A stretch of DNA of 64,000 nucleotides. It comes from an uncultured Acidobacteriota bacterium (GTDB taxonomy: Bacteria; Acidobacteriota; Thermoanaerobaculia; Multivoradales; UBA5704). The notes under the pieces are model-generated. The model did no database searches. It had not been told where the DNA came from and worked only from the letters and a program-made list of their open reading frames with translations. A program made the position numbers and the translations under genes. Location of the stretch: positions 26,597 to 90,596 of the forward strand of contig CAVWOZ010000017.1 of NCBI GenBank assembly GCA_963756595.1, written 5' to 3'. The first letter of the stretch is position 1. The number at the start of each line of letters is the position of its first letter. This document shows positions 1 through 64,000 of the stretch, in pieces.

Positions 1-307
1 CCAGGCGGACCTCGCGGTCGCCCTCGCCGACCTGGCGCCCGACGGCCGCGTCGACGTGATCCTCCTCGACGAGGCGCCGGATTTCCTGCGGCAGCGGATC
101 ATGGTGACCGGCCGGGTCCTGCTCAACCGCGACAACGACGCCTGGAAAGAGTTGCGGGTCCGCACCATGCGCGAGTACGGCGATTCCGAATACTACCGGC
201 GGATCTACCGCGAGGCGCAGAAGCGCCGACTGGAACGAGGGGAGCCGAGTGGTCGATCAGCAAAAGCTATCGAGTCGCTTAAGCGCGTTGGAAAGCTACC
301 TCGCTGA
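1..307 (+). CDS. Minimal nucleotidyltransferase (MntA-like antitoxin), 5'-truncated by window edge
   Basis: The frame is open from position 2 (QADLAVALADLAPDGRVDVILLDEAPDF...) and resembles the C-terminal part of a MntA/DUF1814-type nucleotidyltransferase. Stop is at 305-307, overlapping the start of the downstream HepT-like gene, the typical mntA-hepT arrangement. Confidence 0.45.
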   Translation, partial: QADLAVALADLAPDGRVDVILLDEAPDFLRQRIMVTGRVLLNRDNDAWKELRVRTMREYGDSEYYRRIYREAQKRRLERGEPSGRSAKAIESLKRVGKLPR

Positions 308-665
308 GCTGCGCGCGTTCCGGGCTTACCCCCGCGAGCAGTTCATCGCCGAGCCGGCGCTCCACCACCTCGCCGAGCGATATCTCCATCTCGCCTGCGA
401 AGCCGTCCTCGACATCGCGCAGCACGTGATCGCCGACCAGGGCTACGCTCAGGCCGAGACCTACAAGAACGCCATCGAGGTCCTCCACGAGGAGGAGCTG
501 ATCGATCAGGATCAGTCCGACCGGCTGAAGCGCTGGATGGGGTTCCGCAACGTGCTGGTCCATCTCTATCTGGAGATCGACCACGGAAGGGTCTACGACG
601 CGATCCGGGAGGATCTTGGGGACCTCGAAGGGTTTGCGGCTCAGATCAGCAAACGGTTCCAATAA
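249..665 (+). CDS. HepT/DUF86 family HEPN-domain toxin
   Basis: 138 aa with a GTG start at 249. Carries the HEPN Rx4-6H motif (FRNVLVHLY) near the C-terminus, matching HepT/DUF86 size and position after the NTase gene. Confidence 0.7.
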   Translation: MVDQQKLSSRLSALESYLAELRAFRAYPREQFIAEPALHHLAERYLHLACEAVLDIAQHVIADQGYAQAETYKNAIEVLHEEELIDQDQSDRLKRWMGFRNVLVHLYLEIDHGRVYDAIREDLGDLEGFAAQISKRFQ

Positions 666-694
666 AAAGGGCGGCCTCGCGGCCGCCCTTTGTC
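664..694. terminator. Bidirectional rho-independent terminator hairpin between convergent hepT and mlaD
   Basis: AAAAAGGGCGGCC-TCGC-GGCCGCCCTTTGT: perfect 10-bp GC stem with a 4-nt loop, an A-tract on one side and a T-tract on the other, directly after the HepT stop (663-665). Confidence 0.5.
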
Positions 695-727
695 GTTCGA
701 TCAGACTTCGGGCAGATTTCCTGAACC

Positions 728-2200
728 CTACCGGATCCCCGAGCTCGCCAGACCCAGCAGCTTCTTGATGTTGTCGTCGGTCCACTTGATGCCGGCGCCG
801 AGGAAGAAGGAGCGGCGCTTCTGGACGAGGGGGTCGTCGTAGCCTCCGACGAGGTAGAGGTTGGGGGCGAACTGGTAGCGGCCGAGGAGGCGGAGGTGGG
901 CGTTCTCGTCGTTCGGCCGGTTGAAGTCGAAGGCCTCGAAGGAGAGGAGGAGACGGCGGTCTAAGACCGGCAGCGGGTACTCGATCTGGGCGCCGCCGCT
1001 CCCTTCGATGATGCCGGTGTAGAGGCGGGTGTCCATCGGTCCCTTGTAACCGAAGAGGCCGGTCGCCGAATAGCTCCGTTCATCCGAGACGGTATGGATG
1101 GTCGTCGTCTCGGGGATGCCGCTCGGCGGGGTCACCGTGTAGGTCTGCGTCTTGTCCGTCCGCTTCCCCTCGGGGGTGCTGACCAGGCCGGCGCGGTAGA
1201 GGTGCTTGCCGTCCTGGGGGTCGATGTCGAGGCGCAGGCCGGACTGCGAATCCTTGGTCTTCTGCAGATAGAAGGCCTGCATGTCGAGGTCGATCTTGAA
1301 CTTGTTCAGGCCCCCGAAGCTCTCGCTCAAGCTGGACACCCCGGTCTGGATGCTGTCGAGGGTCGAGAGGACGTCGTTGTAGGCCTTCTCGTCGTTGACC
1401 AGCTTGCCGATCGTCCCCTGGCCGCTCGCGATCTTGTCGGAGATCTTGTTGAGGTTGTCGGCCGAGGTCTGCAGCTTCCCCGTCAGCTCCTTGATGTTCC
1501 CCAGGCTCGCCGAGACGTTGCCGCGGTTCTCCTGCACCAGCGAGGAGATCTGGTCGAGGGCGCGGTTGGTCTCGGCGGCGAGGCGCGGCAGCTCGCGGGC
1601 GAGGATCGCCGTCAGCTGGTCGAAGTTGCGGATCCCCTGGGCGACGTTGGCGCGGTTCTCCGCCACCATGGCGCGGATCTCGGCCGAGGTGAGCTGGACG
1701 TCCGCCGCGAGGCGGTTCAGGCCGCCGCCGACGTCGGTGCCGGCGAGCTGGCCGGTGACCTGCTGGATCGCCGAGCCGATGTCGTTGATCTTCGCCATCG
1801 CGTCGTCGAGGCTGGGCGGCGTCGTCCCCTCGAGGACGGTGCCCGGGGGGAGCCGCGGCGCGTTCAGGGGGCCGGGGATCAGCTCGACGTACTTCTCGCC
1901 GAGCAGGCCGAGGGTGGCGATCTTCGCCTTGGTGCCGACGGTGAGCGGCTGCGGCTTGTCGAGCACCAGGTGGATGAGCGCCCGCGTCCCGGAGAGGCCG
2001 ACGCCGTCCACCTGCCCCACCTGCACCCCCGCGATGCGCACCGTGGCTTTGTTGTCGAGGCCGGCCACCGAGTCGAAGACGGCGTCGAAGTGCTGCCCCT
2101 TGGTGCCGAACGGGTTCCAGTCCTCGATCTTCCAGATCAGAATGCCGAGGGCGATGAGACACAGGGTCGCGAAGACCCCGACTTTGATCAGTGATTTCAT
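728..2200 (-). CDS. mlaD: MCE/MlaD-family substrate-binding protein (long form with C-terminal extension)
   Basis: N-terminal TM helix, then an MCE domain (ATVRIAGVQVGQVDGV...) and a long coiled-coil or low-complexity C-terminal region. Lies last in the mlaE-mlaF-mlaD order, with a 4-bp overlap to mlaF. Confidence 0.8.
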   Translation of the reverse strand: MKSLIKVGVFATLCLIALGILIWKIEDWNPFGTKGQHFDAVFDSVAGLDNKATVRIAGVQVGQVDGVGLSGTRALIHLVLDKPQPLTVGTKAKIATLGLLGEKYVELIPGPLNAPRLPPGTVLEGTTPPSLDDAMAKINDIGSAIQQVTGQLAGTDVGGGLNRLAADVQLTSAEIRAMVAENRANVAQGIRNFDQLTAILARELPRLAAETNRALDQISSLVQENRGNVSASLGNIKELTGKLQTSADNLNKISDKIASGQGTIGKLVNDEKAYNDVLSTLDSIQTGVSSLSESFGGLNKFKIDLDMQAFYLQKTKDSQSGLRLDIDPQDGKHLYRAGLVSTPEGKRTDKTQTYTVTPPSGIPETTTIHTVSDERSYSATGLFGYKGPMDTRLYTGIIEGSGGAQIEYPLPVLDRRLLLSFEAFDFNRPNDENAHLRLLGRYQFAPNLYLVGGYDDPLVQKRRSFFLGAGIKWTDDNIKKLLGLASSGIR

Positions 2201-3066
2201 AGCTCTCCCGCTGCCGGTGTCCGGGGCGCCGTCCGCGGGCCCGCGCTCTTCGGCGCCGCCTCGGACAGCGGACCGTCCGCCTCCCCGTGAATGAACTGCT
2301 GGACCCGCGGGTCCTCGAGTTTCTTGAACTCCTCCGGGGGGGCCTCGGCGATGATTTTACCCTGATAGAGCATGGCGACACGGTCGCCGATGCGGAACGC
2401 GCTCGCCATGTCGTGGGTGATGGTGAGGGTGGTCGTCTTCAGGCGGTCCGAGAGGTCGATGATCACCTCGTCGATCAGCGCCGTGGTCACCGGGTCGAGC
2501 CCCGTCGTCGGCTCGTCGAAGAGGAGGATCTCCGGCTCGTGCGCCACCGCCCGCGCGAACCCCACCCGGCGGCGCATGCCGCCCGAGAGCTGCGAGGGGA
2601 GCTTGTCGCTCACCCCTTCGAGGCGCACCATCTCCAGGCACTCCTTGACCCGCTCGTCGATCTCCTTGTGCGACTTCTTGGTCAGCCGCTGGAGGGGGAA
2701 GGCGACGTTCTGCCAGATGGTCATCGAGTCGAACAGCGCCCCTTCCTGGAACGCCATGCCGAACTTGCGGCGGAACTCGGTGATCTGCCGGTTGCCGAGC
2801 GTGTCGACGCGGATGCCGTCGACCTCGACGAGCCCCGAGTCGGGCTTGAGCAGGCCGATGATGTGCTTCAACATCACGCTCTTGCCCGTCCCCGAGCCGC
2901 CGATGATCACCAGCGACTCGGCCGGCGCCACGTCGAGGCTCAAGCCGTCGAGCACCACCTTCGGCCCGAACGACTTGTGCAGGTCGCGGATGTGGATCTT
3001 CGGCTGGTCCGACTCCGACAGGTCGGAAGGCCCTCGTGAGACCGGCTGCCGCGTTTCATTCGCCAT
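2197..3066 (-). CDS. mlaF: ABC transporter ATP-binding protein, MlaF-like
   Basis: Walker A GGSGTGKS, ABC signature LSGGMRRRVGFARA, Walker B LLFDEPTTGLD, H-loop ITHD. Confidence 0.85.
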   Translation of the reverse strand: MANETRQPVSRGPSDLSESDQPKIHIRDLHKSFGPKVVLDGLSLDVAPAESLVIIGGSGTGKSVMLKHIIGLLKPDSGLVEVDGIRVDTLGNRQITEFRRKFGMAFQEGALFDSMTIWQNVAFPLQRLTKKSHKEIDERVKECLEMVRLEGVSDKLPSQLSGGMRRRVGFARAVAHEPEILLFDEPTTGLDPVTTALIDEVIIDLSDRLKTTTLTITHDMASAFRIGDRVAMLYQGKIIAEAPPEEFKKLEDPRVQQFIHGEADGPLSEAAPKSAGPRTAPRTPAAGEL

Positions 3067-3078
3067 CAGCAGTCGTCC

Positions 3079-3830
3079 TCAGAAGAGCAGCCGGGTCAGG
3101 AAGAAGTCCGAGATCAGGATCGCCATGCTCGCCACCACCACGGCGGCGGTGGTCGAGCGCCCCACCCCCTCGGCGCCGCCGGAGGTGTAGAACCCCTGCA
3201 GGCAGCCGATCGAGGAGAGCAGGAAGCCGAAGACGGCCGCCTTGATCAGCCCCGAGACGAGGTCGTTGATATCCATGTACTGGAACGTCCGGTTGATGTA
3301 GCTGACCGGGTTCGCCTTCATCAGCACCACCGCCACCACGTAGCCGCCGGCGATGCCGATGAAGTTGCCGAGCACCACCAGCAGCGGCATGGTCAGCGTG
3401 GTGGCCCACACCCGCGGCACCACCAGGTAGTGGACGGGGTCGGTCGCCATCACCTCGAGGGCGTCGATCTGCTCGGTCACCCGCATGGTGCCGAGCTCGG
3501 CCCCCATCGCCGAGCCGGCGCGGCCGGCGACGGTCAGCCCCGAGAGGACCGAGGAGAGCTCGCGCACCATCGAGAGGGCCACCAGCGACCCCACGAAGCT
3601 CTCGGCGTTGAAGCGGCGCAGCACCGAGAAGGTCTGGAGCGCCAGCACCATGCCGGTGAAAAGCGTGGTCAGCAGCACCACCGGCAGCGAGTTGACCCCC
3701 ACCTTCACCATCTGGCGGAAGAGCTCGCGCCAGTCGTACGGCGGCCGGAAGGTCCAGGCGAAGATCCGCCCCACCATCTGCACGTAGCGCCCCATCTGCT
3801 CGAGAAATCTCTCGATCAGCCCCGGCGTCT

Positions 3831-3834
<4 letters not shown>
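3079..3834 (-). CDS. mlaE: ABC transporter permease, MlaE-like
   Basis: 251-aa polytopic membrane protein matching the MlaE/Ttg2B family along its length. Sits upstream of mlaF in the same operon, and its start overlaps the alr stop by 4 bp. Confidence 0.85.
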
Positions 3835-5066
<1,232 letters not shown>

Positions 5067-5112
5067 GTGCCCCTCGGGCCCGTCGTCCGGCGTCGTCGGC
5101 TGCGAAAGCAGA

Positions 5113-6474
5113 TCAGAAGGGAGCAGCGCCGGGGTCCGATCCATGCCGGTCGAGGTTCTTGAAGCTGGTGGTCTCACCGAGGAAGACGAGGTCGATGGTG
5201 CCGGTCTCGCCGTTCCGGTGCTTGGCGATGATCAGCTCGGCGAGCCCCTTGTTCTCGTCGGTCGGGTTGTAGACCTCGTCGCGGTAGATGAACGCCACCA
5301 TGTCGGCGTCCTGCTCGATGCTGCCGCTCTCGCGCAGGTCGGAGAGCTGCGGCCGGTGGTCGCTCCCCCGCCGCTCGGTCTGCCGCGAGAGCTGCGAGAG
5401 GGCGATCACCGGGATCTCGAGCTCCTTGGCGAGCTGCTTCAGGCCGCGGCTGATGGCGGCGATCTCGAGGTTGCGGTTCTCGTAGCGCCCCCCCGCCTGC
5501 ATCAGCTGGAGGTAGTCGAGGACGATCAGCGCCAGCCCCCGCTCCGCCTTCAGCCGCCGCGCCTTCGAGGCGACCTCGAGCAGGGTCGGGTTCGGCGAGT
5601 CGTCGATGTAGAGCGGCGCGTCGCCGATCGCCCGCACGGTCTGGATGATCCGCGTCCACTCCTTCTGCGACACCCGGTTCGAGCGCAGGCGGGAGAAGGA
5701 GATGTCCGCCTCCGAGCAGAGGATGCGCAGCGCCAGCTCCTGCTGGCTCATCTCGAGCGAGAAGATCCCCACGGTCTTCCGCTCGCGCACCGTCACGTGC
5801 TGGCAGACGTTGAGCGCGAAGCTGGTCTTCCCCATGCCGGGGCGGCCGGCGATGATCACCAGGTTCCCCTTGTTCAGCCCTTGGCTCATGCGGTCGAAGT
5901 CGACGAAGCCGCTCGGCACCCCGGTCAGCATCGTCCCCGGGCGCTCCTCGAGCTCCTCGAGGGTGGCGTGGAGGACGTTCGACAGCTGCGCGAAGCCGCG
6001 CTGGATCGCCTCCTCGCCGAGCCCGAGGATCGCCTGCTCCGCCCGCCCCAGCGCCTCCTTCGCCTCGAGCCCGCCGTCGAGGCAGTTGCGGATGATCTGC
6101 CCCGAGAGCTGGATCAGCCGCCGGCGCACCGAGCGCTCCTTGACGATCTCGACGTAGGCGTCGATCCGCCCGATGTCCGGCAGGTCGAGGTCGAGCCCCG
6201 TCAGGTAGGCGAGGCCGCCGATCATCACCAGCTGCGAGCGCTGCTCGAGTCGCGCCTGCAGCGTGCGCAGGTCGATCTCCACCTGCTCGTCCTGGAGGTC
6301 GAGCATCGCCTGGTAGAGGAGCTGGTGGCGCTCCGAGTAGAAGTCCTCCGCCCGCAGCCGCCCCGAGATCGTGGGCAGGATCGACGGGTCGAGCAGCACC
6401 CCGCCGAGCACCGCGCGCTCCGACTCCTCGCTGTGCGGCAGCGCCTTCTGTTGTTGGGGGAGGACGTCGATCAT
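5113..6474 (-). CDS. dnaB: Replicative DNA helicase DnaB
   Basis: DnaB N-terminal domain (AVLGGVLLDP), Walker A GRPGMGKTSFALN, and the C-terminal IIAKHRNGETG motif. Confidence 0.9.
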   Translation of the reverse strand: MIDVLPQQQKALPHSEESERAVLGGVLLDPSILPTISGRLRAEDFYSERHQLLYQAMLDLQDEQVEIDLRTLQARLEQRSQLVMIGGLAYLTGLDLDLPDIGRIDAYVEIVKERSVRRRLIQLSGQIIRNCLDGGLEAKEALGRAEQAILGLGEEAIQRGFAQLSNVLHATLEELEERPGTMLTGVPSGFVDFDRMSQGLNKGNLVIIAGRPGMGKTSFALNVCQHVTVRERKTVGIFSLEMSQQELALRILCSEADISFSRLRSNRVSQKEWTRIIQTVRAIGDAPLYIDDSPNPTLLEVASKARRLKAERGLALIVLDYLQLMQAGGRYENRNLEIAAISRGLKQLAKELEIPVIALSQLSRQTERRGSDHRPQLSDLRESGSIEQDADMVAFIYRDEVYNPTDENKGLAELIIAKHRNGETGTIDLVFLGETTSFKNLDRHGSDPGAAPF

Positions 6475-6590
6475 CGGGGCGTCGGCAGGATATCAGGGGG
6501 CGTCGTCCCCATTCTCCCGCGAGGACGGGAGACGGCGCAAGCGTCCAAAAGGATGAGGTCATCAAAGTCAGCCCGGAGGGCGACCTTCCC

Positions 6591-6656
6591 GTAGCCCAGG
6601 GTGTGAACCCTGGGACCGTCAGCCGCGACCCGCCCAGGGTTTACACCCTGGGCTAC
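6591..6656. repeat. REP-like palindromic hairpin with 24-bp arms
   Basis: GTAGCCCAGGGTGTGAACCCTGGG ... CCCAGGGTTTACACCCTGGGCTAC has one mismatch between arms. The GTAGCCC(R)GG core is shared with the inverted-repeat ends of the MITE-like elements at 16.7 and 24.6 kb. Lies between the desaturase 3' end and the dnaB promoter. Confidence 0.6.
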
Positions 6657-6726
6657 AGGAAGGCCGCCCTATCGGGCTTGCGTTGAGACCGACCGAACGG
6701 CCTACTCTATGGTCGGGGTTTGGGGG

Positions 6727-7746
6727 TTACCGCACGATCGCCCGGAACGGGTACAGGAACTGCCCCACGATCGACCCCAGGGTCCCCAGCCGCCCCGGGT
6801 TCTGCTCGAACGGGAAGTCGTCGTCCTCGATGCCGGTGTCGGGGTACTCGTCGTACCCCCGGTACTGGGTGCCGAACAGGTGGTCCCAGAGGCTGAAGGT
6901 GAGGCCGAAGTTCTTGTCGTGGTGGCGGGGCTCGACCGAGTGGTGCACCCGGTGCGACTGCGGGGTCACCAGCAGGTAGCGCAGCGGCCCGAAGTTGGAG
7001 CGGATATTGGCGTGGTACATCCGGGTGTGCCAGTGGCGGATCCAGACGATGGCGACCACGGTCACGAACGAGGGCTCGACCATGAACAGCGGGATGAATC
7101 CGATCGTATAGATGAACAGGTCGTCCACCGGATGCACCCGGTATTCGGTGAAGAAATTGAGCTCCTTCTGCGAGTGGTGCACGGCGTGGAAGTGCCAGAG
7201 GAAGGTCACCTTGTGCCGCACGATGTGGGTCGCCCAGAAGATCAGGTCGCTGAACAGCAGGGCGAGCACCAGCCGGGCGAGCCAGGGCCAGTGGGTGACG
7301 CTCCGGATCGTCAGGAACCCCAGGTGGCGGTCGTAGAGGAAGCGCAGCAGCGCCAGGTACAGCGGCAGCATCCAGGCATAGATCGCGATCTTGATCACCA
7401 CCCAGAGGAAATCCGCGCGAGCCCCCCGCGTCAGGCTCCCCTGCCCCGCCTTGGCCGGCACCAGCCGCTCGAGCAGGAGCACCAGGGCGAACACCCCATA
7501 GAACCAGGGATTGAGGAAGATCTCCTCGACCAGCGTGCGGTAGAGCGTCCCGTACGTCTCGCCGAACGCCTTGGCGGCGGACGCCTGGAACCCCGCGTCC
7601 CGCCAGGCGTACCAGCCGCCGAGCACGAGCAGCGCCAGGGAGAGCGCCAGCAAGGCGGCCCCGGCGAGGTTCCACCGTGCACCGCCCGTCCGGGACGGCG
7701 CCACCTCGGCCTCGGAAGGTGCCAGCACGGCCTCTGAATCGCCCAT
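6727..7746 (-). CDS. Fatty-acid hydroxylase / sterol desaturase superfamily membrane protein
   Basis: Three histidine boxes (HIVRHK, HAVHHS, HRVHHS) in a multi-TM protein. The longest ORF runs to 7875 but its first 43 aa are low complexity, so the ATG at 7746 (MGDSEAV...) is the more plausible start. Confidence 0.7.
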   Translation of the reverse strand: MGDSEAVLAPSEAEVAPSRTGGARWNLAGAALLALSLALLVLGGWYAWRDAGFQASAAKAFGETYGTLYRTLVEEIFLNPWFYGVFALVLLLERLVPAKAGQGSLTRGARADFLWVVIKIAIYAWMLPLYLALLRFLYDRHLGFLTIRSVTHWPWLARLVLALLFSDLIFWATHIVRHKVTFLWHFHAVHHSQKELNFFTEYRVHPVDDLFIYTIGFIPLFMVEPSFVTVVAIVWIRHWHTRMYHANIRSNFGPLRYLLVTPQSHRVHHSVEPRHHDKNFGLTFSLWDHLFGTQYRGYDEYPDTGIEDDDFPFEQNPGRLGTLGSIVGQFLYPFRAIVR

Positions 7747-7879
7747 CGACGTAAAAAACCTACGGCGCGGGATTTTACCACGGGCTGTGGAGGGAAAAAA
7801 TGGTCCTGGCGCCGCTTCGTTTCCGCCTCGGAAGGGTCCGATCCGCTCGCGCGTTGGCGACAAACAGCCTCCCAACCCT

Positions 7880-8160
7880 TCGCGAGTCCTGTTTCAAGGG
7901 AAATTTCTCGTCCGCGAAGCCTTGCGCGGCTGTTTTCTCGGTTGAAAAGTCTCTTCGCTGAGCTGTTTTTGTCCTCCGCGAAGCTTGTGCAGCTCTCTTC
8001 ACAGCCTCGCGAAGAGGTTTTCAAGCCAGAAAACTCTCCGCACAAGGGACATCAAGGAAGATTTCAAGGCTGACGAGGCGCTCGCGAGGCCTGAAAACGG
8101 CCCGCGCAAGGGAAATTTGTCTTCCGCGCAAGCTTCGCGAGGTCTTGCGGTCTAGTCTCA
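7880..8160. repeat. AT-richer degenerate tandem-repeat region (non-CRISPR)
   Basis: Seven or more imperfect 25-45-bp units of the form T-rich...CGCGAAG / CGCAAGG (for example TTTTCTCGGTTGAAAAGTCTCTTCGCTGAGCTG, TTTTTGTCCTCCGCGAAGCTTGTGCAGCTC, TTTTCAAGCC...CGCACAAGGG). It sits inside a 1.4-kb stretch with no convincing ORF (7750-9160), and local GC is far below the roughly 70% background. Confidence 0.4.
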
Positions 8161-9163
8161 CTGAGGAGCGGAGCCCGATGTTCGGGAGAAACCGCGTGTT
8201 GGATGAGCCATTTTCGACGCTTTCCTGATGCTCCAAAAAGGCCGTCGAAAACGCCCGGCCGCATGCGGCCGTGTGGCAGGCATGCCGACCGGCGCTCTTC
8301 GACGCGACGGCCGCCCGCCTGCTCCTGCTCTCGTTTCCTCGCGAAGCTTCCCCGCCGCCGATCGATGGGCGCGCTCTCCACGAGGACGTTCCCGGGGCCC
8401 GAGCCTGACTGGCGCGTCTGCCTCAGCGACCTGACGGTTGCCGAGGCCGAGCGACGGCGCATTCGCGGACGAGATCGAACCCCCTGCGCCGCGCCATCGG
8501 GGATCGACCGGACAGGCATCGGTCCCCATGCGGAACCCCCGAGATCCCACCGACCTGCCACGTGCCCAGTGGCTCCACGTCCCCATCGCCTCGTCAACCG
8601 AGCAACCTCCGCGCCGGCCCTGGGCACGGCGAGGAGTCCTTCGGACCGCGCACCCCGGAGTGGCCACCGGAGCCTCGCCAGCCTCGCTGAGCTCCTCTAG
8701 GACACCCTCCGCCTCCAGATTCGAGCGCCGCAGCCATTTGAGGAGCCACACCCTTGAGATCGACGAAGAGGCCCTCGGGTCGACGTCTTCCTGAAGCCAC
8801 AACGGCCGCACGAACCGGCCGCGGCTCTTCGTGAAATCCACCGTCCTGCCCTACGAAGAGACGTCCCGCCGTCCCCGTGGCCTGCAGAGGTTCTCGTTAT
8901 GCGCTGGGAACGTCTCTCCGGGACGGTTGCACGAGGTCGGAGCGACGGCGCGTTTCCGGACGTAGGATCGGTCCCCCTGCGGAACCGTCGGGGTCACGAC
9001 GACGTGCCCGTAGAGACGCTCCCAGCGATGAACGAGAACGCGACGCAGGCCATGGGGACGGCGGGCGTCTCTTCGCAGGGCAGGACGCACCGGGATTCGC
9101 GGGCGCCCTGATCTCTGCACCCTCCCGGCTCCGCTCAACCGCACCCATTTCAGGAGAACACCT

Positions 9164-11517
9164 TTGGCGGATGAAACCTTCGACGTCTTCCTGAGCCACA
9201 ACAGCCGCGACAAACCCGCGGTGATCGAGATCGCCGAGGCGCTGCGGCGACAAGCGCGGCCTCAAGGTCTGGCTCGACGACTGGGAGTCTGCCGCCGGGC
9301 CGGCCGCTGGATCGACGGCTCTAGAGGCCGTCCTCAAGACCGTCCGATCGGCGCTGTATTCATCGGCAAGGACGGGCTGGGGCCCTGGGAGACCCCGAGA
9401 TGCGGGCGCCCTGAACGAGATGGTCCGCCGAAGGCTGCCGGTGATCCCCGTCCTTCTGCCTGGGGCGCCGGCGAAGTCTCCCGAGCTCCCCCTCTTCCTA
9501 CCCAGAATCACCTGGGTCGAACTCCGGAGCGGCCTCACCGAGGACGGGCTGGACCGGCTGCAATGGGGAATCACCGGCGAGAAGCCGGAGCTTCGCCGAC
9601 CGTCCCCCGCCCCACCGCCCCCCGCCGCCACAACCTCCCCTTCCCCAGCCTGGGAGACCTCTTCAAAGGGCGCGACGCCGAGCTTCGCACCTTGAGCGAC
9701 GGTCCGGCGACCGCGATCACCCAGGCGCAGACGCTCTTTGGCCTCGGCGGCATCGGCAAGACCCGGCTGGCCGTCGAGCACGCCTGGCGCTCGGGGGACC
9801 GGTACGACAAGGCGCTCTTCGTGGTGGCGGAATCGCCGCAGGCGCTCCGCTCCAACCTGGCGCAGCTCGCCCGGCCGGACCTCCTCGATCTGCCGCAACA
9901 CGAGACGGCCTCCGAAGAGAGCAACGTGGAGGCCGTCCTGGGCTGGCTGCAGGAGCACGACCGGTGGCTGGTGATCCTCGACAACGTGGACACCCCGGAA
10001 GCGGAAAAGGCGGTCCTGGAGATCCTTCCGTCCCTCGCCACGGGGCGCGTCCTCATCACCTCCCGGCTCCGGGAATGGCCGGCGAGCGTCCGGAGACAGC
10101 CGCTCGAGCTCCTCGGCCCGGAAGAAGCCCAGCGTTTCCTCCTGGAGCGCACGGCGAACGACCGCGGAGAGCAGGACGATCCGGAAACCGCCCGCCGGCT
10201 GGCCGAGACGCTGGGGTACCTTCCTCTCGCGTTGGAACAGGCGTCGGCGTACATCGCCCATCACCAGATGAGCCTCTCCGACTATCTGGAGGAGTGGCAA
10301 CGCGAGCGGGAGAAGGTCCTGCGCTGGTACAGAGCAGACGTCATGCAATATCCCGACTCCCTCGCCGTGACCTGGCAAAAGACGTTTCAGCAGCTCAGCC
10401 CCACGGCCGCGACGATCCTCCGCCTGTCCGCCTACCTTGCGCCCGAGCCCATCCCGGTGGAGATGTTCGAGCAGGGGGCGTCGATCGTCGAGGAGTCCGT
10501 CCAAGCCTTTTGCGAGGAAACCGGGGTTGAGGCCGGCGATTCATCGATCCAGTCCGCCCTCGCCGATCTCGCCGCCTTCTCGATGGCGACCCGCGCCGGG
10601 AGCGAGCTTCGTGGTTCACCGGATGGTGCAGGAGGTCCTGAGATCCAGCCTTCCCGAAGAGCACCGGCGAGATTGGATCGAGCGCTCCCTGCGGTTGGTC
10701 AACGATTACTCGCCAGCCGATCCTGATGATGTGCGGACCTGGCCGGTATGGGATCCGCTTGCGGCCGCATGCGGCGGTCGTCGTTCAACATGCCGATGCT
10801 GCCGCCATTTTCAGCCCTACAAGCAGATTGATGATTCAACTGGCGGTCTTTCTGTTGGCAAAATCACTCTACAACGAAGCTGAGCCTTTGATGCGGCGCG
10901 CTCTCGAGATCGATCAACAGGTCTTTGGTGAAAATCATCTAAAGGTCGCGGACTGACTCAACAACCTGGCTCAGTTGCTTAAGGCCACCAACCGCCCGGC
11001 CGAAGCCGAGCCCTTGATGCGGCGCGCCCTCCAGATCGACCAACAAGCCTTCGGTGAAAATCACCCAAACGTCGCCATCCGACTCAACAACTTGGCTCAG
11101 TTGCTTAGGGCTACCCACCGCCTGGACGAAGCTGAGCCCTTGATGGTGCAGGCTCTCCAGATCTTCGAGCAGGCCTTCGGTGAAAATCACCCAAACGTCG
11201 CCATAGAGCTCAGCAACCTGGCTGCGTTGCTTCAGGCCACTAACCGCCTAGCCGAAGCCGAGCCCTTAATGCGGCGCGCCCTCCAGATCGACCAACAAGC
11301 CTTCGGTGAAAATCACCCAAACGTCGCCATCCGACTCAACAACTTGGCTCAGTTGCTTAGGGCTACCCACCGCCTGGACGAAGCCGAGCCCTTGCAGCGG
11401 CACGCTCTGGCCGTCTTTGAACAGAGCCTGGGGCCAGGGCACCCAAACACCGGGATCTTGCGCAGGAACCTGGACGCTCTGCTAGCGGAGATCGCCGCGG
11501 AGTCCCAACAGGGATGA
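9164..11517 (+). pseudogene. Decayed TIR-NB-ARC-TPR (STAND NTPase) gene, copy 1, with multiple frameshifts and an in-frame stop
   Basis: TTG start at 9164 with an AGGAG SD (MADETFDVFLSHNSRDKPAV = TIR N-terminus). The TIR domain is broken by at least two frameshifts; it continues in the ORF at 9420-9695 (MVRRRLPVIPVLLPGAP...LDRLQWGITG). The NB-ARC P-loop GLGGIGKTRLA is intact. Further frameshifts fall near 10610 and 10726, and an in-frame TGA at 10955 interrupts a TPR repeat (KVAD*LNNLAQLL). TPR_10/12 repeats continue to 11517. Confidence 0.7.
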
Positions 11518-11637
11518 GAGGCGCCCATCGGCCTCTCTTCGAAGGGCCAGCCACACCGAAACAGAATCCCCCGGAGAGACACGACGTTCTGGACGCTACT
11601 GTACCCTGCAGCTCATCCTTTTTCAGGAGGCCCACCC

Positions 11638-14263
11638 TTGACGGATGACATCTTCGACGTCTTCCTGAGCCACAACAGCCGCGACAAGCCCGCCGTGATC
11701 CGGATCGCGGAGGCGTTGCGCGACCGCCGCGGCCTCAGGGTCTGGCTCGACGTCTGGGAGCTGCCGCCGGGGCGGCCGTGGCAGGAGGCGCTCGAGACGA
11801 TCCTGCGCACGGTGCGCTCGGCGGCGATCCTGGTCGGGCAGGACGGGCTGGGGCCTTGGGAGATCCCGGAAATGCGGGCGGCGCTGAACGAGATGGTGCG
11901 GCGCCAGATGCCGGTGATCCCCGTGCTGCTCCCGGGCGCTCCGCGCTCTCCGGAGCTCCCGTTCTTCCTGGCCCAGAACACCTGGGTGGACCTGCGCGAC
12001 GGCCTCTCCGAGGAGGGGCTCGACCGGCTGCAATGGGGGATCACGGGGACGCGGCCGCCGCTGCGGCCGGTGCCGTACCGGGCGGTGGCGCCGCGCCTCC
12101 ACAACCTCCCTTTCTCCTCGCTCGGCGACCTGCTCAAGGGGCGCGACGACGAGCTGCGGAGCCTCGACGCGGCGGGGCAGACGACGGCGATCACCCAGGC
12201 GCAGACGATCTCGGGGCTCGGCGGCATCGGCAAGACGCGGCTCGCCGTCGAGTACGCCTGGCGCTCGGGGGAGCGCTACGACGCGGCGTTCTTCGTCGTC
12301 GCCGAGTCGCCGCAGGCGCTGCGCGCCAACCTCGCGCATCTCGGCCGGCCGGAGCTCCTCGACCTGCCGGAGCATGGGACGGCGGCCGAGCAGAGCCTCG
12401 GGGCGGTGCTGCGCTGGCTGCGCGAGCACGAGCGCTGGCTGGTGATCCTCGACAACGTCGACACCCCGGAGGCGCAGGCCGCCGTGATGGAGATCCTGCC
12501 GTCGCTCGCGGCCGGCCGCGTCCTCATCACCTCGCGCATCCGCGACTGGGCGCCGGTCGTCGAGCGCGCAGATCCTCGCACGGCTGGGGCCGGACGAGGC
12601 GCAGCGCTACCTCCTCGACCGCACCGCCGGCGACCGCGTCACGACCGCCGACGACCGCGACCTCGCCGCCCGGCTGGCCGACAAGCTCGGCGGCCTGCCG
12701 CTCGCGCTCGCCCAGGCCGCCGCCTACATCGCCCACTACCAGACGAGCCTCGCCGACTACCTGGAGACCTGGCAGAAGGAGCGCGACGAGGTCCTCACCT
12801 GGCACGACCCCGCCGTGATGCAGTATCCCGCCTCGGTCGCCGCGACCTGGCAGACGACCTTCCGCCAGCTCTGCCCGCGGGCGACCGCCGTCCTCCGCCT
12901 CGCGGCCTTCCTGGCGTCCGATCCCATCCCGGTCGCGATCTTCGAGCAGGGGGAGGCGATCGTCGCCGAGGCGGTGGCGCTGCTCGGCGAGGAGACCGGG
13001 AACCCTCCGGGCGAGCCGACCCTGAAGGACGCGATCGCCGGCCTCGCCGCCTGCTCGCTGGTGACGCGGAAGGAGACGAGCTTCACGGTGCACCGCATGG
13101 TGCAGGAGGTGCTGCGGGCCGGGGTGCCGGCGCGGCGGCGGCGCGACTGGATCGAGCGCTCCCTGCGCCTGGTGGCCGCCTTCTGCCCGGCGGAGTCGGA
13201 CGACGTGCGCACCTGGCAGACCTGGGACGTGCTGCGCCCGCACGCGGCGCGGATCGTGCGCTTCGCGGATCACGAGGGGATCCACCATCCTACCTCGGAG
13301 CTGATGAGCCGCCTCGCGCTCCTCTACTTCAGCAAGGGGCTGGCCGGCGAGGCCGAGCCGCTGATGCGGCGGGCGCTCCAGATCGAGGAGAGCTGCTTCG
13401 GCCCCCAGGACCCGAACGTCGCGAGCCGCCTCAACAACCTCGCCCTCCTCCTCCAGGACACCAACCGCCTGGCCGACGCCGAGCCCCTGCTGCGCCGCGC
13501 CCTGCGCATCGACGAGGCCGCCTACGGCCCGCGCCACCCAGACGTCGCCCGCGACCTCAACAACCTCGCCCAGCTCCTCCACGACGCCGACCGCCCCGCG
13601 GACGCCGAGCCGCTGCTGCGCCGCGCCCTGGCGATCGACGAGCGCGCCTTCGGCCCCACCCACCCGAACGTCGCCATCCGCCTCAACCATCTCGCCCGCC
13701 TCCTCCAGGCGACGGGCCGGCTGGCCGACGCCGAGCCGCTGATCCGGCGCGCCCTCGAGATCGACGAGACCGCCTTCGGCCCGCAGCATCCCGAGATCGC
13801 CATCGACCTCAACAACCTCGCCCAGCTCCTCCAGGCGACCGGCCGCCTCGCCGAAGCCGAGCCGCTGCTGCAACGCGCCCTGGCGATCGACGAGGCCGCC
13901 TGCGGCCCGCAGCACCCGAACGTCGCCATCCGCCTCAACAACCTCGCCCGCCTCTTGAGCGCCGCCGGCCGTCTCCCCGACGCCGAGCCCCTGATGCGCC
14001 GCGCCCTGGAGATCGACGAGCGAACCCTCGGAGCCCACCACCCCGACGTCGCCCTCGTCCTCAACAACCTGGCGCTGCTGCTGGAGGAGACCCACCGCCC
14101 CCACGAGGCCGAGTCCCTGATGCGAAGGGCGGTCGAGATCTTCGAGGGGAGTCTGGGGACGGATCACCCGAAGACGCGGACGGCACGGAAGAATTTGACG
14201 GCGCTGTGCAAGGCGAACGTTTGTGAGGAGGCGGGGGTGGGAGGGGGCGGGACGCAGGGATAG
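11638..14263 (+). CDS. TIR-NB-ARC-TPR STAND NTPase, copy 2, with a single +1 frameshift near 12565
   Basis: TTG start at 11638 with an AGGAG SD (MTDDIFDVFLSHNSRDKPAV). It has an intact TIR domain, a P-loop GLGGIGKTRLAVEYAW, and the RVLITSR (hhhTTR-like) motif. The frame switches from frame 1 to frame 2 at about 12565 (VVER | QILARLGPDEAQRYLL), then continues intact to 14263 with about eight kinesin-light-chain-type TPR repeats (AEAEPLxRRALxIDExxxGPxHPNVAxxLNNLAxLL). Collinear with copy 1. Confidence 0.75.
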
Positions 14264-14348
14264 GGCTTTGGCAGGATTGGGTTTCGCCGATCCGGAGGGC
14301 TTCCTGATTCGGCTCGTCGGCGCCGCCGCCGGGCCCTCACTCCCCCGG

Positions 14349-14507
14349 CCCCTCTCTCCCCGCCGCCCTCCCGTCCGACCGGGAGAGAGGGGAGAACTGC
14401 TTGATTAGAAAGCCGGCGGGACGCCGGCGCTCCCAGGAGGGCAAACCCGCGATCGTAGGGCCCCCCTCTTCTCCCGGCGGGCTGGGGGGGAGGCGGGGAG
14501 AAGAGGG
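14349..14507. repeat. Pair of GC-rich hairpins (REP-like or terminator) downstream of TIR-STAND copy 2
   Basis: Hairpin 1: CCCCTCTCTCCCC, 19-nt loop, GGGAGAGAGGGG (14349-14392). Hairpin 2: CCCTCTTCTCCCG ... CGGGGAGAAGAGGG (14464-14507). A further palindrome CCGGCCGCCACTGGCGGCGGCCGG lies at about 14590. Confidence 0.5.
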
Positions 14508-14634
14508 TCGGGGTGATGAGGGTCAACGCCCCGAGAACGCCAACGCCGAACGGTTCGACCGCCGCCGAGGGTTATAGTTCCCCAGATCTCCGGCCGCCAC
14601 TGGCGGCGGCCGGAAGGACACGGGAGGGCGTGCG

Positions 14635-14907
14635 ATGGCGGAAGTCCCCTGCACTCATCTGGACCAGATCCAGGAAGGCGTCAAGCCGCACACCCGCGGT
14701 TGCGAGGAGTGCCTGAAGATGGGCGACACCTGGGTCCATCTGCGGCTCTGCCTCGTCTGCGGCAAGGTCGGCTGCTGCGACAGCTCGAAGAACAAGCACG
14801 CGACCAAGCACTTCGTGGCCACCCGCCACCCGCTGATCCAGTCGATCGAGCCGGGCGAGGACTGGGTCTGGTGCTACGTGGACGAGGTGATGATGGAGCC
14901 CGGCTGA
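14635..14907 (+). CDS. UBP-type zinc-finger domain protein (stand-alone zf-UBP)
   Basis: 90 aa with a Cys/His ligand pattern typical of zf-UBP: CTHL...HTRGCEEC...HLRLCLVCGKVGCCDSSKNKHATKHFVATRHP. A GGGAGGG SD lies 7 nt upstream of the ATG. Confidence 0.6.
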   Translation: MAEVPCTHLDQIQEGVKPHTRGCEECLKMGDTWVHLRLCLVCGKVGCCDSSKNKHATKHFVATRHPLIQSIEPGEDWVWCYVDEVMMEPG

Positions 14908-14936
14908 AGCGGGCATCTTGGAGTCGGGCTGAGCCC

Positions 14937-16640
14937 TCAGACCTCGCTCAGGTACTGGTGGATGAAGGAGATGGTGATCGACCCCTCGCCGACGCCGGAG
15001 GCGACGCGCTTGACCGAGCCGTGGCGGACGTCGCCGGCGACGAAGACCCCGGGGACGCTGGTCTCGAGCAGGTAGGGGTCGCGGTCGGGCTGCCAGCCGG
15101 CGGGGCGCTTGCCGTCCGGCATCAGGTCGGGGCCGGAGAGGATGAACCCCTTGTCGTCGCGGGCGACCACCCCTTCGAGCCAGCGGGTGCGCGGCTGGGC
15201 GCCGATGAAGATGAAGAGGGAGCGGGCGGGGTGGCGGATGGTCTCCCCCGTCTCCGAATTGTGGACGTCGATCGCCTCGAGGTGCTCGTCGCCGTGGGCC
15301 TCGGCGACGTTCGAGCGGCTCCAGACCTCGATGTTCGAGGTGGCGCCGATCTGGTCGATCAGGTACTGCGACATCGACTTGTTGAGCGACTCGCCGCGCA
15401 CCAGCATGATCACCCGCCGCGCGTACTTGGCGAAGAACATCGCCGCCTGCCCCGCCGAGTTGGCGCCGCCGACCACGAAGACGTCCTCGTCGCCGCACCC
15501 CATCGCCTCGGTCATCGCGGCGCCGTAGTAGACGCCGGCGCCGGTGAGCTTCTCGACGCCGGGGACGTCGAGCTTGCGGTAGGAGACGCCGGTGGCGATC
15601 AGCAGGGCGTGGCAGCTCACCTCGCGGTCGTCGCCGAGGGTGAGGATGCGGTAGGAGTCCTCGAGGCGCAGCCGCTTCGCCTCCTGCGGGGCCAGGATCT
15701 CGACGCCGAAGCGCTGCGCCTGGGTGACGGCGCGGCGGGCGAGGTCGGCGCCGGAGAGCCCGGAGGGGAAGCCGAGGTAGTTCTCGATCCGCGAGCTGGT
15801 CCCCGCCTGGCCGCCGGGGGCGTGCCCCTCGATCATCAGCGTGCGCAGCCCCTCCGAGGCGCCGTACACCGCCGCCGCCAGCCCCGACGGCCCGCCGCCG
15901 ACGATCGCCAGGTCGTAGAACGGCCGCTCGGCCTGGGTGCGCAGCCCCACCTTGGCCGCCAGCTCCGCGCGGGTGGGCTTGGCGAGGTGCGTGCCGTCGG
16001 CGAGGACGACCAGGGGGAGGAGATCGGCCGGGGACTCGGCGGGGGGATCGGCGGGCTCGCCCGCCTTCCGCTCCGCCTGGAGCGCCGCCAGCAGCTCGAC
16101 CCCCTCGGGATTCTCCTCGACGTCGAGCCAGCGGTAGGGGACCTGGTTGCGGGCCAGGAAGTCGCGGATCTGGAAGGCGTCCGGCGACCAGCGGTGGCCG
16201 AGCACGCGCACCCCCTCGAACGGCGGCCGGAAGGCGGCCTGCCAGTCGGCGAGGAGGTCGTCGAGCACCGGATAGAGGAGCTGCTCGGGAGGGTTCCACG
16301 GCTTCATCAGGTAGTAGTCGACGCGCGCCGTGTTGATGGCGCGGATGGCGGCGTCGGTGTCGGCGTAGGCGGTGAGCAGCACCCGCTTGGCGGCGGGAAA
16401 GAGGGGGATCGCCGCCTCGAGGAACTCGACGCCGGTCATCTGCGGCATCCGCTGATCGACCAGGAAGAGGGCGACGGGCGTCGTGCGCACCTTGAGCTGC
16501 TCGAGCGCCTCGAGCGCCTGCGGCCCCGAGCTCGCCCGCATCACCCGGTAGGCCTCGCCATACTGCCGCCGCAGGTCGCGGTCCACCGCGCGCAGCACCT
16601 CGGGGTCGTCGTCGATCGCGAACAGGACGGGCTTGGCCAT
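14937..16640 (-). CDS. Response-regulator receiver domain fused to a thioredoxin-reductase-like FAD/NAD(P)-binding oxidoreductase
   Basis: N-terminal CheY-like receiver (VLFAIDDDPEVLRAV...LVDQRMPQMTGVEF...KPW). C-terminal half has a dinucleotide-binding fold, IVGGGPSGLAAAVYGASEG, and a second GxGxxG, VFVVGGANSAGQAA. The TrxR redox-active CxxC is absent (AMGCGDEDV instead). The likely start is the ATG at 16640 (MAKPVLF); the longest ORF runs to 16682. Confidence 0.75.
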   Translation of the reverse strand: MAKPVLFAIDDDPEVLRAVDRDLRRQYGEAYRVMRASSGPQALEALEQLKVRTTPVALFLVDQRMPQMTGVEFLEAAIPLFPAAKRVLLTAYADTDAAIRAINTARVDYYLMKPWNPPEQLLYPVLDDLLADWQAAFRPPFEGVRVLGHRWSPDAFQIRDFLARNQVPYRWLDVEENPEGVELLAALQAERKAGEPADPPAESPADLLPLVVLADGTHLAKPTRAELAAKVGLRTQAERPFYDLAIVGGGPSGLAAAVYGASEGLRTLMIEGHAPGGQAGTSSRIENYLGFPSGLSGADLARRAVTQAQRFGVEILAPQEAKRLRLEDSYRILTLGDDREVSCHALLIATGVSYRKLDVPGVEKLTGAGVYYGAAMTEAMGCGDEDVFVVGGANSAGQAAMFFAKYARRVIMLVRGESLNKSMSQYLIDQIGATSNIEVWSRSNVAEAHGDEHLEAIDVHNSETGETIRHPARSLFIFIGAQPRTRWLEGVVARDDKGFILSGPDLMPDGKRPAGWQPDRDPYLLETSVPGVFVAGDVRHGSVKRVASGVGEGSITISFIHQYLSEV

Positions 16641-16700
16641 GGGTTCTCGGGTCTCCGCGGAGGAATATACCCGAGGTGTCAAGGGGGAGAGCTCGCAGGG

Positions 16701-16845
16701 CCCCGCCCGGGCATGAATGCCCGGGCTACAGTGGAAACGAAAAGCCGGCTGAAGCCGGCTCCGAAATCAAGGTTTCTCCTCCAGGAGCCGGGTTCACCCG
16801 GCTTTTTGGTCGCAGCGTAGCCCGGGCATTCATGCCCGGGCGGGG
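16701..16845. repeat. MITE-like palindromic element, copy A (about 145 bp, 29-bp perfect terminal inverted repeats)
   Basis: The inverted-repeat ends are CCCCGCCCGGGCATGAATGCCCGGGCTAC and GTAGCCCGGGCATTCATGCCCGGGCGGGG. Internal sub-hairpins are AGCCGGCTGAAGCCGGCT and AGCCGGGTTCACCCGGCT. About 85% identical to the copy at 24597-24739. Confidence 0.65.
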
Positions 16846-16895
16846 CCATGCCACCTCCTTCACGAGGTAGGAAGCCGCCAGCCGTGGGAGCCTTT

Positions 16896-17006
16896 CTCCT
16901 CCCCCGTACTCGGGGGAGGCCGGGAGGGGGTGCTCGCAGGCTGAGACGCTTCCTTGGTTGGAACGTTGCGGGCCCCCTCCTGACCTCCCCCGAGTACGGG
17001 GGAGGA
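16896..17006. repeat. Second palindromic element in the same intergenic region (24-bp inverted repeats about 65 bp apart)
   Basis: CTCCTCCCCCGTACTCGGGGGAGG (16896-16919) and its reverse complement CCTCCCCCGAGTACGGGGGAGGA (16984-17006). Confidence 0.55.
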
Positions 17007-17172
17007 AAAAAGCAACGCAGCTCTCCGGCGTAGGGGTTGGAGGCCCCGGCATCCGCTCCCCCCCCAACCCTGGCACCGCCTTCGCTTACAATACCCGGTC
17101 GACGCGGAGCGCGGGGCGGAACCAGGCGTAAGGGCCGCTGCCGATCCTAGGGGAACGCAGGTCTTCGAGGAA

Positions 17173-18771
17173 ATGGATCAGGCAGGCTTGAGACAAAAAA
17201 TTGGAACTTTTTGCAGCGTTCTGGCCCTTCTCGGGCAGTGGGCGGCCATGGCCCAATCGCCGCAATCGCCGCAGCCACGCCCGGTGGCGCCGGCCAGCCC
17301 TCCCCCATCCTCGGCCTCTGCGGACGCCCCCCACAAGACGGTGCTGCTGTCGATCGACGACGCTCTGCGCATCGGCTCGGGGGAGAGCGAGGCGGTGTGG
17401 ATCGCCGAGGCGGGGGTGATGCGGGCGGTGGGGACCGAGATGACCACGCGCAGCACCCTCTTCCCGCAGCTCTCGGCGAACGGCGCCTACATCCGGACGC
17501 TGCGCAGCCAGTTCGGCAACATCAAGATCCCGGCGGGCCCCGGCGGCGGGACCGAGACGCTCCCGTTCGGCCAGAAGAACGAGTACTCGCTGGGGCTCAA
17601 CTTCTCGCAGCTGATCTTCGACGGCCAGACCCTGCCGCGCACCAAGGCGTCCGAGTCGCGGCGGCGCTCGGCGGAGATCAACGCCGACTCGGCGCGGGCG
17701 GAGGCGCTGCTCGACCTCACCGGCGCCTACTACGACGCCCTGCTGGGCGAGCGGCTGGTGGCGATCGCCGAGGCGTCGCTCGCGCAGCAGGACGAGATCC
17801 TGCGCCAGACGACGGTGGCCCAGCAGGTGGGGGACAAGTCGGAGTTCGAGCTGCTCCAGGCGCGCGTCTCGCGCGACAACCAGCTGCCGCAGGTCCTGCA
17901 GAGCCGCAACCAGCGCCAGGTCTCCTACCTGCGCCTGAAGCAGCTCCTCAACCTGCCGCTCACCGACGAGCTGCAGCTCACCTCGCCGCTCGAGGAGCTG
18001 CCGGCCCGCTTCGCGGCCCCCGCCGACCTGTCGACCGAGGCGCGGGCGCCGGTGCGCCAGGCGCAGGAGGAGGTGACGGCGAACCAGTCGCTGCTCACCG
18101 CCGCCAAGGGGGAGCGCTGGCCGACCCTCTCGCTCGCTTCGAACTACAACCCGGTGGCCTACCCGAGCGGCCTACCCACCTACGGCGACTTCCTCACCAA
18201 CTGGTCGGTGACGCTGAGCGTCTCGGTGCCGATCCTGAACGGCGGCCGACTCGCCGGCGACGAGCTGACGGCGCGCGGCAACCTGTCGACGGCGCGGGCG
18301 GAGCTCCAGCAGACCCGCAAGGCGGCGGAGCTCGACGTCGAGACCTCGCGCCTCAACCTCGCCAACGCCGAGGCGATCCTGAAGAGCAACGAGGGGACCG
18401 TCGACTCGGCCCGCCGCGGCTGGGAGATCGCGCAGCTGCGCTACCGCGAGGGGCTGGGGAGCCAGATCGAGCTGCAGAACGCCCGCCTCCTCTTCGAGCA
18501 GTCCGAGGTCAACCGGGCGCAGGCGCTGCGCGACGTGCAGGTGGCGCGCGCCCGCCTCGCCCTGATCCGCGACCTGCCGGTGACAGCGGGCAACGGCGCC
18601 GGCAACGCCACGGCGCAGAACGGCGCGAACGGCTTCGGGAACGGGAGCGGGAGCAACGGCATCGCCGCCGGATCGTCACAGCCCGCGCAGACGTCGCAGC
18701 CGCAGACCGGGCAACCGTCCACGAGCCCCGGCACGACGGGAACCACCATCCCCGGAGTCTCCCCGCCATGA
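17173..18771 (+). CDS. Outer-membrane efflux protein (TolC/OprM family outer membrane factor)
   Basis: Signal peptide, then two repeats of the OEP coiled-coil/beta-barrel pattern. The stop overlaps the start of the next gene (ATGA), giving a three-gene efflux operon. Confidence 0.8.
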   Translation: MDQAGLRQKIGTFCSVLALLGQWAAMAQSPQSPQPRPVAPASPPPSSASADAPHKTVLLSIDDALRIGSGESEAVWIAEAGVMRAVGTEMTTRSTLFPQLSANGAYIRTLRSQFGNIKIPAGPGGGTETLPFGQKNEYSLGLNFSQLIFDGQTLPRTKASESRRRSAEINADSARAEALLDLTGAYYDALLGERLVAIAEASLAQQDEILRQTTVAQQVGDKSEFELLQARVSRDNQLPQVLQSRNQRQVSYLRLKQLLNLPLTDELQLTSPLEELPARFAAPADLSTEARAPVRQAQEEVTANQSLLTAAKGERWPTLSLASNYNPVAYPSGLPTYGDFLTNWSVTLSVSVPILNGGRLAGDELTARGNLSTARAELQQTRKAAELDVETSRLNLANAEAILKSNEGTVDSARRGWEIAQLRYREGLGSQIELQNARLLFEQSEVNRAQALRDVQVARARLALIRDLPVTAGNGAGNATAQNGANGFGNGSGSNGIAAGSSQPAQTSQPQTGQPSTSPGTTGTTIPGVSPP

Positions 18772-19928
18772 GATGCAACCGCCTGACACTCCGGACCCTG
18801 ACTGCGCTCCTCGCCCTGCTCCTGCTCGCCGCCGCCGGCTGCAAGAAGGGAGGCGACGCCGCCGCCAAAACGGGGAAAGATGGCAAGCCCGCTCTCCCTC
18901 CCACCATGGCGCTCGGCCCCGAGGACACGGCAGTGGTGACGCCGGGCGCGGTCGAGAACGGCCCGGCCCTCACCGGCACGCTGACGGCGCAGCGCCAGGC
19001 GTCGATCCGCGCCCAGATCGCCGGGTCGGTGCTGACGGTGACCGCCGAGCCCGGGCAGGCGGTGACCAGGGGCGAGACCCTCGCCCGCCTCGATTCGAGC
19101 TCGCTGACCGACGCCTACAACTCGGCGCGCTCGAACGCCGCCAGCGCCAAGAGCGCCCTGGCGGTCGCCGAGCGCGAGGCGGCGCGCCAGGAGACGCTGG
19201 TCAAGGCGGGCGCGGTGGCGCAGAGGAACGTCGAGACGGCGCAGCAGTCCGTGGTGCAGGCGCGGGCCACCCTCTCCCAGGCCCAGGCGCAGATCGCCAG
19301 CGCCGAAAAGCAGCTCGCCAACACCACCGTCACGGCCCCGTTCTCCGGGGTGGTCAGCGAGCGGCCGGTGTCGGCCGGCGACGTGGTGCAGCCCGGCACC
19401 AGCCTCTACACGGTGGTCGATCCGTCGAGCCTCCAGCTCGAGGCGGCGATCCCCGCCGAGCAGCTCGCCTCGCTCAAGGTGGGGTCGCCGGTGCGCTTCA
19501 CCATCACCGGCTACGGCGACCGCACCTTCAAGGGAGCGATCACGCGGATCAATCCGAGCGCCGACCCCACCACCCGCCAGGTGCGGGTCTACGCCGAGAT
19601 CCCCAACCCGGGCGGCCTGGTGGCCGGCCTCTACGCCGAGGGGCGGGTGGAGAGTGAGTCGCGCCACGGGCTGACCCTGCCGATGGCGGCGATCGACCGC
19701 CGGATGGCGAAGCCGGCGGTGCTCCTGGTGCGCGACGGCAAGGTGGCGCGGGTCGACGTCGAGCTCGGCCTCGCCGACGAGAAGGCGCAGCGGGTCGAGG
19801 TGCTGCGCGGCGTCGCGGCCGGCGACGTGGTCCTCCTCGGCGCCGCGCAGGAGATCGCGCCGGGGACGCCGGTGACCCTGCCGCCGTCGGTGCAGCAGGC
19901 GGCGGAGAGGCTGGCGCAGACGCTATGA
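18768..19928 (+). CDS. RND efflux membrane fusion protein (HlyD/AcrA family), lipoprotein
   Basis: ATG at 18768 with a lipobox LLAAAGC. Biotinyl-lipoyl-like hairpin (TVTAPFSGVV) and beta-barrel domains. The 905-aa ORF listed from 17211 is a spurious upstream extension in the same frame. Confidence 0.8.
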   Translation: MRCNRLTLRTLTALLALLLLAAAGCKKGGDAAAKTGKDGKPALPPTMALGPEDTAVVTPGAVENGPALTGTLTAQRQASIRAQIAGSVLTVTAEPGQAVTRGETLARLDSSSLTDAYNSARSNAASAKSALAVAEREAARQETLVKAGAVAQRNVETAQQSVVQARATLSQAQAQIASAEKQLANTTVTAPFSGVVSERPVSAGDVVQPGTSLYTVVDPSSLQLEAAIPAEQLASLKVGSPVRFTITGYGDRTFKGAITRINPSADPTTRQVRVYAEIPNPGGLVAGLYAEGRVESESRHGLTLPMAAIDRRMAKPAVLLVRDGKVARVDVELGLADEKAQRVEVLRGVAAGDVVLLGAAQEIAPGTPVTLPPSVQQAAERLAQTL

Positions 19929-22900
19929 CGATCTCCGATTTCGCCATCAAGCGCCCGATCGTCACCGTGGTGGTGATGCTGGCGCTGGTCATCTTCGGCA
20001 TCTTCGCCCTCTTCCAGATCGACGTCGACGAGTTCCCCGACCTCTCGAACCCGATCGTCTTCGTCTCCGTCCCCTACCCCGGCGCCTCGCCGTCGCAGGT
20101 CGAGCAGGAGGTGGTGGAACGGATGGAGGAGGCGTTCAGCGGCCTGTCGGGGATCGACGAGATCCGCTCCACCTCGCTCGACGGCTTCGCCACCATCACC
20201 GTGCAGTTCGTCTTCGGCAAGGACCCCGACCAGGCGGCGCAGGACGTGCGCGACGCCATCTCGGGGATCCGCAACGACCTGCCGACCGAGATGAAGGAGC
20301 CGGTGCTCAAGAAGTTCGACCCCGACGACTTCCCCATCGTCTCGCTCGTCCTCGCCTCCGACCGCCTGTCGCCGGCCGAGATGACCCTGCTCGCCGACCC
20401 CGGGATCACCCGCGTCCTGCGCGGCATCAACGGCGTCGCGCAGGTGACGGTGGTCGGCGGCGCCGACCGCGAGATCTCGGTCGACATCCGGCCGAACGAC
20501 ATGGCGGCGTCGGGGGTGACGGTGTCGCAGGTCTTCGCGGCGGTCGCGGCGCAGAACCTGGCGTCGCCGGTCGGCCAGCTCCAGGGGCGGCTGACCGAGC
20601 AGGCGATCCGCCTGCGCGGCCGGCTCGAGACCCCCGAGGACTTCGCGCGGCTGGTGGTCGGCTCGCACAACGGCCAGCTCATCCGCCTCGGCGAGGTGGC
20701 GAACGTGCGCGACGGCACCACCGAGCAGCGCTCGCTCGCCCTCTTCAACGGCCAGCTCGCGGTCGGCATCGACATCACCAAGTCGAAGGGGGCGAGCACC
20801 ACCAAGGTCGCCGACGCCATCAAGGCGGCGATCCAGAAGATCCAGCCCACCCTGCCGCCGGGGGTGAAGATGTCGGTGGTGCGCGACGCCGGCGAGCGGG
20901 TGCGCCAGTCGGTGCGCAACGTCGAGGAGGCGCTGATCGAGGGCGCTCTCCTCACCGTGCTGGTGGTCTTCGTGTTCCTCAACTCCTGGCGCTCGACGGT
21001 GATCACCGGCCTCGCGCTGCCGGTCTCCGTGCTCAGCTCCTTCATCGCGGTGTGGGCCTGCGGCTTCACGCTCAACACCATGTCTCTCCTCGGCCTCTCG
21101 CTCGCCATCGGCATCCTGATCGACGACGCCATCGTGGTGCGGGAGAACATCGTGCGCCACGTCGAGATGGGCAAGGACCACATGGAGGCGGCGCACGTCG
21201 GCACCAACGAGATCACCATGGCGGTGGCGGCCACCACCTTCTCGATCGTGGCGGTGTTCGCGCCGGTCGCCTTCATGCAGGGGATCGCCGGGCAGTGGTT
21301 CAAGCCGTTCGCGCTGACCATCGCCTGCGCCGTTCTCGTCTCCCTCTTCGTCTCCTTCTCGCTCGACCCGATGCTCTCCGCCTACTGGCCGGACCCGCAG
21401 CTCGAGGCGCACGAGCGGAAGAACGTGATCGCGCGGGCGCTCGACCGCTTCAACCAGTGGTTCGACCGCATGGCCGACCGCTACAAGGGGCTGGTCGCCT
21501 GGGCGCTCGACCACCGGCTGGCGGTGCTGGCGATCGTGGCGGTGTCGTTCTTCGGGGCGATCGCCCTCCAGGTCTTCTTCGGCGGCGGCGGCTTCATCCC
21601 GGACAGCGACCGCTCGGAGATCACCCTGTCGATCGAGACCCCGCCGGGGTCGAACCTGAGCTACACGGCGATCAAGGCGCGCGAGCTCTCCGCCATCGCC
21701 CGCACCCACAAGGAAGTGGCCTACACCTACACCAGCATCGGCAGCGCCACCGGCTCGGGGGACGTCGACACCGGCAGCCTCTACATCAAGATGGTGCCCA
21801 AGAAGCAGCGCGACATCTCGCAGCAGGCGCTCGCCGCCCAGCTGCGCACCGAGACGGCGCGGGTCGCCGGCGTCACCACCTACCTCTCGCAGCAGGGGGG
21901 GCCGGGGGGCAACCAGCGGCAGATCCAGGTGCAGCTGCGCGGCCAGAACATGGCGAGCCTCAGCAAGGCGGCGCTGGCGATCGAGGGTGAGATGCGCAAG
22001 GTCAAGGGGGCGACCGACATCGGCCTCTCCACCCGCGGCGACCGCCCCGAGCTCGAGGTGCAGCTCAACCGCGGCCTCGCCGGCAGCCTGGGGCTCAACG
22101 TCAGCCAGGTGGCGCAGTCGATGCGCCCCGCCTTCGCCGGCGTCAAGGCGGGAGACTGGATCGATCCCCTCGGCAAGACCCGCGACGTCACCGTCCGCCT
22201 CGCCCCCGAGGCGCGGGCGAACGTCGCCGACATCGAGAGGCTGCCGCTGGTGGTGAGCGGCGGCGGCTCGGCGGCGGCGGCGGCTCAGGGCGGCGCGGCG
22301 GGCTGCGGCGGGAGCGGCGGCAGGCGCCCCGATCGCGTCCGGCGGCGGCGCGCCGTCGCTGATCCCGCTCGGCCAGGTGGCGACGATCACCAACAGCACC
22401 GGCCCGGCGCAGATCGATCACCTCGACCGCGACAAGGTGGTGACGGTGGGGGGCAACGTCGCCGGGCGCTCGCTCTCCGAGGTGACGCGCGACCTCAACA
22501 AGCGGGTGGCGAAGCTCCACCTGCCGGCCGGCGTCTCCCTGTCGCAGGGGGGCGAGGTGAAGAACCAGAACGAGGTCTTCGGCAAGATCTTCGCCGCCCT
22601 GGCCCTCGCCGTGCTGATGATGTACCTGATCCTGGTCGTCCAGTTCGGCTCGTTCCTCGACCCGCTGGCGATCCTCCTCTCGCTGCCGCTGTCGCTGGTC
22701 GGCGTCGTGCTGATGCTGCTGATCACCCACGACACCCTCAACCTGATGAGCCTGATCGGCGTCATCCTCCTGATGGGGATCGTGGCCAAGAACGCCATCC
22801 TGCTGATCGACTTCGCGAAGTGGAACCACGAAAAGGGGATGCCGCTGCGCGACGCCCTGATCGAAGCCGGCCGCGTCCGCCTCCGCCCCATCCTGATGAC

Positions 22901-23149
22901 CACCGTCGCCCTCATCGCCGGCATGATCCCCGTCGCCATGGGGCTCGGCGAAGGCGCCGACTTCCGCGCCCCGCTCGGCCGCGCGGTGATCGGCGGCACC
23001 ATCACCTCGACCCTGCTCACCTTGCTGGTGATCCCGACGATCTACGAGATTTTGGTGGAGACGCGGGAGAAGGTCTTGGGGTGGTTCGGGCGGGGGAAGA
23101 AGGCGGGGGCGGCGGCCACCCCGGAAGCCGCCGTGGTGAAGTCTTGAAA
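19925..23149 (+). CDS. RND efflux pump (AcrB/HAE1 family), frameshifted at about 22260-22330
   Basis: The N-terminal 780 aa are in frame 2 (MTISDFAIKRPIVTVVVML...). The C-terminal roughly 270 aa, including TM7-12 and the RND C-terminus, are in frame 0 (ORF 22377-23147; ...APSLIPLGQVATITNSTGPAQIDHLDRDKVVTVGGNVAGRSL...). The switch falls inside a GGC/GCG-repeat tract encoding an unusual Gly/Ala-rich insert (VVSGGGSAAAAAQGGAAG...). Confidence 0.8.
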
Positions 23150-23202
23150 CCGACACGCCGGTGACCCCGGCGGCAGGGCGGCAGGGAGATCGGGGCCGCC
23201 CA

Positions 23203-24402
23203 CTATCCGCTTGATAGCGTGGGGTAAGATACGGCGAGAGGCGCCAGATCGGTATTGATCCGCGACAACGACAGGGCTCGCACATTTTCCGCGAGAGGAA
23301 ACGTGTGCTCGCCGGCATGGACCATGTCGAGGCTGTCGAGCTTCAGGTCGGCGAGAGCGATGTGGATCGATCGGGTGATTCGGGGCGCGTCGCTGTACTT
23401 GAATTCGAAGCCGAGCCTCCGGCCGCCACGCACGACGAGAAGGTCGAGCTCGGCGCCGCTATGAGTCGACCAGAAGAAGCATTCTCTGGGCCGCGCACCC
23501 AAGCGGGCGATCACCTCCGCCAAGCCAAAGCCTTCCCAGGAGGCTCCAATCTTGGGGTGTCCCGCCAGGTCGGCAAAAGTCTCCAGGTTGAGGAGTGTGT
23601 GCAGGAGCCCGCTGTCGATGATGTAGACCTTGGGGGATTTGACCTGGCGCTTCTGGAGATTCTCGTGCCAGGGCGTAAGCTGGCGGATGACGAGAGCGCC
23701 GGTGAGGACATCGCGATAGCGGGCCACGGTCGTATCCGAGACTCCGAAGGCGCGGGCGAGCTCAGAGCTGTTCCAGATCTGCCCGTGGTAGTGGGCGATC
23801 ATGGTCCAGAATCGCCCCAAGGTCGTCCCGGGTATCTGGATGCCGAGCTGCGCGAGATCGCGCTCCAGGAAAGTCCGCACGAACTGGTGCCGCCAGTCAG
23901 CGCTGAGAACGTCGGACGGCGCCAGGAAGGAGCAGGGGAAACCGCCGCGCAGCCAGAGGGTGCGCAACGCGCCCTCCCCAACTTCCGCGAGGGTGAAGCC
24001 TTCGAGATCGTGGAAGGCGATCCGCCCGGCAAGAGATTCAGAACTCTGTTGCAGGAGGTCCTGGCTCGCACTGCCCAGAACGAGGAAACGGGCAGGAATT
24101 TCCGGCCGGTCTGCCAGCACGCGCAGGATGGGAAAGATCTCGGGAAGGCGCTGAATTTCGTCCAAGACGACGAGCCCCCGAAGCTCGCGCAATGCAAGCA
24201 GCGGATTGGCGAGCCGCGCGAGGTCAGCCGGATCTTCAAGGTCAAACAAGGTAGTCGGCCCAGGGTACCGGGCCAGAAGCTGCCGGGCCATCGTCGTCTT
24301 ACCAGTCTGCCGCGGGCCTAGAATGGCGACCACCGGGAAGCGCTGAAGGAGTCCTTCCAGAGTGAGGAGATGCTGGGCTCGCTCGATCACGGGAGCTATC
24401 AT
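23203..24402 (-). CDS. AAA+ ATPase with C-terminal DUF4143 domain
   Basis: P-loop GPRQTGKTT, Walker B VVLDEIQ, and the DUF4143 region (YIIDSGLLHTLL). The probable start is the ATG at 24402 (MIAPVIERAQ...); the longest ORF runs to 24612. Confidence 0.7.
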   Translation of the reverse strand: MIAPVIERAQHLLTLEGLLQRFPVVAILGPRQTGKTTMARQLLARYPGPTTLFDLEDPADLARLANPLLALRELRGLVVLDEIQRLPEIFPILRVLADRPEIPARFLVLGSASQDLLQQSSESLAGRIAFHDLEGFTLAEVGEGALRTLWLRGGFPCSFLAPSDVLSADWRHQFVRTFLERDLAQLGIQIPGTTLGRFWTMIAHYHGQIWNSSELARAFGVSDTTVARYRDVLTGALVIRQLTPWHENLQKRQVKSPKVYIIDSGLLHTLLNLETFADLAGHPKIGASWEGFGLAEVIARLGARPRECFFWSTHSGAELDLLVVRGGRRLGFEFKYSDAPRITRSIHIALADLKLDSLDMVHAGEHTFPLAENVRALSLSRINTDLAPLAVSYPTLSSG

Positions 24403-24596
24403 ACCTTGAAAACTCGGCGCCACCCACCGAGATTTCAAGGCACTTCTTGGCAGGTCCATGGAAAATTCGACGTCTTCGGCCGAGATTTCAAGGATGGAAG
24501 AAGCAGGCCGGTCGGCGGCGGACGCAGGAAAGGCCGAGCCGGCGGGGGCGGCGGGCGGGCACTGAGCGGCGAGACCCGTCCACACGACCAGCGCTT

Positions 24597-24739
24597 CCCG
24601 CCCGGGCATCAATGCCCGGGCTACGTCCGCAACGAAAAGCCGGCTGAAGCCGGCTCCGAAGTAACGGCGATCTTCCAGGAGCCGGGTTCACCCGGCTTTT
24701 CGGTCCAAGCGTAGACCGGGCATTGATGCCCGGGCGGGG
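24597..24739. repeat. MITE-like palindromic element, copy B
   Basis: The inverted-repeat ends are CCCGCCCGGGCATCAATGCCCGGGCTAC and GTAGACCGGGCATTGATGCCCGGGCGGGG. The internal AGCCGGCTGAAGCCGGCT and AGCCGGGTTCACCCGGCT blocks match copy A at 16701-16845. Lies between the convergent AAA-ATPase and VWA genes. Confidence 0.65.
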
Positions 24740-24761
24740 CCGAGGCACCTGACAGACGTCC

Positions 24762-27680
24762 CTACGGCCGCGCCGACACCCCGCTCACCGTCCGCGCCGT
24801 CAGCCCGGGCCGTCCGGTCACCGCCACGTCGATCTTGCTCCAGGCCGCGGGGGGGGCGGTGTCCTTGGGGTAGAAGGCGACGGTGTACTGGCTGCGCAGC
24901 TCGGAGAGGATCTGGCCGTAGACGTTCGCCAGGTTCTGGTTGGGGTGGATGAAGTAGACCTGGCCGCCTCCCGCCTGGGCGAGGCGCTCGAACTTGGCGG
25001 CGGCGGGCTCGGTGAGGAAGCCGCCGTCGTCGCCGTGCTCCTCGCGGGGGTTCGAGACGATCAGGTAGATGGGGACGCCGCTCTCGCGGGCGGCTTTGAG
25101 GCAGGCCGGGAAGGAGGCGTGCTCGGCCTCGTCGATGCCGTCCGAGTAGATCACCAACGCCTTGCGCCCCGAGATCCCCTGCAGCTGGCCGAGCGAGTAG
25201 GTGATGGCGTCCCAGAGCGCGGTGCCGCCGTCGGGCTGGAGCTGGTCGAGGGCGGCGGCGACCGAGGCGAGGTCGCGGGTCACCGGGCGGACCAGCCGGG
25301 CCTTGGAGTCGAAGTCGACCAGCATCGCGCGGTCGCGAGAGGCGAGGCCGGTGTCGAGGAGCGCGGCGACGGCCTTCTTCACGTCGGGGAGCTTGAGGAA
25401 CATGCTGGCCGAGGAGTCGATGGCGAGCGCCAGGGTGAGCGGCAGCTCGCCGGCGTTCTCGAAGGCGGCGATCTCCTGCGGCTCGCCGTCCTGGCGGACC
25501 TGGAAGGCCTCCTTGGGCAGCCCGGGGACCGGCTTGCCGCCGGCGTCGGTCACCACCACGGCGAGCTGGATCAGGCGGACGTCGATGCGCGCCCCGAGGT
25601 CCGAGGCGTTCAAGGTGATGGCGTCCTCGGCGGTCGAGCCGTCGTCGAGCATGGCCGCCGCCCGCAGGTACCCCTCGGAGCGCTGCCGCGGCACCTTCAC
25701 GGGATAGCGGAAGGGGGGCTCGTAGAGGGTCGCCGCCAGCTCGTCGTTCCAGTAGAGCTCCACCTTCTCGATCCGCCGGCCGGCGGGGACCCGCACGTCG
25801 GCTTCGACGTTCACCGTCCCCACGCCGCGCCGGCTGGCGGGCTCGACGATGCGGACGCCGAAGCTGCCGGCGGGCTCGTTCAAGCGCACGGCGTCGTGGG
25901 CCACCACTTTCCCCGCGGCGTCGTAGGCGATCCCCTGCACGACCTGCGGCCGGGCGCGGCGGCCGAGGTCGAGCTCGGCGTCGCAGGGGACCGTCGCGCA
26001 GGTCGCGGCGCGCCTCCCCTCGAGCTTGACCTCGACCCTGGCGATCCCCGTCCCCTCGCCGTTCACCCGCAGCCGGACCTTGCCGGTCAGCGCGGTGCCG
26101 GCGGGGGGGATCAGGCGGATGCCGGAGCGGACGTTGAGCACCGCGTCGGCCTCCGGCAGCGGGCCGGCCAGGCTCACCACCTGCCCGCCCCACGGGCCGC
26201 CGCTCAGCGGCTCGAGCAGCACGGCGACGACATCCCCCTCGGGGAGGGGGATGCCGAGGTGATAGACCCCCGGCTCGGTCCCAGCGCGGTCGGCGGCGGC
26301 GAGGAGGTGATGGAACGCGCCGCCGGTCAACCCCGCGACGGTGACGCGCAGCGGGCCGGCGGGGATCTTCGGCGACTCGACCCGGAGGTCGAGGATCGCC
26401 CGCCGCTCGCTGCTCCCGGCCGCCGCCGCCGCAGGTGCAGACGTGTCCGGCTGGAGATGGGCGGAGATCTCGAGGCCGAGCCCCTCCTCCTCGTCGGCCA
26501 GGAGGTGGGCGGCGCGCGCCGCGCCCACGGCCCCGGGGATGCCGGCGACGTCCCAGCGCCGCGCCTTGACCACCAAGTCCGGCCGCGAGGTGAGGACCTC
26601 GAGCGGGAGCGGGCGGCCGTCGACCGGGAGAGGCGCCTCCCAGCGGACGGTCGAGCGGGCGCGCAGGTGGACCAGGGCGCCGGCCAAGGCCGAAGCCTGG
26701 AGGACCATCTCGCCGCCGGTCGCCTCGGCCATCCAGGTGAGCGGCTGCTGCGGCGCGAGGAGGGCGGGGGGCGGCGCGGGCTGGTCGGGGGACGGCTCTT
26801 TGCGGCGGTCGAGGGTGATGGTGCCGCCGATGGGCGCTTTGAGGGTCGAGCGCGGCTTGACCCGCCGCAGGTCCGGGAGGGTCGAGTCCCCCATCGGCAC
26901 GGGGATCACCGTCCAGCCGAGCGCCGCGACGGTCCGCGCGATCTCGAGCCCGGCCGTCTCGAGGGCACCCGCGGCCGGCTTCTCCCCGGGCGACAGGAGC
27001 TCGGTGCGGTAGAACTTCGCCGGATCGACGTCGTAGCCGTCGCTGACCAGGAAGACGGCGCGCGGCCCGGTGCCCCCTTGCGCCAGCAGCCACTCGGCGA
27101 AGGCGTCCTGCTGCCGGCGGACCACGTGCACCTCGGAGTCGATCGCCGCCGCGGCCCGGGCGGCGGGGTCGTCCCCCTCCCCCTTCTCGGGGCGTTCGTC
27201 GCGGAAGCGGCGGCGGAGGGCGCGCAGGTCGTCCCGCCCCTCGCTCTCCAGCCAGAGCTTGGAGAGCGCCTCGTCGATCGCCTGCACGTCGCGGGTGGGG
27301 GCGAGCGCCACCCGCGGCTGCGGCTCGGCCACCACCACCTCGACGGTCCCCAGCGCGGCGAGCGTCCGCGCCTGCTCGGCGAGGGTACCGGCGGCGGCGC
27401 GCAGGGTGCGCGAGCCGGAGAGGACGCGGTCGGCCCAGATGACGATCCGCCACGGCTGGTTGACCGGCGTGAGCGCCGTCACCGGCCAGGGCTTGCCGTT
27501 CTCGACCACGGTGAGGTCGTTGACCCCCACCGTGCGCGGCGCCTCCCCCTGGCGGTCGAGGATGAGGACGGGAAGCTCGCGAACGGTGGGGGTGGCGGCA
27601 GGAGAATCCTGGGTCTGCGCGGGAGAGGAGAGGATGCTGGGGGCGAGGAGGACGGCGAGGGAGAGCGGCTTGAGATTCAC
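24762..27680 (-). CDS. Secreted protein with two von Willebrand factor type A domains
   Basis: Signal peptide MNLKPLSLAVLLAPSILSSPAQT. C-terminal VWA with a MIDAS motif (LALAIDSSASM ... GGTALWDAI ... LVIYSDGID) and an N-terminal VWA-like region (IVIWADRV...VFLVSDGYD). Confidence 0.7.
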   Translation of the reverse strand: MNLKPLSLAVLLAPSILSSPAQTQDSPAATPTVRELPVLILDRQGEAPRTVGVNDLTVVENGKPWPVTALTPVNQPWRIVIWADRVLSGSRTLRAAAGTLAEQARTLAALGTVEVVVAEPQPRVALAPTRDVQAIDEALSKLWLESEGRDDLRALRRRFRDERPEKGEGDDPAARAAAAIDSEVHVVRRQQDAFAEWLLAQGGTGPRAVFLVSDGYDVDPAKFYRTELLSPGEKPAAGALETAGLEIARTVAALGWTVIPVPMGDSTLPDLRRVKPRSTLKAPIGGTITLDRRKEPSPDQPAPPPALLAPQQPLTWMAEATGGEMVLQASALAGALVHLRARSTVRWEAPLPVDGRPLPLEVLTSRPDLVVKARRWDVAGIPGAVGAARAAHLLADEEEGLGLEISAHLQPDTSAPAAAAAGSSERRAILDLRVESPKIPAGPLRVTVAGLTGGAFHHLLAAADRAGTEPGVYHLGIPLPEGDVVAVLLEPLSGGPWGGQVVSLAGPLPEADAVLNVRSGIRLIPPAGTALTGKVRLRVNGEGTGIARVEVKLEGRRAATCATVPCDAELDLGRRARPQVVQGIAYDAAGKVVAHDAVRLNEPAGSFGVRIVEPASRRGVGTVNVEADVRVPAGRRIEKVELYWNDELAATLYEPPFRYPVKVPRQRSEGYLRAAAMLDDGSTAEDAITLNASDLGARIDVRLIQLAVVVTDAGGKPVPGLPKEAFQVRQDGEPQEIAAFENAGELPLTLALAIDSSASMFLKLPDVKKAVAALLDTGLASRDRAMLVDFDSKARLVRPVTRDLASVAAALDQLQPDGGTALWDAITYSLGQLQGISGRKALVIYSDGIDEAEHASFPACLKAARESGVPIYLIVSNPREEHGDDGGFLTEPAAAKFERLAQAGGGQVYFIHPNQNLANVYGQILSELRSQYTVAFYPKDTAPPAAWSKIDVAVTGRPGLTARTVSGVSARP

Positions 27681-27749
27681 CCGCTCATTCTACGCCCTCC
27701 CCTCACGGCCCCCTTTTCGCGGCGGTTTTTCCTGACAGGTGTCGGGCCG

Positions 27750-28367
27750 TCAGCTCAGGAATTTCGCGAAGGCGTCCGGGTGGATCCCCCAGGAGAAGAA
27801 GCCGGCGAGCCCCATCACGACGCCGAAGCCGGCGAACAGGATGGCGAGCCCCACCAGCCACTTCTTGCGGGTCAGGGCGCTGACGCCGAGGAGAGCGATG
27901 GCGATGCTCATCGTCGCCTCGGACATGTCGAACTGGTCGTCGTGGGTGTTCAGGCGGTCGTACTCCGCCTGCGCCCCCTCGGCCTCCTTCTTGATGTCCG
28001 CCTTCTCCTTCTCGTACTTCTTGACCTGCTGGGTGTAGGTGGCGATCTCCTTGTCGACCAGCGGCATCGCCGCCCCCGCCCCCTCCGCCTTGCGCAGCTG
28101 GAGCTGGTCGAGGACGCTCTCGGCGAGGTTCTGCTTCGTCCCCTTCGCCTGGTAGTAGGACCACTGATCGACCGCCTTCGCCTGCTCCTGCGACATCGCC
28201 TGCACGATGTTGCCGTCCTTGATGTTGCAGAGCGCCATGAAGGTGGCCAGCAGGGCGACCAGGACGGCGATCACATTATTGAGGGTATCGTTCGATTCCT
28301 TCGCTTTTTCGACCGCTTCGGAGACGGTCTCCGTGATCTCGCTCATGGACGTTGCGTTCCTCGCCAA
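27750..28367 (-). CDS. DUF4337 family membrane protein
   Basis: About 200 aa with an N-terminal acidic helix (MSEITETVSEAVEKAKES), a TM helix, a central Lys/Glu-rich coiled coil and a C-terminal TM pair. The true start may be the M8 ATG at 28346. GC is somewhat lower than flanking DNA. Confidence 0.5.
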   Translation of the reverse strand: MARNATSMSEITETVSEAVEKAKESNDTLNNVIAVLVALLATFMALCNIKDGNIVQAMSQEQAKAVDQWSYYQAKGTKQNLAESVLDQLQLRKAEGAGAAMPLVDKEIATYTQQVKKYEKEKADIKKEAEGAQAEYDRLNTHDDQFDMSEATMSIAIALLGVSALTRKKWLVGLAILFAGFGVVMGLAGFFSWGIHPDAFAKFLS

Positions 28368-28395
28368 AAGGTTGCCGGCCGCGGGGGCCGGACCT

Positions 28396-29535
28396 TCAAA
28401 CTAACACGGACCGGGCTCCCCAGCGCCTCCCCGTCTCGCCGACGTACGCCGATTCCGGACGGATCAGGCGGCCGGTGGCCAGCTGCTCGAGAGCGTGGGC
28501 CGTCCACCCCGCCACCCGGCCGACGGCGAAGAGGGGGGTGAAGAGATCGGTCGGGAACCCCAGCCCGTGGAGCAGCAGCGCGGTGTAGAACTCGACGTTG
28601 GTGTCGAGCGGGCGGTCGGGCTTGCGCTCGCGCAGCAGGCGCAGGGCGGTCGCCTCGACGGAACGGGCGAGGTCGTAGAGCGCCTCGTCGCCGCCGCGGC
28701 GGTAGAAGCGCTCGGCCGCCGCCGCGAGGACGTCGGCGCGCGGGTCGCGCACCCGGTAGACGCGGTGGCCGAACCCCATCAGCCGCTCGCCGCCGTCGAG
28801 CTTGGCGCGCAGCACCTCTTCGGCCCGCTCAGGCGTGCCGATCTCGAACACCATGTCGAGGGCGGGTCCCGGGGCGCCGCCGTGGAGCGGCCCCTTGAGC
28901 GCCCCCACCGCGCCGGTGATCGCGGAGATCAGGTCCGACCGCGTCGAGACGATCACCCGGGCGGTGAAGGTCGAGGCGTTCAGGCCGTGGTCCGACACCG
29001 TGTTGAGGTAGGTCTCGAGGCCGCGCACCCGCTCGGCGTCCGGCTCCCCGCCGTCGAGCATGTAGAGGAGGTTCGCCGCGGCCCCCAGCTCCGGCCGCGG
29101 CGCCAGCGGTTCCTCGCCGCGCAGCAGCCGCTGGTAGGCGGCCACCAGGGTGGGGAACGCCGCCACCAGCAGCACGGCGTCGTCCTCCGGAGAGGCTCCC
29201 GAGCCCGGAGCGAGGCTCAGGCTTCCGGCGGCCATGCGCAGGGCGTCCATGGCCGGCACCCGCCGCCGCGCCGCCGCGCGCAGCAGCTCGATCGTCTCCG
29301 CCGGCACGCCGTGGCGCCCGGCCAGGCGGCGCCGGAACGCCGCCAGCTCTTCGGGGGTGGGAAGATCGCCGTGCCAGAGGAGCCAGACGACCTCCTCGAC
29401 CGTGGCGTTCGGAGCCAGCTCCTCCACCGGGAAACCGGCGAGGAGGAGAATCCCCGCCGCGCCGTCGACGCTGCTCAAACGGGTCGTGGCCGCCACGACC
29501 CCTTCCAGTCCCTGTCCTTGCGATGTGGTCATCAC
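28396..29535 (-). CDS. Citrate synthase family protein (short form)
   Basis: Citrate-synthase fold motifs: LNASTFTARVIVSTRSD, GPLHGGA, the catalytic-His region GFGHRVYRVRDPR, and the C-terminal helix hairpin. 379 aa. Confidence 0.75.
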   Translation of the reverse strand: MMTTSQGQGLEGVVAATTRLSSVDGAAGILLLAGFPVEELAPNATVEEVVWLLWHGDLPTPEELAAFRRRLAGRHGVPAETIELLRAAARRRVPAMDALRMAAGSLSLAPGSGASPEDDAVLLVAAFPTLVAAYQRLLRGEEPLAPRPELGAAANLLYMLDGGEPDAERVRGLETYLNTVSDHGLNASTFTARVIVSTRSDLISAITGAVGALKGPLHGGAPGPALDMVFEIGTPERAEEVLRAKLDGGERLMGFGHRVYRVRDPRADVLAAAAERFYRRGGDEALYDLARSVEATALRLLRERKPDRPLDTNVEFYTALLLHGLGFPTDLFTPLFAVGRVAGWTAHALEQLATGRLIRPESAYVGETGRRWGARSVLV

Positions 29536-29581
29536 GTTCTCCTTCCACGATCGATCTTCGATCCCCTTCTGTAGGTTGTCA

Positions 29582-29603
29582 ATCTTGATTCGCCAATCAA
29601 GAT
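29582..29603. promoter_or_regulatory. Perfect 9-4-9 AT-rich palindrome (candidate operator) in the divergent promoter region
   Basis: ATCTTGATT-CGCC-AATCAAGAT, 16 bp upstream of the ATG of the HTH-citrate-synthase-like gene. It stands out against the roughly 70% GC background. Confidence 0.45.
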
Positions 29604-29619
29604 ATGGAATCGTGGCGGC

Positions 29620-30823
29620 ATGGAAGAGCGCTTCTTGAACGCCCAGGAGGCGGCCGCCGAGCTCGGCGTGTCGCTCGCCACCCTCTACGCCTACGCGAGC
29701 CGCGGGATGCTGCGCTCGGAGTCGGTTCCAGGCGAGTCGCGCGCGCGGCGCTACCCGCGCGAGGACGTGCTGCGGCTCAAGGAGAAGAAGGAGCTGCGCC
29801 GCGACCCCGAGCGGGTGGCGCCGAAGGCGCTCTCGTGGGGGGCGCCAGTGCTGTCGTCGGCGATCACGCTGGTCGAGGACGGGCGCCTCTACTACCGCGG
29901 GCGGGACGCGACCGAGTTGGCGCGGACGACGGTCGAGGAGGTGGCGGCGCTGATCTGGACCGGCGATGGGGACGCCGCCCAGTCGCTGTTCGCCGGCGAG
30001 CTCCCTCCCCTACCCGGTTGGAGCCTGCCGGCGGGGCTGACCCCGATCGAGCGCTGCCAGGTGGCTGTCCCCTGGATGGGGGCGGCGGACCTCGCGGCGT
30101 GGGACCTGCGGCCAGCGGCGGTGGCGGCGACCGGAGCGCGCATCCTGCGGCGGCTGGCGGGGGTGGCGGCCAGTCTCTCCCAGCGTTGGCGGCATCGCGT
30201 CCATCCTCCAGGCCGGCTGGGCGCCGGGGCGTCCGGAGGTGGCGGCGCCGATCGGCGCGGCACTGATCCTCGCCGCCGACCACGAGCTCAACGTCTCGGC
30301 GTTCACCGCCCGCTGCGTCGCCTCGGCCGCCGCCTCACCCTGGGACGTGGTCTCGGCCGGGCTCGCAGCGCTCAAGGGGGCGCGCCACGGCGGCCACACG
30401 GCGCGAGTGGAGGCGCTGTTCCGGGAGATCGGAACGGCGGCGGAGGCGCGGCAGGTCCTCGCCGGCCGCCTGCGGCGCGGCGAGGAGATCCCGGGGTTCG
30501 GGCACCCGCTCTACCCGGATGGCGACCCGCGCGGCGCGGCGCTGCTCGCGCTGGCGGCCGGGCTCGCCCCGGATTCGCCGGCGGTCGGCGAGGCGCGGGC
30601 GCTCGCCGAGGCCGGGCGCGAGCTGCTCGGCGAGCACCCCACGATCGACCTCGGCCTGGTCGCCTTGAGCCACGCCCTCGACCTGCCGGAGCACACGCCG
30701 CTGGCCCTCTTCGCGCTCGGCCGCACTATCGGCTGGATCGGTCACGCCATCGAGGAATACGCCGCGAACCGGCTGATCCGCCCGCGCGCCGCCTACGTCG
30801 GCGAGCCTCCCGCGCCCGGCTGA
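29620..30823 (+). CDS. HTH (MerR/excisionase-type) domain fused to a citrate-synthase-like domain, frameshifted near 30180
   Basis: N-terminal HTH_17-like motif LNAQEAAAELGVSLATLYAYASRGML. The citrate-synthase-like body changes frame at about 30180 (frame 1 ...RLAGVAASLS | frame 2 VGGIASILQAGW...AALILAADHELNVSAFTARCVAS...EIPGFGHPLYPDGDPR). Confidence 0.65.
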
Positions 30824-31025
30824 CGTCGGCAGGTCCGGTTCCATCGAGATGTCCCTATCTACTCACCGGGACGCACCTCTCTTTACGAAGAGTGGCTGAA
30901 TTTCAGTCCTGTTTTCAATCAATTGCAGGTTACTCCAGGATGGACCGCCGCGCACCGCGGCCTTTTCGACCAACCCTTCCGGCGTCCCTTCCCCACGCGA
31001 ATGGACCCTCAGAAAGGATAGATCC

Positions 31026-32045
31026 ATGCCGAAGTTTGTGCTCGACCACGACGAGGTGGCGTCGATCCAGAAGCTGCTCGCCGGGATCGCGGCGAAGTAC
31101 CGCTCGGCCGAGGACCCCGAGCTCCTGCTCGAGGCGAATCTGCTGGCCCACGAGCTCCCCCGCCGCCTGCGCGCCGCTCTCAACGAGTTCCGCCTCACCG
31201 AGCCCGACGAGGCGATGCTGGTCATCTCGGGGTTCCCGGTCGACGACGTGAAGATCGGCTTGACGCCCGAGCACTGGAAGCTGTCGTCGGAACAGCGGGA
31301 GCCCACCCTCGAGGAGGAGATCCTCTTCGTGCTCGCCGGCTCGCTGCTCGGCGAGTGCATCGGCTGGGCGACCCAGCAGGACGGCCGGATCGTGCACGAC
31401 GTGATGCCGGTCAAGGGGATGGAGCAGGAGCAGATCGGCATCGGCAGCGAGCAGACCATCTGGTGGCACACCGAGGACGCCTTCCACCCGCTGGCCGGCG
31501 ACTACATCGGGCTGATGTTCCTGCGCAACCCGGACCACGTGCCGACCACTTTCGCCCCCGTCGCCGATCTGGGGCTCGCCGACGAGGACCTCGACCTCCT
31601 CTTCGCGCCCCACTTCACCATCCAGCCCGACAAGTCGCACCGGCCGGAGAACGCCGGCGACGCCAAGGGGGAGGGGGACGGCCACCTCTTCGATCACATC
31701 GAGGAGCTGCGCAAGGCGCCGCCGAAGATCGCCATCCTCTCCGGCGACCGCAAGTCCCCCTACATCCGGATCGACCCCTACTTCATGGACCCGGCGGCCG
31801 ACAGCCCGCGGGCGCTCCAGGCGTTCGAGGCGCTGGTCAAGGCGCTCGACGCGCGGATCGGCGACCTCGCCCTCGACGCCGGCGAGATCTGCTTCGTCGA
31901 CAACCGCAAAGCGGTGCACGGCCGCCGCGCCTTCAAGGCGCGCTACGACGGCCACGACCGCTGGTTCAAGCGGATGAACATCACGCGCGACCTCCGGAAG
32001 TCGCGGGAGGCCCGCTCCGACGCGGCGTCACGGATCATCCAGTAA
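31026..32045 (+). CDS. Fe(II)/2-oxoglutarate-dependent oxygenase, clavaminate-synthase-like (VioC/AsnO/MppO-type amino-acid beta-hydroxylase family)
   Basis: 339 aa with the HxE/D facial-triad motif WHTEDAFHP and the distal H...R pair in RKAVHGRRAF. Size and motif spacing match VioC/AsnO. AAAGGA SD before the ATG. Adjacent to the NRPS cluster. Confidence 0.65.
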   Translation: MPKFVLDHDEVASIQKLLAGIAAKYRSAEDPELLLEANLLAHELPRRLRAALNEFRLTEPDEAMLVISGFPVDDVKIGLTPEHWKLSSEQREPTLEEEILFVLAGSLLGECIGWATQQDGRIVHDVMPVKGMEQEQIGIGSEQTIWWHTEDAFHPLAGDYIGLMFLRNPDHVPTTFAPVADLGLADEDLDLLFAPHFTIQPDKSHRPENAGDAKGEGDGHLFDHIEELRKAPPKIAILSGDRKSPYIRIDPYFMDPAADSPRALQAFEALVKALDARIGDLALDAGEICFVDNRKAVHGRRAFKARYDGHDRWFKRMNITRDLRKSREARSDAASRIIQ

Positions 32046-32110
32046 ACAGACGGCGCCGGGCGCTGTGATATGAAAGCCCGCTCATTACGCGCCACCTAGG
32101 AGATCGAAGC

Positions 32111-32833
32111 TTGGACCCACTCCCCCGCCGCCGACCGAAGTCCGGAAACGCCGCCTTCCCCGCCTCCGGCGGCGGGATGCGGGCGCTGTTCCTGGGGAGC
32201 AGCCTCACCTACGCCAACGACATGCCCTTCATCGTGCAGGCGATGGCGCGGGCGATCGGCAAATCGCTCGACGTCGCCGTGGTGGCGCAGGGCGGGGCCA
32301 ACCTCGAGGACCAGTGGCACCGCGGCGAGGCGCTGCGCAAGATCAAGGAGGGGGGGTGGAGCTTCGTGATCCTGCAGCAGGGGCCGTCGACGGTGCCGGA
32401 GAACCGCGAGAACATGCGGGAGTACACGCGCCGCTTCGCCGAGCCGATCCACAAGGCGGGAGGCCGGCCGGCGCTCTACATGGTCTGGCCGAGCGCCGAC
32501 CGCATGGCCTGGTTCGACGAGGTCCGCAAGTCCTACACGCTGGCCGCCGAGGACGTCGGCGGCATGCTGATCCCGGCCGGCGAGGCCTGGCGGGCGGCGT
32601 GGCGGCGCGATCCCGACGTTTCCCTGCTCAAGCGCGACGGCGTCCACCCCACCCCGGCGGGGTCGTTCACGGTGGCGCTGTCGATCTTCGGCATGCTGTT
32701 CAGCCGCTCGCCGGTGGGGCTGCCGGCGCGCGTGAGGCTGCGCCACGGCGCCTTCGCGCAGGTGGCGCCGTCCCTCGCGCCCCTCCTCCAGGACGCGGCC
32801 GCCGAAGCCAACGACCAGTACGGCCTGCGATGA
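32111..32833 (+). CDS. SGNH/GDSL-like hydrolase family protein (DUF4886-like), paralog 1
   Basis: Block I ALFLGSSLTYAND (a GNSL-like motif) and a DxxH-like C-terminal motif (DGVHPTPAG). TTG start at 32111 preceded by a TAGGAGA SD; the alternative ATG is at 32177. No signal peptide is evident. Confidence 0.5.
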   Translation: MDPLPRRRPKSGNAAFPASGGGMRALFLGSSLTYANDMPFIVQAMARAIGKSLDVAVVAQGGANLEDQWHRGEALRKIKEGGWSFVILQQGPSTVPENRENMREYTRRFAEPIHKAGGRPALYMVWPSADRMAWFDEVRKSYTLAAEDVGGMLIPAGEAWRAAWRRDPDVSLLKRDGVHPTPAGSFTVALSIFGMLFSRSPVGLPARVRLRHGAFAQVAPSLAPLLQDAAAEANDQYGLR

Positions 32834-32885
32834 ACCCCCACGGCGCGATCCCGCGCTCCATCCATCACCCATGGGAGACCGGCAG

Positions 32886-33680
32886 ATGTCGATTCGAGGC
32901 AACGGCCTTTCCGTCGCCGGCGCGGCTTCGCGCCTCGCGATCATCCTGTCCCTGCTGTTCGGCTGCGCCGGCAAGTCCGGCGCGGAGCCCGAGAAAGGCG
33001 AACCCGTGAAATCCGGCAAGACTCTGCGCGTCCTCTTCCTCGGCAACAGCCTGACCTACGCCAACGAGATCCCGCTCATCGTGCAGGCGCTCGCCAGGTC
33101 GGCCGGCCAGGAGCTCTACGTCGAATCGATCACGTATCCCAACTTCAACCTCGAGGACCAGTGGAACCAGGGGGACGCGCTGCGCGCCCTCGACACCAAG
33201 AAGTGGGATTACGTGGTGATGCAGCAGGGACCCTCGTCGCTGATCGAAAACCGCGAGGACATGCGCAAGTGGGCCAAGCAGTTCGCCCCCCGGATCAAGA
33301 AGGCCGGCGCCCGCCCCGCGATGTACATGGTGTGGCCGGACAAGAGCCGGATGGCCTACTTCGACGACGTCCGCGAGGCCTACTCGCTCACCGCCTCGGA
33401 CATCAAGGGGATGTTCATCCCCGCCGGCGAGGCGTGGCGGGCGGCCTGGAAGCGGGATCCGGGCGCCCCGCTCTACTCCTACGACGACTTCCATCCGTCG
33501 GTCGCCGGCTCCTACACCTCGGCGCTGTCGATCTACGGCATGCTCTACAACCGGCCGTTGCAGGGGCTCCCCGCGAAGCTCACGATCGCCGGCAGCCACG
33601 ACATCGAAGTCCCCGCGCCGCTCGCCAAGCTTCTCCAGGAGGCGGCGACCGAGGCGAACCAGAAGTACGGCCGCCCCTGA
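32886..33680 (+). CDS. SGNH/GDSL-like hydrolase family lipoprotein, paralog 2
   Basis: About 55% identical to paralog 1 (VLFLGNSLTYANEIPLIVQALAR...MYMVWPDKSRMAYFDDVREAY...DDFHPSVAGSY). Lipoprotein signal MSIRGNGLSVAGAASRLAIILSLLFGCAG with a GGGAGA SD. The longest ORF begins at 32871. Confidence 0.55.
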   Translation: MSIRGNGLSVAGAASRLAIILSLLFGCAGKSGAEPEKGEPVKSGKTLRVLFLGNSLTYANEIPLIVQALARSAGQELYVESITYPNFNLEDQWNQGDALRALDTKKWDYVVMQQGPSSLIENREDMRKWAKQFAPRIKKAGARPAMYMVWPDKSRMAYFDDVREAYSLTASDIKGMFIPAGEAWRAAWKRDPGAPLYSYDDFHPSVAGSYTSALSIYGMLYNRPLQGLPAKLTIAGSHDIEVPAPLAKLLQEAATEANQKYGRP

Positions 33681-33712
33681 AAACCTTTCTATAAAGATCG
33701 TCCCAAAATCAA

Positions 33713-33760
33713 CGGGCCGCCGGCGATCTCACGATCGCGGCGGCCCGTTCGCTTTTCACC
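33713..33760. terminator. Hairpin terminator between the convergent SGNH gene and the OMP gene
   Basis: CGGGCCGCCG, a palindromic loop CGATCTCACGATCG, then CGGCGGCCCG, followed by TTCGCTTTTC. Confidence 0.5.
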
Positions 33761-33765
33761 CCGGC

Positions 33766-36156
33766 CTAGTACAGGAAGGCGTAGCCGATCTTCACGAAGA
33801 AGGAACGGTCGGTCTGCGTCAGGGGGATGCCGAAGATCCCCTGCCGGGTGTTGGTGTAGCCGGTGAACAGCACGGTCTGCGGGTTGATCTTGTAGGAGAA
33901 GAGGAACTGCCCGAAGAGGTTCTTGTCGTGCCGCTCGACTGGGAAGGTGTAGAGGTCGGGGTCGCGGCTGATGTCCTGGTACTGGATGATGGCGCGCACG
34001 AAGGTGCGGACGTTGAACTGGTAGACGATGCGCGCCTGCGAGAGCTGGGCGTCGAACAATTCGCCCCCGGCCACGCGCAGCTTCTCGTCCTCGTAGGAGC
34101 CGGTGAGCTGGAGGTGATCGCCGAGGCGGATCTGCGCCGAGGGGAGCCAGGTCACCGAGCGCGCCGGCCGCGTGTTGTCGAAGTCGATGTCGTCGCCGAA
34201 CTGGGTGGAGAGGCTGAGCTTGAGCCCGCCCGTCGGGTTGAAGGTGAAGTTGACGAGTTGCTGGTCGTAATCGAAGGTGACCCCGTTGAAGAACGTCTTG
34301 TTCTGGTAGTAGTGGGCGTCGAGCGCCGACTGCAGCGGCCCGGCGTAGGTGCCGTAGAGCTCGACGGTCTGGTCGGTCAGCGTCCCCTGATGGTCCTCGG
34401 TGCGCAGGGCGTGGAGGCCGACGCTCGCCTGCGCGTACCAGCCGCCCCGGCGATCGCTGTAGAAGTCGCGCTCGATCTCCCCCTCGGAGGTCTTGATGTC
34501 GACCCGCGGGATGAAGCCGCTGTCGGCGCGGAAGCCGGGGCCGAGGTCCTCGTAGGTGGCGAAGCCGCGCCAGGTGCGCGAGATGTGGTTGTACTGCAGG
34601 TGATAGGCGTCGTCCTGGAAGGCGTTGACCGACTGATCGTTGCGCTGCGCGACGGCCAGCGGATACTGGGTGTCCGAGCGCAGGTACTGGACGCGCACGG
34701 TGTCCGACGGGGTGAGGCGGAAGAAGCCGTCGAGCCCGCCCAGCCGGTTGTGGTAGTCGTCCCCCTTCCCCTCGCGGTCGGTGTAGAGGACGCCGAGCGT
34801 CGAGCGGTCGCCGACGTCGCGCCGGTAGCGCACCACGCTGCTGTCCACCTTGTCGTCGAGGAAGGCGAACGAGGAGTTCTGGTTCGAGGGGATGATCAGG
34901 TTGTTGAGGGCGTCCTGCGCCACGAACAGGCCGAGGGCGTTCTTCCCCTCCTTGGCGTTGACCTTGATCCCCCAGTCCGGGTCGGCCACCGTGCGGGTGA
35001 AGACGGCCTGGAGCGGGGTCAGGAAGAGGTCGGCCCCCTCGAGGAAGAACGGGCGCTTCTCCGGGTAGAAGAGGGCGAAGCGGGTGTTGATCGCGAGCTG
35101 GGCGACGTCGGCCTCGACCTGCGAGAAGTCGGGGTTGACCGCCGCTTCGAGCGAGACGTTCGGGGTGACCCCCCAGCGCGCGGTGATGCCGGGGTCGACC
35201 TTCGACTTGTCCTTCTGGAGATGCCCGTCGGGGAAGGAGTCGAGGGTGTCGCTGCGCAGGCCGGTCAGCGTCGGATCGAGCTCGAGGTTGCGGCCGGGCG
35301 CGATCCCCTGGAAACCGGAGATCTTGTTCTCTTCGCAGAGGGTGCAGTCCTTGGCGCGGTCGGTGTGGCGCGAGGAGATGCGGTGGCGGACGTTGCGCGG
35401 ATAGCTCCGGAACATCTCGATCCCCCAGGTCTGCGCCGCCGCGGTGCGCGGGAAGCGCAGCTGGCGGAAGGGGATGGCGACCTCGGCCACCCAGCCGTCG
35501 GCGGTGATCCGTCCGGCGGAGTTCCAGATCGCGTCCCAGGAGAAGTCCTCCACCCCGTTGGCCTCGGCGAACACGCCGTCGACCTGCACGCCGAGCGGGT
35601 TGACGCGGAACTGGAAGGCGCGCCGCTCGTCGTTGAAGGTGTCGATCTGGAAGCCGACGTGGTCGTCCTGAACGAACGGTCCGGTGGCGTCGCGGTCCAT
35701 GTAGTGGGCGCGGATCGCCTTCGGATCGGGGTCCTGGCAGCGGAAGGCGACGTAGAGGTTGTCGCCATCGTAGGTGACCAGCGCCTCGGTCTTCACCGGC
35801 GGAGTGACGTTGTCGCCGGGGTACCACTCGTAGGGAAGATCGATCACCGTCGCCGTCTTCCAGGCGTCCTCGTCGAGGATGCCGTCGATCTTGATCGGCG
35901 TCGTGGCGCGGGTGACCTGGAACTGGCGCAGCCCGATGGCCTCCGGCTGCGGCGGGACCGGGTGCTCGGGCACCGGCGGGGTGAGGTGCTCGGGCTGCGG
36001 CACGGCGGGCATGGCGGGCTGCGCCTGGGGCTGGGCCGGCGCGGGCGGCTGGGCCGGCGCGACGGTCTCCTGCGCCCGGGCGCCGCCGGCGAGCAGGGCG
36101 GCGAGCCCGGTGGCGGCGAGCAGACCGGTGCGGATTCTATGCATAGAGGCTCTCAT
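33766..36156 (-). CDS. Outer-membrane protein with N-terminal CBM9/DOMON-like domain and DUF5916 beta-barrel
   Basis: Signal peptide (MRASMHRIRTGLLAATGLAALLAGGARAQE) and a Pro-rich linker. The CBM9-like region is IKIDGILDEDAWKTATVIDLPYEWYPGDN...NLYVAFRC. The C-terminal residue is aromatic (...IGYAFLY), an OMP beta-barrel signature. The longest ORF runs to 36210. Confidence 0.55.
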   Translation of the reverse strand: MRASMHRIRTGLLAATGLAALLAGGARAQETVAPAQPPAPAQPQAQPAMPAVPQPEHLTPPVPEHPVPPQPEAIGLRQFQVTRATTPIKIDGILDEDAWKTATVIDLPYEWYPGDNVTPPVKTEALVTYDGDNLYVAFRCQDPDPKAIRAHYMDRDATGPFVQDDHVGFQIDTFNDERRAFQFRVNPLGVQVDGVFAEANGVEDFSWDAIWNSAGRITADGWVAEVAIPFRQLRFPRTAAAQTWGIEMFRSYPRNVRHRISSRHTDRAKDCTLCEENKISGFQGIAPGRNLELDPTLTGLRSDTLDSFPDGHLQKDKSKVDPGITARWGVTPNVSLEAAVNPDFSQVEADVAQLAINTRFALFYPEKRPFFLEGADLFLTPLQAVFTRTVADPDWGIKVNAKEGKNALGLFVAQDALNNLIIPSNQNSSFAFLDDKVDSSVVRYRRDVGDRSTLGVLYTDREGKGDDYHNRLGGLDGFFRLTPSDTVRVQYLRSDTQYPLAVAQRNDQSVNAFQDDAYHLQYNHISRTWRGFATYEDLGPGFRADSGFIPRVDIKTSEGEIERDFYSDRRGGWYAQASVGLHALRTEDHQGTLTDQTVELYGTYAGPLQSALDAHYYQNKTFFNGVTFDYDQQLVNFTFNPTGGLKLSLSTQFGDDIDFDNTRPARSVTWLPSAQIRLGDHLQLTGSYEDEKLRVAGGELFDAQLSQARIVYQFNVRTFVRAIIQYQDISRDPDLYTFPVERHDKNLFGQFLFSYKINPQTVLFTGYTNTRQGIFGIPLTQTDRSFFVKIGYAFLY

Positions 36157-36237
36157 CGAAAGTTCGTCTCCAGAAAAAATCGGATCGAAAACGGAGGGCG
36201 GGGGCGGCACCTGCGCGGCGCGCCCCCGCCTCCTCGC

Positions 36238-37629
36238 TCAGGCCTGGGCGGGAGCCGCCTCGTCGGGGACGTCGGCCGCCGCCTCGGGCTCCGGCTCCGG
36301 CTCCGGCGCCTTCCGCTTGGGGGCGTCGGGAAGCTCGGCCTCGACGTTGCGCACGCGCGGGTTGAGCAGCCCCATCAGGGCGACGAGCGCGGGGACCAGC
36401 GCCATCGAGACCATCAGCAGGCCGATGCCGCGGCCGGGACCGACGCCGATCACCCGGCCGGCGACCGTGCCGGCGAGCACGCCGCCGACCATCATCGCCG
36501 GGTTGAAGATCTTGTCGGCCAGCGGGCCGGCCGAGAAGTCGCCGAGCGGTACGGTGAACTGGGCGATCATGCGGCGCACCGCGAAGACCCGCCCCTGGAC
36601 GTCGCCCGGGGTCTTGCTCTGCCAGATCGCCTGGCTCGAGGCGTTCATGATCGGCAGGCCGATGTACCAGAGCAGCACGCCCGCCCCCACCATGTAGATG
36701 TTGGGACGCAGGCCGATGATCACGAACCAGACGCCGAGCGCCGCCCAGGCGCCGAGCACGCCGTAGATCCGCTTCTTGGGGCCGCCGGTGGCGGTCATGA
36801 TGGCGCCGCCGATCAGCGTGCCGACGCCGACCAGACCCATGATCGTCCCCACCGCCGCCTCGTTGGCGAAGGCCGCGATCATCGGCAGGATGGCGACGCC
36901 GCACATCGACATCACGAAGTTGATCAGGGCGAACAGGAGGAGGAGGTTGAAGAGGCCCGGCCGCTCGCGGATGAAGGTCCAGCCGAACGCCGCCTCCTTC
37001 CAGATCGAGCCCTTGGCGCGCTTCCCCTCCTCGCTCTGCTCCGGCCGCGGCACGTGCACGAACAGCAGCGCGCCGGCGGCGAACAGGAAGGTGACGAAGT
37101 CGATGACCAGGATCTTCGCGATGCCGCCGAAGATGACCATCAGGAAGCCGCCGATGGCGGGGCCGGCGATGGTGGTCGCCGAGCCGGCGAACTCGAGGAA
37201 GCCATTGACCCGCCCGTAGTCCTTGGGCTGCACCAGCAGGGTGATGGCCGCGATGTAGGCCGGCCACTGGAAGGTTGCGATGATCGAGTTGAAGATCACC
37301 CCGATGTAGATGTGCCAGACCTGGAGCTGGTTCTGCGACAGCAGGTAGGCGTAGGTTCCCACCGTGATCGCCGGGCCGATGCTGCACCAGAAGAGGACCC
37401 ACTTCCGGTCCCAGCGGTCGACGAGGGCGCCGGCGATCGGCCCGATGAAGATCCCGGGGAGCCCCGCGAAGACGATCGTCAAGGTGAACTGGGTCACCGA
37501 GTGGGTGTGCTTGAGCACCCACAGGCTGAGCGCGAAGCTGGTCAGCCCGGAGCCCATCAGGGAGACGAACTGTCCCACCCAGATGATCACGAACGTCTTG
37601 AAGGCACTGCTTTCTTTTGGTTCTGACAT
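36238..37629 (-). CDS. MFS transporter (EntS/macrolide-exporter-like), probable peptide exporter
   Basis: 12-14 TM helices and the MFS motif GALVDRWDRK. Lies immediately downstream of the last NRPS gene on the same strand, 55 bp away. Confidence 0.8.
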   Translation of the reverse strand: MSEPKESSAFKTFVIIWVGQFVSLMGSGLTSFALSLWVLKHTHSVTQFTLTIVFAGLPGIFIGPIAGALVDRWDRKWVLFWCSIGPAITVGTYAYLLSQNQLQVWHIYIGVIFNSIIATFQWPAYIAAITLLVQPKDYGRVNGFLEFAGSATTIAGPAIGGFLMVIFGGIAKILVIDFVTFLFAAGALLFVHVPRPEQSEEGKRAKGSIWKEAAFGWTFIRERPGLFNLLLLFALINFVMSMCGVAILPMIAAFANEAAVGTIMGLVGVGTLIGGAIMTATGGPKKRIYGVLGAWAALGVWFVIIGLRPNIYMVGAGVLLWYIGLPIMNASSQAIWQSKTPGDVQGRVFAVRRMIAQFTVPLGDFSAGPLADKIFNPAMMVGGVLAGTVAGRVIGVGPGRGIGLLMVSMALVPALVALMGLLNPRVRNVEAELPDAPKRKAPEPEPEPEAAADVPDEAAPAQA

Positions 37630-37684
37630 GTTTTCCCTTTGCTCGCGGAGCCGCGCCGAGCGGTCTCGTGAAAATGGTGGAAAC

Positions 37685-40600
37685 TCAGGAGGCGGCGCCG
37701 GCGCCGCGGGTCCGATAATCGTTGACGAACCAGCGCAGCACCTCGCGGCAGTGCGCCGCCAGCGCCTGCACCGTTTCGACCTTGTGCAGGTTGGTGTTGT
37801 GCTCCCACTTGATCAGCAGCTTGTCCTCGATGACGTAAGCGCCGATGGTGATCGGGCAGAGCCGCTTGGTGCCGCGGTCCTGGTGATAGCCGCCGAACAT
37901 CTGGAGCTTGCGCAGCCGCTCGAGCTCCTTGGCGTTGTCGGGGCCGAGGTAGTTGAAGAAGACCTGCGGCTCGAGCGCCTTGTGCATGTGGTCGACGACG
38001 TCCGGATCGGTCGAAAGATAGCGCAGCAGCCCGAAGCCCGTGCCGCCGTGCGGGATGCGCCGCAGCTGGCGGTTGAGCTCGCGGGCGCTGGCGATCCAGT
38101 CCGGGTCGGGACCGAGGTCGAGGAGCACCGGATAGATGGTGTTGAACCAGCCGATGCTGCGCGTCAGGTCCATGTCGTCGTAGAGCGCCTCGCGGCCGTG
38201 GCCGAGGAGGAGGATGGGGAGCGAGCGCGAGCCGATCCAGCGCTCGAAGGCGGTGAGCACGGCGGCGACCAGCACGGCGTCGATCTGCACGCCGAGGAAG
38301 CGCGGCACCTGCTGCAGCAGGATCTGGGTCTCCTCGAGGTCGAACTCGGCGGGCTGGAAGCGCGCCGAGATCCAGTCGTTCGGCCCCAGCTCGTGATCCA
38401 TCGGGAAGCGCGGCGGATTGATCGGCGCCTGCGCCAGCCAGTAGTCGAGCTCCTGCTGCGGCATCCCCCCCGGCTTCGCCCGCGCCGCCAGCCGCTCGGC
38501 CCACTGCTGCGCCGAGGTGGTCTTGCGCGGCACCGAGATCGCCTCCCCCGCCTCGAGCTGCCGGTAGGCGGCGTCGAGGTCGTCGAGCAGCATCTGCCAG
38601 GAGTTGATGTCGGCCGCCATGTACTGCCCGGTGATGTGAAGAAAACGGATCTTCCCCGGCTGGAGATCGAACATAACGGTACGAATCAGGTTGCCTTCCG
38701 CCATTTTGCAGCTTATCACGAGCTCGCGGACCGCCTTCGACATCACCAGCATCTGCTGGTCCTCGGCGACCTCGGAGAGGTCGACCCGCAGCAGGTTGAC
38801 CGGCGCGCCCGGCGGGTCGATGACGAGCGAGAGGCCCTTCCCCGCGACTCCCTCGCTCTCCTCGCCGACCACCCGCACCCGCAGGTTGTCGTGGTGGCGC
38901 ATGACGTGCTCCATCGCCGCCTGGAAGAGGTGGAACTGGAGGTCGCCGTCCTTCGGCTCGAACAGCATGCCGATCGTGTGGTAGTCGGGGTTCGGGTGGT
39001 GCTGGTCGAGGAAATGGAGCTGCGCCGGCGTCCAGCCGACCGCCCCGGTGACCGGACCCTGCTCGGCGACGATCTCGATGGTGCCGGCGACGGCGGCCAG
39101 CTCGGCGACCGTGCGGTGCTGGAAGACCTGCTTGGTGGTGATCCCCATCGCCGCCTTGTTCGCCTTGGTGACCACGCGGATGACGAGGAGCGAGTCGCCC
39201 CCCAGCTCGAAGAAGTCGTCGTTGATCCCCACCCGCTCGAGCGAGAGGAGCTCGGCCCAGAGGGCGCAGAAGAACTCCTCCTTCTCGTCGCGCGGCGCCA
39301 CGTACTCGCGGGCCGCCGAGGCGCGGTCGGGGGCCGGCAGGGCGCGGCGGTCGACCTTGCCGTTGGGGGTCAGCGGCATGGCGTCGAGGAAGGTGTAGAC
39401 CGCCGGCACCATGTACTCCGGCAGCTTCTCCTTGAGATAGGTGCGCAGGTCGGTGACGTTCGGCTTATCAGTACCGGCGGCGGTCACCAGATAGGCGGCG
39501 AGCTGCTTGCTGCCGGGCGAATCCTCGCGCGCCACCACCACCGACTGGCCGACCGCCGGATGGTGGTCGAGGGCGGCCTCGATGTCGCCGAGCTCGATGC
39601 GGAAGCCGCGCACCTTGACCTGGTGGTCGATGCGGCCGAGGAACTCGACGCGGCCGTCGGCGAGATGGCGCGCCAGATCGCCCGTGCGGTAGAGGCGCGC
39701 TCCCGGCTCCTCGACCAGCGCGGCGAACGGATGCGGGATGAACTTCTCGGCGCTGAGGTCCGGGCGCCCCCGGTAGCCGCGGGAGAGGCCGGCGCCGCCG
39801 ATCAGCAGCTCGCCCGGCACCCCGGCCGGCACCGGCTTGAGCTGGCGCGAGACGAGGTAGATCTCTGTGTTGTCGAGCGGCCTGCCGATGGTGATCGGCC
39901 CGGACGAGCCGACCTGGTCGAGGGTCGACCAGATCGTCGCCTCGGTCGGGCCGTAGACGTTCCACAGCGAGCCGCAGGCGGCGAGCAGCTGGCTCGCGAG
40001 GTCGCGCGGCAGCGCCTCGCCGCCGCAGAGGATCTTCAGGTCGCGGTCGCCGAGCCACCCCGCGGCGAGCAGCAGCCGCCAGGTGGCGGGGGTCGCCTGC
40101 ATGGCGGTGACCCCCTTCTGCTCGAGGACCTCGCGGAGCTTCTCCCCCGCCTGCGTGGTCTCGCGGGTGACCAGGATCAGCCGCGCGCCGCAGACCAGCG
40201 GCAGGTAGAGCTCGAGCCCCGCGATGTCGAAGGAGAGGGTGGTGACGGCGAGCAGGGTGTCGGCGCTGGTCAGCCCCGGGCGCTTGCGCATCGAGTTGAG
40301 GAAGTTGACCACCGCCGAGTGCGGGATCTGCACCCCCTTCGGCTTCCCCGTCGACCCCGAGGTGTAGATCACGTAGGCCACGTTCCCCGCCTGGACGCCG
40401 GCGTCGAGGGGGTCGGCGCTCTCGGCGGCGATCGCCGCCGCGTCGCGGTCGACCGCCACGATCCGCGCGCCGTGCTCGGGGAGGCGCTCGATCAGGTGTT
40501 CCTGGGTGAGGAGCACCGGTACCCGCGAGTCGTCGAGCATGTGGGCGAGGCGCTCCTTCGGGTACTCGGGGTCGAGCGGCACGTAGCCGCCCCCCGCCTT

Positions 40601-42340
40601 GAGCACCGCGAGCACCCCGGCCAGCATGTCGAGCGAGCGCTCCATGGCGAGGCCGACCAGCGTCTCCGTCCCCACGCCGTGGCGGCGCAGGTGATGGGCC
40701 AGGCGGTTGGCCCGCTCGTCGAGCTGGCGGTAGGTCAGCCGGCTCTCCTCGAGCTCGACGGCGACGGCGTCCGGGGTCTCCCGCACCCGTTCCTCGATCC
40801 AGCCGTGGAGGGTGACGGCGGGGACCTCGGCCGCGGTGGCGTTCCAGTCGACCAGCACCTGCCGCCGCTCCTCGTCCGAGAGCAGCGGCAGCTCCGAGAG
40901 GTGGAGTCCGGGGTGCGCGATCACCGCCGCCAGCACCCGCCGGTAGTGGTCGAGCAGGCGCTCCATGGTGCCGCGCTCGAAGAGGTCGGTGTTGTACTCG
41001 AGGAAGCCGTCGATGCCGGTCGGCGTGTCGGTGAAATAGAGGGTCAGCTCGGTCTTCGAGGTGCGGCTGTCGATCGCCACCGGCTGCAGCTTGAGCCCCG
41101 GCAGGTCCATCGCCTCGCCGGGGGCGTTCATCAGGATCAGCATCACCTGGAAGAGCGGCGTGCGGGCCATGTCGCGCGGCGGGTTGAGCTCCTCGACGAG
41201 CTTCTCGAACGGCACGTCCTGATGGGCGTAGGCGTCGAGCGACACCTCGCGCTCGCGCCCCAGCAGCTCGCGGAAGGTCGGGTCGCCGGAGAGGTCGCTG
41301 CGCAGCACCAGGCTGTTGGCGAAGAAGCCGATCAGCACCTCGATCTCCGGCTGGCGGCGGTTCGCGATCAGCGTGCCGACCGCGATGTCCTCCTGGGTGG
41401 TCCAGTGATGGAGGAGCGCCTTGAAGGCCGCCATCAACGCGATGAACAGGGTCGACCCCTCGCGCTGCGCGAAGGCCTTGAGGTCGCCCGCCAGACGGTC
41501 GCCGAGCACCAGCGGGATGGCGGTGCCGTTGTGCGAGCGCACGGCCGGGCGCGGGTGGTCGGTCGGCAGCTCGAGCGGCGGCACCGAGCCGAGCTGGCGG
41601 CGCCAGAAGGCGAGCTGCGCCTCGAGCACCTCGCCGGAGAGCCACTCCCGCTGCCAGACCGCGAAGTCGAGGTACTGGATGGGGAGGTCGAGCAGCGTCG
41701 AGGGGATGCCGGCCGCGAAGGCGTCGTAGATCGCCGCCAGCTCGCGGGCGAAGATCCCCATCGACCAGCCGTCGTAGGCGATGTGGTGCACGTTGTAGTA
41801 GAGCAGGTACTCGCGCTCGCCGGCGCGGAAGAGCTTGGCGCGCATCAGCGGCCCGAGGGTGAGGTCGAACGGCTCGCGGGCGTCGGCGGCGGCGAGACGC
41901 AGCGCCTCCCCCCAGGCGTCGGCCGGGTCGCTCACCCGCGGCCGCGCGTCGACGTAGGGGACCTCCATGTCGACCACCTGCGCGATCACCTGCGCCGGCG
42001 TCCCCTCGATCGAACGGAAGGTGGTGCGCAGCGTCTCGTGGCGGCGCACCACCTCGCGGAGCGCCTTCTGCATCACCTCCGGATCGAGCTCGCCGACGAT
42101 GCGGAAGGCCTGCGGGATGTTGTACTCCGGGCTCTCCGGCTCGAAGTTGTTGAGGAACCAGAGTCGCTGCTGGGCGAAGGAGAGCGGGTAGGTCTCGCTC
42201 TCGCGGGGCTGGCGCGGGATGCGCTTCGCCTCGCCGGCCGGCTTCTCCTTTTCCCGCTGTTTCTGGAGCTGCTCGAAAAGGAGCATGCGCTTCTCGAGCG
42301 GCAGCTCGGCGATGCGCTTGGCGATTTCTGTTTCCGTCAT
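37685..42340 (-). CDS. NRPS, final module: C-A-T plus terminal condensation-like domain
   Basis: N-terminal docking helix, then a C domain (YPLSFAQQRLWFL). A-domain core motifs are YTSGSTGKPKG, NVYGPTE, YRTGDLAR and VKVRGFRIELGDIE; T-domain motif is FFELGGDSLL. The C-terminal roughly 450 aa form a C-like domain with a degenerate His motif (LHITGQYMAADINSW). No thioesterase domain is present. Hand-extracted specificity code DILQLGVIWK matches the Gly code DILQLGLIWK at 9 of 10 positions. Confidence 0.9.
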   Translation of the reverse strand: MTETEIAKRIAELPLEKRMLLFEQLQKQREKEKPAGEAKRIPRQPRESETYPLSFAQQRLWFLNNFEPESPEYNIPQAFRIVGELDPEVMQKALREVVRRHETLRTTFRSIEGTPAQVIAQVVDMEVPYVDARPRVSDPADAWGEALRLAAADAREPFDLTLGPLMRAKLFRAGEREYLLYYNVHHIAYDGWSMGIFARELAAIYDAFAAGIPSTLLDLPIQYLDFAVWQREWLSGEVLEAQLAFWRRQLGSVPPLELPTDHPRPAVRSHNGTAIPLVLGDRLAGDLKAFAQREGSTLFIALMAAFKALLHHWTTQEDIAVGTLIANRRQPEIEVLIGFFANSLVLRSDLSGDPTFRELLGREREVSLDAYAHQDVPFEKLVEELNPPRDMARTPLFQVMLILMNAPGEAMDLPGLKLQPVAIDSRTSKTELTLYFTDTPTGIDGFLEYNTDLFERGTMERLLDHYRRVLAAVIAHPGLHLSELPLLSDEERRQVLVDWNATAAEVPAVTLHGWIEERVRETPDAVAVELEESRLTYRQLDERANRLAHHLRRHGVGTETLVGLAMERSLDMLAGVLAVLKAGGGYVPLDPEYPKERLAHMLDDSRVPVLLTQEHLIERLPEHGARIVAVDRDAAAIAAESADPLDAGVQAGNVAYVIYTSGSTGKPKGVQIPHSAVVNFLNSMRKRPGLTSADTLLAVTTLSFDIAGLELYLPLVCGARLILVTRETTQAGEKLREVLEQKGVTAMQATPATWRLLLAAGWLGDRDLKILCGGEALPRDLASQLLAACGSLWNVYGPTEATIWSTLDQVGSSGPITIGRPLDNTEIYLVSRQLKPVPAGVPGELLIGGAGLSRGYRGRPDLSAEKFIPHPFAALVEEPGARLYRTGDLARHLADGRVEFLGRIDHQVKVRGFRIELGDIEAALDHHPAVGQSVVVAREDSPGSKQLAAYLVTAAGTDKPNVTDLRTYLKEKLPEYMVPAVYTFLDAMPLTPNGKVDRRALPAPDRASAAREYVAPRDEKEEFFCALWAELLSLERVGINDDFFELGGDSLLVIRVVTKANKAAMGITTKQVFQHRTVAELAAVAGTIEIVAEQGPVTGAVGWTPAQLHFLDQHHPNPDYHTIGMLFEPKDGDLQFHLFQAAMEHVMRHHDNLRVRVVGEESEGVAGKGLSLVIDPPGAPVNLLRVDLSEVAEDQQMLVMSKAVRELVISCKMAEGNLIRTVMFDLQPGKIRFLHITGQYMAADINSWQMLLDDLDAAYRQLEAGEAISVPRKTTSAQQWAERLAARAKPGGMPQQELDYWLAQAPINPPRFPMDHELGPNDWISARFQPAEFDLEETQILLQQVPRFLGVQIDAVLVAAVLTAFERWIGSRSLPILLLGHGREALYDDMDLTRSIGWFNTIYPVLLDLGPDPDWIASARELNRQLRRIPHGGTGFGLLRYLSTDPDVVDHMHKALEPQVFFNYLGPDNAKELERLRKLQMFGGYHQDRGTKRLCPITIGAYVIEDKLLIKWEHNTNLHKVETVQALAAHCREVLRWFVNDYRTRGAGAAS

Positions 42341-42382
42341 CTGTAAATCTCCTGTCGTTACCCTTGCGAAGCGCGGAGCCGT

Positions 42383-45300
42383 TCAGCCCGGCAGGCCTTC
42401 CATCTCGCGCAGCAGCCTGGCCAGCAGGTCGTCGTCGGCCCGCGCCAGCTCTTTTTGAACGATCGCCTCGGCGAGTCCGGCCACCGTCGGGCTGTCGAAG
42501 ATGACGCGCAGCGGCAGCTCGATCGCGAAGGCGTCGCGCATCCGCGACAGCACCTGCGTCGCCATCAGCGAGTGGCCGCCCAGCTCGAAGAAGTTGTCGT
42601 GCGCCCCCACCCGCTCGAGGCGGAGCACCTCGGCCCAGATCGCCGCCACCTTCTCCTGCACCGCCCCCTCGGGCGGCACGAAGTCGCGCCCCAGCTCGGG
42701 ACGGGCGCCGTCGGGGGCCGGCAGCGCCTTCCGGTCCACCTTGCCGTTGGCGGTCAGCGGCAGAGCCGGCAGCGCCACGAACCACGACGGGATCATGGGC
42801 TCCGGCAGCGCCTCCTTGAGCGCCGCGCGCAGGTCGGAGACGGTGAGCGGCTGTGCCGCTGCCTCGTCCGCCGGCACGTAGTAGGCGGCGAGCTGCGGGT
42901 TGCCGGGCGTGTCCTCCCGCACCATCACCGTCACCCCGGAGATCGCCGGCAGGCGCGAGAGGGCCGCTTCGATCTCCCCCAGCTCGATGCGGAAGCCGCG
43001 GATCTTCACCTGGTGGTCGATCCGCCCCAGGTACTCGAGGTCGCCGTCCGGCAGGCGGCGCGCCAGGTCGCCCGAGCGGTAGAGGCGGGCGCCGGCCGGG
43101 CCGAACGGATCGGGGACGAAGCGCTCCGCCGTCAGCTCGGGCCGGCCGAGGTAGCCGAGGGCCACCCCTTCTCCACCCACCACCATCTCCCCCGGCACGC
43201 CGACCGGCTGCACGCTGAGAGCCGCGTCCACGATGTGGAGGGTGAGGTCGGGGATCGGCACGCCGAGCACGCTCCCCCGCCCGGCGGCGAGGTCGGCGCG
43301 GCGGATCGGCCGGTAGGTGACGTGGACGGTGGTCTCGGTGATGCCGTACATGTTGACCAGCAGCGGCCGCTCGTCGCCGTGGCGCGCGAACCAGGGGGCG
43401 AGCGAGGGCAGGTCGAGCGCCTCGCCGCCGAAGATCACCCGCCGCAGGGCGAGCGACGGTGCGGCCCCGGCGAGGACCGTCTCCTCCGCCCACAGGAGCT
43501 GGCGGAAGGCGGACGGCGTCTGGTTGAGCACCGTCACCTTCTCAGTCGCCAGCAGGGCGTAGAACGCCTCCGGCGAGCGGCTCTCCCAGTAGGGGACCAC
43601 CATCAGCCGGCCGCCGTAGAGGAGCGCTCCCCAGATCTCCCACACCGAGAAGTCGAAGGCGTAGGAGTGGAAGAGGGTCCACACGTCCTCGGGGCCGAAA
43701 GCGAACCACGGGGCGGTGGCGCTGAGCAGACGGGTGACGTGGCCGTGCGGGATCACCACCCCCTTCGGGCGGCCGGTCGAGCCCGAGGTGTAGATCACGT
43801 AGGCCGGCAGCTCGGCGTCGGCCGGCACGCCGGCGCTCGTCGGCTCGCGGGCGGCGATCGCCGCCGCCTCGGCCGCGAGGTCGATCACCTTCAGCCCCGG
43901 CCGCTGCGGCAGGGAGGCCGCCGCTTCCCCCTGGGTGAGGACGACGGCGACGTGGCTGTCCGCCAGGGCGAAGGCGAGGCGCTCGGCGGGGTACGACGGG
44001 TCGAGCGGCAGGTAGCCGGCGCCCGCCTTGAGCGTCGCCACGATCGCCACCACCAGCTCGAGCGAGCGCTCGAAGCAGAGCCCCACGAGGTCCCCCGGCC
44101 GCACGCCGGCGGCGAGCAGGTGGCGGGCGAGGCGGTTGGCCCGCTCGTCGAGCTCGCGGTAGCTGAGGGCCTCCGCGCCGAGCGACACCGCGGGCCGGTC
44201 GGGGGTCTGCTCCGCCTGCGCCTCGAAGAGGCGGTGGATCGGGGCCCGTCCCTTGTCCAGGGGCACCGCCGCCGGGTTCCACTCCGCCACCATCTGATGG
44301 CGCTCGGCTTCACCGAGCAGCGGCAGGTCGGCGATCCGCGCCGGCGCCTCGGCCAACATACCCGTGAGCAGGTGGACGAAGGAGAAGCAGAGGCGGCTGA
44401 TCGTCGCCGGATCGAACAGCTCGGTGCTGTACTCGACGTCGAAGATCGTCCGCTCGCCATCGGCCTGCACGGCGAGGGTGAGGTCGAACTTCGCCGTGCC
44501 GCTGGCGGCGCCGAGCGGCGTCACCCGCAGCCCCTCGGCCACGAAGTCCCGGCGGGCCAGGTTCTGGAACGCCAGCACCACCTGGAAGAGGGGCGAATGG
44601 CTCATGCTGCGCTCGGGCGACAGCTCCTCGACCAGCTTCTCGAACGGCACGTCCTGGTGGGCGTCGGCGTCGAGCACCGTCTCGCGGAGGCGCTCGACGA
44701 GGGCGCGGACCTCGTCCTCGCCGGCGACGTCGCAGCGCATCACCAGGGTGTTGACGAAGAAGCCGATCAACGGCTCGATCTCCACCCGGTTGCGGCCGGC
44801 GACCGGCACCCCGACGGCGAAGGTCGATTGGCCGCTGAAGCGATGGAGCAGCGCCGCGAAGCCGGCGAGGAGGACCATGAACGGCGTCGCCGCGAGGCGC
44901 CGCCCGGCGAGCTTCAACGCCGCGGAGAGGTCGCTGCCGAGGGCGATCCGGCGCCCGGCGCCGCGCCGGCTGCGCACCGCGGGGCGCGGGCGGTCGGTGG
45001 GGAGCTCGATCAGCGGCGGCAGGCCGGCGAGCCGCTCGCGCCAGTGCGCCAGCTCCGCCGCCAGCGTCTCCCCCGAGAGCCAGCGGCGCTGCCAGTGGGC
45101 GAAGTCGGCGTACTGGATGGGCAACGCCGGAAGAGACGCGGGCTTGCCCAGGGTCAGCTCGGCGTAGAGGGCCGACATCTCGTGCACGAAGATCGGCAGC
45201 GACCAGCCGTCGCTGACGATGTGGTGCAGGGTGACCAGGAGGACGTGCTCCTCGCCCCCCAGGCGCAGCAGGGTCGCACGCAGCAGGGGGCCGTGGTCGA

Positions 45301-48300
45301 GCGAGAACTGCAGCCGGCTCTCGACGGCCATGCACACCCGCGCCTCCCTCCCCCGCCGCGCCTCCTCGAGGGCGCTGAGGTCGACCACCGGCAGGGCTCC
45401 GGGAACTGGCGGATGGACCACTTGCAGCGGCAGCCCGTCGACGGCCGTGAAGGTGGTGCGCAGCGCCTCGTGGCGCCGCACGATCCCGTCGATCGCCCCG
45501 GCCAGCGCGGCGACCTCCAGCGCTCCTTCGAGGTGGAGCGCCATCGGGATGTTGTAGGTGGCGCTCTCCGGCTCCAGGCGGTCGAGGAACCAGAGGCGCT
45601 GCTGCGAGAACGACACCGCCAGCGCCTCGCCGCGCGGCACCGGCTCGATCCGCGGCGGCCCCGCGACCTCGCCAGCGGCGCCGGCGCGGCGGATCTCCTC
45701 GATGGTGCGGGCGAGCCCGGCGAGGGTGGGATTGTCGAACAGGGCGCGCAGCGGCAGCTCGACGCGGAACTGCTCGCGTGCCCGGGAGATCACCTGGGTG
45801 CCGAGCAGCGAGTGGCCGCCGAGGTCGAAGAAGTCGTCGTGGGCGCCGGCCCGCGGCACCCCCAGCACCTCGCACCAGATCCCCTCGAGGATCTCCTCGG
45901 CCGCCGTGCGCGGCGCCACGTACCCCCCCTCGCTCTCGGCGTGCTCGTAGACGGGCTCCGGCAGGGCGCGCTGGTCGACGCGGCCGTTCGAGGTCAGCGG
46001 CAGGGCGTCGAGCAGCACCACGGCGGCGGGGATCATGTGCTCTGGGAGACTCTCGCGGAGGAAGTCGCGCAGCTCGCGGACCGTCGCCTCCGTCCCCGGC
46101 ACCAGCGTCGCGTAGCCGACCAGCCGCTTCCCCAGCCGGCCGTCGCTGCGCACCAGGACGATGCTGTCCTTCACCGCCGGGTGGCGCGCCAGCACCGCGC
46201 CGACCTCCGCCGGCTCGACGCGGAAGCCGCGGATCTTCACCTGGTCGTCGCGCCGCCCGAGGTACTCGAGGTCGCCGGTCGGCAGCCAGCGGCCGACGTC
46301 CCCCTGGCGGTACATGCGCAGCCCCTCGCCGTAGCCGAGGCTGGCGGCGAACGGGTCAGGGAGGAAGCTCGCCGCCGTGCGGTCGGGCCAGTTGGCGTAG
46401 CCGCGCGAGACGTTGGGGCCGCCGATGTAGACGTCCCCCGCCACCCCCGCCGGCACCGGCTCGAGCGCGGCGTCGAGCACGTAGGCGCAGCAGTTGTGGA
46501 TGGTGCGGCCGACCGGCACGCGGTCGCCGGCGCGGAAGCGCGCCAGGTCCTCGACGCCGGGCTGGTAGACCACGGCGGTGACCGTCGCCTCGGTCGAGGC
46601 GTAGCTGTTGTTGAGGGCCACGCGGTCGCCGACCAGCGCGAGCCACTCCGCCACCCGCTCGGGGAGCGCCTGCTCGGTGCCGATGACGACCAGGCGCAGC
46701 GGCTCCGGCGGCGGCGTCATCGCCCGCGCCAGCTCCCCCACCCACTCGTGCCAGTAGGCGGTCGGCAGGTCCATGGCGGTGATCCCGTAGCGCTCGATCA
46801 GCTGCCAGAGCTCGCCGAACGACGGGAAGAGGCCCGGCGGACGCGGCACCACGGCGCCGCCGTGGATCCAGGTCGGGAAGATCTCCTCCGAGGTGATGTC
46901 GAAGCTGATCGAGGTGAACTGGAGAGTGCGGTCGCGCGGCCCCATGCGGTAGGCGAGGCCGCAGGCGGTGACGTGGTTGATCATCGCCCGGTGCGGCACG
47001 GCGACCCCCTTCGGCCGCCCCGTCGAGCCCGAGGTGTAGACGATGTAGGCGAGGCTCTCGGGGTCGATCTCCCAATCCGGCGCCTCCGCGCTCTCCGCCG
47101 AGAGATCGAGGCCGTCGACAGCGATCACCGCCGGCCCGCCGGCGAGCGCGGGGAGGCGGTCGGCGAGGTGCGACTGGATGAGCAGCACCGGCATGGCGGT
47201 GTCCTCGATCATCAGGGCGAGGCGCTCCTGCGGATACTCGGGGTCGAGCGGCACCCAGGCGCCCCCCGCCTTGAGCACGGCGAGGAGGACCAGCGGCATC
47301 TCGAGCGAGCGCTCGACGCAGACGCCGACCGACATCTCGGCCCCCACCCCCAGCCGGCGCAGGCGGCGGGCCAGGCGGTTGGCCTGCGCCTCGAGCTCGC
47401 CGAAGGTGAGCACGCGGTCGCCGAAGAGGACGGCCGGCGCGTCGGGGTTCCGGCGCGCAGCCTCTGCGACGCGGTCGAGGATGGTGGCGGGAGCTCCGGC
47501 GTAGCGCTGGTTCCAGTCGACCAGGATCTGCCGCCGCTCCTCCGGCAGCAGCATCGGCAGCTCGCCGACCCCCCGCTCGGGGGCGGCGAGGACGGCCGCC
47601 AGCAGGGTCTCGAAGTGGCCGGCCATGCGCGCCACCGTCGCCCGCTCGAAGAGGTCGGTGCTGTACTCGAGATAGCCGCCGAGGCCGCCGGGATGCTCGA
47701 ACATCTCGAGGGTGAGATCGATCTTCGCGAGCCCGCGGTCGACCGGCAGGCTCGACAGCGCCAGCCCCGGCAGGGCGAGCGCGCCGCCGCCACCACCCAT
47801 GGCGTTCTGGAGCGCGAAGACCACCTGGAAGATGGGGTTGTGCGACAGGTTGCGGTCCGGCTGCAGCTCCTCGACCAGCTTCTCGAAGGGGAGGTCCGAG
47901 TGGCCGAAGACGGCCAGCGCTTCGGCGCGCACGCGGCCGAGCAGGGCGAGGAACCCCTCCTCCGGCCGCAAGGTGGCGCGCACCAGCAGGGTGCTGGCGA
48001 AGCAGCCGACCACCCGCTCGTGCTCGGTGCGGTTGCGGTTGGCGACCGGCACCCCGACCACGAAGTCGCCCTGCCCCGTATAGCGGAAGAGGAGGAGGTC
48101 GAAGAGGGTGAGGAGCGCCATGAACGGCGTCGCCCCCGCCCCCTGGGCCAGCGCCTTGAAGCGAGCCGCGGCGGGATCGGGGATCTCGAAGCGCACCGCG
48201 TCGCCGCGCGGCGAGGCCATGTGGCGCCGGGGATGGTCGGTGGGGAGCTCGAGGACGGTGGGCGCTCCCTCCAGCCGCTCCCGCCAGAAGGCGATCTCCT

Positions 48301-48999
48301 GGCGCAGCGCCTCGCCGTGCAGGCGCTGGCGCTGCGCGCGGGCGAAGTCGGCATAGCTCGCCCGCAGCGCCGGGAGGTCGGGCTTCCCACCGGTGGCAAA
48401 GGCAGAATAGAGCGCGGCGAAGTCGCGCAGGATCAGCCCCACCGACCAGCCGTCGCTGACGATGTGGTGGTGGCAGAGCAGGAGCACGTGCTCCTCGCCC
48501 CCCAGACGCAGCAGCGTGGCGCGGAAGAGCGGCCCGCGGGCGAGGTCGAACGGCCGGCGCGACTCCTCGCCGGCGAGCGCCGTCGCCCGCTCCAGGGCCT
48601 CCTCCGGCGCCAGTCCGGTGAGATCGACGACCCTGACCAGAGGGCCGGCACCCGGAAGCTCACGCTCGACGCGCTGCACCGGCTCCGCCCCCTCGAGAGG
48701 GAAGCGGGTGCGCAGCGACGCGTGGCGGCGGACCAGCCCGTCGAGCGAGCGCTCGAGCGCCCCGCGGTCGAGGACCCCCGTCAGGCGCAACGCCCGGAAC
48801 ATGTTGTCGAGGTAGCTGCCGGGGTCGAGCTGGTCGAGGAACCAGAAGCGCTGCTGCGCGAAGGAGAGCGGATAGTCCCCCGGCTCGGCCGCCGATACCG
48901 CGGGAGGGGCGCCGCCCATCGCCTTTTCACGGGCGAGGCGGGCGACGAGGGCGAGCTTCTCCTCGCGCGAGAGGTTGGCGAGATCGGCCGGGGCGACGC

Positions 49000-49003
<4 letters not shown>
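42383..49003 (-). CDS. NRPS, two modules (C-A-T-C-A-T)
   Basis: The real start is a GTG at 49003 overlapping the upstream gene's TGA (GTGA); the protein begins MSVAPADLANLSREEKLALVARLAREKA. C domains carry HHIVSDGWS motifs. A1 has a non-canonical A5 (NSYASTE) and the code DIEDVGSVTK (acidic pocket). A2 reads DFWNIGMVHK, an exact match to the Thr code. It ends with a COM-like tail. The 3789-aa ORF listed for this frame is an upstream artifact. Confidence 0.9.
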
Positions 49004-55551
<6,548 letters not shown>

Positions 55552-55566
55552 AGTAGGGATGACTCC

Positions 55567-64000
<8,434 letters not shown>

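What the first reader, a model, noticed from the sequence alone, without database searches (positions are those of the whole stretch)
37685..39040. Terminal condensation-like domain with a degenerate HHxxxDG motif on the last NRPS module
Downstream of the final T domain (FFELGGDSLL) come about 450 aa with C-domain architecture, but the catalytic motif reads LHITGQYMAADINSW rather than HHxxxDG. C-terminal C-like domains catalyse chain release onto amines or via cyclisation in a minority of bacterial systems and in fungal NRPSs. Together with the absence of a TE, this points to an unusual offloading chemistry.
Basis: partly seen in the sequence, partly recalled or inferred. Interest (0 to 1): 0.6.

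Follow-up and report, generated by a model that had tools for sequence, protein, structure and literature searches.

The report
Dead epimerase domain ending an NRPS
The last domain of this peptide-making enzyme is a relative of the epimerization domain that has lost its catalytic residues, sits behind a glycine module, and ends an assembly line with no visible release domain, so how the peptide leaves is still open.

Summary
After the last carrier domain (FFELGGDSLL) of the minus-strand NRPS gene 37685-42340 come 461 aa with a condensation-superfamily fold, and LHITGQYMAADINSW lies where HHxxxDG should be.

The domain is not a C or fungal CT-like domain. By sequence and by predicted fold it is an epimerization (E) domain. 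Both acid/base residues are replaced: second His to Tyr, Glu of EGHGRE to Leu.

The same losses occur in all 33 related sequences that cover the His motif, mostly Acidobacteriota MAGs. In every case that could be read, the domain follows a Gly-specific adenylation domain and an E-type carrier domain (GGDSL). It always ends the last NRPS gene and is followed by an MFS exporter gene. It is under purifying selection.

One distant relative whose whole cluster could be read has seven modules and no TE, reductase or PBP-type cyclase. The upstream end of the window's own cluster could not be reached.

Best reading: a catalytically dead E domain kept as a non-catalytic partner of the last carrier domain, with release done by something else. 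Direct release by this domain is possible but unsupported. It is a new variant of known kinds: the inactive E domain of LgrA and SurE-type TE-less lines ending in an E domain.

The parts
37688..39070 (-). Terminal E-like domain (E*), aa 1091-1551 of NRPS protein D. It has an epimerization-domain fold and both acid/base residues are replaced.
   Evidence: PDB sequence hits are all E domains. It also hits TIGR01720. AF2 pLDDT is 88. The top 13 Foldseek hits are E domains.
38597..38626 (-). QYMAADINSW, the degenerate counterpart of HHxxxDGxSW (second His to Tyr, Gly to Ile, Asp/Ser/Trp kept).
   Evidence: Alignments; coordinates.
38189..38206 (-). LGHGRE, the counterpart of the E-domain motif EGHGRE with the first (catalytic) Glu replaced by Leu.
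   Evidence: The Glu is invariant in the 8 canonical E domains compared and is Leu or Val in the E* clade. The spacing to the His position is 139 residues, as in GrsA H753/E892 and TycA H743/E882 (PMC8905534).
37943..37960 (-). FFNYLG, a retained E-domain motif (Asn/Tyr kept).
39092..39271 (-). Last carrier (T) domain, of the E-partner type with core GGDSLL. All seven other T domains in the window have GGHSL.
   Evidence: GGDSL is conserved in the relatives.
39356..40795 (-). Adenylation domain of the last module. Its specificity code DILQLGVIWK is read as glycine.
   Evidence: The same residues occur in 29 related loci (28 identical, one Val to Met). The code-to-Gly assignment is from my own knowledge of the Stachelhaus code.
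40856..42199 (-). LCL-type condensation domain of protein D, preceded by an N-terminal docking helix (aa 1-47, nt 42200-42340).
42383..49003 (-). NRPS protein C (C-A-T-C-A-T). Its GTG start overlaps the stop of B (GTGA). Its C-terminal tail DDDLLARLLREMEGL matches the docking helix of D.
49000..55551 (-). NRPS protein B (DCL-A-T-LCL-A-T). Its first C domain is the only DCL-type one in the window.
55567..64000 (-). NRPS protein A, partial (…C-tail, A-T, C-A-T, C-A-T). It runs off the window.
36238..37629 (-). MFS exporter (MFS_1/MFS_3, EntS/Mef-like). An MFS gene lies downstream of the E*-ending gene in nearly every relative that extends far enough, usually directly after it.
33766..36210 (-). 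CBM9/DUF5916 protein with a signal peptide and a C-terminal …YAFLY, so it looks like an outer-membrane protein. It is conserved with the cluster in the Acidobacteriota loci.
32111..32833 (+). DUF4886-like protein with a GSSLT motif, apparently SGNH-like, possibly cytoplasmic. It is a weak candidate for a trans-acting hydrolase and occurs only in the closest relatives.
31026..32045 (+). VioC/GntD-family Fe(II)/2-oxoglutarate arginine (or enduracididine) beta-hydroxylase, a likely building-block supplier.

Best explanation
The domain is a catalytically disabled epimerization domain (E*). Its module loads glycine, which has no alpha stereocentre. Epimerase chemistry is therefore useless there, and both acid/base residues (the second His of HHxxxD and the Glu of EGHGRE) have been replaced by hydrophobic residues. 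The domain has not decayed. It is kept under purifying selection together with an E-type carrier domain. It most likely still receives the phosphopantetheine arm and acts as a non-catalytic partner of the last carrier domain, holding or presenting the finished peptidyl-Gly thioester at the end of an assembly line that has no TE. Offloading itself is then done by something other than acid/base catalysis in this domain. Candidates are a trans-acting hydrolase or cyclase (for example the small SGNH-like protein at 32111-32833, or an enzyme encoded elsewhere) or attack by the peptide's own free N-terminal amine on the unhindered Gly thioester. Shown: the domain type, the residue losses, the Gly association, the terminal position, the conservation, and the lack of a TE in the window and in one complete related cluster. 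Inferred: that it is inactive, that it still binds the carrier domain, and who performs release.
For: Domain type: all 10 listed PDB sequence matches are E domains (PvdL 6e-51, BacC, GrsA, TycA, TycB). The top 13 Foldseek hits are E domains (TM 0.84-0.89), against about 0.72 for C domains. Scores against the window's own C domains are 45 bits or less. Residue losses: [HQ][YF]xxxD[IV][NGA]S[WLY] and [LV]GHG[RK]E occur in the window and in all related sequences that cover these motifs, while more distant canonical E domains keep HH..DG and EGHGRE. His753 is essential in GrsA and Glu892/Glu882 is the proposed partner (PMC8905534). Gly association: the last A-domain code is DILQLGVIWK in the window and the same residues occur in 29 related loci (28 identical, one Val to Met); three representative-library family members read by eye, including P0398, show the same Gly pattern. 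Carrier type: GGDSL only in this T domain. Constraint: dN/dS is 0.16 for E* against 0.11-0.14 for C/A/T in the closest pair, and mean amino-acid identity is 66% against 75-85%. Terminal position: the protein stops at the end of the last E-domain helix, with no TPSDF/COM-donor tail. The docking tail of protein C and the N-terminal helix of D are co-conserved. TE-less: for the window; for the complete 7-module cluster on contig_9742. Precedent: LgrA carries an inactive E-like domain after its Gly module (PMC10510592).
Against: Inactivity is inferred from sequence only. Purifying selection shows that some function exists but not which one. No releasing enzyme is conserved across all loci. The SGNH-like genes occur only in the closest relatives. 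The 470-aa alpha/beta-hydrolase-like genes occur only in some distant ones, and at least one of those has a signal peptide. In a line that truly has no other release enzyme, the terminal domain is the obvious suspect, which favours the rival. The upstream end of the window's own cluster was not seen.
Confidence: 0.55

Rival explanations
1. E* is itself the offloading catalyst. It would be a repurposed E fold that releases the peptidyl-Gly thioester by head-to-tail macrolactamisation or hydrolysis. It would use substrate positioning or residues other than the canonical His/Glu, for example the clade-specific His19, Asn310 or Asn333, or the retained His/Arg/Glu of GHGRE.
For: It is the terminal domain in TE-less lines. 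One complete related cluster shows no TE, R or PBP-type cyclase gene; its only hydrolase-like genes are a 472-aa alpha/beta-hydrolase-like gene and a frameshifted second copy. Selection is purifying. The thioester is always on Gly, which is unhindered and good for cyclisation. The one line seen from its start begins with A-T, so its N-terminal amine is free. Clade-specific conserved polar residues exist. C-type release domains are known (fungal CT; PMC10510592).
Against: Every characterised C-superfamily release domain needs the His that is missing here, and the replacement alternates between Tyr and Phe, so it is not a conserved functional group. The former Glu is Leu or Val. There is no large insertion or deletion relative to E domains that would suggest a new acceptor route. 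E* evolves faster than the catalytic domains beside it.
Confidence: 0.2
2. Protein D is not the last module. As in LgrA to LgrB, the dead E domain after Gly would be an inter-protein junction that hands the chain to the DCL-type condensation domain at the N-terminus of protein B. Gene order would then differ from assembly order.
For: The window has exactly one E-type domain and exactly one DCL-type C domain (B, 54169-55530). B starts with a COM-acceptor-like MSKQNVEDIYPLSASQQGMLFH. No E domain precedes this DCL in the window or in relatives. LgrA is a precedent (PMC10510592).
Against: E* lacks any COM-donor tail. The tails of B and C and the N-terminal helices of C and D form two matching, co-conserved pairs, which leaves A to B, B to C and C to D as the only order in which every docking element has a partner. 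Genes B and C are translationally coupled. The P0398 cluster has E* but no DCL in its five visible modules. In the complete 4-protein cluster, the order G1-D-B-C would still be TE-less and would leave the tail of C unpaired.
Confidence: 0.1
3. E* is a recruitment platform like the glycopeptide X domain. It would bring a trans-acting tailoring or release enzyme (methyltransferase, hydrolase) or the MFS exporter to the carrier-bound peptide.
For: It is a dead C-superfamily domain on the last module, as the X domain is (PMC10510592). An MFS gene lies downstream in nearly all loci that extend far enough, usually adjacent, including the distant P0398 cluster. A methyltransferase gene lies directly after E* in L014 and L016, and L015, L017, L019 and L020 show the same extra gene-sized gap.
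Against: Besides the MFS, no partner enzyme is conserved across the family. The hydroxylase present is of the VioC type, whose characterised members act on free arginine (my own knowledge; family assignment). The fold is much closer to E than to X (4tx2 is rank 39). Nothing here tests binding.
Confidence: 0.1

Closest known systems
[quoted passage not shown]
   Same: An E-type domain regarded as inactive, placed after a Gly-loading module at the C-terminus of an NRPS protein (PMC10510592).
   Different: LgrA is the first protein of its line and hands the chain to LgrB, and release is by a terminal reductase. Here the domain appears to end the whole line, has no COM-type tail, and no release domain is seen.
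SurE-type (PBP-type thioesterase) TE-less NRPSs of the desotamide/surugamide family
   Same: The terminal module ends in T-E with no TE. The C-terminal residue is a D-amino acid or Gly. The line starts with a free N-terminal amine and the product is cyclised head to tail (PMC7459860).
   Different: Their E domains are described as conferring the C-terminal D-configuration, and a beta-lactamase-fold cyclase gene sits in the cluster. Here E is dead. No such gene was found in the window, in 10 kb downstream of 32 relatives, or in one complete related cluster. The producers are Actinobacteria, not Acidobacteriota.
Glycopeptide X domain (Tcp12, PDB 4TX2)
   Same: A C-superfamily fold with a degenerate His motif on the last module, with a non-catalytic (recruiting) role.
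   Different: The X domain lies between T and TE and recruits Oxy P450s. Here there is no TE and there are no P450 genes. The fold match is much weaker than to E domains (E about 1e-23 against 1e-37).
Fungal terminal condensation (CT) domains (e.g. TqaA) and the bacterial C-like hydrolytic release domain of crocacin CroK (recalled from memory, not read here)
   Same: A C-superfamily domain after the last T domain in place of a TE.
   Different: CT domains keep and need the second His (SHxxxDx; PMC10510592). E* lacks it and belongs to the E branch, not the C branch.

Membership tests
NRPS epimerization (E) domain | Sequence and fold closest to E domains among the C-superfamily subtypes | tested here: met
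   E domains give E = 6e-51 and TM 0.84-0.89. C, X, Cy and CT domains give TM about 0.75 or less.
NRPS epimerization (E) domain | Catalytic second His of HHxxxD | tested here: not met
   Tyr here, and Tyr or Phe in all relatives.
NRPS epimerization (E) domain | Glu of EGHGRE (GrsA E892 / TycA E882) | tested here: not met
   Leu here, and Leu or Val in all relatives. It is invariant Glu in canonical E domains. The mapping rests on alignment and on the 139-residue spacing.
NRPS epimerization (E) domain | Preceded by an E-partner carrier domain (GGDSI/L core) | tested here: met
   GGDSLL in this T domain only.
NRPS epimerization (E) domain | Acts on a chiral aminoacyl or peptidyl thioester and is followed by a DCL-type C domain or COM donor helix | tested here: not met
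   The module code reads Gly. The protein ends at the last E helix with no COM tail or downstream C domain.
Terminal condensation-like release domain (fungal CT / bacterial C-terminal C) | C-superfamily domain directly after the last T domain of the line, replacing the TE | tested here: met
Terminal condensation-like release domain (fungal CT / bacterial C-terminal C) | Retained catalytic His in the (S/H)HxxxD motif | tested here: not met
Terminal condensation-like release domain (fungal CT / bacterial C-terminal C) | Release activity on a peptidyl thioester | not testable with these tools
   This needs an in vitro assay.
LgrA-type inactive E domain | Degenerate E domain after a Gly module | tested here: met
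   PMC10510592.
LgrA-type inactive E domain | Serves as the junction to the next synthetase (DCL acceptor) | tested here: inconclusive
   One DCL exists (B), but the docking elements and gene order point to C feeding D as the last step. A relative has E* without a visible DCL.
SurE-type TE-less NRPS | Terminal module T-E without a TE, and a C-terminal Gly or D-residue | tested here: met
   PMC7459860.
SurE-type TE-less NRPS | Beta-lactamase/PBP-fold cyclase encoded in the cluster | tested here: not met
   None among the annotated genes of the window. None among the downstream genes scanned in five relatives, and no extra genes upstream of MFS and DUF5916 in most others. None in the complete contig_9742 cluster. 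The upstream end of the window's own cluster was not seen.
Glycopeptide X domain | Located between T and TE and recruits P450 oxygenases | tested here: not met
   There is no TE and there are no P450 genes. 4tx2 is only rank 39.

The most novel reading that the evidence does not exclude
The E* domain defines a new offloading module. It would be an epimerase fold stripped of its acid/base pair that releases a peptidyl-Gly thioester in TE-less NRPSs, either by templating head-to-tail cyclisation or by coupling the loaded carrier domain to a partner such as the nearly always neighbouring MFS exporter. The module would be widespread in Acidobacteriota and present in at least one other lineage.
Probability: 0.2. 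Interest if true: 0.75.

Novelty: new variant of a known kind. Interest (0 to 1): 0.4.

Why it matters
NRPS lines without a TE are the cases where new release chemistry has been found, such as CT domains, reductases and SurE cyclases. Here a recognisable module, C-A(Gly)-T-E* followed by an MFS gene, recurs in more than 30 species-level genomes of an uncultured, poorly studied group. It ends lines that show no release enzyme wherever the whole cluster can be read. If E* only holds the chain, it is a clear natural example of a catalytic domain kept as scaffold, and a warning for automated 'E domain means D-amino acid' predictions. If it takes part in release, it would add a new His-independent member to the C-superfamily repertoire. 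The motif pair [HQ][YF]xxxD[IV]xSW plus LGHGRE gives a simple way to flag such domains.

Tried and rejected
1. Finding the window's own genome. An exact 61-mer search of genome contigs gave nothing, and an exact lookup of protein D gave nothing.

2. Reaching the upstream end of the cluster.
- Two homologue searches with gene A segments and a metagenome scan returned no orthologues on long contigs. The word-indexed searches listed only proteins shorter than about 1000 aa.
- Walking with ids from the listing of cluster members worked. It reached the cluster start on the distant relative contig_9742.
- The 387-aa and 241-aa 'genes' called there are antisense artefacts.

3. TE detection by tblastn with three TE domains and by motif regex found nothing. 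Divergent hydrolases could escape this test.

4. dN/dS for distant pairs is unreliable because dS is saturated or biased at about 95% GC3. Only the closest pair was used.

5. I considered a dual E/C domain for B_C1 and rejected it, because no HH[IL]xxxxGD motif is present.

6. I considered the VioC-like hydroxylase as a partner recruited by E*. I rejected this because characterised members of that family act on free arginine (my own knowledge; family assignment).

7. I considered the 470-aa alpha/beta-hydrolase of some relatives as a universal trans-TE. I rejected it because it is absent from the window and from the close relatives, and at least one copy has a signal peptide.

Full report
**1. 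What is there**

The window is about 70% G+C. Codon-position G+C and Pfam scans show four co-directional NRPS genes on the minus strand:
- A, 55567 to beyond 64000, which runs off the window: …C-tail, A-T, C-A-T, C-A-T.
- B, 49000-55551: C-A-T-C-A-T.
- C, 42383-49003: C-A-T-C-A-T. Its GTG start overlaps the stop of B.
- D, 37685-42340, 1551 aa.

Protein D is C-A-T followed by 461 further residues (aa 1091-1551, nt 37688-39070). This is the finding. The strings FFELGGDSLL and LHITGQYMAADINSW are present as described.

Downstream on the same strand lie two genes:
- an MFS exporter (36238-37629);
- a CBM9/DUF5916 protein (33766-36210) with a signal peptide and an outer-membrane-like C-terminus.

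On the plus strand lie three more genes:
- two paralogous DUF4886-like proteins with a GxSLT motif that looks like an SGNH hydrolase block I motif (32111-32833 and 32871-33680);
- a VioC/GntD-family arginine/enduracididine beta-hydroxylase (31026-32045).

Below about 30 kb the genes look unrelated to the NRPS cluster: Mla, alanine racemase, DnaB, TIR-NB-ARC-TPR, RND efflux, citrate synthase.

No TE, reductase or MbtH domain was found in the NRPS proteins. Motif searches in all six frames of the window also found none.

**2. What kind of domain it is**

It belongs to the condensation superfamily, but to the epimerization branch.
- All 10 listed PDB sequence matches are E domains: PvdL E2 at 6e-51, bacitracin synthase 3, GrsA, TycA and TycB3.
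- It also hits TIGR01720.
- An AlphaFold2 model built on 20 sequences has pLDDT 88 and pTM 0.85.
- Its first 13 Foldseek matches in the PDB are E domains (E 1e-38 to 1e-34, TM 0.84-0.89). C domains, the X domain, a Cy domain and the HtmB2 CT domain follow at E of 1e-26 or weaker and TM about 0.62-0.74.
- Against the seven C domains of the same window it scores 45 bits or less.
- The preceding carrier domain has the GGDSL core. I know this core as typical of carrier domains that serve E domains. The other seven T domains of the window have GGHSL.

**3. The active site**

In register, HHxxxDGxSW reads QYMAADINSW, and EGHGRE reads LGHGRE.

The idea of a 'single His positioned catalytically' therefore does not apply.

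In GrsA, H753A abolishes epimerisation, and E892 (E882 in TycA) is the proposed acid/base partner, located in the peptide …IVIHLEGHGRE (PMC8905534). The His-to-Glu spacing is 139 residues in GrsA and in TycA. The Tyr-to-Leu spacing here is also 139. On this basis the first Glu of the motif is the one lost. This step is an inference from spacing and from its invariance in canonical E domains.

Asp, Ser and Trp of the His motif are retained. So are GHGRE, the Asn-Tyr of FNYLG and the RxxPxxGxGYGxLRYL block.

**4. It is a family, not an accident**

A scan of one genome per species found 32 Acidobacteriota MAG loci (Thermoanaerobaculia and Holophagales) with the same terminal domain at 42-93% identity. 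It also found one canonical E domain in a betaproteobacterium.

The shared features are as follows:
- Every sequence that covers the motifs (window and L001-L032) has [HQ][YF]xxxD[IV][NGA]S[WLY]; those through L033 have [LV]GHG[RK]E.
- The specificity residues of the last A domain match in the 29 loci where they could be read: 28 identical and one Val to Met. In the better alignment the code reads DILQLGVIWK, which I recognise as the glycine code.
- Wherever the frame could be read, the protein stops at the end of the last E-domain helix. It lacks the TPSDF linker and COM-donor helix that canonical terminal E domains carry.
- An MFS gene follows the NRPS gene in nearly all loci that extend far enough, and a DUF5916 gene is present in nearly all Acidobacteriota loci. 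In a few loci the order differs or one gene was not seen (L012, L013, L018).
- A methyltransferase gene lies next to the cluster in some loci. The VioC-like and DUF4886-like genes occur only in the closest relatives.

The exhaustive representative search added more members. One of them, P0398, has a visibly different amino-acid composition. Its architecture is the same: docking helix, C, A (Gly pattern), T (GGDSLL) and E* (HFMLADIGSW, LGHGKE). It is followed by an MFS gene and then HlyD/MacB genes.

The domain is under purifying selection.
- Against the 93% relative, dN/dS is 0.16 for E* and 0.11-0.14 for C, A and T.
- It does evolve faster than its neighbours. Mean identity across 23 orthologues is 66% for E*, against 75% for C, 78% for A and 85% for T.

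**5. Is it really the end of the line, and is there really no TE?**

Docking elements support the gene order.
- The C-terminal tails of B (…DDELDALLGSMLAEE…) and C (…DDDLLARLLREMEGL…) resemble each other.
- The N-terminal helices of C (…LSREEKLALVARLAREKA) and D (…IAELPLEKRMLLFEQLQKQREKEK) also resemble each other.
- The C tail and the D helix are co-conserved across loci.
- Protein A has a different, acidic tail. B starts directly with a COM-acceptor-like MSKQNVEDIYPLS…GMLFH.

The order A, B, C, D is the only one in which every element has a partner.

I could not reach the upstream end of the window's own cluster. By walking along two metagenome contigs I obtained the following.

(a) The complete cluster of a distant family member, contig_9742. 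Its order is:
- a DUF4350-TauD fusion gene;
- A-T-C-A-T;
- DCL-A-T-C-A-T;
- C-A-T-C-A-T;
- C-A(Gly)-T-E*;
- MFS;
- a 472-aa alpha/beta-hydrolase-like gene;
- DUF5916;
- a methyltransferase.

Oppositely oriented redoxin and EamA genes mark the upstream border. This cluster has seven modules, an A-T start (so a free N-terminal amine) and no TE, R or PBP-type gene.

(b) The close relative contig_9689, whose NRPS continues for at least four or five more modules upstream without reaching the start.

The 'no TE' statement is therefore firm for the window itself, for 10 kb downstream in 32 relatives, and for one whole related cluster. It remains open for the unseen 5' part of this lineage's cluster.

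**6. The odd DCL domain**

The first C domain of B is the only DCL-type one. Its best PDB matches are McyB, the C after the E domain of BacC, PvdL C3, SrfA-C and TycB1, while LCL-type domains match about 1e-30 or weaker. All other C domains are LCL-like.

No E domain and no dual E/C motif precedes it. The preceding module differs between relatives: Pro-like, Ala or Ile.

One E-type domain plus one DCL invites the LgrA/LgrB reading, with D feeding B. Three things argue against it: the missing COM tail, the docking logic, and a relative that has E* but no visible DCL. I keep this reading as a minor rival and record the DCL as unexplained.

**7. Mechanism**

The best-supported reading is a fossil epimerase. 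With Gly on the carrier domain there is nothing to epimerise, and both catalytic side chains have become hydrophobic. The replacement alternates between Tyr and Phe, so no new functional group is conserved there.

Purifying selection, together with retention of the E-type carrier motif, indicates that the T-E* pair still works together. It most likely does so as a non-catalytic cap that holds or presents the final peptidyl-Gly thioester.

Release would then be the work of one of the following:
- A trans-acting enzyme. The only candidate in the window is the small, possibly cytoplasmic SGNH-like protein at 32111-32833. It is not conserved family-wide.
- Intramolecular aminolysis by the free N-terminus. 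A C-terminal Gly is exactly what SurE-type head-to-tail cyclisations tolerate in place of a D-residue (PMC7459860).

Because no release enzyme is conserved across the family, the possibility that E* itself promotes release cannot be dismissed. I give it about 0.2.

**8. Comparison with what is known**

Dead E domains after Gly are known (LgrA; PMC10510592). TE-less lines ending in T-E are known (SurE family; PMC7459860). Dead C-superfamily domains with scaffolding roles are known (the X domain).

What is different here is the combination:
- a dead E domain as the very last domain of a TE-less line;
- always on Gly;
- conserved across a class-level group of uncultured Acidobacteriota and at least one other lineage;
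- with no cognate cyclase in sight.

I rate it a new variant of known kinds. It is of moderate interest, mainly because the offloading step of this family is unexplained and can now be tested directly.

Noticed in passing
window 54169-55530 (-), N-terminus of NRPS protein B: This is the only DCL-type condensation domain in the window, and it has a COM-acceptor-like N-terminus. No E or dual E/C domain precedes it. The preceding module reads Pro-like here and Ala or Ile in relatives. The source of a D-configured donor, if there is one, is unexplained.
   Followed up: partly
window 31026-32045 (+): A VioC/GntD-family Fe(II)/2-oxoglutarate L-arginine or enduracididine beta-hydroxylase (NCBIfam 2e-139; PDB VioC/OrfP 4e-87). 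It suggests a hydroxy-Arg or capreomycidine/enduracididine-type residue. Modules B1 (DTEDIGTIVK) and C1 (DIEDVGSVTR) are candidate loaders.
   Followed up: partly
window 32111-32833 (+) and 32871-33680 (+): Two paralogous DUF4886-like proteins with a GxSLT motif that looks like an SGNH hydrolase block I motif. The second has a lipoprotein-type signal (…LLFGCAG) and the first may be cytoplasmic. They occur only in the closest relatives, next to the hydroxylase.
   Followed up: partly
window 33766-36210 (-) and 36238-37629 (-): A CBM9/DUF5916 protein (signal peptide, C-terminal …YAFLY, outer-membrane-like) and an EntS/Mef-like MFS transporter. Both are conserved with the E*-ending NRPS gene in essentially all Acidobacteriota loci. 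The role of the DUF5916 protein (export pore, receptor) is unknown.
   Followed up: partly
window 9164-14263 (+): TIR / NB-ARC / TPR (STAND NTPase-like) coding segments in at least two pieces (9164-10726 NB-ARC; 10975-11517 TPR; 11638-14226 TIR-NB-ARC; 12815-14263 TPR). G+C is lower in 10-12 kb. This could be duplicated or frameshifted defence-type genes.
   Followed up: no
window 28396-29535 (-) and 30239-30823 (+): A complete citrate synthase gene on the minus strand, and on the plus strand about 700 bp away a second ORF that matches only the C-terminal half of citrate synthase (profile positions 172-357). This could be a truncated or frameshifted paralogue.
   Followed up: no
window 14937-16682 (-): A response-regulator receiver domain fused to a pyridine nucleotide-disulphide oxidoreductase (581 aa).
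   Followed up: no
L118 16052-17470 and 21027-22485; L022 16679-17971; L027 15198-16598; L031 5875-7164: A protein of about 470 aa, alpha/beta-hydrolase-like (GYSxGG), lies next to MFS/DUF5916 in several distant family members. It is duplicated in L118, with one copy frameshifted. The L027 copy has a signal peptide. It is absent from the window.
   Followed up: partly
L121 2999-4882; L013 1-186: A DUF4350-TauD fusion gene lies directly upstream of an NRPS gene in contig_9742. In L013 its C-terminal part lies directly upstream of a C-A-T-C-A-T gene, so the position of this gene relative to the NRPS genes may differ between clusters.
   Followed up: no
P0034, P0035 (Streptomyces sp. MH13 and TP-A0356): Free-standing T plus E-like proteins (580-603 aa) with a different degenerate active site (HQ[IL]AFDMVSW, LRHGRE). 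This is an independent case of an E fold lacking the second His and the Glu.
   Followed up: no
P0381 (representative library): A PKS-type KR-T protein followed by two tandem E-like domains with degenerate motifs (HHLVSDHPS with no EGHGRE; NHMAIDAYS). It is unrelated to the E* clade.
   Followed up: no
L122 579-1742 (-) and 1-469 (-); window e.g. 37364-42346 (+): Long Arg/Pro-rich antisense ORFs opposite NRPS coding sequence. On contig_9689 two of them were called as genes, which falsely suggested a cluster border.
   Followed up: yes
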